Below, piece by piece: positions 1 to 64,000 of a stretch of 64,000 nucleotides of DNA. The stretch is taken from contig CAZSWV010000002.1 of NCBI GenBank assembly GCA_964611295.1, positions 8,303 to 72,302 on the forward strand, written 5' to 3'. The notes under the pieces are model-generated. The model searched no databases. It was not told the origin of the DNA and saw only the letters and a list, made by a program, of their open reading frames with translations. How positions within the stretch are numbered: position 1 is the first letter of the stretch; every line of letters begins with the position of its first letter. The position numbers and the translations under genes were made by a program. Source of the DNA: an uncultured Thermodesulfobacteriota bacterium (lineage in GTDB: Bacteria; Desulfobacterota; B13-G15).

Positions 1-656
1 GAGGCGTGGCTTAAACCATAGATCAACCAAAAAAGGGCGGCACTGTACAGTAAACTTCCCAAGATGTCAAACCTTTCGCCTTCTGCTTCCTTCCATTCGC
101 CTTTTATCTTCGTTAATGATAAAAAGAAGGCAAAAAGACACAGGGGGACCCCAAAGAGGAAAAGTGTCCTCCAGCCAAACCTATGCGTGATTATCCCCCC
201 AAGAAAGGGGCCGGTAGTTAGGCCTCCGTATATACATGCTGTATTAATACCTATGGCTTTACCCCTTTCTGCCTTGGGGAAGAGGGAAGTGAGGATGGCC
301 ACGGAAGTTGAAAAGATCATAGCTGCTCCTATTCCCTGCAAGAAACGGAACAATACGAGCTGTAAGGGACTTAGGGCAGTGGCCGAAAGCAATGAACCTA
401 AACTATAGACCAAAAGGCCAAAGAGGAAGGTCCTTTTGCGTCCATAGATGTCCGACAGGCGCCCAAGGGGAAGCGAAAACATAGCTGAAGACAAAAGGTA
501 AGAAGTGGCTATCCATCCCAAGCTTATGGCATCTGCCTTTAAATCCCTCCCTAGTGACGGTAACGCTATGTTCACCGAAGACGCCATAAAGGCTACAAGG
601 AAAGTAGCCAGACCCGAAGAAAAAAGTGCAGCTCGTTTAAACGCCTTGTCTTCCAC
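1..656 (-). CDS. MFS transporter, DHA2 (EmrB/QacA-like) family; runs off the window start
   Basis: Not in the ORF track. Manual translation from GTG at 656 gives MEDKAFKRAALFSSGLATFLVAFMASSVNIALPSLG...LPLGRLSDIYGRKR (MFS motif A)...RFLQGIGAA...ERGKAIG...GPFLGG. Confidence 0.9.
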   Translation of the reverse strand, partial: MEDKAFKRAALFSSGLATFLVAFMASSVNIALPSLGRDLKADAISLGWIATSYLLSSAMFSLPLGRLSDIYGRKRTFLFGLLVYSLGSLLSATALSPLQLVLFRFLQGIGAAMIFSTSVAILTSLFPKAERGKAIGINTACIYGGLTTGPFLGGIITHRFGWRTLFLFGVPLCLFAFFLSLTKIKGEWKEAEGERFDILGSLLYSAALFWLIYGLSHA

Positions 657-695
657 TTTTCTATTCGTTTTTAATAAAATTTCCAACAAAAGGAC

Positions 696-1703
696 ATGCT
701 GAGATTTTACAAAAAGCTACGGGAAAAGTTAAAGGAAGGTCAGACTTTTGTACTTATGGTCCTTGTCAAGAGACGCGGATCTGCGCCTAGAGATATAGGA
801 GCAAAGATGGCCCTCTTTGAAAATGGCCAGACCCTTGGAACCATAGGAGGAGGGAAGGTCGAGGCCTTGGCCCTTGAAGAAGCAAAAAAGGTACTGGAGA
901 CAGGGGAGGGGAGACTCCTCGAGTATACGCTTACAGCTAAAGAGGTTTCCGAGGAGGGGATGCTTTGTGGCGGGGAGGTCTCGGTGCTTTTGGATCTGTG
1001 GGGAAAGGACAAGGAGGAGATGCTGGATGAACTTGTCAAGGCCCTTGAGAAGGGCGAAGAGCTATGGTTATTGTTGGGTCTGCCACCTTCTTTGAGAGGT
1101 TGTCTTTTGGTGACTAAGACAGAGGCCTTCGGTAATTTAGAAGGTATTGAAACTAAGGCCTTGGATCTTTTTTCCATAACAAGGCCTACGCTTTTGGAGG
1201 TCGGGGGAAAGCAATTATATGTGGAACCTGTCCTACAGGAACCGACCCTTTACCTCTTCGGTGCCGGGCATGTTTCACAGGAAATAGCGCCTTTGGCCAA
1301 AAAGGTGGGATTCAAGGTCGTTGTCGTGGACGATAGGGCTGAATTTGCCAACAAAGAGCGTTTCCCCACAGCGGACGAGATTATAGTGCAGGACTTTGAA
1401 GAGGCCAGCCGTAACCTTCCCCTTGGTCCCCAGAGCTATGTGGTAATAGTTACCAGGGGACATGCACATGACTACACGGTCCTTAAGAACGTCCTTGGTT
1501 TTGCGACCAGATACATAGGTATGATAGGGAGCAAAAGGAAAAGGGATATCATCTTTGACAAACTGAAAGGCGAAGGGGTCTCTGAAGGCCTACTTTCACG
1601 TGTACGCTCTCCTATAGGGATCGATATCGGTGCCGAAACCCCAGAGGAAATAGCGATAAGCATAGTGGCGGAGCTGATCGCCTTCAAGAACCTAATGCCT
1701 TAA
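696..1703 (+). CDS. XdhC/CoxI family molybdenum-hydroxylase accessory protein
   Basis: GSAPR..GAKM, GTIGGG.VE, CGG, FGAGHV, VTRGHAHD, YIGMIGS and GAETPEEIAISI motifs. Confidence 0.9.
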   Translation: MLRFYKKLREKLKEGQTFVLMVLVKRRGSAPRDIGAKMALFENGQTLGTIGGGKVEALALEEAKKVLETGEGRLLEYTLTAKEVSEEGMLCGGEVSVLLDLWGKDKEEMLDELVKALEKGEELWLLLGLPPSLRGCLLVTKTEAFGNLEGIETKALDLFSITRPTLLEVGGKQLYVEPVLQEPTLYLFGAGHVSQEIAPLAKKVGFKVVVVDDRAEFANKERFPTADEIIVQDFEEASRNLPLGPQSYVVIVTRGHAHDYTVLKNVLGFATRYIGMIGSKRKRDIIFDKLKGEGVSEGLLSRVRSPIGIDIGAETPEEIAISIVAELIAFKNLMP

Positions 1704-2499
1704 GACCTAAGACGTCCAACATGTCGTAAAGTCCAGCGGGTTTATCCACTACCCACAAGGCTGCTTTGACAGCCCCCCTAGCAAAGGCCTCCCTCGAAGA
1801 GGCACGGTGTACCAGCTCTACCCTTTCCCCCTCTCCGAGGAAAAACACCGTATGGTCTCCTATTACATCGCCCCCACGCAAGGCCATTATACCCAGCTGA
1901 CCCAGGGGCCTTGGTCCCGTAAGGCCCTTGCGTCCGAATACGGCGTTTTGTTCCAGTTCAACCCCCAAGGCTGCCGATATCACTTGTCCGAGCCTCAAAG
2001 CCGTACCACTCGGTGCGTCCCTTTTCTGGCGATGATGGACCTCGACGATTTCAACGTCGTAATCTTTGCCTAAGACCCGGGTGGTTATCTCCACGAGTTT
2101 GAACAACAAATTGACGCCAAGGCTCATGTTCGGAGAAAGCACACAGGGTACCTTTTGGGCCAGGGATTCGATGGCCTTTTGCTGTTCGGAGGTAAAACCG
2201 GTAGTACCTATGACCACGGCCTTTCTATACCTTGAAGCGACCTCCAAGGCTTCAAGGGAGGCCTCTGGGTGGCTGAAGTCTATAAGGACATCGGCCCCTA
2301 CGATCACCTTCTCTAGGTCATCGGATACCACAATGCCACATGGCTTAAGGCCTATGAGTTCGTTAAGGTCCACGCCTATAAGGGGATGACCCGGACGTTC
2401 CACCCCTCCTACACACTTTATGCTATCTGATCCTTGGATCACCTTCAGTACCGTACGCCCCATCTTCCCCGCCACCCCTATTATCACTGCCTTTACCAT
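1684..2499 (-). CDS. dapB: 4-hydroxy-tetrahydrodipicolinate reductase
   Basis: GVAGKMG, IDFS, IGTTG, PNMSLG, EVHHRQKRDAPSGTA. Confidence 0.97.
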   Translation of the reverse strand: MVKAVIIGVAGKMGRTVLKVIQGSDSIKCVGGVERPGHPLIGVDLNELIGLKPCGIVVSDDLEKVIVGADVLIDFSHPEASLEALEVASRYRKAVVIGTTGFTSEQQKAIESLAQKVPCVLSPNMSLGVNLLFKLVEITTRVLGKDYDVEIVEVHHRQKRDAPSGTALRLGQVISAALGVELEQNAVFGRKGLTGPRPLGQLGIMALRGGDVIGDHTVFFLGEGERVELVHRASSREAFARGAVKAALWVVDKPAGLYDMLDVLGLKALGS

Positions 2500-3314
2500 A
2501 AGGCCTCCTTGAAGGTCCCTTCGCAGACCAACCTCACCTTGCCTTCAAGGGCTATGTCCCTGAAGGATCCTTCTTCATAAGAGTAATATACCGTCAAAGG
2601 TTCATCACTTTTGGGTATGACCTTTGTAGGCGGCTGAGCATAACCTTTGAGGAAGGCTATTAGGGCAGAGGCGATGCTCCCTGTTCCACATGCCAGGGTT
2701 TCGTCCTCAACCCCTCGTTCGTAAGTCCTTACCCTTATATAAGTAGACTCTGCCTTTACGAAGTTGACATTAGTGCCTGCCGGCGCAAAACGTTCATGCC
2801 ACCTAATAGCCCTACCCATCTTTCTGACGTCAAGGCCATGGAGGTCGTCCACGAACAACACAGCGTGAGGCACCCCTGTGTTCACGAAATCGAGGACAAG
2901 CTCCTTGCCCTCTACTTCGATCCTTATATCCCTTTTTAAATCCCGAGGTGGGGGTAGCTCTATCTTCACATTTTCACCGCTTACCTTTGCCTTCACTATG
3001 CCGATCTTTGTTTCAAAAGACAGCTCCTTGGGAGCTATCCCAAGCATATGGGCCAGACGTGCTGCGCACCTCCCACCGTTTCCACACATCTCGGCTTCGC
3101 TTCCATCCGAATTGAAGAAATGCCAACGGAAATGGGCCCTGGAAGAAGGCTTAAGGAGGATGAAGCCGTCTGCTCCTACTGACAGCTGTCTGTGACATAC
3201 CTTAGGCACTATGGGCTTTATGGCCTCTGGAGGTATCTTGTCCTCCAGATCAGCGACCAATAAAAAGTCGTTTCCCCCTCCGGTCATCTTGTAGAACTTA
3301 AGCCCCTCGATCAC
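2493..3314 (-). CDS. dapF: Diaminopimelate epimerase
   Basis: GGGNDF, NSDGSEAEMCGNG, NTGVPH, ERGVEDETLACGTG. Confidence 0.97.
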   Translation of the reverse strand: MIEGLKFYKMTGGGNDFLLVADLEDKIPPEAIKPIVPKVCHRQLSVGADGFILLKPSSRAHFRWHFFNSDGSEAEMCGNGGRCAARLAHMLGIAPKELSFETKIGIVKAKVSGENVKIELPPPRDLKRDIRIEVEGKELVLDFVNTGVPHAVLFVDDLHGLDVRKMGRAIRWHERFAPAGTNVNFVKAESTYIRVRTYERGVEDETLACGTGSIASALIAFLKGYAQPPTKVIPKSDEPLTVYYSYEEGSFRDIALEGKVRLVCEGTFKEALW

Positions 3315-4567
3315 GTTAAAAACTCCGGTATGTCTTCCCCTCTTATGAGGTCTTCGTAACTTTCCCTTTTCCTCACTACCCAGAACTTATCGTCCTTGAC
3401 CATCACTTCAGCTACCCTTGGCCTCGAGTTGTAATTGGAGGACATGGAGAAACCGTAAGCACCAGCGCTCATTACGGCAAGAAATTCGCCAGGCATCGGT
3501 TCGGCTATCTCTCGGTCCTTGGCCAAATAATCCCCAGTTTCACATATAGGTCCCACTATATCGACTTTGACCTTTGGACGTTCCTCCAGTCTACAGGGAA
3601 GTATTTCATGGTAGGCCTTGTAAAGCGTAGGCCTGATTAGGTCGTTCATAGCAGCATCTACTACCACAAACCTCTTGCCCCCGTTTTCCTTCCTATAGAG
3701 TACTTTCGTTACCAAAACCCCCGCGTTTCCTACAAGTACACGGCCTGGTTCAAAAACGAAGGTACACTCCATCCCCTTCACGAGTTCAGCAAGCGCCTTA
3801 CCGTATTCAGAAGGATGCGGCGGTTCCTCATCCCTATAAGTGATCCCAAGGCCACCTCCAAGATCGACCATCCTAACGTCTATCCCTGCTCCTTTTAAGG
3901 TAAAGAAGAACTCCTTTATCTTCCCAAAGGCCTCCAAAAAAGGACCAAGGTCTGTGATCTGAGAACCTATGTGGCAACTTATGCCCACTACCTCCAAATG
4001 GGAGTTCCGGGAAGCCCATCGGAAGAGTTCATATGCCTCTTTCATCTCTAGTCCGAACTTGGAGGACCTAAGTCCTGTGCTGATATAAGGATGGGTAAGG
4101 GGATCTACGTCTGGGTTAACCCTTATGGACATGGGAGCACGTATGCCCTTTTCGCTGGCTAGGCTTGCCAGAAGCCTCAGTTCTTCTCCTGATTCCACAT
4201 TTATCATAAGGACCCCTACCTCAAGGGCATAACGAAGTTCTTCGGGGCTTTTGCCTACACCACTGAACACTATCCTCTTAGGGTCTACCCCCGCCTTAAG
4301 GGCCCTAAAAAGTTCACCGCCTGAGACGACATCAGCCCCAGCGCCCTTTTGCGCGAAGGTCCTGATCACTGCGAGGTTGGAGTTAGCTTTGACCGAATAA
4401 CAAATGAGGTGATCGAGCTCCTTTAAGGCATCCCTGAACACTTCATAGTGCCGCTCTAAGGTCCTGTAGCTATACACATAAAGCGGGGTTCCCAACTCCT
4501 TGGCTATCTCCTCAAGGGGCACTTGTTCGCAAAAAAGCAACCCGTTTCTGTAACTGAAGTAATGCAT
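3311..4567 (-). CDS. lysA: Diaminopimelate decarboxylase
   Basis: YSVKAN (PLP lysine), HIGSQ, GGGLG, EPGR, GPICETGD, SSNYNSRPR. Confidence 0.97.
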   Translation of the reverse strand: MHYFSYRNGLLFCEQVPLEEIAKELGTPLYVYSYRTLERHYEVFRDALKELDHLICYSVKANSNLAVIRTFAQKGAGADVVSGGELFRALKAGVDPKRIVFSGVGKSPEELRYALEVGVLMINVESGEELRLLASLASEKGIRAPMSIRVNPDVDPLTHPYISTGLRSSKFGLEMKEAYELFRWASRNSHLEVVGISCHIGSQITDLGPFLEAFGKIKEFFFTLKGAGIDVRMVDLGGGLGITYRDEEPPHPSEYGKALAELVKGMECTFVFEPGRVLVGNAGVLVTKVLYRKENGGKRFVVVDAAMNDLIRPTLYKAYHEILPCRLEERPKVKVDIVGPICETGDYLAKDREIAEPMPGEFLAVMSAGAYGFSMSSNYNSRPRVAEVMVKDDKFWVVRKRESYEDLIRGEDIPEFLT

Positions 4568-4568
4568 C

Positions 4569-5057
4569 TCAGCGCCTCAAAGTGGCTTTGTGCCTCAAAG
4601 GCTTCAATATCAATTCAAGGGCATGGAGGACATCTGTCACCACTACGTGGGCGTTGAGGATTGCCTCACGTGCAGCCCCTTCAGGTCCTATGACAGCAAT
4701 CCCCAAGGCAGCCTCTTTAAGCATAAGGGAATCGTTATAGCCGTTTCCTACAGCGATGGTCCTTTCAGGTCCGAGTTCCTTAACAAAATCCCTCTTGGCC
4801 TGAGCTTCATCCTGTCCCTGTACCTTCACCACCTCGACATGTACCCTTTTTAACCTCTCAAATATTTCCATCCTCTTTGATACGTCACCACGGGTGTCTG
4901 CGGTAATTATAAAGACCTTGAGCTTTTTTGCCAAAAGACTCAAACGGTCCTTAACCTTGTTGTGGATGCGTCCGTCTTTGGCAAGGGTCCCATTGTAGTC
5001 TATTACTAGGTTTTCTATCTCCAACACTCCAAGTCCAGGTATTTCAAGGCGCATCAT
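4569..5057 (-). CDS. HAD-superfamily hydrolase (soluble P-type-ATPase-like)
   Basis: IDYNGTLA (motif I variant), TADT, GNGYND. Confidence 0.8.
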   Translation of the reverse strand: MMRLEIPGLGVLEIENLVIDYNGTLAKDGRIHNKVKDRLSLLAKKLKVFIITADTRGDVSKRMEIFERLKRVHVEVVKVQGQDEAQAKRDFVKELGPERTIAVGNGYNDSLMLKEAALGIAVIGPEGAAREAILNAHVVVTDVLHALELILKPLRHKATLRR

Positions 5058-5063
5058 AGGGAC

Positions 5064-6323
5064 CTACACCTCTTCCGGATGGGCTATCCGCCCTAAGATG
5101 GCACTTGCTGCAGCTACTGCAGGGTTCGAGAGGTAAACTTCGCTTTTCGGATGGCCCATCCTACCGACGAAGTTGCGATTGGTAGTGGCTATGGCCCTTT
5201 CGCCTTCAGCTAATACCCCCATGTGCCCCCCAAGGCAGGGGCCACAAGTCGGGGTGCTCACCGCGGCTCCTGCTTCAACGAAGGTCTCTATTAAACCCTC
5301 CCTTAAGGCCTGAAGGTAAACCCTTTGGGTAGCGGGAATAACGATAAGTCTCACCCACGGGGCTACCTTTTTCCCTTTGAGGACTTCAGCAGCTGCCCTT
5401 AAATCGCCTAACCTCCCGTTCGTACATGAACCTATCACCACTTGGTCTATCTCCACATGTCTAAGTTCACGGACAGGCCTTACGTTTGCAGGAGAAGGTG
5501 GACAAGCAATAAGGGGCTCGAGCTTCCCCAAATCTACCTCTAAAACCTCGCTGTAAGGAGCATCGGGATCCGCTTGGAGGACGGAGAACTCCTCTACTCC
5601 TACTTCCTTTAGATACTGAAGGGTTACCTCATCCACGGGCATGATCCCGTTCTTTGCCCCGGCTTCAACCACCATGTTGGCCACGGTAAACCTATCATCT
5701 ATGGAAAGGGCCTTAAGGCCTTCTCCCGTGAACTCCATGGCCATGTACCTTGCCCCCTCGGTCCCGATCTTGCCTATTATATGGAGGATAAGGTCCTTAC
5801 CACAGACCCACTTGGGAAACCTTCCATAAAGGGTGACCTTCATAGCCTCAGGTACCCTGAGCCATATCTCCCCTGTGGCCCAGGCCGCAGCTAAGTCCGT
5901 GCTTCCCACCCCCGTAGAAAAGGCCCCAAGGGCCCCATAGGTGCATGTATGGCTGTCAGCGCCGATGATCAAATCCGAAGGCTTTACCAGACCAAGTTCT
6001 GGCAGAAGGGCATGTTCTACACCCATCCGTCCTACTTCGTAGTAGTGGACTATCCCCTGTTCCTTGGCAAACTGACGCATGACCTTACACTGCTCAGCGG
6101 ATTGTAAGTCCTTATTGGGGGTAAAGTGATCTGGAACCAGGACCACCTTCGAAGGGTCAAATACCTTAGATGCCCCCATCTCGCGGAAGGCTTTAATGGC
6201 CAAGGGAGCCGTTATATCATTGGCAAGGGTTAAGTCCACCTTACAGATCACGATCTCTCCGGGTTCGAGGTAGTCCCTTCCGGCATGCCTTGCAAGGATC
6301 TTGGCCGTATGCGTCATCCCCAC
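5064..6323 (-). CDS. leuC: 3-isopropylmalate dehydratase large subunit (LeuC/HacA type)
   Basis: [30 protein letters not shown]; start moved to GTG 6323, downstream of GGAGG. Confidence 0.9.
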
Positions 6324-6324
6324 C

Positions 6325-7857
6325 TTACACACCTCCGAGTTTTCTCTTTTTGAGGTACTCCAATTTGTTCAAGGCGTTTACGAAGGCCTTCGCACTTGCG
6401 ACAAGTATATCCGTGTCTGCTCCTTGTCCAATGGCCGTAACGCCGTCCTCTTCTATCCTCACCCTCACTTCCCCTTGGGCATCGGTCCCACCTGTAATGG
6501 AGGCCACGCTGTAATCCAGTAAGTTGCCTTTGAAGCCGGTGATCTTGGTAATGGTCTTATAGACTGCGTCCACAGGACCTATCCCAAAACCGGCTTCCAT
6601 TACCACCTTTCCGTCTATCTCCATCTGTACAGTAGCCGTTGGGATGGACACCGTACCGCTGTGAACGCTTAAGTTCAAAAGTTTATACTTATCAGGAACC
6701 CTGAAGAGTTCCTCTTCCACCAGGGCTATAAGGTCCTCATCGTATATGACCTTCTTCTGATCTGCCATCTTCTTGAAACGCTGAAAGACCACGTCGAGCT
6801 CCGGTTGGCTGAGGTCATATCCCAAGGCCTTGAGCCTTGCCCTTAGGGCATGGCGTCCTGAATGTTTGCCTAAGACGATGTGACTTGTTGGAATCCCCAC
6901 GCTCTCAGGGGTCATGATCTCATAGGTAAGCTTTTCCTTAAGCACCCCATCCTGATGTATGCCAGATTCATGGGCAAAGGCATTAGCCCCGACAATGGCC
7001 TTATTGGGTTGAACAGGAATGCCCGTTATCGAAGAGACTAGCCGACTGGTAGGGTATAGCTCGTGGGTGTTCACCCCAGTGTAAAACGGTAGGAGGTCAC
7101 GCCTCACCTTGAGGATCATTACGATCTCCTCAAGGGCAGCGTTGCCTGCGCGTTCTCCTATGCCGTTTATGGTACATTCCACCTGTCTTGCTCCGTTCAA
7201 TATGGCCGCAATGGAGTTTGCCACTGCCAAGCCGAGGTCGTTATGGCAATGGACGCTGATAACAGCTTTGTCGACATTTGGGACGCGCTCCTTTATGGTC
7301 CTTATGAGCCTACCGAACTCCTCAGGGACCGAATAACCCACAGTGTCGGGGATGTTGATGGTAGTGGCCCCTGCCTCAATGGCGGTCTCAATGACCTTTA
7401 GAAGGTATTCGAGGTTGCTCCTTGTAGCATCTTCGGGCGAAAACTCTACGTCTTCGGTGTATTTTTTGGCGTAACTCACCGCCTCCTTTACACGAGTGAG
7501 TACTTCTTCCTTTGTCATCCTCAACTTGTACTTCAAGTGTATGTCGCTTGTGGCTATAAAGGTGTGGATCCTCGGCTTTTGGGCACCTTTTATTGCTTCC
7601 CAGGCCCGGTCTATGTCCTCCTTGTTTGCCCTGGCCAAGGCACATATGATGGGCCCCTTTACCTCTTCGGCTATGGCCCGGACGGCTTCGAACTCCCCTT
7701 CTGAGGACATGGGAAAGCCTGCCTCGATCACGTCAACGCCTAGCTTCGCCAACTGCTTGGCCACCCTTAACTTTTCCTCGGTCTTCATCGAGGCACCGGG
7801 GGATTGTTCGCCATCGCGTAACGTAGTGTCAAAGATGATGATCTTTTCTGCCATCAT
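6325..7857 (-). CDS. leuA: 2-isopropylmalate synthase
   Basis: [38 protein letters not shown]-terminal regulatory domain. Confidence 0.96.
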
Positions 7858-7921
7858 CGGCCTCCTTGATATTGTTATAATTTAAGCAAAAAACGCCAAA
7901 GAGAAAAACAGGGGTAAAAAA

Positions 7922-8647
7922 ATGAGAAGGCTCTTTGTCCCACCTGAGGAAATAGGTCCCAAGATCAAACTCAAAACGAAAGACCTGAAGTACCTCCTCC
8001 GGGTGTTGAGGCTTGAGACAGGAGATCTCGTAGAGGTGTTCGATGGAAAGGGCAACCGCTACAAGACGAGGATCGTACAATACGAAGACGGTTATTTCTT
8101 ACAGGTCCTCGAAGAATTAGAACCAGAGACCCAAAAAAGCCCCCGGATATGTTTGGGTCAGGGACTGTTGAAGGGCGAGAAGATGAAATGGGTCATCCAA
8201 AAGGCCACAGAACTTGGGGCAGAGATGATCGTACCGGTAAAGACCAGTAGGTCCATTCCCCTTCTAGAGGAGCAGGAAGCTAAAAGCAAGGTCGATAGAT
8301 GGAGGAAGATAGCCCAAGAGGCTGCAAAGCAGTCAAACCGCTCAACCGTCCCCCAGATACTTGAACCCATGGACCTAGAGGACTTCCTCGAGCTGGCAGA
8401 AGGGACCAAATTGGCCTTCTGGGAAAGGGCAAAGACAGGGTTCAAAGAGGCCATAAAAGATATAAAACCCGCAGATACCATCACCCTCCTTATAGGCCCC
8501 GAAGGGGGCTTCTCCGACAAAGAAGCCTCAAAGATAACCCAAAGCGGCTTCACCCTCTGTCACCTAGGCGAACGCATCCTCAGGGCAGAAACAGCCACCC
8601 TTGCAGCCATGACCATAACCCAATACCTATACGGAGACATAGGATAA
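7922..8647 (+). CDS. rsmE: 16S rRNA m3U1498 methyltransferase (copy 1)
   Basis: RVLRL, QKATELG, IGPEGGFS, LGERILRAETA. Confidence 0.93.
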   Translation: MRRLFVPPEEIGPKIKLKTKDLKYLLRVLRLETGDLVEVFDGKGNRYKTRIVQYEDGYFLQVLEELEPETQKSPRICLGQGLLKGEKMKWVIQKATELGAEMIVPVKTSRSIPLLEEQEAKSKVDRWRKIAQEAAKQSNRSTVPQILEPMDLEDFLELAEGTKLAFWERAKTGFKEAIKDIKPADTITLLIGPEGGFSDKEASKITQSGFTLCHLGERILRAETATLAAMTITQYLYGDIG

Positions 8648-8657
8648 AAACACTCCC

Positions 8658-8686
8658 TTGACACCACGAGAAAATACCTCTATCAT
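8658..8686 (+). promoter_or_regulatory. Sigma70-type promoter of the split glutamate synthase operon
   Basis: TTGACA (8658-8663), 17 bp spacer, TATCAT (8681-8686). Confidence 0.75.
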
Positions 8687-8690
8687 AAAA

Positions 8691-8717
8691 TACGGAAAAA
8701 AGTTACCGTTTTCCGTA
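8691..8717. promoter_or_regulatory. Palindromic operator, candidate NrpR site 1
   Basis: TACGGAAAA-N9-TTTTCCGTA inverted repeat just downstream of the -10; core GGAAAAAAGTTACCGTTTTCC is near-identical to the site upstream of nrpR and contains GGAA-N6-TACC. Confidence 0.7.
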
Positions 8718-8735
8718 AGAGGGGAGGGCTGGAGG

Positions 8736-9830
8736 ATGGTTGGTGGGGTGAAGGGTTTTGATGAGCGTAGGTTCAGGATCTCTTCTGGTTGTGGGGTAGT
8801 GGGTGTTATTGACCGAGAGGGGAGGCCGTTTTCGGGGGAATTAGTGGTTTCCTCTTTGTGTGTCCTTTCGGAGAGGGGGAATGGTCTTGGCAGTGGTTTT
8901 GCTGGCTACGGCATATATCCTGATCTCAAGGACTGTTTTTGTTTTCACGTGATGTATTACGGTACTGAGGTCAAAGAATTGCTCGAAGGGTATCTAAGGG
9001 AGCATTTCGAGATGGTTTTCTTTGAGCCCATTCCCACCAAGGAGGTAAAGGGCTTAGGGCCTTTGCCCCTTTTGTGGCGGTACTTTCTCAAGTGTAAAGA
9101 GGACCAAGGTTCAGAAGAGGAGGAGATACTGAGACACGTGATGTTCATAAACAGGAGGTTCCGAAAGGCGTGTGTTTTTTCTTCGGGAAAGAACATGGGG
9201 GTCTTCAAGGGTGTTGGGGAGCCTGAGGCCATAGCTGAGTTTTACAGGATACCCGATTACCAAGGATACATATGGATAGGACATACACGTTTCCCAACCA
9301 ATACCCCAGGTTGGTGGGGAGGTGCCCATCCTTTTAACGTTTTGGACTTGGCGGTTGTCCACAACGGTGAGCTCTCCTCCTATGGTACCAATAGGCGCTA
9401 CCTGGAATCCTGGGGGTATCAATGTACGCTTTTGACCGATACTGAAGTAATCGCTTACCTATTCGACTTACTTTACAGGAAGCACAAGTTGGACCTAGAC
9501 CTGGTGGTTAAGGTGCTTTCGCCTCCTTTTTGGTTCCAAATCCAAGAGGCGGAAAATGGGGAGAAAGAGCTGTTAAGGAGTTTAAGGATCATATATGGAG
9601 GCGCGCTCTTAAACGGGCCTTTTTCGGTAATTGTCGCTAGTTCCAACTGGATAGTGGGGCTTAACGACAGGATGAAGCTTCGGCCCTTGGTAGCTGCAAA
9701 AAGCGGGGATTTTCTCTATTTGGCCTCAGAAGAGGCGGCGATCAGGGCCATATGTCCAACTCCGGAAGAGGTCTGGAGGCCAGGGGCATTTGAGCCTGTA
9801 ATAGGGAGGGTAAAGGATGGTCAGACGTAG
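8736..9830 (+). CDS. Glutamate synthase, archaeal-type split form: class II glutamine amidotransferase subunit (GltB1-like)
   Basis: CGVVG near the N-terminus, ERGNGLG, HTRFPTNT, AHPF, VHNGE, TDTE, DRMKLRP; start set to ATG 8736. Confidence 0.88.
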   Translation: MVGGVKGFDERRFRISSGCGVVGVIDREGRPFSGELVVSSLCVLSERGNGLGSGFAGYGIYPDLKDCFCFHVMYYGTEVKELLEGYLREHFEMVFFEPIPTKEVKGLGPLPLLWRYFLKCKEDQGSEEEEILRHVMFINRRFRKACVFSSGKNMGVFKGVGEPEAIAEFYRIPDYQGYIWIGHTRFPTNTPGWWGGAHPFNVLDLAVVHNGELSSYGTNRRYLESWGYQCTLLTDTEVIAYLFDLLYRKHKLDLDLVVKVLSPPFWFQIQEAENGEKELLRSLRIIYGGALLNGPFSVIVASSNWIVGLNDRMKLRPLVAAKSGDFLYLASEEAAIRAICPTPEEVWRPGAFEPVIGRVKDGQT

Positions 9831-11334
9831 GAGACGCCCTGAGTTTTACGTAATCCGAGATTACAAAAGGTGTAACGAATGTAGGGCATGTGAGAGACTG
9901 TGTGCGTATGCTGTACATGTCTACGACAAAAAGACCCGTAGGTTGGAGGCCGAAGAACTCAAATGTGTGGGATGTCATTTCTGTGAGGAACATTGCCCCC
10001 AAGGGGCTATTCGGATAGAGCGCGCTTTATCCACTTTTAGTGAGGGGCGTTGGTCCACATATGACCTTTTCAATATATACAAGCAGGCGGAAACTGGAAG
10101 AGTGCTACTTACCAGTACGGGCTCCAATCGTCCCTACAGGGATTATTTTTCGCACATGGTCCTCAACGCAGCACAGGTCACCAATCCTTCCATCGACCCT
10201 TTGAGGGAGCCGGTGGAGATAAAGACCTTCATAGGCAAAAGGCCGACCCGTCTCCTCTATGAACGGGAGGGGCAAACCTTCAGGTTGAGGGTTTCTCTAG
10301 GTCCACTTTTGGAGATCGAGTCACCTATCATGTTTGCGGCCATGAGCTACGGTGCCTTGTCCCTTAATGCATGTAAGGCCTTGGCCATGGCGGCTTGTGA
10401 ATTCGGTACCTGTTGGAATACAGGAGAGGGAGGGCTTCATGAGGAATTGCGCCCATATGCCCATAGGGCGATAGTTCAAGTGGCTTCGGGACGATTCGGC
10501 GTAAACAGAGAGTATCTGGAGGCAGGTTGCGCCATAGAGATCAAGATAGGCCAAGGGGCAAAACCCGGCATAGGAGGACACCTACCTGGGGAAAAGGTCA
10601 CAGAAGAAATAGCGGCCACACGTATGATACCGCCAAGTACAGATGCGCTCAGTCCAGCCCCTCACCATGATATCTACTCCATAGAGGACCTGAAGCAACT
10701 TATCTACGCCCTTAAAGAAGCTACCGATTACAGTAAACCAGTAGGGGTCAAAATCGCTGCGGTTCACAACGTTGCGGCCATAGCCTCGGGTATAGTGAGG
10801 GCAGGCGCTGATTTTTTGGTCATCGACGGCCTCCATGGCGGGACCGGGGCGGCCCCTACCATGATAAGGGACAATATGGGTATCCCCGTGGAAATCGCGA
10901 TAGCCGTTGTAGACCAAAGGTTGAGGGATGAAGGGATAAGGGAGGAGGTAAGCCTTATAGCCTCAGGGGGTTTCAGGAACTCAGGGGATGTGGTCAAGGC
11001 CATTGCCCTGGGAGCTGATGCCGTCTACATAGGGACTGCGGCACTTTTGGCTTTGGGATGTCACCTATGTCGAAGTTGTCACCTAGGGAAGTGTAATTGG
11101 GGGATAGCCACCCAAGATCCTCAACTTTCAAAGAGGTTAAACCCCGAAGAGGGGGCCCAAAGGGCATATAACCTCTTACAAGCTTGGTCTCTCGAAATAA
11201 AGGAAATGCTCGGGGCAATGGGGATAAACGCGATAGAGTCCCTCAAGGGCAATAGAGAACAATTGCGCGCAGTCGGTCTCAACGAAAAGGAACTTAAGTT
11301 ATTGGGTATAAAACACGCAGGAGAACCTTGGTGA
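9817..11334 (+). CDS. Glutamate synthase, archaeal-type: FMN subunit with N-terminal 2x[4Fe-4S] domain (GltB2-like)
   Basis: CNECRACERLC and CVGCHFCEEHCP; MSYGALS, NTGEGG, QVASGRFG, GQGAKPGIGGHL, CHLCRSCHLGKC. Confidence 0.92.
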   Translation: MVRRRRRPEFYVIRDYKRCNECRACERLCAYAVHVYDKKTRRLEAEELKCVGCHFCEEHCPQGAIRIERALSTFSEGRWSTYDLFNIYKQAETGRVLLTSTGSNRPYRDYFSHMVLNAAQVTNPSIDPLREPVEIKTFIGKRPTRLLYEREGQTFRLRVSLGPLLEIESPIMFAAMSYGALSLNACKALAMAACEFGTCWNTGEGGLHEELRPYAHRAIVQVASGRFGVNREYLEAGCAIEIKIGQGAKPGIGGHLPGEKVTEEIAATRMIPPSTDALSPAPHHDIYSIEDLKQLIYALKEATDYSKPVGVKIAAVHNVAAIASGIVRAGADFLVIDGLHGGTGAAPTMIRDNMGIPVEIAIAVVDQRLRDEGIREEVSLIASGGFRNSGDVVKAIALGADAVYIGTAALLALGCHLCRSCHLGKCNWGIATQDPQLSKRLNPEEGAQRAYNLLQAWSLEIKEMLGAMGINAIESLKGNREQLRAVGLNEKELKLLGIKHAGEPW

Positions 11335-11340
11335 AGGGAG

Positions 11341-12087
11341 ATGGAGATGCGCGCCTGCACCATAGTTGACGTAACAGGACTTTCATATCGGACCTTGAAC
11401 GCCCTTTTAAGACATTTAGTCCAAAAGGGGGTAAGGGAGGTGATACTTAAAAATGTTTTGGGGCATAGGTTTATCGGAGCTGGCCTAAAGGCAGAAGGGA
11501 TTACGATCCATGTAGAAGGGACCCCGGGCAACGACTTGGGGGCTTTCATGGACGGGCCGACTTTGCTGGTATACGGGAATGCCCAAGACTGTGTCGCCAA
11601 TACCATGGATGCAGGCGAAATAGTTATCTACGGGGATGCGGGGGACCTTTTGGGGTACAGCATGCGTGGAGGAAGGGTTTTCGTAATGGGAGACGTCGGA
11701 TATAGAGTCGGCATCCACATGAAGGCTTGGGGCAGCCAAATGCCCGTAATCGTCATCGGCGGAAAGGCCTATGATTTCTTAGGTGAGTACATGGCCGGAG
11801 GGACAATAATAATACTGGGACTGAAGGGCGAGACCCTAAGGGGTAGCTTCATCGGTACAGGCATGCACGGGGGGACTATTTACATACGGGGAGAAGTTGA
11901 TAAACGCGCCTTGGCAAAAGAAGTCGAGGTGATGCCCTTAAAGGACGAAGACGTTTCCCTTTTGAAGAAACATATATACGACTTCTGTCAGTACTTCTCC
12001 TTCGACTTCCAGAAGATCATGAAAAGCGAATTTACAAAGTTAAAGCCCAAAGATATTCGTCCCTACGCTAGACTGTACTCCTACTGA
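11341..12087 (+). CDS. Glutamate synthase, archaeal-type: GXGXG beta-helix subunit (GltB3-like)
   Basis: Repeated G..M.GG/GXGXG units, GEYMAGG, GTGMHGG. Confidence 0.88.
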   Translation: MEMRACTIVDVTGLSYRTLNALLRHLVQKGVREVILKNVLGHRFIGAGLKAEGITIHVEGTPGNDLGAFMDGPTLLVYGNAQDCVANTMDAGEIVIYGDAGDLLGYSMRGGRVFVMGDVGYRVGIHMKAWGSQMPVIVIGGKAYDFLGEYMAGGTIIILGLKGETLRGSFIGTGMHGGTIYIRGEVDKRALAKEVEVMPLKDEDVSLLKKHIYDFCQYFSFDFQKIMKSEFTKLKPKDIRPYARLYSY

Positions 12088-12096
12088 AGGAAATTG

Positions 12097-12115
12097 TTGT
12101 AACAAAACTGTAACA
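12097..12115 (+). promoter_or_regulatory. Tandem TGTAACA box (11-bp period), candidate GlnR box 1
   Basis: TTGTAACAAAACTGTAACA upstream of amtB; 18/19 identical to the box before glnA; TATCTT -10-like element 11 nt downstream. Confidence 0.72.
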
Positions 12116-12162
12116 TTGCTGGTTTATATCTTAATAAAGCAAAGGCTAATAGGAGGTAAGAT

Positions 12163-13515
12163 ATGAGGAAATGGGTGATCTTATTAACTCTAATGCCCAA
12201 TACTGGCTTAGCTTTAGCCGGTGATCCGAGTGGTATTGAGACGTTACGTCATAATCCTGGTTTGCCTGTAGATTACATCTGGGTGCTTGTGTGCGCTTTT
12301 TTAGTCATGTTTATGCAGGCTGGTTTTGCCATGTTAGAAGCTGGTTTTTGCCGTTCGAAGAATGTGGCGAACTTAATTGCCAAAAATCTTATCGATTATG
12401 TCCTGGCTTCCTTGGTGTTCTTTGTGTTCGGTTACGCCTTGATGGTAGGAAATGACTGGAAAGGGATATTGGGGAGGTCAGGGTGGATGATGTTGGGTGA
12501 TGCATACGACGTCGGTAAGTATTTACAGCTCTTTTGGATGACGGTGTTCTGTGGGACAGCGGCCACTATAGTCTCAGGGGCAGTAGCTGAGCGGCTTAAG
12601 TTCGGGGCTTATCTCCTATACACCCTGATCGTAAGCTCCTTGATTTACCCTATATGTGGCCATTGGATTTGGGGAGGCGGCTGGTTGGCGAAGCTGCCCT
12701 TTGGGGTTGGGGCGGTTGACTTTGCTGGAAGTGGGGTGGTCCATGCCCTTGGAGGGTTAGTGGGGTTGGCGGGTGCTTACGTCCTTGGACCACGGTATGG
12801 TAAATACAGAAATGGGGCCCCTCAGGCCATTCCAGGACATAGCCTAGCCTTAGCAGGTCTTGGGGTATTTATCCTTTGGTTCGGGTGGTTTGGGTTTAAC
12901 GCAGGCAGTACCTATACAGCGCAACACCTCAGGATATCCGTCATAGCGGTCAACACTAACCTGGCAGCGGCAGCGGGAGGCCTTTCGGCCCTGTTAGCGT
13001 GTCTCTTTAAGACAAGGCGATGGGACGTGGGCCTTGGCTTAAACGGGGTGATCTCAGGGCTTGTGGCCATTACAGCTCCATGTGCCTGGGTTGAGGGATG
13101 GGCTTCGGTGTTGATTGGAGCGGTTGCCGGTGTCTTGATGTATCAAAGTGTGAGGTGGCTTGAAGAAAGGGGGATCGATGACCCCGTAGGTGCGGTGAGC
13201 GTGCATGGGATCTGTGGCCTATGGGGGATTTTGAGCGTAGGTATCTTCGCTGATGGTACATACGGGCTATATTCCTGTGACCCACCTTTCGTGAAAGGGT
13301 TGTTATATGGAGGAGGTTTTGGCCAGCTTATAAGCCAATCCGTATACGCAGTGGTGCTCTTTATATGGGCATTGGGCACAGGGCTGTTGATGTTCAAATT
13401 GATGGACAGGGCCTTCGGTATAAGGGTTAACCCCGAGGTCGAGATCAAAGGTCTCGATGTATCCGAGCACCATATATCTGCTTATCCAGAGTTTTCCACA
13501 AAAGGTATCCTTTAA
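12163..13515 (+). CDS. amtB: Ammonium transporter
   Basis: MQAGFAMLEAG, SGAVAER, DFAGSGVVH, WFGWFGFNAGS, DDPVGAVSVHG. Confidence 0.96.
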   Translation: MRKWVILLTLMPNTGLALAGDPSGIETLRHNPGLPVDYIWVLVCAFLVMFMQAGFAMLEAGFCRSKNVANLIAKNLIDYVLASLVFFVFGYALMVGNDWKGILGRSGWMMLGDAYDVGKYLQLFWMTVFCGTAATIVSGAVAERLKFGAYLLYTLIVSSLIYPICGHWIWGGGWLAKLPFGVGAVDFAGSGVVHALGGLVGLAGAYVLGPRYGKYRNGAPQAIPGHSLALAGLGVFILWFGWFGFNAGSTYTAQHLRISVIAVNTNLAAAAGGLSALLACLFKTRRWDVGLGLNGVISGLVAITAPCAWVEGWASVLIGAVAGVLMYQSVRWLEERGIDDPVGAVSVHGICGLWGILSVGIFADGTYGLYSCDPPFVKGLLYGGGFGQLISQSVYAVVLFIWALGTGLLMFKLMDRAFGIRVNPEVEIKGLDVSEHHISAYPEFSTKGIL

Positions 13516-13540
13516 GGTAAAGCCGAAAGGAGGTTTAGGG

Positions 13541-13882
13541 ATGAAAAAGATCGAAGCAATAATTCGACCAGAAAGACTAGAGGCAGTTAAAGAGGCTTTA
13601 AAAGCGACTCCCGGTTACTGCGGGATGAGCGTTACCGCCATACAAGGCCATGGTAGACAAGGTGGAATCGTCGAACAATTCCGGGGTCGTGAATTCAAGG
13701 TGGAAATGTTACCCAAGGTAAAGGTGGAGATAGTATGTTCAGACGAGCACCTAGAGGGATTGGTCAGTACCATCCTTTCAGTGGCAAAGACAGGGGAGAT
13801 CGGTGACGGGAAGATATTCATATACGAAGTCCTTGATGCCCTGAGGATCCGCACTGGTGAAAGGGGAAAAGGAGCCCTTTGA
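13541..13882 (+). CDS. glnK: PII nitrogen regulatory protein
   Basis: MKKIEAIIRP, GHGRQ T-loop, TGEIGDGKIF, IRTGE; RBS AAGGAGG before ATG 13541; directly after amtB. Confidence 0.92.
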   Translation: MKKIEAIIRPERLEAVKEALKATPGYCGMSVTAIQGHGRQGGIVEQFRGREFKVEMLPKVKVEIVCSDEHLEGLVSTILSVAKTGEIGDGKIFIYEVLDALRIRTGERGKGAL

Positions 13883-13902
13883 ACAAAGGTAAGGGGGAGC
13901 GT

Positions 13903-14616
13903 ATGGGAACGGTAGCGATATTCGTCCACGACCCAAAAGAGGGTGGAGGGAATATACGTAGTTTGCTTCTCAAGAAGGGGTTTACGGTGAGGGAGTTTCA
14001 CCTTTACAAAGGGGAAAGACCACAAGAAGCCTATAGATGCGACGCCCTTGTACTTATGGGAGGACCTATGAGCGTAAAGGAGGAAGATAGGTACCCCTTC
14101 TTAAAGACAGAGAAACTGTTCCTCGAGAAGTGGCTTAAATCAGGAAGACCCTTACTCGGAATTTGTCTCGGTGCCCAACTTATAGCCGATGTCCTCGGAG
14201 GAAGAGTCTACAAAGGACCCGTTCCAGAAATAGGTTGGAGCGAGGTGCGTTTGACCCTACAGGGCATGCAAGACCCTGTTTTCTCCAAATTCCCCTCGGC
14301 CATGTTGGTGTTTCAGTGGCATGAGGAAACCTTCGACCTTCCCGCCGGGGCGGTTCTACTTGCCAGTTCGCCGTTGTATCCTAACCAAGCCTATAGAATA
14401 GGCAAAACGGTTTACGGAGTCCAGTTCCACTTGGAAGTTACCTTTGAAATGGTAAAAGATTGGCTTAAAGAAGAGGACTTTCCCACCAATATCAAACAAG
14501 AGATCCTTAAGCAGTCCCTTTCGAACCTTCGAACCTTGAAGTCATATTGTGAGACACTAGTAGATCTCTTTAACGATGGGTTTAAATTGCAGCATACGAA
14601 AAGTCCTTCAAGGTAA
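13903..14616 (+). CDS. Class I glutamine amidotransferase (stand-alone GATase)
   Basis: MGGPMSV, GICLGAQ, QWHEETF, GVQFHLE (C-H-E triad). Confidence 0.88.
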   Translation: MGTVAIFVHDPKEGGGNIRSLLLKKGFTVREFHLYKGERPQEAYRCDALVLMGGPMSVKEEDRYPFLKTEKLFLEKWLKSGRPLLGICLGAQLIADVLGGRVYKGPVPEIGWSEVRLTLQGMQDPVFSKFPSAMLVFQWHEETFDLPAGAVLLASSPLYPNQAYRIGKTVYGVQFHLEVTFEMVKDWLKEEDFPTNIKQEILKQSLSNLRTLKSYCETLVDLFNDGFKLQHTKSPSR

Positions 14617-14622
14617 GGAGAA

Positions 14623-16344
14623 GTGAAAAAGCTTAGAATAGGATTAGCGCAGGCAAATATGGCTGTTGGAGATTTTAATGGGAATTATGAAAAAGTAAAG
14701 GAGTTCATAGATGAAGCAGAAAGGTACTCTGTTGATTTAATTTGCTTTCCAGAACTAACGCTAACAGGATATCCTCCTGAAGACCTCTTGTTAAGACGTG
14801 ATTTTATAGACGACAACCTAGCTGTCCTCAATGAGGTAGTCGCTTTTACTAGAGGAAGAAACATTGTAGTTGCCATAGGCTATGTCGATGTAGGAGATGG
14901 TCTTTATAATGCCTTAGCGGTCATCTATGATGGTGAAATTAAAGGGGTTTATCATAAAGTGTCTCTTCCAAATTATGGGGTATTTGACGAAAAGCGGTAT
15001 TTTTCCCAGGGTAAACGCCTAAACATTTTTGCCATACGGGGAACGAAGGTGGGTTTTAGCATCTGTGAGGATATATGGGATCCCTATGGTCCTGTTCCAA
15101 GGCAGGTGCTTGCGGGCGTAGACCTTTTGGTAAATGTGAGCGCTTCGCCGTATCACATCTCAAAAATACGTTTAAGGGAAGAAATGTTAAGGGTAAGGGC
15201 TCGTGATTTCAGGGTGCCGGTGGTCTATGTGAACTTAATAGGGGGGCAAGATGAGCTTGTTTTCGATGGGTCAAGTGTAGTCTTTGATCCTAAAGGGAGA
15301 ACAGTGGCTAGGGCCAAGAGTTTCGAAGAGGCCCTTCTTGTGGTGGATGTAGAGCCCAATATCATATACAAAGGATCATCACAAATTGGAGCTGCTAAAG
15401 GAAAGGTTCAAGAGGTGTCAATAGAAGGTCTTTCTATAGGTGAGAAACCGCCAATAACGCCTGTGATCTGTGAGCCTTTGCCCTTTCTAGAAGAGGTCTA
15501 TCAGGCCCTTCTATTAGGGACCAAGGATTACGTGCGCAAGAACGGATTTAATAAGGTAGTTATTGGGTTGTCTGGAGGAATCGATTCGAGCCTTGTTGCC
15601 ACAATAGCGGCTGATGCCTTGGGGCCAGAAAAGGTCGTGGGTGTGTTTATGCCCTCGCGTTATACTTCAGAAGAAAGTTCCCAAGCGGTAAAGCAACTTG
15701 CGGGGAACCTAGGTATAGAGCTATACATTATCCCCATAGAACCTGTGTTTAAATCCTACTTAGAATTATTGGGTGTATATCTTTCGAAGGCATCAAGCGG
15801 AGTTGCTGAAGAAAACCTCCAGGCACGCATCCGAGGTAACATCCTGATGGCCCTCTCTAATTCCTTTGGCTGGTTAGTGCTCACCACCGGCAATAAGAGC
15901 GAACTTGCCTGTGGATATGCTACCCTTTATGGGGATATGGCTGGTGGATTTGCGGTGATAAAGGACCTTCCTAAAACCTTGGTATACGAGCTTGCCCGTT
16001 GGAGGAACAAAAAGGCTGGGCGAGACTTGATCCCCCAAATCGTCCTCACCAGACCTCCTTCTGCAGAATTGAGGCCGGGGCAGAAGGACACAGATGATCT
16101 ACCTCCCTATGAGGTATTGGACCCTATAATGGAACTTTATGTGGAAGAAGGCCTTTCAATAGAGGAAATTGTCAAAGAAGGGTTTGATAAAGGGTACGTA
16201 GAGAATGTGGTTCAAAGACTTAAAAACAGCGAATACAAACGCAGGCAAGCCCCTCCAGGTATTAAGGTCACCCCACGTGCTTTTGGCAAGGATTGGCGGA
16301 TGCCTATTACGAACAGGTGGAGGCCTTTTGTAACAAAAATGTAA
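14623..16344 (+). CDS. nadE: Glutamine-dependent NAD+ synthetase
   Basis: Nitrilase-like domain (FPEL, YHK..LPNY.VFDEKRYF, SICED) plus synthetase domain (GLSGGIDS, ENLQARIR, TGNKSE, PSAEL, EYKRRQ). Confidence 0.96.
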   Translation: MKKLRIGLAQANMAVGDFNGNYEKVKEFIDEAERYSVDLICFPELTLTGYPPEDLLLRRDFIDDNLAVLNEVVAFTRGRNIVVAIGYVDVGDGLYNALAVIYDGEIKGVYHKVSLPNYGVFDEKRYFSQGKRLNIFAIRGTKVGFSICEDIWDPYGPVPRQVLAGVDLLVNVSASPYHISKIRLREEMLRVRARDFRVPVVYVNLIGGQDELVFDGSSVVFDPKGRTVARAKSFEEALLVVDVEPNIIYKGSSQIGAAKGKVQEVSIEGLSIGEKPPITPVICEPLPFLEEVYQALLLGTKDYVRKNGFNKVVIGLSGGIDSSLVATIAADALGPEKVVGVFMPSRYTSEESSQAVKQLAGNLGIELYIIPIEPVFKSYLELLGVYLSKASSGVAEENLQARIRGNILMALSNSFGWLVLTTGNKSELACGYATLYGDMAGGFAVIKDLPKTLVYELARWRNKKAGRDLIPQIVLTRPPSAELRPGQKDTDDLPPYEVLDPIMELYVEEGLSIEEIVKEGFDKGYVENVVQRLKNSEYKRRQAPPGIKVTPRAFGKDWRMPITNRWRPFVTKM

Positions 16345-16346
16345 CA
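16328..16346 (+). promoter_or_regulatory. Tandem TGTAACA box (11-bp period), candidate GlnR box 2
   Basis: TTGTAACAAAAATGTAACA overlapping the nadE stop, upstream of glnA; TATCCT -10-like element 9 nt downstream. Confidence 0.72.
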
Positions 16347-16390
16347 AATAGAGGATATCCTTTTGTCAAAACGGGACAGGAGGTGTCAAG

Positions 16391-17725
16391 ATGCAAAATC
16401 TGCCGGATTCCAAGGAATATGTGTTAGAAAAGGTGAGGGAACACCATGTGAAGTTCATCAAGTTGTGGTTCACTGACATACTGGGGTTCTTGAAAAGCTT
16501 CACCATCACCGCTGAAGAACTGCCAGAGGCGCTTGAAGAAGGGGTTGGCTTTGACGGTTCATCAGTAGAAGGGTTTGTAAGGATAGAGGAAAGCGACATG
16601 ATCGCCATGCCAGACCCTTCTACCTTCTGCATCCTCCCTTGGCGTCCAAAGGAGTACGCAGTTGCTAGGATGTTTTGCGATATCTACAGGCCAGACGGCA
16701 CACCTTTTGAAGGAGATCCAAGGTACGTACTCAAACGCAACCTGAAGAAGGCCGCGGATTTAGGGTTTACATATTACGTGGGCCCAGAACTGGAGTATTT
16801 CTATTTCAAATCCAACAACAATACTGAGTTTCTTGATATGGGAGGATATTTTGACGTTACCCCTTTGGATATGGCGGTAGATCTTAGGCGCCAAACTGTA
16901 CTGATGCTGGAAGAAATGGGAATTGCAGTAGAATACAGCCACCATGAAGTTGCTTATAGTCAGCATGAAGTGGACATAAAATACAGTGATGCTTTGACTA
17001 TGGCAGATAACGTTATGACCTATAAAGTAGTTGTTAAACAAGTGGCTTTGATGAACGGCGTATACGCGACATTTATGCCAAAGCCAGTGTTCGGGATAAA
17101 TGGAAGTGGCATGCATACCCATCAATCGCTCTTTAAAGATGGGAAGAATGCCTTCTTCGATCCGCATGATCCTTATAACCTATCGGAGATAGGTAAGCGT
17201 TTTATAGCTGGCCTTCTCAAGCATGCAAGGGAGATAACGGCTATTACATGTCAATGGGTGAACTCGTACAAGAGGTTGGTTCCAGGTTATGAGGCTCCTG
17301 CTTATATCTCCTGGGGACGCAAGAACAGGTCAGCGTTGGTAAGGGTTCCTGAATATAAACCGGGGAAAGAACAAGCTACAAGGGCTGAATATCGTGCCCC
17401 TGATCCTGCCTGTAACCCTTATTTGGCTTTTGCGGTCATGTTGGCTGCAGGGCTCAAAGGGATAGAGGAAGGGTATGAACTCCCTCCTCCCGTTGAGGTA
17501 GACGTCTATAGGTTGACCGAAGAAGAACGGAAGTCCTTGGGCATAGAGACCTTACCAGCGAATCTCGGCGAGGCCCTCTACGAAATGGAAAGGAGCAAGC
17601 TGGTTTTAGAATGCCTTGGGGAACACGTCTTTTGGAGCTTTATCCGGAATAAAAAGGCCGAATGGGACGAATGGAGGGCTCAGGTCACAGAGTACGAAAT
17701 CCGGAAGTATCTGCCCATACTTTAA
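16391..17725 (+). CDS. glnA: Glutamine synthetase type I (alpha-type length, 444 aa)
   Basis: FDGSS, GPELEYF, HHEVA..QHE, TFMPKP..GINGSGMH, SYKRLVPGYEAP, NRSALVRVP, EYRAPDP. Confidence 0.97.
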   Translation: MQNLPDSKEYVLEKVREHHVKFIKLWFTDILGFLKSFTITAEELPEALEEGVGFDGSSVEGFVRIEESDMIAMPDPSTFCILPWRPKEYAVARMFCDIYRPDGTPFEGDPRYVLKRNLKKAADLGFTYYVGPELEYFYFKSNNNTEFLDMGGYFDVTPLDMAVDLRRQTVLMLEEMGIAVEYSHHEVAYSQHEVDIKYSDALTMADNVMTYKVVVKQVALMNGVYATFMPKPVFGINGSGMHTHQSLFKDGKNAFFDPHDPYNLSEIGKRFIAGLLKHAREITAITCQWVNSYKRLVPGYEAPAYISWGRKNRSALVRVPEYKPGKEQATRAEYRAPDPACNPYLAFAVMLAAGLKGIEEGYELPPPVEVDVYRLTEEERKSLGIETLPANLGEALYEMERSKLVLECLGEHVFWSFIRNKKAEWDEWRAQVTEYEIRKYLPIL

Positions 17726-17740
17726 CGGTATAGGGAGGAG

Positions 17741-18391
17741 ATGTTGCAAGGGATCTACATAGGCGATAAGGACAGTGTAAGGCTTCCTTACATACAGGGG
17801 CTCAAATGGGAGACCATAGGTCTCAAGGAGTGGGTTGAAGAAGGGGGATGGCCTATAAGGGGTGATGTGGTCCTTTTTTCGGCTCAAAGTCCTGGTGTCG
17901 CAAGGGAGGTGTTGAAGGGATTGAAGGAGTTCTTGCGTCCTCCTTCAATCCCTTGCCTCGCCTTAGTTTCCTCTTCGCTCTTGTCCCATGAATGGCTTTT
18001 TGAGCAAGTGAAGGATTTCCTCGTCGAGCCCTTTTCCCAGGAGGAACTCTGCTTAAGGCTGAAAAAGGCTATAAGAGAGGTCTACGGTTTGAAGGAAGAA
18101 GGACTCATAAAGAAAGGAGACATATGTGTTGACTTAAGGTCTCACACAGTGACCGTTAAGGGAAGGGTCATAGCGCTTAGTTTGAAAGAATACGAACTGT
18201 TACAGGTTCTCATCACCAATGCGGGTAAAACCTTCACCCGTGAGAACCTCCTTAATCGCATATGGGGATACGATTACTTCGGAGGTGAAAGAACCGTAGA
18301 CGTCCACATCAGACGTCTAAGGGCCAAATTAGGCGAGGCAAGTTCCCATATCGAAACGGTACGCGGCATAGGATATAAGTTCAAAGATTAA
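17741..18391 (+). CDS. OmpR/PhoB-family regulator with atypical receiver domain, resembling actinobacterial GlnR
   Basis: C-terminal WGYDYFGGERTVDVHIRRLRAKLG; receiver has DVVLFSA (phospho-Asp replaced by Ser) and EPF instead of KPF; no kinase nearby; follows glnA. Confidence 0.8.
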   Translation: MLQGIYIGDKDSVRLPYIQGLKWETIGLKEWVEEGGWPIRGDVVLFSAQSPGVAREVLKGLKEFLRPPSIPCLALVSSSLLSHEWLFEQVKDFLVEPFSQEELCLRLKKAIREVYGLKEEGLIKKGDICVDLRSHTVTVKGRVIALSLKEYELLQVLITNAGKTFTRENLLNRIWGYDYFGGERTVDVHIRRLRAKLGEASSHIETVRGIGYKFKD

Positions 18392-18492
18392 GGCCTTTTT
18401 CGCCCTGGCCAACCGAGGATATCTAGAAGCTCTACCCCTCTATTTCCTCTCTTGACAAACTATCCCGTTTTCGTTTACATACCCCGAACAAA

Positions 18493-18513
18493 GGAAAAAG
18501 GTTACCTTTTTCA
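18493..18513. promoter_or_regulatory. Palindromic operator, candidate NrpR site 2 (autoregulation)
   Basis: GAAAAAGGT-T-ACCTTTTTC perfect inverted repeat between TTGACA (18452-18457) and the nrpR start. Confidence 0.72.
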
Positions 18514-18525
18514 ATATGGTGGTCC

Positions 18526-19527
18526 ATGGTAGGTGAAGTTGAAAGGAAGATAATGGCTATCCTTAGGGTCTTAAAGGATGCGGATGGTCCCCTAGGGGCC
18601 CGTGCCATCTCGGAGAAATTGAAGGAGGAAGGGGTTTATTTGACCGAAAGGGCTGTGCGATATCACCTGAAGATCATGGACGAGAGGGGATGGACGGCGC
18701 TTGTAGGTCGACGAGATGGCAGGGTGGTGACCGAGTTGGGCCTTAGGGAACTTGAAAATGCCCGGGTTAGGGACAAGGTAGGGTATGTCCTTACCAAGAT
18801 CGAAGCCTTGGCCTTTATGACCTCTTTTGACCTCGAAAAGGGCAAAGGCACAATTCCTGTAAACCTTTCCCTTGTTCCAGAGAAGAGGTTAGGGGATGTT
18901 TTAAAGGCCATGAAGTTGGCCTTTAAGGCCGGTCTATGTGTCAGCGAGAGGATAAAGCTGGTTTGGCCTGGTGAAAAAGTTGGGACTTTTCGCGTCCCTG
19001 AGGGGAAAGTGGGGGTGTTTACTGTTTGCAGCATAGTCATAAATGGGGTGCTACTTAAGGCTGGTGTGCCCATGGATTCCAAATTTGGCGGGATCCTCCA
19101 ATTAAGTGGAGGAAAGGCCTTACGGTTTGTGGAGTTGATCCATTATGCGGGCTCTTCCCTTGATCCTTCAGAAGCCTTCATAAGGGCGTCGATGACTTCG
19201 GTGAGGGAGGCTGCAAAGACGGGAAATGGCAACGTCCTGGCCAATTTCCGGGAAATCCCAGCGGTATGTAAGCAGGTGGTGGAAGACTTGTTAGCTGGAC
19301 TTAAGGGGGTCGGGATAGGAGGGGTGATAGCCTTAGGCAAAGTAGGCGAGGACGTATGTGAAGTGCCTGTCGAAAGGGGCAAGGTGGGGATGGTATTACT
19401 TGGAGGGCTCAACCCCATTGCTTGTGCCCACGAAATGGGGATTCCTACGGAGAACAAGGCTATGGCTATGGTCATGTCTTATGAAGAGATGGTCCCATTG
19501 GACGATTACCTTTCAAAAATAAATTGA
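18526..19527 (+). CDS. nrpR: NrpR-family nitrogen repressor (wHTH plus a single DUF128/NRD module)
   Basis: GARAIS..L..EG..LTERAVRYHLKIMDE, TVCSIVINGVLLKAGVP, I.Y.GSSLDPSEAF, LANFREIP, GGLNPIA..HE. Confidence 0.9.
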   Translation: MVGEVERKIMAILRVLKDADGPLGARAISEKLKEEGVYLTERAVRYHLKIMDERGWTALVGRRDGRVVTELGLRELENARVRDKVGYVLTKIEALAFMTSFDLEKGKGTIPVNLSLVPEKRLGDVLKAMKLAFKAGLCVSERIKLVWPGEKVGTFRVPEGKVGVFTVCSIVINGVLLKAGVPMDSKFGGILQLSGGKALRFVELIHYAGSSLDPSEAFIRASMTSVREAAKTGNGNVLANFREIPAVCKQVVEDLLAGLKGVGIGGVIALGKVGEDVCEVPVERGKVGMVLLGGLNPIACAHEMGIPTENKAMAMVMSYEEMVPLDDYLSKIN

Positions 19528-19539
19528 GGAGGTGGAGAC

Positions 19540-21117
19540 ATGAACTTACACAGGCCAAACGCAAACGATGCAACTCAAACTGCAAATCGGTCTCGCAACG
19601 TTGCACCTAACTCTGGATTATGTTCGCGATGCATAGATGGCTGCACTGGGTTTTGTGAGGTCTTCAAAGCCTCATTTAGGGGGAGAGAGGTCATTTACCC
19701 GAGTCCTTTCGGCCTGATAACAGCAGGTGCTGATAAGGAGTATCCTGTTGATTACTCTCATTTGCAGATCCAAGGTTATGCATCAGGGGCAAAGGGGATT
19801 GAGGAGGCTGACCCAGATCATGCTATCTTTCCAGCTGTGGATACCACTACGTCCTATGGTTACCATTATAAAGTTGTGATGAAGCTTCCCATCTTTACAG
19901 GTGCCCTTGGTTCTACCGATATAGCGCGAAGAAACTGGGAGCATTTCGCAGTTGGAACTGCTATATCTGGCATAAGCATAGTCTGCGGTGAGAACGTCTG
20001 TGGTGTGGATCCTCAAGCGGAGTTTAAGAACGGCAAGGTCGTAGAATCCCCTGAGATGAGGAGGAGAGTAGAGCTTTACAAGAGGTGGCATGAAGGATAC
20101 GGTGACATCCACGTGCAGTTAAACGTAGAAGACACGCGCATGGGTGTCGCCGAATACGTGATAGAAAAGCTAGGGGTTGAAACCATAGAACTTAAGTGGG
20201 GACAAGGAGCCAAGTGCATAGGAGGCGAGATAAAGGTGGAATCTTTGGAAAGGGCCCTTGAACTCCAGCGGCGCGGATATATAGTGACGCCAGATCCATC
20301 TCTACCAGCGAATCAGGAGGCTTTTCGCAAGGGGGCTTTGAAGGCCTTTGAAAGGCATTCGAGGCTTGGGTTCATAGAGGAAGAAGCCTTTTACAAGGAA
20401 GTGGAAAGGTTGAGGAGGCTGGGGGCAAAGCGTGTGACCTTGAAGACAGGAGCTTACAGCATGGTGGAGTTGGCAAAAGCCTTGAAGTGGGCTTCAAGGG
20501 CAAGGCTGGATCTCGTTACTATCGATGGAGCAGGTGGTGGCACGGGTATGAGCCCTTGGAGGATGATGAACGAATGGGGCATCCCTACTTTCTACCTCCA
20601 AGCACTTACCTACGAGTTCTGCCAGAAACTTGCCTCACGAGGGGAATGGGTTCCCGATATAGCTATCGCAGGTGGCTTCTCTACCGAAGACCACGTTTTC
20701 AAGGTGATCGCTATGGGTGCCCCGTGGGTCAAAGCCGTATGTATGGGAAGGGCCTTGATGATACCAGGAATGGTGGGTAAGAACATCGGCGAATGGCTAA
20801 AACAAGGTAAGCTTCCGAAAAACGTGGCAGAATACGGTAACACCGTAGAGGAGATCTTCGTATGCTATGAGACCCTTAGGGAAAAATACGGAGACCAAAT
20901 AAAGGAGATACCCCTTGGGGCAATCGCCATCTACACCTTCTGCGACAAGATAAAAGTAGGACTCCAACAACTAATGGCAGGTTCCCGTAACTTCAAAATA
21001 TCCACCATATCCCGCAAAGACCTAATGGCCCTTACACGAGAAGCTGCCGAAATATCAGGCATTCCCTACGTCATGGAGGCTCAGAGGGAAGAAGCAGAAA
21101 GGATCCTTGAAAGTTAA
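19540..21117 (+). CDS. FMN-binding glutamate synthase family protein (stand-alone, function uncertain)
   Basis: ELKWGQGAK..GGE, IDGAGGGTGMSP, AGGFS, AMGAP..KAVCMGRA; N-terminal CSRCIDGCTGFC. Confidence 0.82.
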   Translation: MNLHRPNANDATQTANRSRNVAPNSGLCSRCIDGCTGFCEVFKASFRGREVIYPSPFGLITAGADKEYPVDYSHLQIQGYASGAKGIEEADPDHAIFPAVDTTTSYGYHYKVVMKLPIFTGALGSTDIARRNWEHFAVGTAISGISIVCGENVCGVDPQAEFKNGKVVESPEMRRRVELYKRWHEGYGDIHVQLNVEDTRMGVAEYVIEKLGVETIELKWGQGAKCIGGEIKVESLERALELQRRGYIVTPDPSLPANQEAFRKGALKAFERHSRLGFIEEEAFYKEVERLRRLGAKRVTLKTGAYSMVELAKALKWASRARLDLVTIDGAGGGTGMSPWRMMNEWGIPTFYLQALTYEFCQKLASRGEWVPDIAIAGGFSTEDHVFKVIAMGAPWVKAVCMGRALMIPGMVGKNIGEWLKQGKLPKNVAEYGNTVEEIFVCYETLREKYGDQIKEIPLGAIAIYTFCDKIKVGLQQLMAGSRNFKISTISRKDLMALTREAAEISGIPYVMEAQREEAERILES

Positions 21118-21139
21118 AGTTACTTGTTAAGTTTTTTGG

Positions 21140-21184
21140 CAAAAAGGGGAAGGCCTGTTAAAGTGGCTTTCCCCTTTTTGTTTC
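21140..21184 (+). terminator. Rho-independent terminator (possibly bidirectional) closing the nitrogen cluster
   Basis: CAAAAAGGGGAAGGCC-loop-GGCTTTCCCCTTTTTGTTT. Confidence 0.8.
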
Positions 21185-21200
21185 GGTATAAACTTAAAGG

Positions 21201-23580
21201 TGTGAGGGAGGTATTGGAAAAGTTGTATAGACCTATTGAGTTCGCCTTGAGGCGGGAAGGGAACTTGCGTCAGTTAAAGGGCCTTGAGCGGTTTTTCTTG
21301 GTGGGCACAGAGGAGCTTGAAAAGTTTGTGGAGGCTCGGGAATTGAAGGGGCTTATCGAAAGGCTAAGGGAGCTCTTTAGGGGTTTTGACCAAAAGGGGG
21401 ATCAGGAGAAGAAGAGGGCCGTAGTTGAAGCAAAGGTTATCTTGGAGGAGATCGGTAACCGTTTGGGAGGGCAAGAGAAGGTCGACCTATGGAGGATTCC
21501 CTTAAGTGAGGTGAAAGGAGTAGGGCGTAAGACCTATGAACTCTTAAAACGGAAGGGGCTTTTCACAGTTGGGGATGCCTTGTGGAACCTACCCATACGT
21601 TATGAGGACAGGAGGGAATTGAAAAAGTTCTTTCAATTAGTCCCAGGAGAGTGGGCGACAGCAGTGGGAAAGGTCCTGGCTATAAACGAGGTCACCTATC
21701 CTAAAAGCAGGCGCAAGGTTCTAGAGGTGCTAATAGGAGACGATACGGGCTTTTTGACGGCTAAGTGGTTCCAAGGGTGGGACTATCTTAAAAAGGTCCT
21801 TAAGATAGGCACAAAGGTGGTCTTTTCGGGGGAGATAAAGGGCTTTGGGGATCAGAAAGAAGTCTTACATCCTGACCTTGAAGTGCTAGATGAGGAGGGT
21901 GATCTGAGCATCCATTTCGGGAGGATAGTCCCAGTTTATCCTTCTTCTGAAGGCCTAAAGCAGAAGAGGATGCGCTCTATAATGTACGAAGTGGTTTCAC
22001 GATTTGCGCACAAGGTAAGGAGTGCGGTTCCTTTCGAAGTGGAATTGAGATGTGGTCTTTTGCCCTTGGACAAGGCCTTACAGGAGGTCCATTTCCCTTC
22101 AGATCCAAAGCAATTGGAGAACCTAAGGCGTGGGGTGTCACCTTATCATCAACGGCTTGCCTTTGAGGAGCTTTTCTTGCTGGAGTTGGCATTGGCCTTA
22201 AAAAGGCAAGAGGTCAAAAGGGCCAAAGGGATATCCATGCGCATAGAAGGCGTAGAGATGCTAGACGAATTCATAAAAGGCCTCCCTTTCACATTGACTG
22301 AGGCCCAACGGCGGGTCCTTGAGGAGATCAAACAAGACCTTTCGAAGCCATATCCTATGTATCGATTGTTGCAAGGCGATGTAGGTAGCGGTAAAACCGT
22401 GGTGGCCCTGGCAGCTTCGGTCATTTGTATAGCCAATGGTTACCAAGTAGCCATGATGGCTCCTACGGAGATATTGGCCGAACAACATTTCCAGACCGCT
22501 AAGGAGTTTCTGTCACCTCTGGGGGTAAAGGTGGCGATTTTGACCTCGCGTATAAGGGGAGTGGAAAGGAATGTGTTGCTTGGAGATATAGCCCTAGGGG
22601 AAGTAGGGGTTATAGTTGGAACCCATGCCCTTATACAGGAAGAGGTGCGTTTTAAGAAACTCGGACTCGTCATTGTGGATGAACAGCATAGGTTTGGGGT
22701 GCTACAGAGGGCCAAGTTGTATCAGAAAGGGGAGATGCCGCATTTACTTGTCATGACGGCTACCCCTATACCGAGAACCTTAGCCATGACCCTTTATGGA
22801 GATATGGAGGTTTCGATAATAGACCAAATGCCTCCCCATAAGGCCTCGATTGAGACCCTATTGTTCTGGGAGGAAGAGGCAGAGAAGGCCTATGAGATAT
22901 TAGCCAAAGAGGTCCGAAAAGGGCGCCAAGCCTATGTTATCTACCCCTTGATAGAGGAATCCGAGCAACTTGACCTTAAAAACGCAAAAGAGGGGGCTAG
23001 GAACCTTTCTAAGAGATACCCTGAATTCAAAGTGGCCCTTATACATGGACGCATGCGCCAAGAAGAAAAAAACAGGATAATGGAGTCCTTCAGGAGGGGA
23101 GAGATACAGGTCTTGGTATCCACTACCATTGTAGAAGTAGGTATAGACGTACCGAACGCCACTGTGATCCTTGTCGAAGAGGCCCAAAGGTTCGGACTCG
23201 CACAGTTACACCAATTGAGAGGTAGGGTGGGGAGGGGGGCTTATAGTTCCTATTGCTTACTTGTGGCAAGGGGGAATTTAACAGAAGAGGCCAAAAGGAG
23301 GCTTAAGGTGATGGAGGAAACTAACGACGGCTTCCGTATAGCAGAAGAGGACCTCGCCATAAGGGGACCAGGGGACATTATGGGCATAAGACAGTGGGGA
23401 CAGATGAAGTTCAAAGTAGCAGAACTACCGAGGGACTTGAGGCTTTTACTTTTGGCAAGAAGGGAGGCCTTTAGGCTGATAAAGGAGGATCCCACCCTTG
23501 ATTCCCCTCATTACAGGCAGCTAAAAGAACTGGTCATGCAAAAATGGGGTGAGAAATTGGATTTAGCAACCATAGGTTGA
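21201..23580 (+). CDS. recG: ATP-dependent DNA helicase RecG
   Basis: RLLQGDVGSGKT, APTEILAEQH, DEQHRFG, MTATPIPRT, QLHQLRGRVGRG; start uncertain (ORF opens at 21124, but GTG ~21201 lies after the terminator). Confidence 0.95.
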
Positions 23581-23635
23581 TAGGGTCTGAAGTTTGTGAT
23601 ATCTTTCTCAAAAACCATTAGAAGGGAGGATTAGC

Positions 23636-24409
23636 ATGGCGTATCAAAACATCATTTATGAGGTCAAAGATGAAGTAGCACGGATTGTGATCAATCGTCC
23701 TCCGTACAATGTGTTGGATATCCCTACCATGAGGGAGATGGTGGAGGCCTTAAGGGATGTCAAAGCCAAGGAAGGAACTCTTAAGGCCCTCTTGATAACT
23801 GCTTCGGGTGATAAGGCCTTTTGTGCCGGTGTGGACGTCAAGGACCATATGGGGGACAAAATGGAGGAGATGCTTGAGGTGTTCCACGCTATTTTCAGGG
23901 TGATGGCTACTTTGGAGATACCGACTGTTGCTGCTGTAAGGGGGCATGTGTTGGGTGGGGGATGTGAGGTTATGATGTTCTGTGACATGGTCATAGCCAG
24001 TGAGTCAGCTAAAATAGGCCAACCGGAGATAAAGGTTGGAGTTTATCCACCTGTAGCTGCCGCTTATCTGCCTAGGATAATAGGGATGAAGAAAGCAATG
24101 GAGCTTATCCTTACAGGTGATACCATTTCTGCACAGGAGGCGGAAAGGATTGGCTTAGTCAACCTTGTGGTCCCCGATGACAAGTTCGAGGAAGAGGTGG
24201 AGCGTTTTTTGAAGAGGCTTACTGAGAAAAGCTCGGTGGTCCTCAGGATGACAAAACGTGCCATTATGGCTGGTATGTCTGGGGATTTCGAGACAGGGCT
24301 ACAAAACTCCGAGTTCATCTATAAGAACGCCCTTATGAAGACCGAAGATGCCAATGAAGGTCTCCAGGCCTTCTTGGAGAAGAGGCAGCCGCAATGGAAG
24401 GGAAGGTAG
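23636..24409 (+). CDS. Enoyl-CoA hydratase family, cyclohexa-1,5-diene-1-carbonyl-CoA hydratase (Dch/BamR)-like
   Basis: AFCAGVDVKDH, LGGGCE, IGQPEI..GVYPPVAAA, EDANEGLQAFLEKR; resembles Syntrophus-type Dch as recalled. Confidence 0.78.
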   Translation: MAYQNIIYEVKDEVARIVINRPPYNVLDIPTMREMVEALRDVKAKEGTLKALLITASGDKAFCAGVDVKDHMGDKMEEMLEVFHAIFRVMATLEIPTVAAVRGHVLGGGCEVMMFCDMVIASESAKIGQPEIKVGVYPPVAAAYLPRIIGMKKAMELILTGDTISAQEAERIGLVNLVVPDDKFEEEVERFLKRLTEKSSVVLRMTKRAIMAGMSGDFETGLQNSEFIYKNALMKTEDANEGLQAFLEKRQPQWKGR

Positions 24410-25176
24410 TTGCTGGTATAGATGTGGGCTCCCTCACGACCAAGGCCGTCATCTACGACCAACAAAAGGGCATAAGAGGTTATGCGATCTTGCTTACTGG
24501 AGGTTCGGGATATGAGGCTGCAGTATCCTCTTTCGATCAGGTCTTGAGGTTTTGTAAGTTGAAAAGGGAGGACGTGGCCTCAGTGGTTGCCACTGGTTGT
24601 GGGCGGGGCCTTGTCGACTTTGCCTCAAAGAAGGTTACAGAAATCACCTGCTTGGCTAAAGGGGTGAACTACCTTTTCCCTCAAGCTCGCACAGTGATAG
24701 ATATAGGTGGTCAAGATACTAAGGTCTTAAAGATAAACGGAAACGGCAGGGTGTTGGAATTTGATATGAACGACAAGTGCGCGGCTGGTACAGGACGTTT
24801 TCTGGAAGTAATGGCCAAGGCCTTAGGGGTAGAACTCGACAAAATGGGGGAGAGGTCCCTCAAGGCCAATAAAGGTATTTCTATATCGAGTATTTGCACG
24901 GTCTTTGCCGAAAGCGAGGTGATATCGCTGGTAGCACAAGGCGAGACAGTAGAGGAGATCCTTCATGCAGTTCACAAGGCAGTGGCTAAGAGGACTGCGG
25001 CCCTTTTAGAAAGGATCGGTGGGCCTGTACCTGAGGTTGTCATGGCCGGAGGGGTGGCTAAAAACGTGGGCGTGGTTAAGGCCCTTGAAGATGAACTAGG
25101 CCTTCCCTTGATGGTCTACCATGAGCCGCAGATAGTTTGTGCCCTTGGTGCAGCCCTTATCGCCCTAGCGGAGTAA
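24394..25176 (+). CDS. ATP-dependent electron-transfer activase (HgdC/BcrA/BcrD/BzdQ family)
   Basis: GIDVGSLTTK, IDIGGQD, MNDKCAAGTGRF, SSICTVFAESE, GGVAKN. Confidence 0.9.
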   Translation: MEGKVVAGIDVGSLTTKAVIYDQQKGIRGYAILLTGGSGYEAAVSSFDQVLRFCKLKREDVASVVATGCGRGLVDFASKKVTEITCLAKGVNYLFPQARTVIDIGGQDTKVLKINGNGRVLEFDMNDKCAAGTGRFLEVMAKALGVELDKMGERSLKANKGISISSICTVFAESEVISLVAQGETVEEILHAVHKAVAKRTAALLERIGGPVPEVVMAGGVAKNVGVVKALEDELGLPLMVYHEPQIVCALGAALIALAE

Positions 25177-25180
25177 GAAG

Positions 25181-26107
25181 GTGGTCTTTCAGAAGCTTGT
25201 TCACGGACTTGAGAAGACTAGAAAAGGCCTTATCGACAGGCTAAGGGCGATATTACGTCCTGAAGAACCCATACGCGAGGAGACGTGGCTGGAATTAGAA
25301 GAGATCCTGATCGAAGCAGACTTAGGTATCAAGACTACGAGCGAAATCATAACCCAGGCCAGGAGTATCTGCCAAAAAAGAAGGATTGGGGATCAGGAAG
25401 GGATTTACGCGGTGATAAAGGAGATAGTCCTCGAATTACTTAAGCCATGTGCTAGTCCTTTTCGTTTGAAAGATGGAAAAGTCCCTACTGTGGTTTTGGC
25501 TTTGGGTGTCAACGGGGTAGGGAAGACCACTACCTTAGGTAAGATAGCCCATCGATTTGTCTCACAGGGGAAAAAGGTCATGATAGCCGCAGCTGATACC
25601 TTTAGGGCTGCTGCTATAGAGCAATTGGAGTTAATAGCGCATAAGGCTGGGGCTGTCCTTATAAAACACAAAGAGGGAGCAGATCCTGCGGCGGTGGCCT
25701 TTGATGCCTTAACCTCGGCGAAGGCTAGGGGTTTTGACCTTCTTCTTATCGATACCGCTGGAAGGCTTCATACAAAAGGAGGCCTTTTGGAAGAGTTGAA
25801 AAAGGTAAAAAGGGTCCTTAGAAAGCTTGACCCTGAAGCTCCGGATGAAACCCTTTTGGTGCTTGACGCTACTACCGGGCAGAACGCCCTCGTTCAAGCT
25901 CGGACCTTTCAAGAGGCCCTAGGTGTTACGGGTATAGCCTTGGTTAAATTGGACGGTACAGCCAAGGGGGGGATAATAGTTGCCGTTGCAAAGGAGTTGG
26001 GTATACCCATAAGGTATATAGGGATAGGTGAGGACCTTGATGACCTTGAGGAATTTGTCCCAGAGGTCTTCGTAGATGCCCTTTTCACTAAAAACCAAGT
26101 TTACTGA
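25181..26107 (+). CDS. ftsY: Signal recognition particle receptor
   Basis: [38 protein letters not shown]. Confidence 0.97.
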
Positions 26108-26124
26108 ACGGATACCGATACTCC

Positions 26125-26592
26125 ATGGGTAAGGACGAAAAAGGGACAAAGAAGATAGTGGCCCAAAACCGTAGGGCCTATAGGGATTACTGGATCGAGG
26201 AGACTTTGGAGGCAGGCATTGTCTTACAGGGGTCAGAGGTAAAGGCCTTAAGGGAAGGCAGGGTGAACATCCAGGACGGTTATGCCCAGGTAGAAGGAGG
26301 CGAGGTTTTCCTTTTGAACGTCCACATAAGCCCTTATGCCCATGGCAATTACTTTAACCATGATCCCTTGAGGCCAAGGAAGCTCTTGCTTCACAAACGC
26401 GAGATAAAGCGGCTGATAGGTAAGGTCCAACAGAGGGGTTATACCCTCATACCCTTGAGTATATATTTCACAAGGGGTAAGGCAAAGGTAGAACTTGCCT
26501 TAGCCAAGGGCAAAAAGCTTTATGATAGGCGAGAGGAGTTAAAGAGGAAAATAATGGAAAAGGAATTCGAAAGGGGATATAGGAGGAGTTAA
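26125..26592 (+). CDS. smpB: SsrA-binding protein
   Basis: [32 protein letters not shown]. Confidence 0.97.
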
Positions 26593-26600
26593 GTCCTTTC

Positions 26601-26629
26601 TTGAAAGGTCCTTAAAGGGAGGCTAAACT
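26601..26629 (+). promoter_or_regulatory. Sigma70-type promoter for tmRNA
   Basis: TTGAAA (26601-26606), 17 bp spacer, TAAACT (26624-26629). Confidence 0.6.
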
Positions 26630-26642
26630 TAAATTAGCAAAA

Positions 26643-26995
26643 GGGGGCGAATGGGTTTCGACGGGGGTAGGGAGAAAGGGAAGCGCATGCCGAGGTCCCA
26701 CTCCTCGTTAAACAGTGGGGCAAACACAAGTGCCGACTCGTATGAGTACGCTTTGGCCGCTTAATTGATCGGCCAACGTCCTGCGGGATTTGCCCGTAGG
26801 TCCCGTTAGGGCGTCAGAGAATACGGGCTTGGTCCTTGCTAAGGCTCATAGGCAAGGACGACGCCTTTATGAGCTAGTCCTTATGGTTTCCTGCCTGTGG
26901 GGACCATAGGGGCGAAAGTTAAACACAGGCTAAGCATGTAGGGCTTCCTTTCAAACTACTCTCGGACGCGGGTTCGATTCCCGCCGCCTCCACCA
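26643..26995 (+). ncRNA. ssrA: tmRNA; tag peptide (A)ADSYEYALAA*
   Basis: 5' GGGGGCG...TTCGAC and 3' GGTTCGATTCCCGCCGCCTCCACCA with a G-U acceptor pair; tag ORF 26732-26764; directly after smpB. Confidence 0.96.
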
Positions 26996-27119
26996 ATTTT
27001 ATAAGTTGTTCCTTAAGCCAATCCAAATCATTCACTCTTTAGTGGTCCCACCGTTTGAATCTTAGCGGTGGTAATTTTTGCCTTTTGGGGAGGAGCTGAT
27101 CTTGGAAAAGATGGGGCGA

Positions 27120-27391
27120 GAAAAAAACTCCTATCTGTTGAGGAAACTAAGATTCAAGCTTAGGGGTTCTATGGAAAGGAAGGTGCTGGTTTAGTTTTTC
27201 CTGTTTTTAGTCGGTTTTTTTCAATCCTTGTAGTTTTTGAACGGGTTTCACTATAAATAAAAAAACCACGATTGAAACGGTCAGAAAACTCAAAGCGGCA
27301 TTGATGAATTTACCAATGTTCACAGGGCTGAGCTTAACCGAAGAAAAATCAGGAGTTTTCTCATGATTAAATCTCTAAACTCTTTAAGCAT
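27120..27391 (-). pseudogene. mscL: Large-conductance mechanosensitive channel pseudogene
   Basis: AAGGAGG RBS, then MLKEFRDLIMR; after a frameshift TPDFSSVKLSPVNIGKFINAALSFLTVSIVVFLFIVKPVQKL; TM1 segment missing; 3' end approximate. Confidence 0.78.
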
Positions 27392-27651
27392 GGCTATACC
27401 TCCTTTTCTGTGCTTGTTCATATAAAAATAGCATAATTGTGAAAGTAATCAAGTTTCAGATTAGGCCTAGCAGTGAATTTTATATGGATCCAAGGACATA
27501 CATCCCTAAGTCCATATAAGCTCGAGTGGTTTTTCATTTGTCAGGAAAAACAAAATTTATTTTTATCTGTTACAGGAGGTTAGAGAAGAGTATGGTTTTG
27601 TGTTCATGACAGTGATAATCTAACAAGGAAAGATGGTCATGGAGTGTTAAG

Positions 27652-28357
27652 ATGGATGGAAGAAGAAGGTCTTACACATGTGTAGTATGCGGGAGGACTT
27701 TTTCCAGGGGGGGAAGTGATTCCAAATGAGGCTGTAAGAGAAGAAGTAGCAAGGGAGATTGCCAGAGACTATCCGAACTGGACTGCGGAAGGTTTTATAT
27801 GTAAGTCTGACCTAACGAAATACCAAGTGAGGTACTTCCATTCTTTGATTGAATCGGAAAAAGGGGAGATCACTGCCCTTGAGAAAGAGGTATTACGTAG
27901 CATTCAAGAGCATGAAGTACTTGCCAAAAACATCCAAGCGGAATTCGAACAAAATAGGTCATTTGGTCAAAAATTAGCAGATCGAATCGCTGCCTTTGGT
28001 GGAAGTTGGACCTTTCTCATATGCTTCGGTGCTTTTATAGCCCTTTGGATCGGAATGAACTCAATTGTTTTGATTTGGCACCCCCCTGACCCTTATCCCT
28101 TTATCCTATTAAACCTTATATTGTCATGCCTAGCAGCAATTCAGGCTCCTATCATAATGATGAGTCAAAAACGTCAAGAGGAAAAGGATCGCCTTCGTTC
28201 ACAACATGACTACCAGATAAACCTCAAGGCCGAGCTTGAGATAAGGCATCTTCATGAGAAGATCGATCATCTTCTATCGCACCAATGGGATCGTTTAGCT
28301 CAAATTCAACAAATACAGCTAGATATGTTATCTGAAATCATCAACAGCAAGAAATGA
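27652..28357 (+). CDS. DUF1003 membrane protein; N-terminus split by a frameshift in a G7 run (intact ORF 27716-28357)
   Basis: LADRIAAFGGSW, DPYPFILLNL.LS.LAAIQAPIIMMSQ, INLKAELEI; upstream frame MDGRRRSYTCVVCGRTFS joins if one G is removed at 27707-27713. Confidence 0.8.
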
Positions 28358-28388
28358 ATTCACATATCAACCTGCTGACTTTCATGCG

Positions 28389-29456
28389 GTGAAAAAGGCT
28401 ATTATTTCTGCTCAAAAACTAAGAAACGTTATAGATTTTTTCGACAGGCTTGTGGGAAGCCTTGAGCCTCTTAGACGTGAGCTTTTGTTCTTTTGGGAGG
28501 ACGGGCTTAAGTTAGGGGCTACTGATGGTTGCCTTTTCGCCCATTTGTCTTTGCCTTGGTTTGATTTCAATCCAAAAAGGATAGCGCTGGCAGTTCCTCT
28601 TGATCCTCTCAAGGGGTTCTTAAAGGAACTTAAAGGCAGTATAGAGGTAGAGATAGGTGAGGTTTTGAGACTAAAGGCTGAGAAGAACTCCTTAGAAATC
28701 CGGGCGCGTAAAAAACCAAGAATATCTCCCTGGCCTAAAGGGGTAACGTTAGGAGAGGTTTCTTCAGCAAAACTGAGGTCGGCTTTGGATTTCCCCAGCG
28801 TACATCTGACAGATGCCGATACGGTAAGACTTGTAGCATCGGGAGGGATTCTCTATGTAATGGGGCATTCTGAAGGTGTAACAGGAGTTTCCAAATGGCA
28901 ATGGGGTTTGGATATGTCTTTTCAGTTGATAATCCCTTATGCAAGTGCAAGGCACTTAGTAAAATGTCTCGAAATGGTAAAAAAGGAGACCCTCGCTGTT
29001 GAAGCTGTTGAAGGATATCCCTTCTTTAAAGCAGGGGCTTTGATGTTAGGGATAACCGGAGAGATACCGAAGGGAGACCCTCCTGAACTCCTCAATTTCC
29101 TTTTCTCAGAACACCAAGTTCCGACCTGGGTGGTACTTTCTAAGGAGATGAGGTCCCTTTTTTCACGTGCTGCAAAGGTGGAAAGGTTTGGGGCAACGCG
29201 TACTATTTTGGCCTTTTCTGAAGAAAAGATCCAAGTAATCGTCGAAACCCCATATGGGCGTTTTGTCGCCTATGAAGGAGTCCAAGGGGCCAAGGATCCT
29301 AGTAAGTGCGAAATGCCTTTGAAGGCCGAAAAGGTGTGGCGCCTTGTATCAAGGTTTACTCATGAAACTGCCTTTTGGTATAAGAGCCCAAAGGGAATGC
29401 TTCTAACTGATGGAAAGTCCAAAGCCATCTTACTTGAAGGCGTAATAAGGCAATAA
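28389..29456 (+). CDS. Hypothetical protein, probable divergent DNA sliding-clamp (DnaN-fold) paralog
   Basis: 355 aa with DnaN-like segments in order: LKLGATDG, LAVP..PLKGFLKEL, SSAKLRSAL, LIIP..SARHLVKCL, EMRSLFSRAA, LAFSEEKIQV. Confidence 0.55.
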   Translation: MKKAIISAQKLRNVIDFFDRLVGSLEPLRRELLFFWEDGLKLGATDGCLFAHLSLPWFDFNPKRIALAVPLDPLKGFLKELKGSIEVEIGEVLRLKAEKNSLEIRARKKPRISPWPKGVTLGEVSSAKLRSALDFPSVHLTDADTVRLVASGGILYVMGHSEGVTGVSKWQWGLDMSFQLIIPYASARHLVKCLEMVKKETLAVEAVEGYPFFKAGALMLGITGEIPKGDPPELLNFLFSEHQVPTWVVLSKEMRSLFSRAAKVERFGATRTILAFSEEKIQVIVETPYGRFVAYEGVQGAKDPSKCEMPLKAEKVWRLVSRFTHETAFWYKSPKGMLLTDGKSKAILLEGVIRQ

Positions 29457-29467
29457 AAGAATTGACT

Positions 29468-30499
29468 ATGTCGGACAAGCCCTTCTTAAAAGTGGCCATC
29501 CTCCAAAAACCTGAAGGAGATAACGTCCGCTGTTTGACATGTGAGCGACAATGCCTGCTACGGCCAGGACAAAGAGGTTGGTGTAAGACCCGTGTTAACA
29601 GAGGTGGTGTGCTTTTTACTACCGTTTACGGGGCTGTTTCCTCTATATCCGTTAACCCTATCGAGAAAAAACCACTGTTTCACTTTTATCCGGGTAGCTT
29701 AAGCCTCACAGTTGGTAGTTGGTCATGTAATTTTTCTTGCCCATGGTGTCAAAACTGGGAGATCAGCAAAAGGATAGGGGAAAGACAGTTCATGAGTCCT
29801 GAGGACTTTGTAAAAATGGCCATGGATTTGGGATGTGAGGGGACTTCTATAAGCTTCAACGAACCAACCCTGCTGATTGAATGGTCCATTGAGGTATTCC
29901 GTTTGGCTCGGAACAAAGGACTTTATAACACCTTTGTCAGCAACGGCTATATGACCCTTCAAGCTCTCAAACTACTGATTGAGGCAGGGCTTGATGCTAT
30001 AAACGTGGATATGAAAGGGGACAAAGAAGCCGTTAAGAACTTCTGCGGAGCAGACGTGGAAGTGGTGTGGAGAAATTGTCGTTATTTAAAAGAGCAGGGT
30101 GTACATCTCGAGTTGACAACGCTTGTAATACCTGGAGTTAATGACAGTGAAACTACCTTAAAGGAGATAGCTACTCGCATAGCTTATGAACTAGGGGCAG
30201 AAACGCCTTGGCATCTCACCGCCTATTATCCAGCTTATCTTTTCAATGCTCCTTCTACCCCTGTTGAAGTATTGGAAAGGGCTTATACAATAGGTAAAGA
30301 AGTAGGCCTTAAGTTCGTTTATATTGGGAACGTACCTGGTCATCCTCTAGAAAACACCTACTGTCCTAATTGTGGACAGATCCTTATAGAACGATATGGA
30401 GTAAGGACGACCAGGTGTTATATTTCAAAACCCATATGTCCAAATTGTGGACAAAGCTTGCCCATAGTCGGCTTAGTGGGAAAAGTCCGAAGGGGTTGA
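29468..30499 (+). CDS. amrS: AmmeMemoRadiSam system radical SAM enzyme
   Basis: CLTCERQC..C, NPIEKKPLFHFYPG, CNFSCPWCQNWEIS, NEP, YIGNVPG...TYCPNCG. Confidence 0.9.
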   Translation: MSDKPFLKVAILQKPEGDNVRCLTCERQCLLRPGQRGWCKTRVNRGGVLFTTVYGAVSSISVNPIEKKPLFHFYPGSLSLTVGSWSCNFSCPWCQNWEISKRIGERQFMSPEDFVKMAMDLGCEGTSISFNEPTLLIEWSIEVFRLARNKGLYNTFVSNGYMTLQALKLLIEAGLDAINVDMKGDKEAVKNFCGADVEVVWRNCRYLKEQGVHLELTTLVIPGVNDSETTLKEIATRIAYELGAETPWHLTAYYPAYLFNAPSTPVEVLERAYTIGKEVGLKFVYIGNVPGHPLENTYCPNCGQILIERYGVRTTRCYISKPICPNCGQSLPIVGLVGKVRRG

Positions 30500-30524
30500 C
30501 CGTTTTACACCTATGTGTTAAAGA

Positions 30525-30692
30525 CTTGAGTAAGCGGGTGCCCATTGTGGGCTTAAAAGGGAAGTGGGGTGAAAATCCCCCGCGGTCCCGCCGCCGTGAC
30601 CGGGGACGAAACCCGCAGTAGGCCACTGGGGCCTTTGGCCCTGGGAAGGTGCGGGGAGTAGGAAGATCCGGGAGCCGGAAGACCTGCCCGCT
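30525..30692 (+). promoter_or_regulatory. Cobalamin riboswitch (aptamer)
   Basis: AAAAGGGAAG..GGTGAAAATCC, CCCGCCGCCGTGA, GCCACTG..GGGAAGG, AGCCGGAAGACCTGCC; upstream of btuB. Confidence 0.92.
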
Positions 30693-30751
30693 AGATAGCC
30701 CGTTCCTCCTCGAGGGTTAGGGGGTAGGGCAGGGGCGAAGGAAACGGGTGC

Positions 30752-30790
30752 AGCCCCTGAGACTATTTGGGTCTCAGGGGTTTTTCGTTT
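30752..30790 (+). terminator. Intrinsic terminator in the riboswitch expression platform
   Basis: CCCCTGAGAC-TATTTGG-GTCTCAGGGG-TTTTTCGTTT. Confidence 0.85.
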
Positions 30791-30837
30791 TATTGGCGGG
30801 GCCCAGGGGGTGAGACTTTGAGGGAGGAGGTAGTATC

Positions 30838-32652
30838 ATGAAGCGGTTTTGGTTTTTGTTGTTGGCGTTATTGTGGGCCTTGCCGGTTATGGCGCAGGAA
30901 GAAACTGAGGTAGAAGAAATAGTCGTCACAGCTATAAGGGTACCAATTCCAAGGGCAGAAGTTGGGTCTTCAGTGGTAGTGATAACTGAAGAGGAGATGA
31001 AGCAAAGAGGTTATACCCTGTTGAAGGACCTATTGAAGGCGGAGACTGGTGTAGATGTGGTGTCTACAGGTGGTCCTGGGTCGCAAACCTCAGTTTTCAT
31101 CAGGGGTATGGAGTCTTATCACACCTTGATATTGATAGACGGTATGAAAGTTGGAGATCCAAGCCTTATGCAGAGGCAATTCGACTTAGCCAACCTTACC
31201 TTAGACAATGTAGAACGGATAGAGGTAATAAAAGGTCCTCAAAGCGTACTTTACGGTTCTGATGCGATGGGAGGAGTTATAAATATCATAACGAAAAAAG
31301 GGAAAGGGAAGGCCCATTTTATGGCTTCAATGGAAGGTGGCTCGTATGACACCTTTAGGCAGTCTATCGGTGGTTCAGGCCAAGTAGGCCATTTGAGCTT
31401 TTCCCTGGGCACTTCACATACAAAGACACAGGGTTTTTCAGCATACCGTGAAGGAAGAGAAAAAGACGGTTGGGAAAATTATAGCTTTTCGACGCGTATA
31501 GAGCTTACAGATTGCCAGAAAATTTCAGGTGGCGTGCTTTTGCGTCTACATAAAGGGGTAACAGAGTTAGATGCTGGTTATGACCTAAAGGGATATAGAG
31601 TAGACAAGGACGAAGTATTTTTCTCCTCTTTTTTAGATTTCAAGCCTTTTGAAAAATGGAAGCAAAGGTTGACTTTTGGGATAAGCGATTACAGGAGGGA
31701 GTATGTAGACGCCCCCTGGGGTGACTCGAGGTACTCTGGAAGAAGGTATGAAGTAAGCTGGCAAAACGAAGTCAAACCCCTTCCTTTTTATTCCTTGCTG
31801 TTTGGAGCTGATTACGGACGCGAAGAGATGGATCAAATGGAACCATGGTCAGAACTTAGTGGATCTACTTATACTCTTAGCTTATTTTTACAAAACCAAC
31901 TTAAGTTGAAAGGTTCTATTACTACCTTAGGTTTAAGGTTTGACGACCATAAGGAGTTCGGTCAAAGGTTCACCTATAGGATCACAGAGGCCTTTTCTTT
32001 TGACAAAACCCAAACGAAAATAAAAGGAAGCCTCGGTACAGGCTTTCGAGCTCCGAGCTTATATGAGCTCTATTCGGAATACGGTAGCCCTGACCTTAAA
32101 CCAGAAAAGTCCATAGGGTGGGACTTTGGTATAGAACAGTCCCTTTGGAAAGGGAAGCTCTTTTTGGATTTAGTTTATTTCGAAAATAGGGTGAAGGACC
32201 TCATCGAGTTTTGGTATCCAGGTGATCTTTGGTGGTTAGGGAAGTATGTGAACATAGCAAAGGCCTTTATGAGAGGGGTTGAGGCTTCTGTAGAGCTTAG
32301 GCCTTTTGATGGGATATGGTGTAGGTTGGCTTATACTTATACACATACCGAAGACGAAAAAGGCCAGAGGCTTCCTAGGCGCCCGTATAACAAGGTGAAG
32401 ATGGCCTTCGGTAGGTCTTTCGGAGATAGGGCAAATGTCTTTTCAGAGGTGATATGGGTCGATGACAGACTCGATAGTGGAGAAAAGCTTTCTGATTACC
32501 TTTTGGCTAACGTTTCTGGTAGCTTTAAGCTTAAAAAAGGAGTGGAGTTGTTTTTAAGGGGAGAAAACCTCTTTAACAGACGTTATGAAGAAGCCAAAGG
32601 TTATGGTACAGCTGGTCGATCTTTCTATGGAGGAATAAGGATTGAGTTTTGA
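30838..32652 (+). CDS. btuB: TonB-dependent cobalamin receptor
   Basis: Signal peptide, EIVVTA TonB box, RIEVIKGPQSVLYGSDAMGGVINIIT, C-terminal Phe; under a B12 riboswitch. Confidence 0.9.
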   Translation: MKRFWFLLLALLWALPVMAQEETEVEEIVVTAIRVPIPRAEVGSSVVVITEEEMKQRGYTLLKDLLKAETGVDVVSTGGPGSQTSVFIRGMESYHTLILIDGMKVGDPSLMQRQFDLANLTLDNVERIEVIKGPQSVLYGSDAMGGVINIITKKGKGKAHFMASMEGGSYDTFRQSIGGSGQVGHLSFSLGTSHTKTQGFSAYREGREKDGWENYSFSTRIELTDCQKISGGVLLRLHKGVTELDAGYDLKGYRVDKDEVFFSSFLDFKPFEKWKQRLTFGISDYRREYVDAPWGDSRYSGRRYEVSWQNEVKPLPFYSLLFGADYGREEMDQMEPWSELSGSTYTLSLFLQNQLKLKGSITTLGLRFDDHKEFGQRFTYRITEAFSFDKTQTKIKGSLGTGFRAPSLYELYSEYGSPDLKPEKSIGWDFGIEQSLWKGKLFLDLVYFENRVKDLIEFWYPGDLWWLGKYVNIAKAFMRGVEASVELRPFDGIWCRLAYTYTHTEDEKGQRLPRRPYNKVKMAFGRSFGDRANVFSEVIWVDDRLDSGEKLSDYLLANVSGSFKLKKGVELFLRGENLFNRRYEEAKGYGTAGRSFYGGIRIEF

Positions 32653-33571
32653 TGAGGAAAGAGCCATAGACGAATTGCTTTCCATGTTGAGGGGAGCCCT
32701 TAGGGTCTTAAGGCCTCAAGGGCTCCTCCTTTCGGGTGGGATTGATTCGGGACTTCTTATGTGCCTTTGTCCTGATCTTGTGGCATTAAGCGTGTCCCTT
32801 GAAGATCAGGGAGCCGATCTCCACTACGTGGACATAATAAAGCGTTACCTTGGGGTTCGGATCGAGGTGATAAAGATCAGTATAAATGAGGCCCTTGCTG
32901 CTATTCCTAAAGTCATTGAAATCCTCTCTTCCTTTGATCCAGCCTTGCCTAACGACTTGGCAGTTTACTTCGGCCTTAGGGCTTTCCTTCAACTGAAGGT
33001 GGAAAAGGTCGCAACTGGCGATGGGGCTGACGAACTTTTCGGTGGGTATGAATACATGCAGAATTTAAAGGATCTACGCTCTTATCAGCTTTCGTTGATT
33101 CCGTACCTTTCCTTTTCTTCGGCCAAATTAGGGAAAGCCCTTGGAATTGAAGTCCTTCAACCCTTCCTTTCAGCCCAAATGGTGAGGTTTGCTTTGGAGA
33201 TCCCCAATCATTGGAAGATAAGGCAAGAAAAGGGGAAAAACTTTGGGAAATGGCTTTTACGGAAGGCCCTTTCGCGCTTTTTACCAGAAGATTACGTCTG
33301 GCAGGAAAAAAGGCCGCTAGAAATTGGGACGGGGATGGTGTACTTAAGAAAACTTATCTCCCAATGGATTACAGACGAGGAATTTGAAAGGAAGAAAAGA
33401 CTTTACGGCATGACCTTTTACTGTAAGGAACACCTATACTTTTTTGAAATTTTTAAAGAAGTAATAGGGGAAATACCTCCTCCCAAAGAAGGGGAAATCC
33501 CTTGTCCCAATTGTGGGGCAGGGAAGCAACCAGGGAGTAAACATTGTAAGGTCTGTGGGGTCTTATCATGA
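32642..33571 (+). CDS. Asparagine synthetase C-terminal (ATP-PPase) domain-only protein with C-terminal Zn ribbon
   Basis: LLSGGIDS, TGDGADELFGGY, GKWLLRKA, C-terminal CPNCG...HCKVCG; no glutaminase domain. Confidence 0.82.
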   Translation: MSFDEERAIDELLSMLRGALRVLRPQGLLLSGGIDSGLLMCLCPDLVALSVSLEDQGADLHYVDIIKRYLGVRIEVIKISINEALAAIPKVIEILSSFDPALPNDLAVYFGLRAFLQLKVEKVATGDGADELFGGYEYMQNLKDLRSYQLSLIPYLSFSSAKLGKALGIEVLQPFLSAQMVRFALEIPNHWKIRQEKGKNFGKWLLRKALSRFLPEDYVWQEKRPLEIGTGMVYLRKLISQWITDEEFERKKRLYGMTFYCKEHLYFFEIFKEVIGEIPPPKEGEIPCPNCGAGKQPGSKHCKVCGVLS

Positions 33572-34248
33572 GGGCTTTTGTCTCTTTCAGCGGGGGAAAG
33601 GAAAGCGTCTTTGCCTTTTTCCACGCCCTTAGGCAAGGGATAAAGGTAGAAGTGCTTTTCACCATGCTGAATTCTAAAGGAAAAAAGACAAGGGGACATG
33701 GGTTACACAAGGATTTGATAATGGCCCAAGCCCAGGCCTTGAGGGTTCCTGTTGTATTTGCCAACGCTTCTTGGAGGCGTTACGAAGAAACTTTCAAAAG
33801 GGTTCTAAGGAGGTTTAGAGCCAATGGCATAGAGGCAGGGGTATTTGGAGATCTATATTTGGAAGAACACCGAGAGTGGGTGGAAAGGGTGTGTAACGAA
33901 GTGGGCCTTAAACCAATACTACCCCTCTGGGGACAAGACCCTGATGGGCTTTTACAAGAATTCCTTTCGCATGGCTTCAAGGCAGTCCTTGTGGCAATAA
34001 AAGACCAACGGATCCCAGTAGAACTGTTGGGGAAATTCCTCGAAGAAGAAGTTATTAAGAGCTTAAAGGAAATTGGCGTTGACCCCTGTGGCGAAAGAGG
34101 AGAATATCACACCTTGGTTGTGGATGGTCCTTTGTTCTCTAGAAGCCTTTCCATAGAAGCTTTTAAAAAAAGGAAGGGCAAAAAAGGGATCTTCCTTGAA
34201 ATACTTAAATTTACATTATTGGACAAAGATACTAGCGTTTCTCTTTAG
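33568..34248 (+). CDS. DUF71/COG2102 (diphthine-ammonia-ligase-like) ATP-binding protein
   Basis: SFSGGKES, GVFGDL, PLWG, DPCGERGEYHTLVVDGPLF. Confidence 0.88.
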   Translation: MRAFVSFSGGKESVFAFFHALRQGIKVEVLFTMLNSKGKKTRGHGLHKDLIMAQAQALRVPVVFANASWRRYEETFKRVLRRFRANGIEAGVFGDLYLEEHREWVERVCNEVGLKPILPLWGQDPDGLLQEFLSHGFKAVLVAIKDQRIPVELLGKFLEEEVIKSLKEIGVDPCGERGEYHTLVVDGPLFSRSLSIEAFKKRKGKKGIFLEILKFTLLDKDTSVSL

Positions 34249-35068
34249 CGTAACCGCTATATCTTTAAGTCAAGCCATTATCATTAAAGACGATCAGGGT
34301 AGAATTGTGACTTTCGAAAACCCTCCACAGAAGGTTATTTCCCTTGCACCATCTTTTACAAAGGCCCTTTTCCTCTTAGGGGTTGGGGATAGGATTGTAG
34401 GAGTTACCATGTATTGTAAAGACTACGTAAAGGTCCAATCCCTACCAAAAGTGGGGACTGTAATGAGTTTTGACATAGAAAAAGTCCTGAGCTTGAAGCC
34501 CGATCTCATAGTGGCAACACCTTTGGCCAATAGAGTACAACTTGATAAACTAGAGGCCCTCGGTATAAAGGTTTTGGTATTTAAAAGCCCAGATAGTTTC
34601 CGTGAACTCTGTGAGCAGTTTGTCAAGTTGGGAACTCTTTTCTCCCTTGACCAAAAAGCCCTTTACATCGTAAAGCTTGCCCAAAGGGAACTCGAGGCCA
34701 TAAAAAAGGGAGCAAAAAGGTCCCCTAGGGTCTTTGTACAGCTCGGAACTGACCCTATATGGGCAGCAGGGAAAGATAGCTTCATCGGGGAAGCAGTAAG
34801 CCTTGCAGGGGGTCTTGTACCTATACCAGGGAGAGGAGGGCCTGTGGAAAGGGAAGAAGTCCTTAAGATCAACCCCGACGTTATCTTAATAGTGAACATG
34901 GGCATTGTTGGGGAAAGGGAAAGAAGGAGATGGAAGGCTTTCACATCCTTAAAGGCCGTAAGGGAGAACAGGATATTTTTAATTGACCCGGATTTGTACT
35001 GTAGCCCTACACCTTTGAGCTTTGTCCAAGGTGTCAAGGAGCTTTACAGGTTGTTACAGAGTCCATAA
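34196..35068 (+). CDS. Cobalamin ABC transporter periplasmic binding protein (BtuF-like)
   Basis: DDQGR.V....PPQKVISLAPS.T, VGVT.YC, EKVLSLKPDL, KAVRENRI; in the riboswitch operon. Confidence 0.82.
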   Translation: MKYLNLHYWTKILAFLFSVTAISLSQAIIIKDDQGRIVTFENPPQKVISLAPSFTKALFLLGVGDRIVGVTMYCKDYVKVQSLPKVGTVMSFDIEKVLSLKPDLIVATPLANRVQLDKLEALGIKVLVFKSPDSFRELCEQFVKLGTLFSLDQKALYIVKLAQRELEAIKKGAKRSPRVFVQLGTDPIWAAGKDSFIGEAVSLAGGLVPIPGRGGPVEREEVLKINPDVILIVNMGIVGERERRRWKAFTSLKAVRENRIFLIDPDLYCSPTPLSFVQGVKELYRLLQSP

Positions 35069-35087
35069 AGAGATATAATGTTTAACA

Positions 35088-35297
35088 ATGGATAAGTGTT
35101 TGTTATGTGGTAAACCTTTAAAAGAAGGGGAGGATTTGATTTGTAACGCTTGTGCTGAACAAGTCCGCGCTGAAGCTTTGGGCAGGAAAGAGGAAATAAG
35201 GAAGGAATCTGAGAAAACTCTACCTGAAAGATCTTCTCCTTCAAAATCAACTTTTAAAAGCATAAAAGAATACTTGGAGCACCTAAAGAAGACCTAA
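35088..35297 (+). CDS. Small Zn-ribbon-like hypothetical protein
   Basis: CLLCG...ICNAC, 69 aa, fills the gap between btuF and the GNAT. Confidence 0.55.
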   Translation: MDKCLLCGKPLKEGEDLICNACAEQVRAEALGRKEEIRKESEKTLPERSSPSKSTFKSIKEYLEHLKKT

Positions 35298-35752
35298 CTG
35301 AGATCGTATTCTAGGTTTATAAGGTCACCCCTTTTGAAACCCATTTTCTTGAAGAAGGAAAGGAGATCCCATTCATCCCAGTTGACTAACGTATAGACCT
35401 TCTTAACCCCACGATTGGCGAATTCTTCAAGTAATTTCTTAAAAAGTAAACTGCCGATTCCCCTCCTTTGCCATTCTGGATCTACTCCGATGGTATCGAT
35501 CCACCCAAAAGAACTGGGTACACCGAATTCCCAACCGCTTAAAGTCCCAACGATGAAGCCCACGACCTTACCGTTAAGTTCAGCTACCAAGCTGATAACA
35601 GGGCTTTCGCTACTTTCAAACAATTTTCTACGATAATAAGAAGGCCTTCTTTCGCCTAAGACCTTATAGTCGATCTCTACTATGGATTCTATATCTTCTT
35701 CTTTTAAGTGCCTGATTATGAGGTGCTTTTCAATTTCCCCTGTAGCTTTCAT
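35294..35752 (-). CDS. GNAT family N-acetyltransferase
   Basis: IGVDPEWQRRGIGSLL (acetyl-CoA motif A), FFKKMGF. Confidence 0.9.
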   Translation of the reverse strand: MKATGEIEKHLIIRHLKEEDIESIVEIDYKVLGERRPSYYRRKLFESSESPVISLVAELNGKVVGFIVGTLSGWEFGVPSSFGWIDTIGVDPEWQRRGIGSLLFKKLLEEFANRGVKKVYTLVNWDEWDLLSFFKKMGFKRGDLINLEYDLS

Positions 35753-36033
35753 TTCTCAATGGGGACCTCAACAGGTGGTTTTTCCATTATGGTACTTGTC
35801 CTAGGTTTTGAGCTTATAGTAGTGAAAAGCAAAGACGTCAGCATGAATATCGTAGCTAACACTACAGTCGCTTTTGTCAATAAACCTGTTGGTCCTGCGG
35901 GGCCAAAAAGGGTAGTTGAAGCGCCTCCTCCAAAAACAGCACCGATTTCTGCTCCTTTCCCAGTTTGGATCAAAACCACAGCTATAAGCAGTATACAGAC
36001 AAATATATGGATAGCTATTAAGACACCGCTCAT
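35749..36033 (-). CDS. secG: Preprotein translocase subunit SecG
   Basis: VLIQTGKGAEIGAVFGGG, LTKAT; follows tpiA. Confidence 0.93.
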   Translation of the reverse strand: MSGVLIAIHIFVCILLIAVVLIQTGKGAEIGAVFGGGASTTLFGPAGPTGLLTKATVVLATIFMLTSLLFTTISSKPRTSTIMEKPPVEVPIEK

Positions 36034-36791
36034 TTTCTCCTCCCTGCCATCACTATGGTGACAAAAGAGGAAACCCTTAAACTAGCCCCCCCTACCAACA
36101 CTCCATCAACTCCGGGTGTCTTTATGAGCTCATTTATGTTATCTGGTGTCACGCTCCCTCCATATAATATCCTAACAAAGCCCTTTGTTTCCCCCTTTTT
36201 TTCTCTTAGGAGAGATTTTACGTAATGATGAACCTCTTTTATTTGCTCAGGGGTAGCGTTCTTACCTGTACCGATAGCCCATACAGGTTCGTATGCGATT
36301 GTGATTTTTGGAAAATCTTCATGTGTAATCCCTTCCAATCCTATTGTCAACTGCCTTTCCAAAACTTTAAACGTTTCCCCCTTTTCCCTTTCTTCAAGGG
36401 TTTCACCGATACAAAGGATGGGTTTCAGTCCTTCTGAGATTGCCGCTTTCAGTTTCTTGTTTACATCTTCATCGGTTTCTTTGAAATACCGCCTCCTTTC
36501 TGAATGACCTATTATCACATATTCACAACCAGCGTCTTTTAACATCAAAGGAGATATCTCCCCAGTATAAGCTCCTTCCTTTTCCCAAAAGACATCCTGA
36601 GCGCATAATTTGATATCGCTTCCTTTGATTACTTCCCATACCGGCAGGAGGGAAACGAAAGGAGGAGCTACCGCTATTTCGACCTCTTTGATCCCGTTGA
36701 GTTCCTTTACGAGCTCCAGGGCGAAGTCCCTGGCTTCAGAAGGGGTCTTGTACATCTTCCAATTTCCTACGACAAAAGTCCTCTGCACCAC
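36030..36791 (-). CDS. tpiA: Triosephosphate isomerase
   Basis: GNWKM, GHSERR, AYEPVWAIGTG, YGGSV, LVGGASL. Confidence 0.98.
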   Translation of the reverse strand: MVQRTFVVGNWKMYKTPSEARDFALELVKELNGIKEVEIAVAPPFVSLLPVWEVIKGSDIKLCAQDVFWEKEGAYTGEISPLMLKDAGCEYVIIGHSERRRYFKETDEDVNKKLKAAISEGLKPILCIGETLEEREKGETFKVLERQLTIGLEGITHEDFPKITIAYEPVWAIGTGKNATPEQIKEVHHYVKSLLREKKGETKGFVRILYGGSVTPDNINELIKTPGVDGVLVGGASLRVSSFVTIVMAGRRK

Positions 36792-36798
36792 CTTCCTC

Positions 36799-37980
36799 CT
36801 ATCTTTCCAAGGCCATGAGCCCGGGAAGGGATTTCCCCTTTAGGTACTCCACTAAAGCCCCGCCTCCGGTCGACAAATGGGTAAATCTTTCAGCCAATCC
36901 CCAAAGGTTTACAGCATTTAGCGTATCCCCACCTCCAACCACTGTAAGGGCCTCAGAACGCGAGATCGCTTCTGCAATGGCGCGGGTTCCTTGAGCGAAG
37001 TCTTCATATTCGAAAATCCCCATAGGACCGTTCCACAATATGGTCTTTGCGGTTGAAATCATTTTCACAAAGACTTCTACGGTTTTAGGGCCAATATCCA
37101 CGGCCTTATAGCCTTCGGGGAAGGTGGTGTTATCGAAATATTCCTTTTCAGCCTCCTTTTTAACTTCCCTTACTGCCACGTGATCTAAAGGCAAAAGGAT
37201 TTTCACACCCCTTTCTCCAGCTTTGTGTAGGACTTCCCGTGCTTCTTCAATCTTGTCTTCTTCAACGGGCGAACTTCCCACTTGGCCGCCCAACGCCTTG
37301 ATAAAAGTATAGCTCATCGCCCCACCAATCGCTATGGCGTCAACCTTATCGAGAAGGTTCTTTATGATGTCCATCTTATCTGAAACTTTTGCCCCCCCAA
37401 GGATGAGTAAGAAGGGGCGAGGAGCAGAAGAAAAAATCTTATCTAGGATATCCAGTTCCTTTTTTAACAGAAAGCCACACCCTACATGTTCAAAAAAGTT
37501 CGTAATTGCCACAATTGAGGCATGGTTTCTGTGAATTGCTCCAAAGGCGTCGTTTATATAGACTTCTGCAAGCTCAGCCAAAGCCTTTGCAAATTGGAGG
37601 TCGTTTTTCTCTTCTTCAGGATGGAAACGCAAGTTCTCAAGCATTAAAACTTCACCTTCCCTAAGTTCCTGCGCTAACTTTTGAACTTCAGGTCCAACAC
37701 AATTAGGTGCTAAGATCACTTTTCTTCCCAAAAGTTTAGACAAGACTTCCGATATGGGCCTAAGGCTAAGCTCGGGTACCACCTTGCCTTTTGGGCGTCC
37801 TAGGTGTGAAGCCAAAATAAGCTTGGCTTTTTTCTGAAGGGCATAGTTTATAGTAGGCATGGTGGCTTTGATGCGGGTTATGTCCTTTATACTGCCGTCT
37901 TCCATCGGGACATTGAAATCAACCCGTATGAGGACCTTTTTCCTCTCTATTGGCAGTTCGTCTATGCACCTCAAGGGCAT
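36799..37980 (-). CDS. pgk: Phosphoglycerate kinase
   Basis: RVDFNVP, SHLGRP, LENLRF, GGAKVSDK, WNGPMG, STGGGA. Confidence 0.98.
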   Translation of the reverse strand: MPLRCIDELPIERKKVLIRVDFNVPMEDGSIKDITRIKATMPTINYALQKKAKLILASHLGRPKGKVVPELSLRPISEVLSKLLGRKVILAPNCVGPEVQKLAQELREGEVLMLENLRFHPEEEKNDLQFAKALAELAEVYINDAFGAIHRNHASIVAITNFFEHVGCGFLLKKELDILDKIFSSAPRPFLLILGGAKVSDKMDIIKNLLDKVDAIAIGGAMSYTFIKALGGQVGSSPVEEDKIEEAREVLHKAGERGVKILLPLDHVAVREVKKEAEKEYFDNTTFPEGYKAVDIGPKTVEVFVKMISTAKTILWNGPMGIFEYEDFAQGTRAIAEAISRSEALTVVGGGDTLNAVNLWGLAERFTHLSTGGGALVEYLKGKSLPGLMALER

Positions 37981-37982
37981 AG

Positions 37983-39314
<1,332 letters not shown>

Positions 39315-39327
<13 letters not shown>

Positions 39328-39926
39328 GTCTTTACCTCCTTCAACATCCTCGTCCTTTTACACCTTTCTGCCTTCACTATCGCCTTTAGACAATCCAAAG
39401 CTCTTTCAATATCATCGTTTACCACCACGTAATCATAAAGGTCTATCTTCTTCAACTCCGCTAATGCATCCTGGAGCCTTTTTCTAATAGTCTCCTCTGA
39501 GTCTTTACCTCTTTGACGGAGTCGCCTTTCAAGTTCTTGAAAAGATGGGGGCACAAGAAAGATAAACACTGCATCAGGGTACGTCCTTTTTATCTGCTCT
39601 GCTCCTTGCGGATCGATATCTAATATCATATCTACACCTTCAGGAGGGGTCAAGCTTTCCCGAGGTGTGCCATAAAAGTCACCGTGGACGTTTGCCCATT
39701 CTACGAACTTCCCCTTTTCCACCATCTTAAGGAAATCATCGCGAGAAACAAAGAAATAATCTTTGCCGTTTTCTTCTCCTGGACGTGGACGGCGGGTAGT
39801 GTATGATACCGAAAACTTAAGACCTGGCACTTCACCGATAAGCTGTGAGATCAAAGTGGTCTTACCTGTCCCCGAAGGTGCTGATATCACAAATATTATC
39901 CCTTTGCCTTCCATGGCCTCACTCAA
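39315..39926 (-). CDS. gmk: Guanylate kinase
   Basis: SAPSGTGKTT, SYTTRRPRPGE, YGT, DIDPQG. Confidence 0.96.
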
Positions 39927-40794
39927 CGTTCTGGGCTTGTTCTCTTACCTTTTCGGCTTCCTCTTTTATGAGCAAGGCCTTTTGGATGATCCCCAATTCA
40001 GGAGCCTTAGAGGCTATGGTATTGGCCTCACGATATACCTCCTGTAAGAGGAAATCCAAAGCCCTGCCTATGATCCCCCCTTTTTGTAGTTTTTCCCGTA
40101 AACTTTGAAGGTGTCCCTTTAGCCTGGTCAGTTCTTCGGTGATGTCCGACCTTTGAACCAAAAGGGCAACTTCCAGTTCTAGCCTTCCAGTATCTAACTC
40201 AAGCCCCTGAGTAAGTTCCTTTATCCGCTTCAGGATTTTCTCCTTAAGCCTATAAGGGACTCCACTGGCCTCCTCCTCCATTTCCCGCAACGCCTCCTCC
40301 ATTCTGTGTACCCTGGAAAGCATATCCCTTTGCATGTTTTCCCCTTCTTTGCGTCTGGACTCAGATAGATCTAAGAGGGCTTTCCTAACTATTGGTTCTA
40401 CTTCGTCCCATATGTCTGTTTCCCCTTCTGGCTCTTCGAAGTAAATGAGACCATATTGTAAAAGGTGAGAAAGGGCTATGTCATCCTTAATGGCAAAGCG
40501 TTCCTTTACCTCTTTAAGGGTGTTTATGAAATTTTCTATCAATTCCCATTGGACAGTAGGTACCAAAGTAGCCTTTCTCTTGTTCCTTTCGAAATAAAAA
40601 ACCACGTCTACTTTGCCCCTTTTTACATGTTCTTTTACTACTTCCCTTATCCTTCCTTCTATCAAAGTTGCCCATTTGGGAAGTTTTAAGTTTATCTCGA
40701 GGAACCTATGGTTTAAAGACCTTATTTCTACCCTTAGGTTACCGAAAGAGGTCTCCCCTTCTGCTTGTCCAAATCCAGTCATTGAGAAGACCAT
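39919..40794 (-). CDS. YicC/YloC family endoribonuclease
   Basis: SMTGFG, RSLNHRFLE, RGKV, DITEELTRL, LDFLLQE..REANTIASK, REQAQNVE; start ATG 40794. Confidence 0.92.
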   Translation of the reverse strand: MVFSMTGFGQAEGETSFGNLRVEIRSLNHRFLEINLKLPKWATLIEGRIREVVKEHVKRGKVDVVFYFERNKRKATLVPTVQWELIENFINTLKEVKERFAIKDDIALSHLLQYGLIYFEEPEGETDIWDEVEPIVRKALLDLSESRRKEGENMQRDMLSRVHRMEEALREMEEEASGVPYRLKEKILKRIKELTQGLELDTGRLELEVALLVQRSDITEELTRLKGHLQSLREKLQKGGIIGRALDFLLQEVYREANTIASKAPELGIIQKALLIKEEAEKVREQAQNVE

Positions 40795-41321
40795 GGCTTC
40801 CTCCTCAGTTTTTCCAAATAAACTCTCCTGACCCTTTCGAAAAAGGCGCGTACGTCCTGAGAAGCATAGTCCGGATATGTCCACAGAAGGGGCTCAAACC
40901 GTCCATTGCGGAAAATGAGGGTCAGGTCTGCAAAGATGCCTTTTCCCAGGTAAGGCCTATGAGGTGCCTCTTTTGTAGTGGCGAGTATTAGGTGGTGTTG
41001 GCCAACATATCCAGGGTCTATGTTCACCGTCCTCTTGCCGTTTAAACTAAAAGCTAACTCTACGTCATTGGTCCAAAGTTTGATCTCTTTCAATTCATCC
41101 CTTTTTCTCAGTTCACAAAAAGAGAAAAAGCGCCGCACGAGATTGGGTCCCATCTCACGTTCGTAATACCTAGTCCAATTAAAAGGCAACAATTCGCTCT
41201 TTAAATCTATCTCACCCAATTTCTCCATCAAGACCTCAAGGACAGTATGGATCATATCGTCCGAGATAGCGATTATACTTACTGTGTATTTCACAGGTTT
41301 CGGTTCCCTAGGTATCCCCAT
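40779..41321 (-). CDS. DUF4416 family protein
   Basis: YYEREMG..L.R, R.VNIDPGY, HRPYLGKGI.ADLTL, WTYPDY. Confidence 0.82.
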   Translation of the reverse strand: MGIPREPKPVKYTVSIIAISDDMIHTVLEVLMEKLGEIDLKSELLPFNWTRYYEREMGPNLVRRFFSFCELRKRDELKEIKLWTNDVELAFSLNGKRTVNIDPGYVGQHHLILATTKEAPHRPYLGKGIFADLTLIFRNGRFEPLLWTYPDYASQDVRAFFERVRRVYLEKLRRKPWSSQ

Positions 41322-42063
41322 GGCTTCTGTAAGAAAGGTAGATGAAAAACTCCTTATTGCCCTTAGGTCCTTTGAGGGGGGACTCCATTACACCCTTTGG
41401 TAAAAGACCTAAAGAAGAAGCAAAGTCCCATATCTCTTTGATCACCCTTTGGTGTTTCAGGGGGTCTCTGACCACACCTCCTTTGCCAACCTCACCTTTT
41501 CCCACTTCAAATTGAGGTTTGATAAGGGCTAGTATTTCTCCTCCTGCCTTGAGAAACTTCACGACATTAGGTAACACCAACTTTAAGGATATGAAGGAAA
41601 CGTCTATGGTAGCTACGTCCACTTCCTCCGGCACTTCCTTTTTAGAGAGGTACCTTATGTTGTATCCCTCCAACACCACAACACGCGGGTCGTTTCTCAA
41701 CCTCCAGTGGAGAAGTCCTCGGCCCACATCCACTGCGTACACCTTCTGCGCTCCTTTCCTCAAAAGGCAGTCTGTGAAACCTCCTGTGGAGGCCCCTACG
41801 TCGAGGGCTGTTTTTCCTCTAACGTCCACTAAGAAATGATCTAGGGCAGCCTCAAGCTTCAACCCCCCACGACTCACGTAGGGTAGGGGGTTCCACAGGA
41901 TCTCTATCTGTGCTTCCTCATCCACGACCTGCCCGGCTTTCGTTATGGGTCTTCCGTTGACCAATACAGCTCCTGCCAATATCATTGCCTGTGCCTTTTC
42001 GCGGGAAGGGGCCAACCCTTTAGTTACAAGCAGCTTGTCAAGCCTTTCCTTTTTTCTCTTCAT
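41308..42063 (-). CDS. tlyA: TlyA family rRNA 2'-O-methyltransferase
   Basis: S4 domain, YVSRGGLKL, DVGASTGGFTD, DVSFISL, LIKPQFE, GNKEF. Confidence 0.93.
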   Translation of the reverse strand: MKRKKERLDKLLVTKGLAPSREKAQAMILAGAVLVNGRPITKAGQVVDEEAQIEILWNPLPYVSRGGLKLEAALDHFLVDVRGKTALDVGASTGGFTDCLLRKGAQKVYAVDVGRGLLHWRLRNDPRVVVLEGYNIRYLSKKEVPEEVDVATIDVSFISLKLVLPNVVKFLKAGGEILALIKPQFEVGKGEVGKGGVVRDPLKHQRVIKEIWDFASSLGLLPKGVMESPLKGPKGNKEFFIYLSYRSHGDT

Positions 42064-43933
42064 CTCTAATCAGTTTCAAGGCCTCTTGTGCAAGGCTTGG
42101 GACATCCAACCCACATATCTTCAACAATTCTTCCCTCGGCCCATGTTCTACAAAGCGCGAAGGAATTCCTACACATTTCACCTTCTTGTCGAAGAGACCT
42201 TCTTTTGCCATGAATTCCAATACCGCAGAACCGAGTCCGCCTTCTAGGACGTTTTCTTCTAAGGTCATTATGTACTGATGGACTTCTACCAAAGCCCTGA
42301 GGTAGGCCTCGTCAAATGGCTTGATAAACCTCATATTGACTACGGTTGGCCTTATCCCAGTTTCCCTTTCTAAGATTTCGGAGGCAAGGAGGGCCCTTTG
42401 GACCATGGATCCCACTGCTAGGATCAATAACCTTTGGCCTTCTTGGAGGAGTTCCATCTTCCCCCATTCAAAAGTCCCCCTCTTTTTGAAAAAGTTCCCA
42501 AGTCCTTTTGCTTTAGGATAACGTATTGCCACCGGTCCTCCGTCATACTGTGCAGAAGCAAAGAGCATATCGCGAAGTTCCCACTCGTCCTTGGGTGCCA
42601 TAACGGTCATATTGGGTATTGAGCGGAGATAGGAAAGGTCAAAAAGCCCGTGATGGGTCTCACCGTCCTCTCCCACTATACCTGCACGATCTATGCAGAA
42701 CACTACAGGTAGCTTTTGTAAGGATACCTCTTCTACGATTTGGTCGTAGGCGCGCTGTAAAAAACATGAATAAATAGCTACGAAGGGCTTGAAACCACAT
42801 AAAGCCAAACCAGCCCCAAGGCTTACGGCCACTTGTTCAGCTATACCTACGTCAAAGAACCTGTTGGGGAAACGCTTAGAGAACTCTAAAAGACCCGTTC
42901 CGGAGGGCATGGCCGCTGTGATAGCCACTACCCTGGGGTCGTTTTCTGCAATTTCCACAAGTGTGTGGCCCAAGACATCAGAATAGGTTGGAGTAGTTCC
43001 GTCTTTTTTCAAAGTTCCTGTTTCAAGATCAAACCCTTCTACACCGTGAAAAGAAGTAGGATCTCCTTCAGCAGGGGGGTATCCTTTCCCTTTCTTTGTG
43101 ACCACATGTAGCAATACTGGCCGATTTAACTGTTTGACGTTGTTCAAAGTATCTATAAGATGATCAAGGTTGTGTCCATCTATGGGACCTACATATTTGA
43201 AGCCGAGCTCCTCAAATAAGAGACCTGGGCTGAAGAAGACCTTTATGGCCTCTTCTGCGGTCTTCATGATCCGAAAGAGCCTTTTCCCTCCAGGGATTTC
43301 TTGTAATATCCTCTTGACGTCCTCTTTCACCTTTGTTGCCCAATGCCCTGTGAGAATGCGCGTTAAGTATCCAGCTAAGGCACCTACTGTTTTGGAGATG
43401 GACATTTCGTTGTCGTTGAGGACCACAATGAGCTTTGTGCCCCATGCCCCTGCGCAATTTAAGGCCTCAAAAGTCACTCCAGCACTTAAACTCCCATCAC
43501 CTATAACGGCTACTACATGGAAATCTTCTCCTTTAAGATCCCTAGCTTCCGCTATGCCAAGCGATAAGGCTAAAGCAGTCCCAGAGTGACCGCTGTCGTA
43601 AACGTCAAAGGGGCTTTCCTCACGTCGTAAAAAACCACTTATACCTCCCCTTTGCCTCAGGGTGTGAAAGCTCTCTCTTCTGCCAGTTAAGATCTTATGG
43701 GCGTAAGCTTGATGCCCCACGTCCCAGAGGATCTTATCCTTTGGGGCGTCGAAACAATAATGTAAAGCTATGGCGAGTTCCACTGCGCCAAGACTTGACG
43801 CCAAATGGCCTCCTCTTACCGAAACTACCTGCACGATCTCTTGCCTTATCTCTTGGGCAACTTGGTAGAGGAGGCAACGCGGTAACTTCTTTAGGTCCTC
43901 TGGAGAGTGGATACTTTCAAGGATTTTTCCCAT
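42038..43933 (-). CDS. dxs: 1-deoxy-D-xylulose-5-phosphate synthase
   Basis: GGHLASSLG, WDVGHQAY.HK, IGDGS, NDNEMSI, DVGIAEQ, DRAG.VGEDG.TH. Confidence 0.97.
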   Translation of the reverse strand: MGKILESIHSPEDLKKLPRCLLYQVAQEIRQEIVQVVSVRGGHLASSLGAVELAIALHYCFDAPKDKILWDVGHQAYAHKILTGRRESFHTLRQRGGISGFLRREESPFDVYDSGHSGTALALSLGIAEARDLKGEDFHVVAVIGDGSLSAGVTFEALNCAGAWGTKLIVVLNDNEMSISKTVGALAGYLTRILTGHWATKVKEDVKRILQEIPGGKRLFRIMKTAEEAIKVFFSPGLLFEELGFKYVGPIDGHNLDHLIDTLNNVKQLNRPVLLHVVTKKGKGYPPAEGDPTSFHGVEGFDLETGTLKKDGTTPTYSDVLGHTLVEIAENDPRVVAITAAMPSGTGLLEFSKRFPNRFFDVGIAEQVAVSLGAGLALCGFKPFVAIYSCFLQRAYDQIVEEVSLQKLPVVFCIDRAGIVGEDGETHHGLFDLSYLRSIPNMTVMAPKDEWELRDMLFASAQYDGGPVAIRYPKAKGLGNFFKKRGTFEWGKMELLQEGQRLLILAVGSMVQRALLASEILERETGIRPTVVNMRFIKPFDEAYLRALVEVHQYIMTLEENVLEGGLGSAVLEFMAKEGLFDKKVKCVGIPSRFVEHGPREELLKICGLDVPSLAQEALKLIRDEEKKGKA

Positions 43934-44780
43934 TGCTCAAGAGCCTTTCCATGGAAGATACGATTTCTCTCAAGGGGTCTGCTCTTGTCCCAAATCCTTC
44001 AAGGGCTTTCAATGCTTCTTTCAGCAACCTTTTGGCCTCTAACCTTGCTTCCTCAACCCCTAGGATATTGGCAAGGTTTGACGCCTTTTTTTCTCCATAG
44101 TCCATAACGTCGTCAATAAGCTGGAAAGCCATCCCGAAGTTGTGCCCAAAGAAAACCAGCTTCTCCAATTGCTTTTCATCCGCTCCCCCTATTAACCCTC
44201 CTATCTTCACAGCCACGGTCATGAAGGCAGCTGTTTTATAGAGATGGATCCGACGTATCTCTTCTGCGTTCAATAGCTTGCCGTCAACCTCCACATCAAG
44301 GGCTTGTCCTCCTACCATTCCCTTAATGCCTACTGCTTTTGAGACTTCGTGGATTACCCTGAGCACAGTAAGAGGCGGTATGTCTTCACAAAAGATCGGA
44401 TTTGCCATTAACTGGAAAGCTTCAGTAAGCAACGCATCCCCAGCCAAAATCGCCATGGCTTCTCCAAAAAGCCTATGGCTTGTGGGTCTACCCCGCCTGT
44501 AATCCTCATTGTCCATAGCCGGAAGGTCATCGTGTATGAGCGAATACGTGTGGATCATCTCCAGGGCACAGGCATAAGGAAGGGCACGCTCAATATCTCC
44601 CCCTACTGCGAAAGTCGAAGCAAGGACCAAGAGGGGCCTTATCCTCTTACCTCCGGAAAAGATACTGTAGCGCATGGCCTGGGCCAATGAAGGAGAAGGC
44701 CCCTCTTCTATAGGCAAAAAGCGATCAAGGGCCCTCTCAACCATTTCCCTCCACATACCCAGAAGGTCCTTAGCTTCCAT
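43917..44780 (-). CDS. ispA: Farnesyl/geranylgeranyl diphosphate synthase
   Basis: GGKRIRP, SLIHDDLPAMD, RRG, GQALD, FQLIDD. Confidence 0.9.
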   Translation of the reverse strand: MEAKDLLGMWREMVERALDRFLPIEEGPSPSLAQAMRYSIFSGGKRIRPLLVLASTFAVGGDIERALPYACALEMIHTYSLIHDDLPAMDNEDYRRGRPTSHRLFGEAMAILAGDALLTEAFQLMANPIFCEDIPPLTVLRVIHEVSKAVGIKGMVGGQALDVEVDGKLLNAEEIRRIHLYKTAAFMTVAVKIGGLIGGADEKQLEKLVFFGHNFGMAFQLIDDVMDYGEKKASNLANILGVEEARLEAKRLLKEALKALEGFGTRADPLREIVSSMERLLSNGKNP

Positions 44781-45003
44781 TTTCTTCCTCTTCGAAAGGC
44801 CTAGGGATAAGCTGTTCTCCTTCTTTTACCAATATCTCCACCTTCCTTTTTACCTCGTCCAATTTGTTGTAACAAAAACGAGCAAGCTCTACCCCTTTTT
44901 CAAATAATTTCAATGCTTCTTCAAGGGGGAGATCTCCCTTTTCCAATTCTTCAACTATGAACTCAAGCTGCCGAAGTGATTCTTCAAAAGACATGCTCGC
45001 CAT
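44770..45003 (-). CDS. xseB: Exodeoxyribonuclease VII small subunit
   Basis: FEESL.QLE.IV..LE.G.L.LEEAL..FEKG. Confidence 0.95.
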   Translation of the reverse strand: MASMSFEESLRQLEFIVEELEKGDLPLEEALKLFEKGVELARFCYNKLDEVKRKVEILVKEGEQLIPRPFEEEENGS

Positions 45004-45016
45004 AATAGGTACCCTC

Positions 45017-46363
45017 CTACTCAGATTTCCCCTTCACCAGACATTCAAGCTCACCTTTCGCTAAAACTACACGTACTCTATCACCGATTGATACTTGCGC
45101 TGCATCTTTGACCAAAACGTTGTGAGGCAAAAGCCAAGTAATAGAATAACCCCTTGAAAGTATTGTCAGAGGACTTACGTCATTTAATTTACCTGCTAAA
45201 AACTGCAAGTTATTTTCTTTAGTTTTAATTTGTAAAATTATACCTTTTTTTAACCTTGAGGTTAAAGAAAACAATTTGTCTCTCAACAATTCACACCTTC
45301 TTTTAGGTGTATGAGTAAGCAATAGTTTGCAAGAAACATTAAGTCTTTGTGAATTTCGCTCAATTATGAATAGCATATTTTGAATAAGTCTTTTCTCTGC
45401 GTTGATAGTGTGCCTAAACAAGTCTTTTAATTTTTTTCGTGGATCTTTCAAATTCTTTTCTAACCTTTTTAATCTTTCTTCCTTTAAGGTGAGGATGTGT
45501 TTTATCGCATTAAATAGCCTTTTATGCAACAAATTTATCTTTTCTCGTAAGTCTTCTTTCTGTTTTACCACCATTTCTGCAGCGGCGGAGGGGGTAGGGG
45601 CTCTTAAGTCGGCGACAAAGTCTGAAATGGTGTAATCGGTTTCGTGGCCGATGGCTGAGATTACTGGAACTGGACATCGAAAGATGCTCCTTACCACTAT
45701 TTCTTCGTTGAAGGCCCAAAGATCTTCGATGGATCCACCTCCACGGGCAACAATTATCACATCCACAAGTCCGCTTTTCCCCAAATAGTCGATCGCTTCC
45801 GCTATTTCTTCAGCTGCGCCTTCTCCTTGTACTCTTACTGGGTAGATGAGGATATGTAAGTTTTCAAAGCGTCTTTTAAGGACCTTCAACATGTCTTTTA
45901 TTACCGCCCCTTTTGGTGAAGTTACTATTCCGATCCTTTGAGGTAAAAGGGGCAAGGGTTTTTTATGGGAGGGATCGAAAAGCCCTTCTGCTTCAAGCTT
46001 CTTTTTCAGCTGTTCGAAGGCCAACTGGAGGGCCCCAAGGCCTTTAGGTTCCAGATAATCTACAATGAGCCTGTACTCGCCTTTGGGCTCGTAAACGCTG
46101 ATCCTCCCCCAACAGAGGACGTGTTGGCCGTTTTCAAGTACGAACTTTAGGAAACGCGTCTGAGTTTTGAAGATGACGGCTTTCAGCTGCGATTTGGGGT
46201 CCTTCAGGGTAAAGAACACATGGCCCGAAAGTGGTATGCGCAAATTGGATACTTCGCCCTCCACGAGGACCTCGGGGAACTCTCCTTCAAGTAAGTCCCT
46301 TATTTGAGAAGTGAGTTCGCTCACTGTATAAATCCTTAACGGGAACAAGGCCCTTTCTACCAT
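45017..46363 (-). CDS. xseA: Exodeoxyribonuclease VII large subunit
   Basis: GEVSN, SGH.FFTLKD, ARGGGSIEDLWAFN, SAIGHETD, TPSAAAE, LSRGYS. Confidence 0.96.
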   Translation of the reverse strand: MVERALFPLRIYTVSELTSQIRDLLEGEFPEVLVEGEVSNLRIPLSGHVFFTLKDPKSQLKAVIFKTQTRFLKFVLENGQHVLCWGRISVYEPKGEYRLIVDYLEPKGLGALQLAFEQLKKKLEAEGLFDPSHKKPLPLLPQRIGIVTSPKGAVIKDMLKVLKRRFENLHILIYPVRVQGEGAAEEIAEAIDYLGKSGLVDVIIVARGGGSIEDLWAFNEEIVVRSIFRCPVPVISAIGHETDYTISDFVADLRAPTPSAAAEMVVKQKEDLREKINLLHKRLFNAIKHILTLKEERLKRLEKNLKDPRKKLKDLFRHTINAEKRLIQNMLFIIERNSQRLNVSCKLLLTHTPKRRCELLRDKLFSLTSRLKKGIILQIKTKENNLQFLAGKLNDVSPLTILSRGYSITWLLPHNVLVKDAAQVSIGDRVRVVLAKGELECLVKGKSE

Positions 46364-46553
46364 TGTCTAAAATTTTATCGCCATAAGAAGGGGATTCCAA
46401 TCATAGGGCGCGCTCCCCATGTCCTTTTCGTCACTTTAGAGGTCTCCTTTGGGTTTTGAGGCCCTTGACAACCTTTCTTTATAACGGTAAAAGCCTTCCT
46501 AAAAAGCAAAAGCGGTAAAGGGTAGATTTTTCTTTTTGGCTCAGGAGGAGGAG

Positions 46554-47321
46554 ATGCAGTTAATCGTTTTAGTAAAAAGGGTCCTTGATAGCGAGGCACA
46601 GGTTAACGTAAAGGAAGGGGGTAAAGAGATAGTCACAGAAGAACGGTATACCGTGAATTTTTTTGACTCCCTCGCCATTGAAGAGGCCCTTAGGATCCGT
46701 GAGGTCCATGGAGGAAAGGTAACAGCCATTACGGTAGGTACTTCCGCCTCCAAAGAAGTGCTACGTACAGCAATGGCCATGGGCGTTGACGAATCCATAT
46801 TGGTCCATGTTGAAGACTATAGTTGGTATGACCCTTTAAACACAGCAGCTATACTTGCTAAAGTTATAAAAACTATGCCTTATGACCTTATACTGTGTGG
46901 TAGAGAAGCTTTCGACGACTCATACGGAGTAGTAGGACCAGCAGTAGCAAAAATGCTAGGGATAAACTACGTGACCATGGTGAACAAGATAAAGGTAAAT
47001 GGAAGGGAGATTGAAGTGCAACGTGAAGTTGAGGATGGCAAAGAGATCTTTAAGTTAAAACTACCTGCTTTGATCACCACCACAAAAGGACTTAACGAGC
47101 CAAGAGTACCATCTGTATCAGGTATATTAAAAGCCATGAAAACCCCAATAAAACAAATCGAACTCGCTGATCTTGGCGAAATTCCATTTGATGAGTCATT
47201 GGAAATACGGAGATTTTACGAACATATAAAAACCAGAAAGGTCAAATACATTAAAGGTGAGCCTCAAGAAGCTGTGCGGACATTGATAGAGTTGTTAAAA
47301 CTTGAAGCCAAAGTACTGTAA
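46554..47321 (+). CDS. etfB: Electron transfer flavoprotein beta subunit
   Basis: VKRV.D, AIEEALR, AMG.D, DLILCG, NEPRVPS; start ATG 46554 after AGGAGG. Confidence 0.92.
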   Translation: MQLIVLVKRVLDSEAQVNVKEGGKEIVTEERYTVNFFDSLAIEEALRIREVHGGKVTAITVGTSASKEVLRTAMAMGVDESILVHVEDYSWYDPLNTAAILAKVIKTMPYDLILCGREAFDDSYGVVGPAVAKMLGINYVTMVNKIKVNGREIEVQREVEDGKEIFKLKLPALITTTKGLNEPRVPSVSGILKAMKTPIKQIELADLGEIPFDESLEIRRFYEHIKTRKVKYIKGEPQEAVRTLIELLKLEAKVL

Positions 47322-48319
47322 TGGAGGCAAAAATGGAAAATATATGGGTATATATTGAGCATAAAGAAGGAAAACCAAAAAGAATCAGTTACGAATTGTT
47401 ATCAAAAGCAAGAGAACTAGGAGAAATCATCAATGGCGAAATAAAAGCAATACTTATTGGCAAAAATGTAGAAAGCGTAATAAAGGAGATAAGCCCTTAT
47501 GTAGACAAAATCTATCTTTTCAAAAACGACAAGCTCAGTTTCTATAACTGTGAAGTATACTTGGAGTTACTTTTAGGGCTTATTAAAAAAGAAATGCCCT
47601 ATCTTATATTGGCTGGAGCGACAAGTCAAGGAAGAGACTTATTCAGTGGCTTTGCAGCAACTATAGGTGCAGGTATCGTTGTAGATTGCGTAAAGATAGA
47701 ATACGATAAAAACACTTTAGTATTTACCAAACCATATTATGGTGGTAAGGTTTTCGGTGAAATTATAATAAAGAAAGACCCTAAGATAGTCTTGGTAAGA
47801 CCCCGCAGTTTTGCAGTTAATCTGTCACGTAAGGACAAGGAGGCTGAAGTAGCGGAATTGCCTGTGGAGGTAAAGTGGGATGAGATTTCTGTAGAACCGC
47901 TGGGTTTCGAAAAAGTAGAAGAAGGGGAAGTGGATTTAACTGAAGCGGATGTAGTTGTTTGTGGTGGGATGGGGTTGAAAGCGGCTGAGAATTTCAAGAT
48001 GTTAGAAGAACTGGCGCGTCTTTTGAAAGGTACAGTGGGAGCTACAAGGGCAGCTGTGGATGCAGGATGGAGGCCCCCTACAGATCAGATTGGGAAAAGT
48101 GGCAAGATCGTTTCGCCTAACCTCTACGTGGGAATAGGAGTTTCAGGGGCCATCCATCACATCATGGGGATGGACACTTCAAAAGTAGTGGTGGCTATCA
48201 ACAAAGACCCAATGGCCCCCATATTTCAACATGCTGACTACGGCATCATCGGCGATTTATTTGAAATCGTGCCTGCCTTGATCGAGGAATTGAAAAAATA
48301 TAAAGGGGATTTTTCATGA
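47321..48319 (+). CDS. etfA: Electron transfer flavoprotein alpha subunit
   Basis: GATRAAVDAGW, QIGKSGK.V.P.LY, GVSGAIHH..GM, INKDP.APIF. Confidence 0.94.
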   Translation: MEAKMENIWVYIEHKEGKPKRISYELLSKARELGEIINGEIKAILIGKNVESVIKEISPYVDKIYLFKNDKLSFYNCEVYLELLLGLIKKEMPYLILAGATSQGRDLFSGFAATIGAGIVVDCVKIEYDKNTLVFTKPYYGGKVFGEIIIKKDPKIVLVRPRSFAVNLSRKDKEAEVAELPVEVKWDEISVEPLGFEKVEEGEVDLTEADVVVCGGMGLKAAENFKMLEELARLLKGTVGATRAAVDAGWRPPTDQIGKSGKIVSPNLYVGIGVSGAIHHIMGMDTSKVVVAINKDPMAPIFQHADYGIIGDLFEIVPALIEELKKYKGDFS

Positions 48320-49072
48320 TAAGTCCTTTAGGGTCTCCATGAGGATAAATCCAGCATTTTCTCGTATGCATAAATCAACGCTGTCATCATAAGCAGTTGG
48401 CTCTAAGTTGATAATGACAACCTTAGCGCCACTTCTCTTTGCAAGTAAAGGAATACCAGCTGCAGGATAAACTGTAAGAGAAGATCCTGCAGCTATAAGA
48501 AGGTCACAGGTATGTGCACAAAATTCAGCTTTCTTAAGGACATCCTGTGGGAGGGATTGACCAAAAGATACAGTAGCAGGCTTTAATAACCCGCCACAGT
48601 CCTCACAAAGCGGGATTTCTATTCCACGTTCTAACCATTTCTCTATTTCTACACTAGTGTAATTTTTCCCGCAACTAAGACAACGTACTTTGCGCGCATT
48701 GCCATGTAATTCCAAAACCAACTCTTCAGGTATTCCTGCTTCTTGATGCAACCCATCTACATTTTGGGTAATCACGCAGTATAGTTTTCCTATATCAAAT
48801 AATATCTTGCAAGCATGATGCGCAGCATTTGGTTTTGCTTGGTGCAAAGCTTTGAAAAATTCCTTGTACATTTTCCAGTACGTCTTTCTTGAAGATTCAC
48901 TTGTTAAAAATCTATGGAAATAGAAATCTTCAGGGTTATACTTCGACCACAACCCACTAGGTGACCTAAAATCGGGAATTCCGGAATCTGTACTTACCCC
49001 TGCACCTGTGAATATCACTACCTTTTTGGCTTCCTTTAGGTATCCCTTAAGCACGTCTATATAGTTCTTCAT
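48314..49072 (-). CDS. cobB: NAD-dependent protein deacylase (Sir2/CobB family)
   Basis: FTGAGVSTDSGIPDFRS, TQNVDGLH, ELHG, two CxxC Zn pairs, GSSL.VYPAA. Confidence 0.92.
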   Translation of the reverse strand: MKNYIDVLKGYLKEAKKVVIFTGAGVSTDSGIPDFRSPSGLWSKYNPEDFYFHRFLTSESSRKTYWKMYKEFFKALHQAKPNAAHHACKILFDIGKLYCVITQNVDGLHQEAGIPEELVLELHGNARKVRCLSCGKNYTSVEIEKWLERGIEIPLCEDCGGLLKPATVSFGQSLPQDVLKKAEFCAHTCDLLIAAGSSLTVYPAAGIPLLAKRSGAKVVIINLEPTAYDDSVDLCIRENAGFILMETLKDLS

Positions 49073-49360
49073 CTTCAGTGTAAACCTTTATAGTAATAGG
49101 TTTAGATCTAATTGTTGAAAGAAGTTGCTTTAATTTTTCCTCGAACTTTTCCAACTTTTGACTTTCAGGTATGCATTCTAAAACTATTGTGACCGTGTCA
49201 CCTTCTTTGAAGTGTATCCCGTAAACGATCCCTAGTCCTCTTAAGTATCCTTCGAGTTCGAGTTTTAACCTCTCGCGGTCTTTTGGGTCAATAGCTTTAG
49301 CGTCTGTGGGAAAGTAAGTGTGAATCCATCCCTTTTGTCTTTTGATGACCTTTACCCCAT
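49047..49360 (-). CDS. Unannotated ~100-aa hypothetical gene with no in-frame canonical start (ATG offset by one base in a G4 run)
   Basis: Open frame VKVIKRQKGWIHTYFPTDAKAIDPKDRERLKLELEGYLRGLGIVYGIHFKEGDTVTIVLECIP...YRRA*, stop overlapping the sirtuin start; ATG at 49360 reads ATG GGG TAA. Confidence 0.55.
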
Positions 49361-49454
49361 GTCCTTATCTCGCCTTGGGAGATGATTTTAGCAGAAGTAG
49401 AGGAAATGTTACAGACGTTGACAACGCCTTATCCCATAATCTAAATTAACACAA

Positions 49455-49530
49455 GGGCCGTTAACTCAGGCGGCAGAGTACCGGCCTTTTAAGCCGGGAG
49501 TCGCAGGTTCGAGTCCTGCACGGCCCACCA
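49455..49530 (+). tRNA. tRNA-Lys (UUU)
   Basis: GGGCCGT..ACGGCCC-A-CCA acceptor; anticodon arm CCGGC-CTTTTAA-GCCGG; GGTTCGAGTCC; 76 nt; TTGACA at 49418. Confidence 0.97.
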
Positions 49531-49540
49531 TGAGTTGGTT

Positions 49541-50302
49541 TTACCCAAGTCCATTCCAATAGAAAAGGACTAGAGCACAAGCTACAAGGGAAGCCGTTTC
49601 TGTGCGCAATATTCTGCCACCCAGGCTACAGGGGTTAAAACCTCTTAGCATTGCCTTGTTTACTTCTTCCTCGCTCCATCCGCCTTCAGGACCTACCATA
49701 ACGGCCACCTTGGAGGGCTTTTGATAATTGGCAATGGCTTCGCGTAATCTAGTCTTTGCTTTTTCGTAGAGCATTATCTTACAAAAGGTTTCGCCCACCA
49801 TCTTAATTGCCTCTTCAAAGCTGCAATAAGGGACCAAAATGGGCAAAAAGGCCCTTCTACATTGTTTAGCTGCTTTCAATATTATCGAAGGCCAACGATG
49901 AGCTTTTGGCTGTTTTGCTTCTCTCTCTTCAAGGCTTATCGAACGTGACGATTTGAAAGGGATAATGACGTGGACACCGAGCTCTGTTGCCTTTTGTATT
50001 ATGAACTCCATCCTTTCCTTGTCGGGTAAGGCTTGAAGTAACCAAAGTTCAAAAGGAGGTTCAGTAGGAGGTTGTTCTTCGAAGACAAAGGCTTTAGCTC
50101 CTTCTGATGTGATCTCAAGTAACCTCACGCGGAATTCCCTACCTTTGACATCGACTACAGTAACTGCTTCTCCTTTATGTGGTTCACGCAAAAGGAGGGC
50201 GTAAAAAGGGATACCTCTTATCCAAAAGGTCTCTCCTACTTCTAGTTCTGTGTCCAATGAGACTATGCGTGACTTATAGAATTCAGGAGACATTGCCTCC
50301 AC
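49541..50302 (-). CDS. RsmE-family SPOUT methyltransferase (copy 2, divergent N-terminus)
   Basis: QKATELG, AAKQCRR, VGPEGGW, LGGRILRTETA. Confidence 0.85.
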   Translation of the reverse strand: MEAMSPEFYKSRIVSLDTELEVGETFWIRGIPFYALLLREPHKGEAVTVVDVKGREFRVRLLEITSEGAKAFVFEEQPPTEPPFELWLLQALPDKERMEFIIQKATELGVHVIIPFKSSRSISLEEREAKQPKAHRWPSIILKAAKQCRRAFLPILVPYCSFEEAIKMVGETFCKIMLYEKAKTRLREAIANYQKPSKVAVMVGPEGGWSEEEVNKAMLRGFNPCSLGGRILRTETASLVACALVLFYWNGLG

Positions 50303-50924
50303 AGAAAACCCTTAAGAACTCCTTAAAGGGATTTGTGACCGCTATGTGCATCCCCCACGAGTAAAAGTGATCACAGCTTTCGACTATGTGAAGTCTTTTG
50401 GGCTCTGGTAGATCTCTATACCATTGCTCTAACTTCTCCAAAGGGCAGAGGTCATCTCGGTCACCTACAATTACGAGTTTTGGGCCTTTAAAAGCCATGA
50501 CCTCTTCAAAACCGTCCATTAAGAGAGGGGGTGAAACAAGTACGAGCATATCTATCCTTTGGTCTTCTCTGCTTGTCCTTGCAGCAACTATGCTACCAAA
50601 GGAATATCCAGCGACAACAAAAGGCCTTTCAGCACCTAAAGACGAGAGGTAATCTAAGGCTCCTTTTAGGTCTTCCTTTTCCTTTATACCTTCACCGTAA
50701 CTACCCTCGCTTTTACCTACGCCTCTGAAATTGAATCGCAAAGTGGTAAAGCCTTCTTCAGATGCGGCTTTTTTTAAGGCTTTTATCACTGGATTTCGCA
50801 TCTCGCCTCCATACAAAGGGTGGGGATGTAATAACACAACTGCTCCTTTGTTTGTACCCTTTTCTAGAAGTCCTTCAAGTACTACGGCATCTCTGGAGAC
50901 AAATGTCACAGGACTTTCGTGCAT
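50283..50924 (-). CDS. Alpha/beta hydrolase
   Basis: HPHPLYGG.M.N, RFNFRGVGKSEG, GYSFG nucleophile elbow, D and H of the triad. Confidence 0.88.
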   Translation of the reverse strand: MHESPVTFVSRDAVVLEGLLEKGTNKGAVVLLHPHPLYGGEMRNPVIKALKKAASEEGFTTLRFNFRGVGKSEGSYGEGIKEKEDLKGALDYLSSLGAERPFVVAGYSFGSIVAARTSREDQRIDMLVLVSPPLLMDGFEEVMAFKGPKLVIVGDRDDLCPLEKLEQWYRDLPEPKRLHIVESCDHFYSWGMHIAVTNPFKEFLRVFCGGNVS

Positions 50925-50928
50925 CTTT

Positions 50929-51675
50929 TTACCTCCTGTTATTCGTTTTTTGAGGATCTTCTAACTTTATAGCTTCTTCAGGTAGCATAATGGGTATGCC
51001 TTCTTCTATTGGATATAATAACTTACATTCTTCGCATACTAGACCTTCTTTAAGCAAGTGAAGATCTTTCCTGCATATAGGGCACACCATTATCTTTAAA
51101 AGTTCTTCGTCAAGCATCGTTCTTTTCTCCTTAATCTCTTGTGACAGTATCCAATAGACCCCTTCTAAGACGTTCTTTGCCACAAAATTTGGTTTATGCC
51201 CCCACCTCCATCTACGCCATGTTTCTTCCCCATAACCGGTGAGGACCAGAATACCTTTACCACCCACTGAAGCAATGGCTCCCACGTCTGAGTCCCGGTC
51301 ACCTATCATATAGGAGATTTTTAAGTTTATGCCGTACTTTATCGCAGCTCGAACTAATAAACCCGGACGGGGCTTTCGACACATACAATCATCTTCGGGA
51401 CCATGAGGGCAGACAAAAAGGTCGTCTAGATATGCGCCTTTTTCTTCAAAGGCCTTTAAAAGGTGTAGGTTTATCTCTTCCAATTTCTCTTCAGATACGT
51501 AACCCCTTGCTACTCCAGATTGGTTTGTGATGACGATAGCCAAAAATCCAAGGTTTTTTACAAGTCTTATTGCTTCTGGCGCCCCTGGTATTATTTCTAT
51601 CTGTTGGGGGTCGTTAAGGTAATCTTTTTCTTCTATCAATGTCCCATCTCTATCAAAAAATACCGCCCTCTTCAT
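50929..51675 (-). CDS. gmhB: D-glycero-D-manno-heptose 1,7-bisphosphate phosphatase fused to a C-terminal Trm112/YcaR-like domain
   Basis: FDRDGT, TNQSG, CPH...C.CRKP.PG, IGDR; C-terminal MLDEELLKIMVCPICR...CEEC..YPIEEGIPIML. Confidence 0.85.
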   Translation of the reverse strand: MKRAVFFDRDGTLIEEKDYLNDPQQIEIIPGAPEAIRLVKNLGFLAIVITNQSGVARGYVSEEKLEEINLHLLKAFEEKGAYLDDLFVCPHGPEDDCMCRKPRPGLLVRAAIKYGINLKISYMIGDRDSDVGAIASVGGKGILVLTGYGEETWRRWRWGHKPNFVAKNVLEGVYWILSQEIKEKRTMLDEELLKIMVCPICRKDLHLLKEGLVCEECKLLYPIEEGIPIMLPEEAIKLEDPQKTNNRR

Positions 51676-52607
51676 CTTCTCTTCTTTTCATAAAGCCTTC
51701 TAGCCAAGTTTAAAATGTAACTTTTTCCTTTAGGACCATCTTCAATACCTTGTATCCACCGCGCTGGTATTGCGTCCAGTCCATAGTAAGCCCCTGCAAG
51801 GGCTCCCGTCATGGCACCTATTGTGTCTGTGTCGCCTCCTACGTTTATAGCTGTGATGAGGGCTTCTTCAAAACTATCGGTGAACAAAAATGCCCCTATG
51901 GCTACGGGTACAGACCCTTTTGCACTTACGTCGCAAGGAAAGGCTTGAGATAAAAGGAATGAGCCCTCTGAAAGATCGGGAAAAGGGGAGGGTAGGGTAA
52001 CGAGTTTTTCTAAGGCATTGGTAAAGGTCTCCGAAATCGGTTTAACGTAACAGAAGATTTGCGAAAACAGTTCCTGAGAGGCCTTGGGTGCCCTTGCAAG
52101 GGACCAACGTGTAGCTAGGGCAACAGCCAAAGCTTGAGCCAAAGCACCTGCGATCGCTTCTGGATGTTTGTGAGTGATAATGGCACTGAGGAAGGCTTTT
52201 TCTACTAGCTTCTCTAAGTCATCGTAGAAAAAGCACCCGATAGGAGACACCCTCATCGCCGCACCATTTCCCCAACTGTCAGTGCCTACTTCCTCCCATC
52301 TAGCCCCTTCCTTTAAACGCCTTATAGCTAAAGCTGTCCGTGGCCCATAGCCTCGCCATGGGTTGAAGTTCTGAACGAATTTCGAAGCCAATACTTCAGG
52401 GGATAATTCTGGATCCTCACAAAGCGCTTCCATTACGGCGATCGTCATTTCGGTGTCGTCTGAATATCGGTTGGTCATTATGTCACTCAACAATCCATAA
52501 CGTTCAATTATAAATTCACGAGACATGCCTTCAACTGGTCTTCCCAATACATCTCCGACTGCACAACCTATCGCTACACCGTAGAAAATGTTTTCTAAGT
52601 TTGTCAT
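51672..52607 (-). CDS. ADP-ribosylglycohydrolase (DraG/ARH family)
   Basis: GDVLG.PVE, YSDDTEM, GNGAAMR, ITH, GGDTDTIGAM.GA. Confidence 0.9.
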   Translation of the reverse strand: MTNLENIFYGVAIGCAVGDVLGRPVEGMSREFIIERYGLLSDIMTNRYSDDTEMTIAVMEALCEDPELSPEVLASKFVQNFNPWRGYGPRTALAIRRLKEGARWEEVGTDSWGNGAAMRVSPIGCFFYDDLEKLVEKAFLSAIITHKHPEAIAGALAQALAVALATRWSLARAPKASQELFSQIFCYVKPISETFTNALEKLVTLPSPFPDLSEGSFLLSQAFPCDVSAKGSVPVAIGAFLFTDSFEEALITAINVGGDTDTIGAMTGALAGAYYGLDAIPARWIQGIEDGPKGKSYILNLARRLYEKKRR

Positions 52608-52948
52608 AACTTTACAACCAATTCGTAAGTGCCTATAGATACCTTATTAATAAGTCCTTCTTGCCATATCATCTCACTAACACGGCTTTTCCATTCTGCA
52701 GGTACCATAAGGATTAACCTTGGTCCAAGGGAGGCAAGGTCTTTCCATACCTTTGGTCGATCAATGTCCTTTAAACTTTCCTCGGTTTCTACTTGCACGA
52801 GGGCTACGGTTATGCCATGGCTTGCAAGGATTATGTCAGGATAAAATCCTTTATAGTCAAATCGTCTTTCACCAATGTTGGCTTTTATGTCCTTGTAATC
52901 TTTGAACTTTTTTTGAATTACCGATATCAGCCAATTTTTAAATTCCAT
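52604..52948 (-). CDS. Hypothetical protein, possible PD-(D/E)XK-like fold
   Basis: First gene of an overlapping operon; FYPDIIL...LVQVETEES motif. Confidence 0.6.
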   Translation of the reverse strand: MEFKNWLISVIQKKFKDYKDIKANIGERRFDYKGFYPDIILASHGITVALVQVETEESLKDIDRPKVWKDLASLGPRLILMVPAEWKSRVSEMIWQEGLINKVSIGTYELVVKL

Positions 52949-53066
52949 TTCGATACTCCAATATCTTGGTTTTATGGAAATCTTAACAAGGGCAGACCAA
53001 GCGAAGCAAGGGACAGGTGTTTTTATTCCTTGTAGGTCACAGGCTTTTGGTTTTAAAATTTTTACT

Positions 53067-54170
53067 ATGGAGCCGGTGAGATTATACGAAGAAGCGGAAG
53101 TCCTGCGCGAGCGGTGTAGGTTTAAAGAAGCCCTTGAACTTTACAAGGAGGCCTTAAGTTGCTTAGGACCTGAAGAAGGTTATGGTCGTCTTGAGGTTCT
53201 AAAGAGGATAGGTGACTGTTGTAGGATGCTCGGGTTCTTTGAAGAAGCAAAGAAGGCCTATAAGGAGGCCTTAGAGATAGCCATACAAGGTGGAGAAAGT
53301 GACTTGGAAGTAGCCGATGCTTTGGTTGGATTAGGCCTTGCCCAACGAGGCCTGGGTGAAATAAAAGAAGCTCGACATAATCTATTCAAAGCTTTAGAAC
53401 TTTATCAAGAGTACGACGACCCAGAAGGAGAAGCCTTCTGCCTATGGGCCTTGGGAGGTTTACTCAGGGCAGAGGGAGAACTTTTGAGAGCGAAGGAGGT
53501 CTTTGAAGATGCTGTCTTCCTTTTCGAACAATTAGAGGACGATAAAGGAAAGGCGTATTGTTATTGTGGGCTAGGAGGACTGACTCGTGTTATGGGCAAA
53601 TACGATCAATCTTTTTACTATTACAAAAATGCCAATCAATTATTTGAAAAATGTGACGATTTATTTGGTATGGCATATTCGTATTGTGGCATAGGCAATG
53701 CCTATAGGTTGAAAGAGAAGTATGAAGAAGCCCTTGCATATTTTGACAAAGCCACAACTTTATATAAAGAAATAGGAGATAAAGTATCATTTGCATGGAC
53801 AGTATGGTCAAAAGCAAATACTTATAAAATGTTACTTGCCTTAGAAAGAGGGCAAGAGGAACTAATTAAAGCAGAAGAGCTATTTGAAGAAACCAAAGAC
53901 AGAAGAGGCTTGATATTGTGTAAACTCAATCATGCTGAAATATTAAAGCTTAAAGGGGAAGATAATAAAGCAATAATTTTATGGAGGGAAGCTAAAGAAA
54001 TGGTATCAAATTCGCCGTTTAAATTAGAACAATGCCATGTTGAGTTATATCGATATCTCATGGAAAACAATCAAGACGAAGGAGTTTTTTTTGATATAAT
54101 AAAAATGTACAAAAAACTTGGATCTGAGTGGTTGAAGTCAAAGGTTTGGTTTCCCATTAACTTGCCATGA
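53067..54170 (+). CDS. Tetratricopeptide repeat protein
   Basis: Repeated ~40-aa units (A.AL.GLG...R..G....A...); start probably ATG 53067 (ORF opens at 52974). Confidence 0.82.
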   Translation: MEPVRLYEEAEVLRERCRFKEALELYKEALSCLGPEEGYGRLEVLKRIGDCCRMLGFFEEAKKAYKEALEIAIQGGESDLEVADALVGLGLAQRGLGEIKEARHNLFKALELYQEYDDPEGEAFCLWALGGLLRAEGELLRAKEVFEDAVFLFEQLEDDKGKAYCYCGLGGLTRVMGKYDQSFYYYKNANQLFEKCDDLFGMAYSYCGIGNAYRLKEKYEEALAYFDKATTLYKEIGDKVSFAWTVWSKANTYKMLLALERGQEELIKAEELFEETKDRRGLILCKLNHAEILKLKGEDNKAIILWREAKEMVSNSPFKLEQCHVELYRYLMENNQDEGVFFDIIKMYKKLGSEWLKSKVWFPINLP

Positions 54171-54670
54171 TTAGGATAGGGGTGATATCAGATACCCATT
54201 TACAGCGAGTTAATGAGCATTTCAAGAACTTGGTCCAAAAGTATCTCGATGCTTGTGACTATCTGTTTCACGCAGGTGACTTTGTAACTATTGAGGTATT
54301 AGAATACTTAAAGGATTTCATGAAGGATAATCTCATGGCTGTGTGTGGGAACATGGACAGAGGTGAACTTCAGTCGGTTTTGCCTAGGACGTGCGTATGT
54401 GAGTTTGAGGGTGTGAAGATAGGATTGGTTCATGGTTGGGGACCGCCTCAAGGGATTGAGGGGCGCCTTTTGGATTTATTTAAAGGGCAAGGGGTTAGGA
54501 TCATTGTGTTTGGCCATACGCATGCTCCTGCCAATTTCGAGAAAGAAGGAGTGATGTTCTTTAACCCAGGTAGTCCTACCGATAAGGTTTACGCAAAGGT
54601 GAACACAATCGGCATCCTGAAACTTGAAAAGGGTAAAGTGGAAGGGGAAATCGTGGAGGTAAAGGGGTAG
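54167..54670 (+). CDS. Metallophosphoesterase (YfcE/MJ0936 family)
   Basis: SDTH, HAGD, GNMD, HG, GHTH, NPGS. Confidence 0.92.
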   Translation: MIRIGVISDTHLQRVNEHFKNLVQKYLDACDYLFHAGDFVTIEVLEYLKDFMKDNLMAVCGNMDRGELQSVLPRTCVCEFEGVKIGLVHGWGPPQGIEGRLLDLFKGQGVRIIVFGHTHAPANFEKEGVMFFNPGSPTDKVYAKVNTIGILKLEKGKVEGEIVEVKG

Positions 54671-55194
54671 GTTGTATATCTCCAAAGGCCTTTCTTCTTC
54701 CTCTGTGCCTCAAGATAGGCTTCTGTAAGGGTAATCCTATACTTTTCATTGGGAGGGATAACCAAAAGTAGGGCATATCCCTCTCGCAGTAAGGTCTCGT
54801 TGACCATCCTGCCGTCTGGGAGCCAAGCGTATGCCAATATACGGCCGTATCGGTCCTTCTTTTCCACGTCATACTCCAATTGCAGTCTAGTGCCAGGGGG
54901 TGTTAAGCTCTCCAAAAATTCCTTTGCCTCCTTACCAGCCTTAAGGACTCTTTCGACCGAACCGAAATACTTCAGCTGTAGCTCCACTCGTCGATTTAAA
55001 ACCGCCTCAGGGGCATCCACCCCCAAAAGCCTCACCCGAAATCCGTCAGCACAAAGGATAGTGTCACCATCCACTATTTCACTAACCACACAATGCTGCT
55101 TGTGATAACGTTGAAAAATTAGTAGGGCCCCCAATAGGACTCCGAAAAGCAACCACAACCCCTTGGACTTTCGCTTCCTCATTCTAGTTCGCAT
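54589..55194 (-). CDS. Thermonuclease (SNase-like), membrane-anchored
   Basis: N-terminal TM segment, VDGDT, RLLGVDAPE, DRYGRILAY, VN..LL.EGYA, GLW. Confidence 0.9.
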   Translation of the reverse strand: MRTRMRKRKSKGLWLLFGVLLGALLIFQRYHKQHCVVSEIVDGDTILCADGFRVRLLGVDAPEAVLNRRVELQLKYFGSVERVLKAGKEAKEFLESLTPPGTRLQLEYDVEKKDRYGRILAYAWLPDGRMVNETLLREGYALLLVIPPNEKYRITLTEAYLEAQRKKKGLWRYTTYPFTSTISPSTLPFSSFRMPIVFTFA

Positions 55195-55218
55195 AAGAAA
55201 TATTATGTAAACTTAATT

Positions 55219-55443
55219 TTAGCGCCTTGCCAAAATTGAAAAGATCACGCTTAACAAAAGGCTTAGCAAAAGGCAAGTCACAATTGGGAAATAAAAGAAG
55301 AAGTTTTCTCTTTTGACAATTATATCACCTGGGAGTTTTCCTATAAAAGGAATCTTAGGCACGAATAAAAAGGCACAACCTACAAGGATTAAGATCGTTC
55401 CTAATATTAGGAAGAGTTTGCCTATTTCACCTATCGCACCCAT
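55219..55443 (-). CDS. DUF2905 family membrane protein
   Basis: IGKLPGDI....ENF.FYFPI.TCLLLS. Confidence 0.85.
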   Translation of the reverse strand: MGAIGEIGKLFLILGTILILVGCAFLFVPKIPFIGKLPGDIIVKRENFFFYFPIVTCLLLSLLLSVIFSILARR

Positions 55444-55448
55444 TTTTC

Positions 55449-55994
55449 TCACCTCCAGCTTCTCAGTTGTTTCCAAAACCTTTCTTTTTCACTGAAAATA
55501 CAACCACAGTAAGGTTGTCTATATAGACCAAGGCGTTTTGATTCCTCTATGCCTTCCTTCCAGCCTATCCTAAAATCCCTTTCTAAAAAGGGCACTTTAT
55601 AAACCTCAGCCATTTTCCTACCCACTTCGATTATCTTCTCGTATTTTTGGTACTTACTGTAAAGCAACGTTGTAGTAAATGCGTCGAATCCCTTCCTTAA
55701 AGCTGTACAAGCCGTCTCTTCAAGCCTCATCCAATAACATATCTCACACCTTTGCTCTTTTTTGGAAAACACCGCCTCTAGGAACCTTTCGAGTCCATAC
55801 TCATCTTCCCATATGATTTCCAAGCCGACTTTCGAGACGTACTCCTTAAGCGTCTCGCGCCGCCTTATGTATTCTAAGGCAGGATGGATGTTTGGATTAT
55901 AAAAGAAACCGACTACTTCATGCCCTTCTTCTCTCAATACCTTCAAAGGGTAGATAAGGCAATTAGCACAACAGATATGAATCAAGATTCTCAT
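55449..55994 (-). CDS. queH: Epoxyqueuosine reductase QueH
   Basis: HICCANC, YNPNIHP..EY..R, C..CY..RL, YRQPYCGCIFS. Confidence 0.93.
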   Translation of the reverse strand: MRILIHICCANCLIYPLKVLREEGHEVVGFFYNPNIHPALEYIRRRETLKEYVSKVGLEIIWEDEYGLERFLEAVFSKKEQRCEICYWMRLEETACTALRKGFDAFTTTLLYSKYQKYEKIIEVGRKMAEVYKVPFLERDFRIGWKEGIEESKRLGLYRQPYCGCIFSEKERFWKQLRSWR

Positions 55995-55995
55995 T

Positions 55996-58755
55996 TTAGT
56001 CTTTTTCTACTTTGATGCCCTCCTCTATTGCCGCTTGAGCTGCAGCGAGTTTGGCTATGGGTACTCGCAAAGGCGAACAACTCACGTAATCCAAACCGAT
56101 ACGATGACAGAATTTTACAGAATGAGGCTCTCCTCCATGTTCGCCACATATCCCAAGCTTTAGATCGGTTCGCACACTACGCCCCTTTTGAGCCGCAATG
56201 GCCATAAGTTGCCCTACCCCGTTCACATCAAGTCTGGCAAAAGGATCATACTCCCAAATGGACTTTTCCAAATAAACCCTAAGGAACTTGCCTGCGTCAT
56301 CTCTACTAATTCCAAACACTGTTTGAGTCAAATCGTTTGTTCCGAAGGAGAAGAATTCGGCCACTTGTGCGATCTCATCTGCCACGAGGGCTCCCCGTGG
56401 TACCTCTATCATTGTGCCTATTTTATATTGGATTGATACACCGTAGCGTTTAAAGACTTCTTGCGCCACTTTATCGATTATTTCCTTCTGATCCCTTAGT
56501 TCGTTCACGTGTCCCACTAAGGGCACCATGATCTCGGGTTTGACATCTATTCCGTCTTCCAATTTCACTTCACATGCTGCTTCAAAAATGGCGCGCGCTT
56601 GCATTTCGGTGATCTCAGGATAGGTGATGCCTAACCTACACCCCCTATGCCCCAGCATGGGGTTGGCTTCCTTTAAGGTTTCAACTTTAGTTTTAAGTTC
56701 CTCAGGGGAAATGCCTAATTTTGATGCTACTTCCTTTATTTCTTGTTCTGTATGGGGTAAAAACTCATGCAGAGGGGGATCCAGTGTCCTTATCGTTACA
56801 GGCAATCCACCCATGACCCTGAATATCTCCTTGAAGTCCTCTTTCTGCATAGGCAATAGTTCAGCTAAGGCTTCCTCACGACTTTTTCGATCGTGGGCCA
56901 GGATCATCTTTCTCATAGAATATATCCTTTCGCCCTCGAAGAACATGTGTTCGGTTCGGCAAAGGCCTATCCCTTCGGCTCCAAAGGCGAGTCCTAAAGC
57001 CGCTTGTTCAGGTCTGTCAGCGTTTACCCTTACCTTTAACCTACGCTTCTTGTCGGCCCAGCGCATGAGCTTATCAAAGATTTGATATTGCAAAGATGCC
57101 TCTGGGCTTAGTCTTTTTTCCACTAAGACCTGAAGTACCTCCGAAGGCTTTGTGGTGACTTTGCCCAAAATTACTTCACCTGTTGTGCCGTCTATTGATA
57201 AGTAATCGCCTTCCTTCACCACATGCCCGTTTACTTCCATCTGTCGTTTACCGTATTCGATCTTTAAAGCCTCACACCCAACTACGCAAACCTTACCCAT
57301 TTGCCTAGCAACCAACGCAGCATGTGAGGTCATACCACCACGTGAAGTCAAAATCCCTTGGGCCACACTCATGCCCCTGATATCCTCAGGAGATGTTTCA
57401 ACCCTTACTAGTAACACAGGCTCCCCTTGCTGGGCCCAAATTTCAGCATCTGAAGGGAAAAAGACCACACGCCCTGTAGCAGCTCCAGGCCCCGCTGGAA
57501 GGCCTTTTGCTACCACCCTACCCTCTTTTCTGGCTTTTTCCTTCTCATCAGGGTCAAAAATCGGACGTAGAAGTTGGTTTAATTGATCGGGCTCTATCCG
57601 TAACAAGGCCTCTTCTTCCTTCAATATCCCTTCTTCCACCATATCGACAGCAATCCTCATTGCTGCTAAACCCGTCCTTTTGCCAGATCGCGTTTGCAGT
57701 ATCCATAATTTTCCTCTTTCAACAGTAAATTCTACATCTTGCATATCTTTGAAGTGGCGCTCTAACAACTTACAGTATCTCTCTAACTCCTTATATACTT
57801 CTGGCATTGCTTCTTCAAGAGAAAGCATATCTTCTCTAAGTTTCTGTTGTTTATTAATAGGCTGAGGAGTACGGATACCAGCAACAACATCTTCTCCTTG
57901 CGCATTTGGCAAATACTCTCCATACAATCTGTTTTCACCTGTTGCAGGGTCTCTAGTGAATACCACACCTGTACAAGAGTCAAATCCCATATTACCAAAA
58001 ACCATTGCTTGAACGGTAACAGCGGTACCTAATTCATCGGATATATCGTTAAGTCTCCTATAAGCAATCGCGCGAGGGTTATTCCATGATCTGAAAACTG
58101 CCCCTATTGCGTTCCAGAGTTGTTCTTCTGGGTCTTGAGGGAACTCTATACCTTTTCTACGTCTGATTTCATCTTTGAAAGCAGCTATTACCTCTTTTAG
58201 GTCTTCTACAGTAAGTTCATGATCGTATTTGACTCCTTTTCTTTTCTTCATTTGTTCCATGATGGCTTCAAAAGGATCTACCTCGTCTTTTTCCTCAGGT
58301 TTAAGTCCTAGGACTACATCGCCGTACATTGCGATCAAACGTCTATAACAGTCGTAAGCGAACCTTTCATTACCCGTGAGTAAAGCAAGGCCTTCTACAG
58401 TTTGATCGTTCAATCCTAAGTTCAAAACAGTGTCCATCATACCGGGCATGCTGATAGGGGCACCTGACCTTACCGATACTAAAAGGGGATAACGGGGATC
58501 TCCAAACTTTCTACCCACCGTTTCCTCTATTTTAGACAAGGCAGCTTTTACCTCTTCTTTTAAGCCTTTAGGATAAGCTCCGCCGTTGGCGTAGTAAAAA
58601 CGGCAAACCTCCGTTGTGATCGTAAAACCAGGAGGTACTGGTATTCCTAAATTAGTTAACTCTGCCAGGTTTGCACCTTTTCCGCCCAGTAGGTCCTTCA
58701 TTTTTGCATTACCTTCAGCCTTCCCTTTTCCAAAGAAGTAAACTAATTTGGACAT
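55996..58755 (-). CDS. ppdK: Pyruvate, phosphate dikinase
   Basis: [51 protein letters not shown]. Confidence 0.98.
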
Positions 58756-58830
58756 GTTTTTCCCTCCTAAGAGATGTCAATATCTCTATAAACAATCTTA
58801 ACACATATGCGAATATAACCAAAATACCCT

Positions 58831-59796
58831 TTATGTGAAGACACGCAAACAAGCAACGAAGCGTCCTTTTTCTGTCCCTTTTAAAAACGGTACTTCATTT
58901 TTACATCTCTCTATTCTTTCCGGACAACGATGATAAAAGGCACAACCTTCAGAAATACCTTTAAAATTCATTGGTTCCTCGTTAAGAAATGGGATAGACA
59001 AACTTTTAGAGCCCAATTTCAAAACAGATGCCAGAAGCCCCTTTGTATAGGGATGAAGAGGTGATGTGAGGATTTCTCTTTTTGGCCCAAATTCAACGAT
59101 TTTACCTAAATACATAACTGCGATTCGGTTCGCTATGTACTCTATTATTCCTATGTCATGAGAAATGAATAGATACGTCAATTGCATTTTTTCTTTCAGT
59201 TCTATAAACAACTTCAATATTTGAGCCTGGACAGAAACATCCAAAGCACTTAAAGGTTCATCAGCGATTATGAATTCAGGATCTAATATTATGGCTCTTG
59301 CTATAGCAATTCTCTGGCGTTGTCCTCCACTGAACTCATGGGGATATTTGTCAAGCACTTCTGGTGAAAGGCCGACTTTTTCAAGCACTTCTTCTATTTT
59401 TTCTTTACGCAATTTTTTATCGTTATAAAGGTTATGTATTTTTAAAGGTTCTTCAAGAATTTTAAGGATTTTTTTTCTAGGATTTAAGGAATCAAAAGGG
59501 TCTTGGAATATTATTTGGGTTCTTTTTCTGATAAATTTCAATTCGGGATCGCTAAGAGAAGTTAGGTTTATACCGTCGTAAATTATTATACCTTCGTCGG
59601 GCTCTTCTAATCTTAAAAGCAGTTTCGCCAATGTTGATTTGCCACAACCTGATTCGCCAACAAGTCCTAATGTTTCTCCTTTCTTGATATACAAATCCAC
59701 TCCATCTATTGCACGTATTCTATCATGGATTCCCCATATACCTTTCCTAAGGATATAAGTTTTCTTTAAACCTTTAGCCTCTATCAGAATCTGCAT
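58831..59796 (-). CDS. Oligopeptide/dipeptide ABC ATPase (OppF/DppF type)
   Basis: GESGCGKS, FSGGQRQR, ADEP, HPYT, C-terminal Cys motif. Confidence 0.9.
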   Translation of the reverse strand: MQILIEAKGLKKTYILRKGIWGIHDRIRAIDGVDLYIKKGETLGLVGESGCGKSTLAKLLLRLEEPDEGIIIYDGINLTSLSDPELKFIRKRTQIIFQDPFDSLNPRKKILKILEEPLKIHNLYNDKKLRKEKIEEVLEKVGLSPEVLDKYPHEFSGGQRQRIAIARAIILDPEFIIADEPLSALDVSVQAQILKLFIELKEKMQLTYLFISHDIGIIEYIANRIAVMYLGKIVEFGPKREILTSPLHPYTKGLLASVLKLGSKSLSIPFLNEEPMNFKGISEGCAFYHRCPERIERCKNEVPFLKGTEKGRFVACLRVFT

Positions 59797-60736
59797 GAAG
59801 CCAACATCTGATCTCTCTATCGTCAAGCTTTATCTTCGGTGGAACTTTTGTTTTGCATATATCCTCAGCTACTCCACATCTTGGATGAAAATAACACCCT
59901 GCGATCTTTTCAAAGGGCGAAGGTAAGCTACCGGGAATAGGTCTTAAAGGCTTTGAAGGCTCTACAGGTAAAGACTCCAATAACCCTTTTGTATATGGAT
60001 GTAATGGATTTGACAAAACAACTTCTGTAGGACCGCTTTCTACTATTGTGCCCATATACATAACCGATACAAAATCAGCTATATACGAAACTAACGCCAA
60101 ATTGTGTGTGATTAAAATCATAGTTAAATTTCGTTCTTTTACCAATTGATATAAAAGGTCTATAATCTGAGCTTGAATGCTAACATCAAGAGCTGTAGTG
60201 GGTTCATCGGCAATTAGCAATTTTGGCTCTCCTGCTAATGCTAATGCAATCATTACTCGTTGTTTCATCCCACCGCTTAACTGATGAGGATAACTTCTAT
60301 ATACAAGAATAGGGTTAGAAAAGCCTACGTTAGCCAATAATGCGAGAGCCTTTTCACAAGCTTCATTCTTTTTAAACCCATGATGAATTATTAGTGTTTC
60401 TATCAACTGTTCTCCAATACTTAAAACAGGATTTAATGCTCTTGAAGGTTCTTGAAATATCATAGAGATCTCTTTTCCTCGCATTTTTTGTAAAGTTTCT
60501 TCAGGAAGTTCCAGGAGGTTACAGCCTTCGTAAAGCACTTCTCCAAATACTTTACTGAAAGGTGGCAAAATTTTTAAAATAGATAAAGCCGTCATAGTTT
60601 TACCACATCCGGATTCGCCAACGAGGGCTAATATGCGTCCTTCCTTCACTTGGAAACTTACACCGTTCAATACTTGTAAGTAGCCCCTTGGAGTAAGGAG
60701 TTGGGTTCTGAGGTTTTTTACTTCTAACAGCGTCAT
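59774..60736 (-). CDS. Oligopeptide/dipeptide ABC ATPase (OppD/DppD type)
   Basis: GESGCGKT, LSGGMKQR, ADEPTTALD, HPYT, GC.FHPRC. Confidence 0.9.
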   Translation of the reverse strand: MTLLEVKNLRTQLLTPRGYLQVLNGVSFQVKEGRILALVGESGCGKTMTALSILKILPPFSKVFGEVLYEGCNLLELPEETLQKMRGKEISMIFQEPSRALNPVLSIGEQLIETLIIHHGFKKNEACEKALALLANVGFSNPILVYRSYPHQLSGGMKQRVMIALALAGEPKLLIADEPTTALDVSIQAQIIDLLYQLVKERNLTMILITHNLALVSYIADFVSVMYMGTIVESGPTEVVLSNPLHPYTKGLLESLPVEPSKPLRPIPGSLPSPFEKIAGCYFHPRCGVAEDICKTKVPPKIKLDDREIRCWLHADSDRG

Positions 60737-61509
60737 CTTTTAAGTTTTGTTCCAATCCAAATTATAACTGATATAATAAGCAGTATAATAGTTAAAGTTA
60801 ACATAAGCTGAATGTTTACAGGTGTCCTTTTTGTGTCTTTCTCAAATTTTTTATAAAGCACTTCAAGATTATTTGTTAAGAATATTTGTTTCTCTATCTC
60901 TTTTTTGACATCACCTAAGAGTCTGTTCATCACTTCTGATTGCCATCCGTCCTTAGAAGGAAGCAAAAGAGGTTTATAGAACTTCAAAAAATAATAAGCA
61001 ATCAGGTATGCATCTGCATTTTTGATTTCGTCAAGTTTAAAATGTGAGTTATCAACTAGCCATTTAGAAAATGCAACCATATTCAAATCGACTTTTTCGC
61101 CGAAGTTTTTTGTTGACATTCTCCTTATTTCAAAAGGTTTTGAGGTAATCATCAACCTTAAGATATTCTGGGTTTCTTTGATTTCATTTTCCATATCGCT
61201 ACGTCTTCTTTCCTGTAACAATTTAGAAAGGGTTAGTAAAATTTTAGTAGAAGGTGGCCATTGAAATTTCCTTCCTGTTTTAATTTGTGAAATCAAATTT
61301 GAAGCAGCTAGTTGAATGGCGACAAGCTTATAGGCTAAAAGGAAAAAGGTTTCGTCTGTAAGCTCAACGGATAAAAGGGATATCTGAGAAGGTTCATCAA
61401 AAGCCTTGGAGAGCGGGGGTACAGATCTTTCTTGGAGATTATATTCGCTAGCATGTGAAGGAATAATTTCAAGCAGATGGAAGATTATCAGACAAAACCA
61501 AAACCACAT
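60733..61509 (-). CDS. Hypothetical exported/membrane protein (N-terminal signal, C-terminal TM)
   Basis: 258-aa ORF overlapping the oppD-like start; hydrophobic termini. Confidence 0.6.
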   Translation of the reverse strand: MWFWFCLIIFHLLEIIPSHASEYNLQERSVPPLSKAFDEPSQISLLSVELTDETFFLLAYKLVAIQLAASNLISQIKTGRKFQWPPSTKILLTLSKLLQERRRSDMENEIKETQNILRLMITSKPFEIRRMSTKNFGEKVDLNMVAFSKWLVDNSHFKLDEIKNADAYLIAYYFLKFYKPLLLPSKDGWQSEVMNRLLGDVKKEIEKQIFLTNNLEVLYKKFEKDTKRTPVNIQLMLTLTIILLIISVIIWIGTKLKR

Positions 61510-61659
61510 CTTCTAACCCCAGTGGACCTATCTTTCTTAAAAGCCCTTAATAATACTATCAAAAAACATAAGCAAGCAAAGGCTTGAGGAAGGGGGTAAA
61601 ATTCTGATAAAAACAAATGGGGCTTCCGCTTTTTAAATTTCAGGTTGGGGGAGAAGGAT

Positions 61660-63429
61660 ATGAAACCGTTCGAAAAATGGATAGAAGAAGTGGCTTCACT
61701 TACTTGTCCCAAGGAGATCCACATTTGCGACGGTTCCGAGGAAGAAGCGGTGTGGATGATAAAAAAAGGAATGGAAGAAGAAAGAATAAATGGCAACCCC
61801 GTGTTTTATGAGTTAAATCAAAAAACATGGCCTACTGCTTATTTGCACAGAAGCCATCCCACAGATGTCGCCAGAACAGAACATCTTACATTTGTCTGTC
61901 ACCCTGAGAAAGATTTAGCCGGACCCAATAATAACTGGATGGATCCTGTAGAAGCAAAGCAGATACTTACTAGGCTTAGCAAGGGATGTATGCGCGGACG
62001 AACTATGTATGTACTGCCTTATGCAATGGGTAACTTAGATTCACCTTTTTGTAAATTATGTATTCAAGTAACGGATATAAGTTATGTAGCAGTCAGTATG
62101 CGTATTATGACCCATATGGGCAAGGACGTACTCGAAAAGATAGGGAATAGGGATGACTTCGTAAAAGGTATACATTCGATTGGTGATCTAGACCCTACGC
62201 GACGATACATAATGCATTTTCCTCAGGAAAACCTTGTGTGGAGTATAGGTTCAGGTTACGGCGGAAACGCTCTGCTTGGGAAGAAATGTTTTTCCTTACG
62301 GATAGCCTCTTGGCTTGGTTTTAAGGAAGGTTGGTTAGCTGAACATATGCTTATGATTGGTGTTGAGGATCCTGAGGGTAAGATCTACTACATATGTGGG
62401 GCCTTCCCTTCTGCATGTGGAAAGACAAACCTTGCCCTCCTAGAGTCGCCTTTGGCAGGTTACAAGGTTTGGACGTTAGGTGACGACATTGCGTGGTTAA
62501 GGATAGGAGAAGATGGACGTCTTTACGCCATGAACCCTGAAACGGGCTATTTCGGTGTAGCTCCTGGTACTTCATGGAAGACCAACCCAAACATGATGCG
62601 CACGCTGAAGGCTGCTAAATTCTTCCCTACCCTTTTCACTAACGTTGCGCTTGCTCCAGATACAAACGAACCCTTTTGGGAAGGTCTAGGGGAATTTCCA
62701 CAGAAGCTTCTCGACTGGCAAGGGAATCCGTGGGATCCCTCAAAGCCTTTCGCTGCTCACCCTAATTCTCGTTTTACGGTTTCCATCTTCAATACCCCTA
62801 CCCTTTCTCCAGAATTTTTTAACCCAAAAGGAGTTCCAGTTTCAGCTATTATAGTCGGCGTTCGTAGAAGCGACACAATCCCCTTGGTGGTGGAGGCCTT
62901 TGATTGGAAACACGGGGTATTCTTAGGAGCTAGGATGGGTTCTGAGATAACAGCTGCTGCACAAGATTTAAAAACAGGAACAGTAAGGAGAGATCCTTTT
63001 GCAATGCTTCCTTTTTGTGGTTACAATATGGCAGATTACTTCGCTCATTGGCTAGATATTGGTAAAAAGATAAAGCATCCTCCTAAGATATTCGCTGTAA
63101 ATTGGTTTAGGAAATCTCAAGATGGACGTTATTTGTGGCCTGGTTTCGGGGAAAACATCCGCATCCTCAAATGGATTATCGATAGGGTGAACGGAAAAGT
63201 AGAAGCACGTGAAACCCCTATAGGGCTAGTGCCTTACCCAAAAGACATATTAACCGAAGGTTTGGACTTAGAAGAAAAGGCTTTAGAAGAAGCACTTCGC
63301 GTAGATAAAAAAGAGTGGCAAAAAGAAGTAGAGGAGATCAAAAATTTCTTCTCACTTTTCGGTGAACGATTACCTTTTGAACTTCATGAGGAGCTTAGGA
63401 AACTGGAAGATAAAATTAAAAAATTATAA
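61660..63429 (+). CDS. pckG: Phosphoenolpyruvate carboxykinase (GTP)
   Basis: DVARTE, GSGYGGNALLGKKC, WLAEHM, FPSACGKTN, GDDIAW, HPNSRF, NWFRK. Confidence 0.96.
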   Translation: MKPFEKWIEEVASLTCPKEIHICDGSEEEAVWMIKKGMEEERINGNPVFYELNQKTWPTAYLHRSHPTDVARTEHLTFVCHPEKDLAGPNNNWMDPVEAKQILTRLSKGCMRGRTMYVLPYAMGNLDSPFCKLCIQVTDISYVAVSMRIMTHMGKDVLEKIGNRDDFVKGIHSIGDLDPTRRYIMHFPQENLVWSIGSGYGGNALLGKKCFSLRIASWLGFKEGWLAEHMLMIGVEDPEGKIYYICGAFPSACGKTNLALLESPLAGYKVWTLGDDIAWLRIGEDGRLYAMNPETGYFGVAPGTSWKTNPNMMRTLKAAKFFPTLFTNVALAPDTNEPFWEGLGEFPQKLLDWQGNPWDPSKPFAAHPNSRFTVSIFNTPTLSPEFFNPKGVPVSAIIVGVRRSDTIPLVVEAFDWKHGVFLGARMGSEITAAAQDLKTGTVRRDPFAMLPFCGYNMADYFAHWLDIGKKIKHPPKIFAVNWFRKSQDGRYLWPGFGENIRILKWIIDRVNGKVEARETPIGLVPYPKDILTEGLDLEEKALEEALRVDKKEWQKEVEEIKNFFSLFGERLPFELHEELRKLEDKIKKL

Positions 63430-63438
63430 CACAAAACT

Positions 63439-63849
63439 TTATAAAGCAGATTTCATGGCCTTCACAGGACATAAACGAACGCATTGCTCACATGCTACAC
63501 AGTTTTCCGGTTCAAAAGTAACGACCATATCAGGAGGTTTAACTTTTAAGGCACTTGTAGGGCATACTGCAATACATGCACCGCAATGAACACAGCTGTT
63601 ATCATCTCTCATAATGTCATGTTCGATTGGTTCAACAATAACACCTTTTGAAAGAAGGTATTGAACGCCTTCATGAAAGTTTTCCTCAGTCCCAGCGAGT
63701 TCTAAAACCATTAATCCTTCTTGTTTTGGAAGTATTATAGCTTTTAATATATTAAATTCTAGGTTAAAATCACTAGCAAGTCTATAAACGATTGGCTTAT
63801 TCCATGTTTGTGAAGTAAAACGAAGGACTATCTTTTTTTTGTATAGCAT
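63439..63849 (-). CDS. NIL-domain plus 2x[4Fe-4S] ferredoxin protein
   Basis: KPIVYRL..DFNLEFNILKA.I (NIL domain), CVHCGACIAVCP, CVACEQCVRLCP. Confidence 0.88.
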   Translation of the reverse strand: MLYKKKIVLRFTSQTWNKPIVYRLASDFNLEFNILKAIILPKQEGLMVLELAGTEENFHEGVQYLLSKGVIVEPIEHDIMRDDNSCVHCGACIAVCPTSALKVKPPDMVVTFEPENCVACEQCVRLCPVKAMKSAL

Positions 63850-64000
63850 TTATAGTACCTCCAATTTATAATTTCCCCATATCCCTATTTTGTCATTCAT
63901 GATAATTAAAATTCCCTTAATGCCTTCTATGTTTTTCCCATATGAAATTGCTGCCTTTATATCTCGATCTTCTCTCACTTTGTTTCCCAAAGCGGTTGCC
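63850..64000 (-). CDS. UPF0280/COG2122 (ApbE superfamily) protein, C-terminal part only
   Basis: Manual translation ATALGNKVREDRDIKAAISYGKNIEGIKGILIIMNDKIGIWGNYKLEVL*; stop abuts the NIL-ferredoxin ATG. Confidence 0.7.
   Translation of the reverse strand, partial: ATALGNKVREDRDIKAAISYGKNIEGIKGILIIMNDKIGIWGNYKLEVL

Follow-up and report, generated by a model that had tools for sequence, protein, structure and literature searches.

The NrpR protein of methanogens is a repressor that senses 2-oxoglutarate, as is known for Methanococcus maripaludis NrpR, a euryarchaeal nitrogen repressor that responds to this compound. PhoB binds the pho box, a tandem 7-bp repeat with an 11-bp periodicity that replaces the -35 element, via a recognition helix similar to that of GlnR. 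GlnR itself is an orphan OmpR/PhoB-family protein and the global nitrogen regulator of actinobacteria (PDB 8HIG, 8HML and 8HIH), where it usually has two boxes, i.e. four sites. According to PMC10235972, the GlnR half-site is GTAAC with a 6-nt spacing, and promoters activated by GlnR combine class II-like contacts with a -35 element that is not optimal. For archaeal NrpR, PMC2723118 gives the consensus GGAAN6TTCC.

NrpR homologues of the same protein family also occur in bacteria, having been recorded in Dehalococcoides and ascribed to gene transfer (Gao and Gupta 2007, PMC1852104); that paper records the presence of homologues only and describes no operator, regulon or partner regulator. In Desulfovibrio and Proteobacteria, where the nearest well-studied diderm anaerobes are found, the NtrC/sigma-54 system performs the same task, with amtB-glnK, glnA and glutamate synthase under its control (PMC4641369). 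No published description of a pairing of GlnR-type and NrpR regulators was found.

Organisation of the gene cluster

The cluster lies in a window of 64,000 nucleotides, the whole stretch of DNA that was analysed, and comes from a hot-spring bacterium of the Thermodesulfobacteriota. Motifs were searched for in the entire genome of 1,604,474 bases. All the genes described here are on the forward strand, and their calls in the preliminary description were borne out by a Pfam search. Position 8658, where the gltB open reading frame begins, belongs instead to the -35 hexamer of a sigma-70-type promoter (TTGACA-N17-TATCAT, 8658-8686), the best promoter-like match within 7800-21400 with 11 of 12 positions; the gltB piece itself starts at the ATG at 8736.

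Glutamate synthase is encoded in three pieces, namely a class-II glutamine amidotransferase domain (8736-9830; Pfam GATase_2, GATase_6 and GATase_7) with orthologues of 48-59% identity in relatives, a 4Fe-4S dicluster and FMN domain (9817-11334; Glu_synthase 6.8e-141, Fer4 families), and a GXGXG domain (11341-12087; GXGXG 2e-35). These are followed by the ammonium transporter gene amtB (12163-13515; Ammonium_transp 2.6e-122) and the PII signal protein gene glnK (13541-13882), which begins at an ATG after GGAGG, the P-II match starting at residue 29 of the longer reading frame. Next come a gene for a class-I glutamine amidotransferase (13879-14616; GATase 4.6e-21), nadE for glutamine-dependent NAD+ synthase (14623-16344; NCBIfam NF010588, 736 bits, above the cut-off) and glnA for type I glutamine synthetase (16391-17725; TIGR00653, 554.8 bits, above the cut-off). 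In G005, G008, G013 and G019, too, the class-I amidotransferase gene is linked to one of two genes, glnA or the OmpR-like one.

The genes for the OmpR-family regulator P0001 (17741-18391) and NrpR (18526-19527) are adjacent, as first described, though arranged in tandem on one strand and not back to back. A further sigma-70-type promoter (TTGACA-N17-TTACAT, 18452-18480), read from the sequence, precedes nrpR. The last gene (19540-21117; Pfam Glu_synthase 1.1e-16) encodes a 525-aa protein, named from Atlas clusters as an FMN-binding member of the glutamate synthase family. It is probably co-transcribed with nrpR; its counterpart follows nrpR on the same strand, no more than about 3 kb away, in 21 of 80 bacterial loci and precedes it in four others, and in the sister family f2 it is directly upstream of the gltB pieces.

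The initial statement that sigma-54 and NtrC elements are missing holds for the cluster, where, unlike in NtrC/sigma-54 systems, no sigma-54-type promoter was found in the intergenic regions. At the level of the genome it fails, as RpoN is encoded there along with at least three full-length matches to enhancer-binding proteins.

The GlnR-like regulator and motif A

P0001 has an OmpR-type winged helix, matched by Pfam Trans_reg_C only, and a degenerate (pseudo-)receiver domain. In a manually set register, the receiver has Ser at the phospho-acceptor position and Glu in place of the conserved Lys. Neither Pfam GlnR_1st nor Response_reg matched P0001, although GlnR_1st matched 13 of 56 family members. 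The best NCBIfam match was PhoB at 113 bits, far under the 296-bit cut-off. The best matches among solved structures were actinobacterial GlnR, though in a single-sequence search RegX3 (3e-28) was nearly as good as GlnR (6e-31). A family profile gave 180 and 174 bits for the GlnR chains 8hig and 8hih versus 160 for RegX3, and for the DNA-binding domain only, 160 bits for GlnR versus 119 for VicR and 107 for PhoB.

The base-contacting residues R186, V190, R193 and R194 of SaeGlnR align with the identical R184, V188, R191 and R192 of P0001. Because the recognition helix of E. coli PhoB is almost identical to the GlnR-type one, these residues alone are insufficient to separate GlnR. P0001 also differs from PhoB in its pseudo-receiver domain, in the half-site (GTAAC, not TGTCA) and in the linkage of its gene to glnA rather than to pst or pho genes; orthologues are glnA-linked in 10 loci. 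Like actinobacterial GlnR, P0001 is an orphan, its gene having no adjacent kinase gene, and amtB and glnA, which are among the targets of GlnR, are predicted targets here as well. The structural matches, the conserved contact residues and the identical half-site thus support the original assignment of P0001, from its sequence, as a relative of actinobacterial GlnR. It differs from the latter in its host, with relatives in Dehalococcoidia and not in Actinobacteria, and in its more degenerate receiver domain.

Motif A was found as first reported, by exact matches on the forward strand at 12097-12115 (TTGTAACAAAACTGTAACA), ending 48 nt before the amtB ATG, and at 16328-16346 (TTGTAACAAAAATGTAACA), overlapping the nadE stop codon and ending 45 nt before the glnA ATG. 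The two predicted boxes are identical at 18 of 19 positions, and like GlnR sites they consist of a GTAAC half-site repeated with 6-nt spacing, with one two-half-site box per promoter here rather than two boxes. No further match with up to two mismatches occurred in the window and none in 100 shuffles; genome-wide, GTAAC-N6-GTAAC occurs three times, at the two cluster sites and within a gene on contig C13. Scored with a matrix derived solely from relatives, the glnA site was the top-scoring locus of the genome, and the amtB site, which has no counterpart in relatives, was outside the top 15. When the upstream regions of 13 glnA genes were aligned, only the two GTAA blocks of motif A proved invariant.

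Neither motif A promoter has a TTGACA-like -35 element apart from the box itself, and the -10 hexamer was not placed with confidence, which leaves room for a repressor role. The GlnR-like protein could then occlude the core promoters of amtB and glnA, acting as a repressor or in a dual role; the boxes are just 45-48 nt from the start codons, and one possible hexamer assignment places the second half-site inside the spacer. This appears unlikely, since taking TATCTT or TATCCT for the -10 hexamer puts the box at roughly -41 to -23, overlapping a weak -35 region as in actinobacterial GlnR targets, and PhoB boxes are at a comparable position. Negative regulation of ald by actinobacterial GlnR, the title subject of a paper cited in PMC4641369, speaks for repression, whereas the promoter type of GlnR-activated genes (PMC10235972) speaks for activation.

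NrpR and motif B

NrpR (333 aa) has a winged-helix domain (Pfam HTH_12, 9.1e-19) and one NrpR regulatory domain (NRD1_2, 2.1e-83). This is the HTH_12 plus NRD architecture of M. maripaludis NrpR, with a single NRD domain here. The sole PDB match was an NrpR-like protein of M. jannaschii (3nek, 2.3e-28).

Motif B has the form GGAAA-N4-TTACC-N2-TTTCC and, in agreement with the preliminary description, matches exactly at 8694-8714 (GGAAA-AAAG-TTACC-GT-TTTCC), starting 7 nt after the -10 hexamer of the gltB promoter, and at 18493-18513 (GGAAA-AAGG-TTACC-TT-TTTCA), a predicted autoregulatory operator before nrpR. Described initially as palindromic, it is near-palindromic, since the reverse complements of the two sites deviate from the pattern at 3 and 2 positions. 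The likeness to archaeal GGAA-N6-TTCC also stood, but the counterpart is the first 14 bases (GGAA-N6-TACC, a 4-N6-4 layout), followed after 2 nt by an extra third half-site, and not the outer GGAA and TTCC, which are separated by N13.

In shuffled sequence, matches averaged 0.02. With up to four mismatches, the genome contains the two cluster sites and weak matches; those inspected were mostly intragenic, and the match on C5 is a palindrome resembling a hairpin that precedes a pair of K+/H+ antiporter genes. In the 1.6 Mb genome, both motifs are essentially confined to the cluster. A matrix from 46 nrpR-upstream sites of other bacteria ranked the gltB site first (score 21.2) and the nrpR site third among about 3.2 million positions.

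By its sequence, motif B reads as the local version of a predicted operator, GGCAA-N4-TTGCC(-N2-TTGCC), located just after the TTGACA-type promoter of nrpR. The operator precedes bacterial nrpR in 46 of 80 loci in the strict form and in 67 of 80 in a relaxed form. The strict form GG[CT]AA-N4-TT[GA]CC has 52 matches in 802 kb around these 80 genes versus 3.3 in shuffles; 46 are at most 130 nt ahead of nrpR, and two precede the 525-aa gene. The promoter-then-operator layout was seen in 44 of the 46 strict-operator loci, and the operator starts 30-34 nt after the hexamer in 40 of the 44 having TTGAC[AG]. Relatives have equivalents of the nrpR site upstream of their own nrpR, the closest with N3 instead of N4, and distant loci (36-44% identity) have GGCAA-N2-TTGCC-like palindromes. 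As to gltB, G007 has an almost identical site in front of a gltB_N remnant, and none was found in nine gltB loci of NrpR-negative genomes.

As in M. maripaludis, the operator is at or after the promoter, and the predicted targets are nitrogen-assimilation genes. Unlike there, the promoter is of a bacterial sigma-70 type, and the predicted targets are glutamate synthase genes, not nif, glnA or amtB. Autoregulation is predicted here, whereas methanogen NrpR levels are reported not to be nitrogen-regulated (PMC9765008).

The central GTTAC of motif B might also be a half-site for the GlnR-like protein, in which case the gltB and nrpR promoters would be shared by both regulators; this would be compatible with the main model. 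GGTTACC carries GTNAC on both strands, and GTTAC or GTAAC is kept in five of seven family-f1 operators. A canonical OmpR regulator gene directly precedes nrpR in five Dehalococcoidales loci, in two of which (L156 and L165) GTTAC-N6-GTAAC repeats abut the -35 of the nrpR promoter. However, a GTNAC core is missing from most bacterial operators (GGCAA-acga-TTGCC), and an OmpR-type protein that binds in tandem is poorly served by a lone half-site; we give such cross-talk only a small chance.

Co-occurrence of motifs and regulators

Phylogenetic footprinting, proposed in the preliminary description, upheld both motif-to-regulator assignments. In counts over related genomes, which are not independent samples, GTAAY-N6-GTAAC was found some 45-50 nt ahead of the glnA ATG in all 12 genomes with an intact OmpR-like orthologue and a visible glnA upstream region (G000, G002, G004, G005, G007, G008, G010, G013, G015, G018, G019 and G020), in both gene orders (glnA-regulator and regulator-glnA), and it was absent from 13 genomes without an intact orthologue. 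In G006 the glnA-adjacent regulator gene is frameshifted and the box is lost.

The exception is G009, with GTAAT-N6-GTAAT before glnA and only canonical response regulators found. PhoB-type recognition helices are very similar, and this genome has two further OmpR-family genes (C1:178739 and C6:114355), so motif A might be bound by another, canonical OmpR/PhoB-type response regulator, the pseudo-receiver protein having a different job. This is quite improbable, as the box tracks the pseudo-receiver gene and is gone with it in G001, G003 and G006, all three of which keep canonical regulators.

Relatives with a single regulator carry only the matching motif, a double dissociation. In family f2, none of 13 genomes has NrpR, and eight have the OmpR-like orthologue, with motif A before glnA. 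Conversely, NrpR and a motif B site are present in G001 and G003, where neither the OmpR-like orthologue nor motif A was found. It is hardly credible that motif B, a near-palindrome inside the transcribed leader that a terminator scan flags on the minus strand, is an RNA hairpin (attenuator or stability element) or the site of a non-NrpR protein, as it accompanies nrpR genes in two phyla in the layout of the known archaeal operator, conservation is limited to the outer 5-mers (21 different spacers in 46 sites), nine of the 46 sites have a C/A half-site pair, at odds with base pairing in RNA, a stem of 5 bp is too short for stability, and the region has no Rfam match.

Proposed regulatory circuit

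The two-regulator interpretation of the cluster is supported by comparison of genomes. The conservation of the observed sites, the near-absence of further copies from the genome and the way each motif accompanies its regulator gene make it likely that four transcription units, with boundaries that we infer, are controlled by two regulators with separate predicted DNA sites. The predicted targets of NrpR are the operators at 8694 and 18493, both of which come shortly after a TTGACA-N17 promoter. With ample nitrogen, it would block the three-piece glutamate synthase operon and its own operon with the 525-aa gene; under nitrogen limitation, a rise in 2-oxoglutarate, its predicted effector, would release it. 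The pseudo-receiver protein would bind at 12097 and 16328, where tandem GTAAC-N6-GTAAC boxes cover the -35 region of promoters without a recognisable -35 hexamer, and would activate amtB-glnK-amidotransferase-nadE from the former and glnA together with its own gene from the latter. The activator role is modelled on GlnR in actinobacteria and on PhoB at pho boxes. Pairing of the GlnR-like and NrpR families was also found in both Dehalococcoidia genomes tested, so the pairing is not unique to the lineage of this bacterium.

Gene content of the cluster and occurrence of the two motifs

The genome containing the window (G000) comprises 1.60 Mb in 24 contigs, with 49.7% G+C, and the window corresponds to C2:8303–72302. 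The gene list proposed for the nitrogen cluster in the preliminary description was confirmed using Pfam and NCBIfam models. Glutamate synthase (gltB) is encoded in three pieces (8736–12087), and amtB, glnK, a class-I amidotransferase gene, a glutamine-dependent nadE and glnA were recognised together with an OmpR-family gene (17741–18391), for which only the C-terminal domain is matched by the models. The gene nrpR (18526–19527), encoding an HTH_12 domain and one NRD domain, is followed by a 525-aa gene of the FMN-binding Glu_synthase family (19540–21117) and then recG. The closest records to the cluster are uncultured Thermodesulfobacteriota MAGs, and 12 sequencing runs contain at least half of the sampled words of a 10-kb stretch; these are labelled hot-springs metagenome (X7 by coded organism name).

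The positions reported for motif A, a GTAAC-N6-GTAAC box, were exact (12097–12115 before amtB and 16328–16346 before glnA). The window includes no third match at up to two mismatches, and none arose in 100 shuffles. Random scatter through the genome was not seen, as the GTAAC-N6-GTAAC pattern occurs three times in total, namely at the two sites and once within a gene. The two copies of motif B (GGAAA-N4-TTACC-N2-TTTCC-type) were likewise located correctly, at 8694–8714 before the gltB pieces (site 1) and at 18493–18513 before nrpR (site 2), and both are near-palindromic. A genome-wide scan allowing up to four mismatches returned, beyond these two, weak matches only, and those inspected were mostly intragenic.

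Further members of either regulon in G000 were sought, and the remaining matrix or pattern matches were intragenic or unrelated and were taken as chance (C13:11821, C3:66488, C10:28320, C6:85663, C2:4697, C2:71661, C8:51193, C8:67152, C11:23696 and a hairpin at C5:103865). The match at C2:71661 (window 63359–63383), ranked second by the operator matrix described below, falls within a 594-aa ORF, at its 3' end. The C5 element (C5:103865–103886; L081:3366–3386) is a palindrome of the perfect hairpin type, GGGAAAAAG-TTCG-CTTTTTCCC, upstream of an antiporter pair, the two genes being of the TrkA_C and Na+/H+ exchanger types. Its likeness to motif B is superficial, and it probably forms an RNA stem-loop.

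In four relatives (G005, G008, G013 and G019), the gene for the class-I glutamine amidotransferase (13879–14616 in G000) was also found adjoining glnA or the GlnR-like gene. This amidotransferase may be a conserved regulon member.

Proposed assignment of the motifs to the two regulators

The proposed pairing of each motif with its regulator is supported by relatives that carry one pair only. Genomes of the sister family (f2) have the GlnR-like gene and motif A and lack NrpR. In two genomes of the family of G000 (f1), G001 and G003, NrpR and motif B are present, and both the GlnR-like gene and motif A are missing. This double dissociation separates the two pairs without reliance on similarity to known systems.

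Orthologues of the GlnR-like protein (P0001, 216 aa; E values 1e-40 to 1e-56) are present in 5/8 other f1 genomes and 8/13 f2 genomes and, in 10 loci, are encoded beside or close to glnA in either gene order. Footprinting upheld motif A: a GTAAY-N6-GTAAC box lies ~45–50 nt before glnA in 12/12 genomes with an intact P0001 orthologue in which the region upstream of glnA is visible. In an alignment of 13 glnA upstream sequences the two GTAA blocks are, apart from the ATG, the only invariant blocks, and in the 535 kb of loci that were scanned the pattern is almost confined to this position. The box is absent from 13 genomes without an intact orthologue, i.e. G001, G003 and G006 of f1 and ten genomes sampled at the level of the phylum. 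In G006 all that remains of the GlnR-like gene, next to and downstream of glnA (L092, contig C6, ~645–985), is a pseudogene with frameshifts and a partial deletion, and the GTAAC box is gone from the nadE-glnA spacer. One exception was noted, G009, where a GTAAT-N6-GTAAT box is present and only canonical regulators were found.

When a matrix built from the boxes of the relatives was run over G000, the glnA site ranked first genome-wide; owing to the different spacers, the amtB site fell outside the top 15. The amtB site is identical to the glnA site at 18/19 positions and has no counterpart in the relatives. Both sites lie 45–48 nt before start codons, with TATCTT or TATCCT 10–13 nt downstream and no TTGACA-like hexamer nearby. 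On our reading of this spacing, the box would occupy approximately positions −41 to −23, where OmpR-family class II activators are located.

Relationship of P0001 to GlnR

The label 'actinobacterial-type GlnR' is supported in so far as P0001 is GlnR-like by both its ranking of PDB matches and its predicted base-contact residues. The Trans_reg_C domain is matched at 1.3e-27 (Pfam), and the best single-sequence PDB matches are 8hig (6e-31), 8hml (5e-29) and 8hih (1e-28), from GlnR of S. erythraea or M. tuberculosis, with RegX3 near behind (3e-28). 8HIH and 8HML are GlnR structures (PMC10235972), and 8HIG, which has sequence numbering in common, is presumably one also. When a profile of the 56-member family was used, GlnR scored 180 and 174 bits against 160 for RegX3, a wider gap than for the single sequence. 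With the DNA-binding domain alone, the profile gave 160 bits for GlnR, compared with 119 for VicR, 107 for PhoB and at most 119 for any other chain consisting of this domain only.

In GlnR, residues R186, V190, R193 and R194 read the GTAAC consensus, and the boxes consist of half-sites six bases apart (PMC10235972). Alignment with SaeGlnR placed identical residues at R184, V188, R191 and R192 of P0001. PhoB has much of its recognition helix in common with GlnR; hence, these four residues are not unique to GlnR. The known GlnR-type half-sites, gTnAc/GaAAC at 6-nt spacing before amtB and glnA, have the same form as the predicted sites in G000, which co-vary with the P0001 gene.

The receiver domain of P0001 is degenerate, with Ser at the phospho-acceptor position and the conserved Lys replaced by Glu (canonical register, by eye), and manual reading identified a residue other than Asp at the acceptor position in 11/12 orthologues covering the region. 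The Pfam model for the atypical receiver domain of GlnR (GlnR_1st, PF21695) matches 13/56 family members at E ≤0.01, with best scores of 28.2 and 29.4 bits, above the 27-bit cut-off that none of 14 control genomes reached. P0001 itself gave no match to this model even at E ≤1, and neither did a search of the whole G000 genome. The protein is called GlnR-like on the basis of the PDB ranking and the contact residues. It is an orphan regulator, the gene being flanked by glnA and nrpR with no histidine kinase gene adjacent. In relatives, where neighbours were identified by tblastn with the cluster proteins only, the orthologue adjoins glnA, the class-I amidotransferase gene or nrpR.

NrpR and its predicted operator

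NrpR of G000 has an HTH_12 domain (9.1e-19) and a single copy of NRD1_2 (2.1e-83), and matches PDB entry 3nek at 2.3e-28. The gene is present in 7/8 other f1 genomes and 0/13 f2 genomes, and is sporadic over the phylum. Motif B also withstood footprinting, as an element related to it is carried by every readable nrpR upstream region in f1. Site 1 begins 7 nt after the −10 element of a TTGACA-N17-TATCAT promoter, the best promoter-like match in the region (11/12 positions), and site 2 begins 12 nt after TTGACA-N17-TTACAT. Judged from these promoter matches, both sites are at repressor-like positions.

Bacterial relatives of NrpR were collected in a scan of species-representative genomes that returned at least 594 stretches, and the best 80 of these (52–70% identity), mostly from Syntrophales or Smithella and from Dehalococcoidia, were used. 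In the 802 kb of these loci, the strict pattern GG[CT]AA-N4-TT[GA]CC occurs 52 times, compared with 3.3 in shuffles; 46 of these matches are found no more than 130 nt before nrpR, and 2 precede the 525-aa gene. A predicted bacterial operator of consensus GGCA-N6-TGCC tracks nrpR in 46/80 loci under the strict pattern and 67/80 under a relaxed one, against 30/1600 and 76/1600 random windows, respectively. A third half-site is found 2 nt further on in 31/67 loci. In 40/44 loci that have a TTGAC[AG] hexamer, the operator starts 30–34 nt past it, directly after the −10 element.

When the matrix from the 46 foreign sites was applied to the whole G000 genome, site 1 ranked first (21.2) and site 2 third (15.0). 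The G000 sites have the layout of these foreign sites, reading GGAAA-N4-TTACC-N2-TTTCC or TTTCA, and at both promoters the first 14 bases are GGAA-N6-TACC. The archaeal consensus operator is GGAAN6TTCC (PMC2723118), and the predicted G000 sites are of this 4-N6-4 type. In M. maripaludis, NrpR is released from DNA by 2-oxoglutarate (PMC4902934), and by analogy the same would apply to NrpR of G000.

In G007 a truncated relic of the first gltB piece is preceded by an operator that agrees with site 1 at 18/21 positions, and in G001 and G003 the operator is between the divergent nrpR and 525-aa genes. The gltB loci of NrpR-negative genomes include the operator in 0/9 cases. An operator before gltB was also sought in other NrpR-positive genomes. 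In G040, GGAAATGTATTGCC was seen by eye but had a matrix score <11 and was hence not counted; in G033, gltB is internal to an operon, and the eight further f1 genomes do not have the split gltB.

The N4-type site was not found by the matrix at four distant NrpR loci (G022, G025, G031 and G037). Distant nrpR genes (36–44% identity; L009–L013 and L015, from G022, G025, G031, G033 and G037) have upstream palindromes of the GGCAA-N2-TTGCC type, e.g. CGGCAATATTGCCG, noted by eye. These may represent another operator spacing or the site of another protein.

Alternatives to the predicted protein operators at sigma-70-type promoters

An RNA hairpin is a less likely reading of the inverted repeats before nrpR. 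Among the 46 sites, 9 include a C/A half-site pair, and the spacers are of 21 kinds, which fits a protein operator better. A search of Rfam at E ≤0.1 gave no match in 7800–21400 or in four further loci.

Control by sigma-54 was the other alternative. Nitrogen genes of Desulfovibrio are under sigma-54 enhancer-binding proteins (PMC4641369). The statement that sigma-54/NtrC elements are missing holds for the cluster, which has no −24/−12-type site, but not for the genome, in which RpoN and at least three full-length matches to enhancer-binding proteins were found. Matches to TGGCAC-N5-TTGC (≤2 mismatches) number 18 in the window against 26 expected, and 0 in the intergenic regions of the cluster. 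The GGCAA-N4-TTGCC pattern was rejected as a sigma-54 promoter, given that its spacing is one base short and it lies downstream of a TTGACA-N17 promoter; the lack of the GC dinucleotide in the local sites and the chance level of the window scan also stand against it.

Transcript and read-derived contigs

Contigs from one RNA-library metatranscriptome run are 95–98% identical to parts of gltB, the GXGXG-amtB junction, amtB, nadE and glnA. These data are assembled contigs of low depth, from which neither starts nor strand nor level can be read, and DNA may have been carried over. A contig bridging 11906–12146 has five differences, all outside motif A, and a DNA contig from another run has five differences flanking site 2 of motif B and none inside it. 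With contigs of this depth, the invariance of both motifs provides weak hints only.

Glutamate synthase genes in relatives

None of the other eight f1 genomes was found to have the split gltB. Relics of the first gltB piece, truncated and bearing the N-terminal GCGITG motif, were observed in G007 (L053, 12677–13003; this locus includes an assembly gap with duplicated flanks) and G004 (L048, 13900–14200), and such remnants adjoin nrpR or nadE in relatives lacking the split enzyme. Their presence suggests that the split glutamate synthase was lost in the G004 and G007 lineages rather than gained in G000.

The 525-aa gene is on the same strand as nrpR and within ~3 kb downstream in 21/80 loci, and upstream in 4 more; these are from Syntrophales and Dehalococcoidia. 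PDB matches of its product are designed TIM barrels only, and no NCBIfam model matched. In f2, the gene is directly upstream of the gltB pieces. The recurrence near nrpR and the f2 gene order indicate that both predicted NrpR targets in G000 are of the glutamate synthase type.

In f2, which lacks NrpR, a conserved leader is seen ~60–170 nt upstream of the first gltB piece (L064–L066, from G014, G010 and G012). It contains a promoter of the TTGACA type as well as a short hairpin (agacacg...gtgtc) and, leading into a T run, a GC-rich stem (gggcgtc-loop-gacgccc-ttttt), and looks like an attenuator or riboswitch of no known family; Rfam gave no match for the leaders in L064 and L065.

Dehalococcoidia and other bacteria

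Both Dehalococcoidia genomes with nrpR that were tested have strong members of the GlnR-like family (256–270 bits), encoded within gltB or amtB clusters, and in one of them GTAAC-N6-GTAAC-N6-GTAAC precedes amtB-glnK-glnA. Only weaker matches came from two Syntrophales genomes and a Chloroflexota genome; the Chloroflexota match, read in sequence, has a canonical receiver.

In five Dehalococcoidales loci (L131, L156, L165, L166 and L179), the gene just before nrpR encodes a canonical OmpR-family response regulator, with Asp and Lys intact, that belongs to a subfamily other than that of P0001. In L156 and L165, GTTAC-N6-GTAAC repeats abut the −35 element of the promoter that precedes nrpR, and its −10 element is followed by the NrpR operator. 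The repeats and the canonical regulator may form a second layer of control on nrpR.

Discussion

Bacterial nitrogen control usually involves NtrBC/sigma-54, NtcA, TnrA/GlnR (MerR type), AmtR or actinobacterial GlnR (OmpR type), and NrpR is treated as archaeal. In the open-access literature, OmpR-type GlnR is described for actinobacteria only, and neither an operator nor a regulon of a bacterial NrpR is described. NrpR studies there concern methanogens, save for a remark in 2007 that Dehalococcoides carries NrpR homologues (PMC1852104). Both regulator families are known, and what appears to be new is the predicted operators, their targets in these bacteria and the split of the GS-GOGAT pathway between two regulators.

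The proposed reading of the cluster is supported with refinements, and its mechanism is one that we infer throughout from sequence. It is possible, and is suggested here tentatively, that a bacterial NrpR is recurrently paired in anaerobic bacteria with a GlnR-type pseudo-receiver regulator, giving a two-sensor circuit, so far undescribed and seen in one Thermodesulfobacteriota family and in Dehalococcoidia, that replaces NtrBC/sigma-54 for GS, GOGAT and ammonium uptake. NrpR would report 2-oxoglutarate and gate glutamate synthase, and the GlnR-like protein would report a second signal, e.g. glutamine or PII state, and gate ammonium uptake and glutamine synthetase.

The locus and ~100 related loci lead to several predictions. 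GlnR-type regulators with GTAAC boxes should work in Thermodesulfobacteriota and probably in Dehalococcoidia, and the bacterial NrpR operator should be GGCAA-N4-TTGCC(-N2-TTGCC), located after the sigma-70-type promoter of nrpR. As the operator lies past the promoter of nrpR itself, autoregulation of NrpR is predicted. Two regulators could in this way divide the GS-GOGAT pathway, and the locus would offer a simple system for an archaeal-type repressor working alongside a bacterial RNA polymerase. As every group concerned is either uncultured or difficult to grow, operator predictions are the practical route to the regulation of these bacteria. If the two-sensor circuit is real, the GlnR/GTAAC-box system would not be an actinobacterial invention, and NrpR with its 4-N6-4 operator would have passed as a functional unit between archaea and bacteria.

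Follow-up and report, generated by a model that had tools for sequence, protein, structure and literature searches.

Conserved AsnB-like and DUF71 enzymes of riboswitch-controlled corrinoid operons: candidate amidoligases that may stand in for CobQ/CbiP

Introduction

Why does an operon headed by a cobalamin riboswitch carry two ATP-dependent PP-loop enzymes between the genes for a BtuB-like and a BtuF-like corrinoid transport protein? The locus that raises this question lies in a 64,000-nucleotide stretch of DNA (the window) from an uncultured Thermodesulfobacteriota bacterium. The first enzyme is an AsnB-like synthetase domain (AsnBl), and the second is a DUF71 protein. The AsnB synthetase domain and Dph6 form amides via acyl-adenylates, whereas CobQ and CobB, in which a MinD/DTBS-like P-loop domain is joined to a GATase_3 glutamine amidotransferase, activate through phosphorylation. 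To our knowledge, diphthamide is absent from bacteria.

The initial annotation read the operon as a repair module in which the two enzymes re-amidate hydrolysed corrin side chains, plausibly at high temperature, and pointed to an earlier B12-salvage proposal for a bacterial DUF71 subgroup. Such a proposal indeed exists for DUF71-B12 of COG2102/PF01902, but in the relevant passages of the 2012 paper its content is a CbiZ-like or pseudo-B12 salvage role and not re-amidation (PMC3541065). The same passages place 75 of 102 DUF71-B12 members beside B12 transport genes, describe CbiB genomes as carrying either CbiZ or DUF71-B12, the two being anticorrelated in bacteria, and interpret AsnB-DUF71 fusions of a few archaea as providing the ammonia for making diphthamide; those matching asparagine or AsnB contain no stand-alone AsnB-like partner (PMC3541065). 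As late as 2016, that group gave the DUF71-B12 function as unknown (a table in PMC5041015). Full-text searching turned up the 2012 paper and papers citing it, but no description of the AsnB-like partner or of an exclusion of CobQ, and the partner of DUF71-B12 appears to be previously undescribed.

Results

A riboswitch-controlled operon with uptake genes

The operon consists of a cobalamin riboswitch and a terminator, followed by four tightly packed genes:

30519..30705, plus strand: cobalamin riboswitch aptamer (RF00174, 120.7 bits, E 9.9e-30, full model 1-189)
30752..30792, plus strand: intrinsic terminator, the expression platform, from a terminator scan (13-bp stem, 5-nt loop, U-rich tail)
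30838..32652, plus strand: BtuB-like TonB-dependent outer-membrane corrinoid receptor, 604 aa, with signal peptide (PF07715 Plug, 2e-28; PF00593, 1e-36)
32642..33571, plus strand: AsnBl, candidate corrinoid amidoligase, 309 aa (PF00733 synthetase (PP-loop) domain, 9e-31; C-terminal four-Cys Zn ribbon)
33568..34248, plus strand: DUF71-B12 PP-loop ATP pyrophosphatase, candidate second corrinoid amidoligase, 226 aa (PF01902, 1e-48)
34196..35068, plus strand: BtuF-like periplasmic corrinoid-binding protein, 290 aa, with signal peptide (PF01497, 7e-29)

In the covariance-model search, the aptamer exceeded the gathering score of 31.5 bits over its entire length. The start given in the initial annotation, 30525, falls 6 nt inside it. 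The G+C-rich 13-bp hairpin detected by the terminator scan (30752-30782) is followed by TTTTCGTTTT, and its predicted fold (-51.8 kcal/mol, z = -4.09) was equalled in stability by 0 of 200 shuffled sequences. With 46 nt between aptamer and hairpin and a further 55 nt to btuB, a predicted terminator with a U tail lies between the aptamer and a B12-related gene, as is expected of an expression platform. The four open reading frames overlap consecutively by 11, 4 (ATGA) and 53 nt, and the arrangement first described for this locus, a riboswitch and attenuator preceding four overlapping genes, is confirmed.

The receptor matched the TonB-B12 model TIGR01779 best among NCBIfam models, at 299 bits against a cut-off of 599.7, and we call it BtuB-like because the riboswitch controls a gene with plug and barrel domains. 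The binding protein scored 101 bits with PF01497 and 78.4 bits with the BtuF model NF002894 (cut-off 234). On the 3' side of the operon there is no btuC or btuD, and the genes found there (GNAT, secG, tpi, pgk and gap) are all convergent. Both transporter genes had been noted as missing from the operon, which is correct, but the same contig carries them some 70 kb from the operon, where they follow a second cobalamin riboswitch along with another binding protein and corrin ring genes.

AsnBl and DUF71-B12 resemble adenylating amidoligases

AsnBl is a clear member of PF00733 (108 bits, gathering 21), while its match to Zn_ribbon_3 is weak. Pfam and NCBIfam profile searches detected no glutaminase domain, and AsnBl aligns only to positions 229-505 of the 554 of the asparagine synthase model, in agreement with the initial description of a synthetase-only domain with a Zn ribbon. 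Its two scores with asparagine synthase models (TIGR01536, NF006949), 122.9 for asparagine synthase B against 499 and 89.6 against 267.1, are far under the curated cut-offs and, together with the missing N-terminal class II glutaminase domain, set it apart from glutamine-hydrolysing AsnB. Across 17 homologs, the motifs SGGxDSG (PP-loop SGGIDSG), FDPALPND, GDGxDELFxGY and CxxC...HCxxCG are invariant. The AF2 model (pLDDT 91.8) matched Escherichia coli AsnB (1CT9) with a TM-score of 0.72 and a Foldseek E of 9e-14, and other fold matches include TsnB9 as well as beta-lactam synthetase and CarA, these two at TM 0.60-0.69. AsnBl thus shares the synthetase-domain fold, the SGGIDS PP-loop and a GDGxDE...GGY motif with AsnB and the beta-lactam and carbapenam synthetases, but differs from them in lacking the N-terminal Ntn glutaminase domain, in carrying a C-terminal CxxC...CxxC Zn ribbon, and in lying in a corrinoid operon. 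Some homologs are fused to a MobA-like NTP transferase, which we take to be of the family of archaeal CobY. Fusions to MMACHC-like domains are weak (23.6 and 21.9 bits, cut-off 27), and a search for homologs longer than 541 aa gave none at E<=1e-30, which is weak evidence on fused forms.

The second enzyme scored 166 bits with PF01902. The signature GE-x-GE[YF]H occurs in 26 of 26 aligned DUF71-B12 members, the window's GERGEYH included, and both this E-N/x-G-E-F/Y-H signature and the PF01902 match place the protein in the subgroup. It also shares the SGGK[ED] PP-loop and the B12 transport neighbours, btuB and btuF in the window, with the proteins described in the DUF71-B12 passages of PMC3541065. 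The SGGKES motif had been singled out against SGGKDS; it is present but not unusual, since the residue after the lysine is E in 15 and D in 11 of the 26 members, and we dropped it as a functional clue. The nearest solved structures are those of the Dph6 proteins PH1257 (2D13) and PF0828 (3RJZ), which have the Pfam family and fold class in common with it, as well as an ammonia-dependent carboxylate amidation through an adenylate that we propose for the window's protein. Dph6 identity itself was rejected: the Dph6 equivalog model TIGR03679 gave 115.4 against a cut-off of 197.3, and the Dph6 motif GEGGEFET has Glu where GERGEYHT has His. All six long DUF71-B12 homologs are fusions, with CobA, a CobD-type aminotransferase, BtuF or an ABC ATPase as the partner; none of the six carries an AsnB domain.

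Both proteins thus belong to families of carboxylate-adenylating amidoligases, and nothing points to asparagine or diphthamide synthesis by them.

The two genes form a conserved pair

Of 254 confirmed tblastn matches to AsnBl, the best 80 were analysed, and the counts therefore apply to the query's closer relatives. Adjacency was counted from stop-to-stop open reading frames, because opposite-strand shadow ORFs had hidden DUF71 from a simple gene caller in 7 loci. Among these best 80 of 254 loci, which span many phyla, DUF71 directly follows AsnBl in 64, and in another 7 an inserted gene separates it from AsnBl upstream; 6 loci have no DUF71 although their sequence extends at least 800 bp downstream, and 3 could not be judged. 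The usual order is cobC-cobU-cobT-cobS-cbiB-cobD-AsnBl-DUF71-btuF-btuC-btuD-cobA-btuB, and of the same 80 loci 57 contain BtuF, 49 BtuC and 32 CbiB. Several operons also have radical SAM genes of unassigned role interspersed with the pair. An upstream cobalamin riboswitch was detected in 19 of the 23 loci checked (9/12 and 10/11), a co-occurrence that the initial annotation had proposed as a check. AsnBl and DUF71 are therefore a conserved pair in riboswitch-controlled corrinoid operons. The pair is nevertheless separable: one genome (G059, 98% complete) has AsnBl and no DUF71, and eight relatives have DUF71 without AsnBl, two of them (G086 and G089) together with CobQ.

AsnBl excludes CobQ

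The distribution of CobQ, scored by TIGR00313 at its cut-off, was compared in the window's own genome with 60 relatives (n=61), in 50 further AsnBl carriers and in a 401-genome phylum sample. CobQ was present in 0 of 17 AsnBl-positive and 22 of 44 other genomes of the first set, and exceeded the cut-off in 0 of the 50 further carriers. In the phylum sample, the counts were 1 of 21 against 228 of 380 (Fisher p = 3e-7, related genomes not being independent); the lone genome with both genes, G161, is 91% complete with 4% contamination. The 34 CbiB-positive relatives divide into 19 with CobQ, 13 with AsnBl, none with both and 2 with neither, and CbiB occurs in 37 of the 50 other carriers. AsnBl thus excludes CobQ phyletically.

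This exclusion partly reflects a non-producer lifestyle, because nearly all AsnBl carriers lack CbiC: it is missing in 49 of the 50 carriers from other phyla and in every AsnBl-positive relative but the window's own genome. Among CbiC-negative relatives only, CobQ occurs in 0 of 16 AsnBl-positive and 8 of 30 other genomes (p = 0.04), a weak contrast. In two CbiC-negative genomes, cobQ occupies the very slot of the pair, within a salvage operon btuB-cbiR-like-cobU-cobT-cbiB-cobD-cobQ-cobS (G074) and in the order btuF-cobQ-btuC-btuD (G081). The window's AsnBl and DUF71 gave no match to TIGR00313, TIGR00379 or the GATase_3 families.

CobB/CbiA was rejected as a clean marker, as the family is found in 25 of the 61 genomes, CbiC-negative and CobQ-negative ones included, and in 2 of 17 AsnBl-positive relatives. 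The members in such CbiC- and CobQ-negative genomes may be siroheme-amidating DsrN-type paralogues.

Ring-synthesis genes accompany the pair in four genomes without CobQ

Four genomes, namely the window's own, G147, G154 and G024, combine corrin ring genes with the pair in the absence of CobQ, whereas CobQ is found in all 14 other CbiC-positive relatives. In the window's own genome (94% complete), cbiC, K, L, F, GH and ET stand behind the second cobalamin riboswitch, and cbiB, cobD, cobU, cobS, cobT and cobA are present as well; the top match to CobQ there reached 21.8 bits against a cut-off of 309.9, and CobB gave no match at E<=1. In G147 (100% complete), the pair heads the ring operon itself, in the order AsnBl-DUF71-porin-cbiK-btuCDF-cbiL-?-cbiC-cobF-like-cbiET-cbiF-cbiG-cbiH-cbiB-cobD, and G154 is 97% complete. 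The assemblies of the window's own genome and of G024 are incomplete, and the ring genes are missing from relatives in the same genus. CbiJ (PF02571) was not found in G000 or G024, which is uninformative because the model matched merely 2 of 14 control genomes.

Discussion

Corrinoid carboxylate amidation best fits the comparative data. On this basis, we consider it probable that the pair acts as ammonia-dependent PP-loop corrinoid amidoligases that work ahead of CbiB in place of CbiP and perhaps of CbiA. The two cytoplasmic, ATP-dependent enzymes would adenylate free carboxylate side chains of corrinoids, namely cobyrinic acid and its partially amidated forms, and turn these side chains into carboxamides, and the product, (adenosyl)cobyric acid, would pass to CbiB. 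The reactions proposed are those of CobQ/CbiP and CobB/CbiA, the ATP-dependent amidation of acetate and propionate side chains before CbiB, but the pair shares no homology with these enzymes and, as it lacks a glutaminase domain, would presumably use free ammonia. AsnBl would be the non-homologous stand-in for CobQ/CbiP, whose operon slot it shares and with which it does not co-occur except in the single genome noted above, and DUF71 may serve for CbiA or for particular side chains. We infer the substrate, the use of ammonia, the regiospecificity and how the two enzymes share the work; a differing regiospecificity is plausible. In most carriers, the pair would serve the salvage of presumed under-amidated corrinoids imported by BtuB and BtuFCD, and in a few, the window's own genome included, it would complete a de novo ring pathway without cbiA and cbiP. 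With ample B12, the riboswitch would terminate transcription ahead of btuB. We suggest more tentatively, as a possibility we would not favour, that the pair performs all six CbiA and CbiP side-chain amidations with free ammonia, as an independent second solution.

The amidation of corrin side chains proposed in the initial annotation is thus supported by the enzyme families, the conserved pair and its context, but its repair framing fares less well. As a repair module outside the cobyric acid route, the pair would re-amidate hydrolysed complete cobamides or cobinamides (B12 mono- and dicarboxylic acids) after import. The chemistry would be identical, the operon in the window consists of uptake genes and the pair alone, and a position beside transport genes fits action on imported complete cobamides equally well; moreover, CbiB was not found in 13 of the 50 further carriers, and DUF71 beside CobQ in two relatives is as expected of an add-on. 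However, cbiB-cobD flank the pair in most loci, which argues for a step before the nucleotide loop and not for the mending of finished B12, and a repair function gives no grounds for AsnBl to exclude CobQ and take its slot. The exclusion, the shared slot and the four CobQ-less ring genomes together fit a stand-in for the usual amidation enzymes better than a repair add-on, and we consider repair unlikely. Its supposed link to high temperature was not borne out either and was rejected, as the record titles of the best 80 of 254 loci name mostly uncultured sediment- or groundwater-type lineages of many phyla and not thermophiles alone.

Another ATP-dependent ligation in cobamide assembly, such as the joining of a non-ammonia amine to a corrinoid carboxylate (an alternative linker or a side-chain decoration) or the activation of a lower-ligand precursor, would suit the AsnB relatives that make lactams, isopeptides and hydroxamates, three of which are among the fold matches, and the interleaved radical SAM genes would accord with it. 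Since the pair occurs together with CbiB and CobD, the enzymes that provide the normal linker and attach it, and the CobQ exclusion and the CobQ-less ring operons would be left unexplained, we regard such a role as quite improbable.

Still less probable is the 2012 proposal in its extended form, in which DUF71-B12 and AsnBl replace the amidohydrolase CbiZ and free cobyric acid from pseudo-B12 or cobinamide for loop rebuilding by CbiB. It draws on the either-or distribution of CbiZ and DUF71-B12 given in that part of PMC3541065, and the adjacency of cbiB to the pair and the failure to find CbiZ in the window's own genome accord with it. That anticorrelation does not extend to the loci analysed here: CbiZ lies immediately 3' of DUF71 in the same operon in at least four loci (L015, L049, L051, L075) and occurs in 3 of 17 AsnBl-positive relatives, in G054 on the same contig as AsnBl. 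This co-occurrence argues against a CbiZ substitute. Furthermore, PP-loop enzymes are ligases and not hydrolases, an objection raised by a reviewer in the published record of that paper (PMC3541065), and cobinamide offers no free carboxylate to adenylate. Finally, we give next to no credence to ordinary metabolism, in which AsnBl makes asparagine from aspartate and ammonia beside an unrelated DUF71 in an incidental operon position: asparagine synthase B is the top NCBIfam model and the window's own genome has no second AsnB-family gene at E<=1e-20, but the low scores, the missing glutaminase domain, the B12 riboswitch in control of the gene and the adjacency to DUF71 and cob/btu genes across phyla all speak against it.

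If the pair indeed amidates corrinoids in place of CbiP and CbiA, a family whose function has been open since 2012 would gain one, and a pathway hole would be closed where ring-synthesis and loop-assembly genes occur in a genome without amidases. Glutaminase-free, ammonia-using enzymes would also become available for engineered corrinoid synthesis. Under-amidated corrinoids would be a new entry point for B12 salvage among sediment and subsurface anaerobes, and the scoring of B12 producers and dependants in metagenomes would change. On the more tentative reading, in which the pair performs all six amidations, an unrecognised class of organisms would scavenge cobyrinic-acid-level corrinoids from their surroundings, and some anaerobes would possess a de novo B12 pathway free of CbiA and CbiP. 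Genome-based predictions of B12 synthesis or scavenging that take cbiA and cbiP for markers would in that case misclassify such lineages.

The riboswitch-controlled operon

We confirmed by Rfam, a terminator scan, and ORF and domain matches that a riboswitch and attenuator precede four overlapping genes, as the initial annotation had described. The terminator hairpin is well above shuffles of its own sequence in stability (RNA folding, z = -4.1), the four genes downstream of it overlap by 11, 4, and 53 nt, and the operon ends at 35068, since the housekeeping genes that come next are convergent.

Features of the window (C2:8303-72302) and of contig C2 (CAZSWV010000002.1)
26643-26995: tmRNA gene
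28389-29456: ORF of 355 aa, unmatched in Pfam and NCBIfam
29462-30499: AmmeMemoRadiSam-type radical SAM gene
30519-30705, plus strand: full-length cobalamin riboswitch (Rfam, 120.7 bits)
30752-30792, 46 nt after the riboswitch: terminator, 13-bp G+C-rich hairpin with U-rich tail (terminator scan)
Gene 1: TonB-dependent receptor; the best model is the B12 receptor, with a score below that model's cut-off
Gene 2, 32642-33571, plus strand: AsnBl, 309 aa, whose match to asparagine synthetase B is confined to the C-terminal synthetase half, with a C-terminal four-cysteine Zn ribbon
Gene 3, 33568-34248, plus strand: DUF71 (PF01902) protein, 226 aa
Gene 4: Peripla_BP_2 binding protein, BtuF type
49455-49527: tRNA gene
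C2:112363-112548, minus strand: second cobalamin riboswitch, outside the window (locus L084, C2:100000-114600 of the same genome, G000)

The 355-aa ORF adjoins the radical SAM gene, immediately 5' of the window riboswitch. Two details of the initial annotation needed correction. The genes btuC and btuD are indeed outside the operon, but both are encoded on the same contig, behind the second cobalamin riboswitch; and the SGGKES motif of the DUF71 protein, which it had set against SGGKDS, is ordinary, as the residue after the lysine is E in 15 and D in 11 of 26 subgroup proteins.

AsnBl and DUF71 protein families

AsnBl belongs to a large, sharply conserved family of ~305 residues, with more than 1000 homologs at E<=0.001. 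A search of 1.84 billion proteins gave 288 cluster representatives at E<=1e-30, a count that also includes weaker-scoring proteins of ordinary AsnB length. Among 17 homologs, the motifs SGGxDSG, FDPALPND, GDGxDELFxGY, WGKWxLRK, and CxxC...HCxxCG are invariant. The AlphaFold model (pLDDT 91.8) aligns with the E. coli AsnB synthetase domain at a TM of 0.72; further fold matches are human ASNS, beta-lactam synthetase, and carbapenam synthetase. In contrast to asparagine synthase, AsnBl has no glutaminase domain, as is also the case for the DUF71 protein, and it scores far under the curated family cut-offs.

The DUF71 protein likewise scores under the Dph6 cut-off, and carries the GE-x-GE[YF]H motif where solved Dph6-type structures have GEGGEFET. 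The former motif is the published signature of the "DUF71-B12" subgroup (de Crecy-Lagard et al. 2012, PMC3541065). Each of the six long DUF71-B12 homologs carries a fusion partner, namely CobA, a CobD-type aminotransferase, BtuF, or an ABC ATPase. In one AsnBl representative the fusion partner is a MobA-like NTP transferase, presumably of the family of archaeal CobY, and two others have N-terminal regions weakly like MMACHC, a cobalamin-processing chaperone (23.6 and 21.9 bits; cut-off 27). These fusions would be consistent with cytoplasmic action on corrinoids, although they are not a strong argument alone.

Conservation of the AsnBl-DUF71 pair across phyla

Scanning one genome per species gave 254 confirmed AsnBl loci, of which the best 80 were analyzed. 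By source record, these come from Thermodesulfobacteriota, Omnitrophota, Planctomycetia, Aerophobetes, Chloroflexota, Nitrospirota, Aminicenantes, Hydrogenedentota, Elusimicrobiota, Actinomycetota, Clostridia, and one Archaeoglobus. DUF71 lies directly 3' of AsnBl in 64 of these 80 loci, and in 7 it lies farther 3', behind a radical SAM/SPASM or IS200 transposase gene; it is absent from 6 despite at least 800 bp of 3' sequence, and its position is not judgeable in 3. The order, with variations, is cobC-cobU-cobT-cobS-cbiB-cobD-AsnBl-DUF71-btuF-btuC-btuD-cobA-btuB. The expected co-occurrence with cobalamin riboswitches was borne out, with a riboswitch 5' of 9/12 and 10/11 loci examined, the sole miss in the latter set being the archaeal locus. 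The conserved adjacency, regular order, and upstream riboswitches thus establish the pair as a standing member of a riboswitch-controlled operon for corrinoid import, adenosylation, and nucleotide-loop building. The pair usually lies next to cbiB and cobD, whose step consumes cobyric acid.

Other genes recur in these operons. Radical SAM/SPASM proteins of 452-484 aa lie between AsnBl and DUF71 in L025, L027, L032, and L038, and one of this class lies between cobS and cbiB in L029; small radical SAM proteins (Fer4_12 type, 235-292 aa) are likewise found repeatedly in these salvage operons, the loci concerned also including L011, L015, L038, L042, L051, L056, and L075. AP_endonuc_2 (xylose-isomerase-like TIM barrel) genes, which would be similar to Akkermansia CbiR, an enzyme of cobamide remodelling, recur in L007, L016, L035/L093, L069, L079, L081, and L108, the domain being Pfam-confirmed in L093 and L108 and assigned by phmmer likeness elsewhere. 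Small DUF4430 proteins are encoded just 5' of btuB in Omnitrophota/Planctomycetia-type operons (L022:10271-10714, L041:5608-6048). Single operons of relatives carry tandem or multiple cobalamin riboswitches (L016:3404-3853, two aptamers 90 nt apart; L010:3091-3876; L022; L095, three).

AsnBl and CobQ exclude each other

Among the own genome and 60 relatives, AsnBl occurs in 17, CobQ in 22, and both in none, the absences resting on draft assemblies save where completeness is stated. The 34 CbiB-positive genomes among these 61 comprise 19 with CobQ, 13 with AsnBl, 2 with neither, and none with both. CobQ was not detected above cut-off in any of 50 further AsnBl carriers of other phyla (best 41 bits), 3 of which are the same genomes as 3 of the relatives; CbiB is present in 37 and CbiC in 1 of these 50. 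In a 401-genome phylum sample, AsnBl occurs in 21 and CobQ in 229, together only in G161, so that CobQ accompanies 1/21 AsnBl carriers vs 228/380 others (Fisher p = 3e-7, which ignores kinship and overstates the exclusion, since relatives are not independent).

DUF71 occurs with AsnBl or with CobQ (the latter in G086 and G089). Conversely, G059 (98% complete) has AsnBl but no DUF71 genome-wide at E<=1e-10, indicating that AsnBl can work without DUF71. The G059 locus (L094, contig C84) reads btuB-AsnBl-btuF-btuC-btuD, and cbiB is also present in this genome. In G086, a 391-aa protein (L090, C1:420000-435000) carries the DUF71 domain after an N-terminal region of ~175 aa with no assignment, and a 934-aa CobD-aminotransferase/CobQ fusion is encoded ~5 kb away.

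Part of the exclusion is explained by lifestyle, since most AsnBl carriers lack ring genes, and salvagers without the de novo pathway would simply lack CobQ; CobQ is present in all 14 CbiC-positive relatives, and in CbiC-negative ones the contrast is only 0/16 (AsnBl carriers) vs 8/30. However, the ring-gene-less, CobQ-positive relatives carry cobQ inside salvage operons, at the usual slot of the pair:

G074: btuB-cbiR-like-cobU-cobT-cbiB-cobD-cobQ-cobS
G081: cobA-?-btuF-cobQ-btuC-btuD
G095, G107: cobQ adjoins cbiB

Furthermore, four genomes (the own genome, G147, G154, and G024) have ring genes and the pair but no CobQ. The shared slot and these genomes lift the pattern above a mere absence of the de novo pathway.

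Ring-synthesis genomes without CobQ

In the own genome (94.4% complete), the second riboswitch controls a btuF-like gene, btuC, btuD, and the ring-synthesis genes cbiC, cbiK, a CobF-like methylase gene, cbiET, cbiL, cbiF, and cbiGH; 5' in the same locus, a 479-aa frame matches the uroporphyrinogen-III methyltransferase (cobA/cysG) model. These ring genes may have been acquired recently, since same-genus genomes lack CbiC. The genome also has cbiB, cobD, cobU, cobS, cobT, and cobA. CobQ/CbiP was not found there (best match 21.8 bits vs a cut-off of 309.9; no tblastn match with a relative's CobQ), nor was CobB/CbiA at E<=1.

G147 (100% complete) has a single operon that begins with AsnBl-DUF71 and continues with cbiK, btuCDF, cbiL, cbiC, a CobF-like gene, cbiET, cbiF, cbiG, and cbiH, to cbiB-cobD, with neither cbiA nor cbiP within it. 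G154 (97% complete) has a ring operon cbiM-cbiC/X-cbiD-... and, separately, btuB-cbiB-cobD-AsnBl-DUF71-btuF-cobA-btuCD-cobUTS; G024 is a Hydrogenedentota assembly with no completeness figure. CobF is precorrin-6A synthase, an aerobic-route enzyme; the matches above its cut-off (L084:14038-14775 in G000, L102:6236-7018 in G147) lie in operons otherwise of the anaerobic cbi type, in which no CbiD was seen, and G154 carries CbiD rather than the CobF-like gene. Judged by gene content, precisely the amidation steps have no assigned enzyme in the four genomes, and two orphan genes of putative amidoligase type are in the operon.

A probable corrin amidation system

These results point to the pair as non-homologous enzymes that replace the classical corrin amidases. 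The initial annotation proposed instead that the pair re-amidates hydrolysed side chains, here of complete cobamides; corrinoid amidation stands as the best-supported chemistry and is identical in both cases, but repair leaves the CobQ exclusion, the common slot, and the CobQ-less ring operons unexplained, and we consider it unlikely. Less probable still is a role of DUF71-B12 in place of CbiZ, an amidohydrolase, as proposed from an anticorrelation in the 2012 paper, one of whose reviewers raised the objection that ligases of the PP-loop type do not get reused as hydrolases (PMC3541065): although CbiZ was not found in the own genome, the anticorrelation fails in the present genomes, since cbiZ lies directly 3' of DUF71 in 4 of the best 80 operons and CbiZ occurs in 3/17 AsnBl-positive relatives, once on the pair's own contig.

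In the proposed replacement, scarce corrinoid would let the riboswitch permit transcription, and corrinoids would be imported by BtuB, BtuF, and the BtuCD of the second riboswitch locus. AsnBl and DUF71 would each bind ATP at the PP-loop and adenylate a side-chain carboxylate, from which ammonia displaces AMP, so converting cobyrinic-acid-level molecules to cobyric acid; CbiB and CobD, then CobU, CobS, and CobT, would complete the cofactor. As the weakest part of the argument, our guess is that AsnBl takes the role of CobQ while DUF71 serves other sites, perhaps those of CbiA, because AsnBl excludes CobQ, DUF71 accompanies either, and AsnBl occurs alone in G059.

Full-text searches matched the 2012 paper, works that cite it, and two studies profiling B12 genes in metagenomes. 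No description of the AsnB-like partner was found in the accessible full-text literature, including PMC3541065, PMC5041015, PMC8305020, and PMC5481537; the supplementary tables of the 2012 paper and its SEED subsystem might show this neighbour without comment. If the replacement is true, DUF71-B12 would finally gain a function, together with an undescribed AsnB-like partner.
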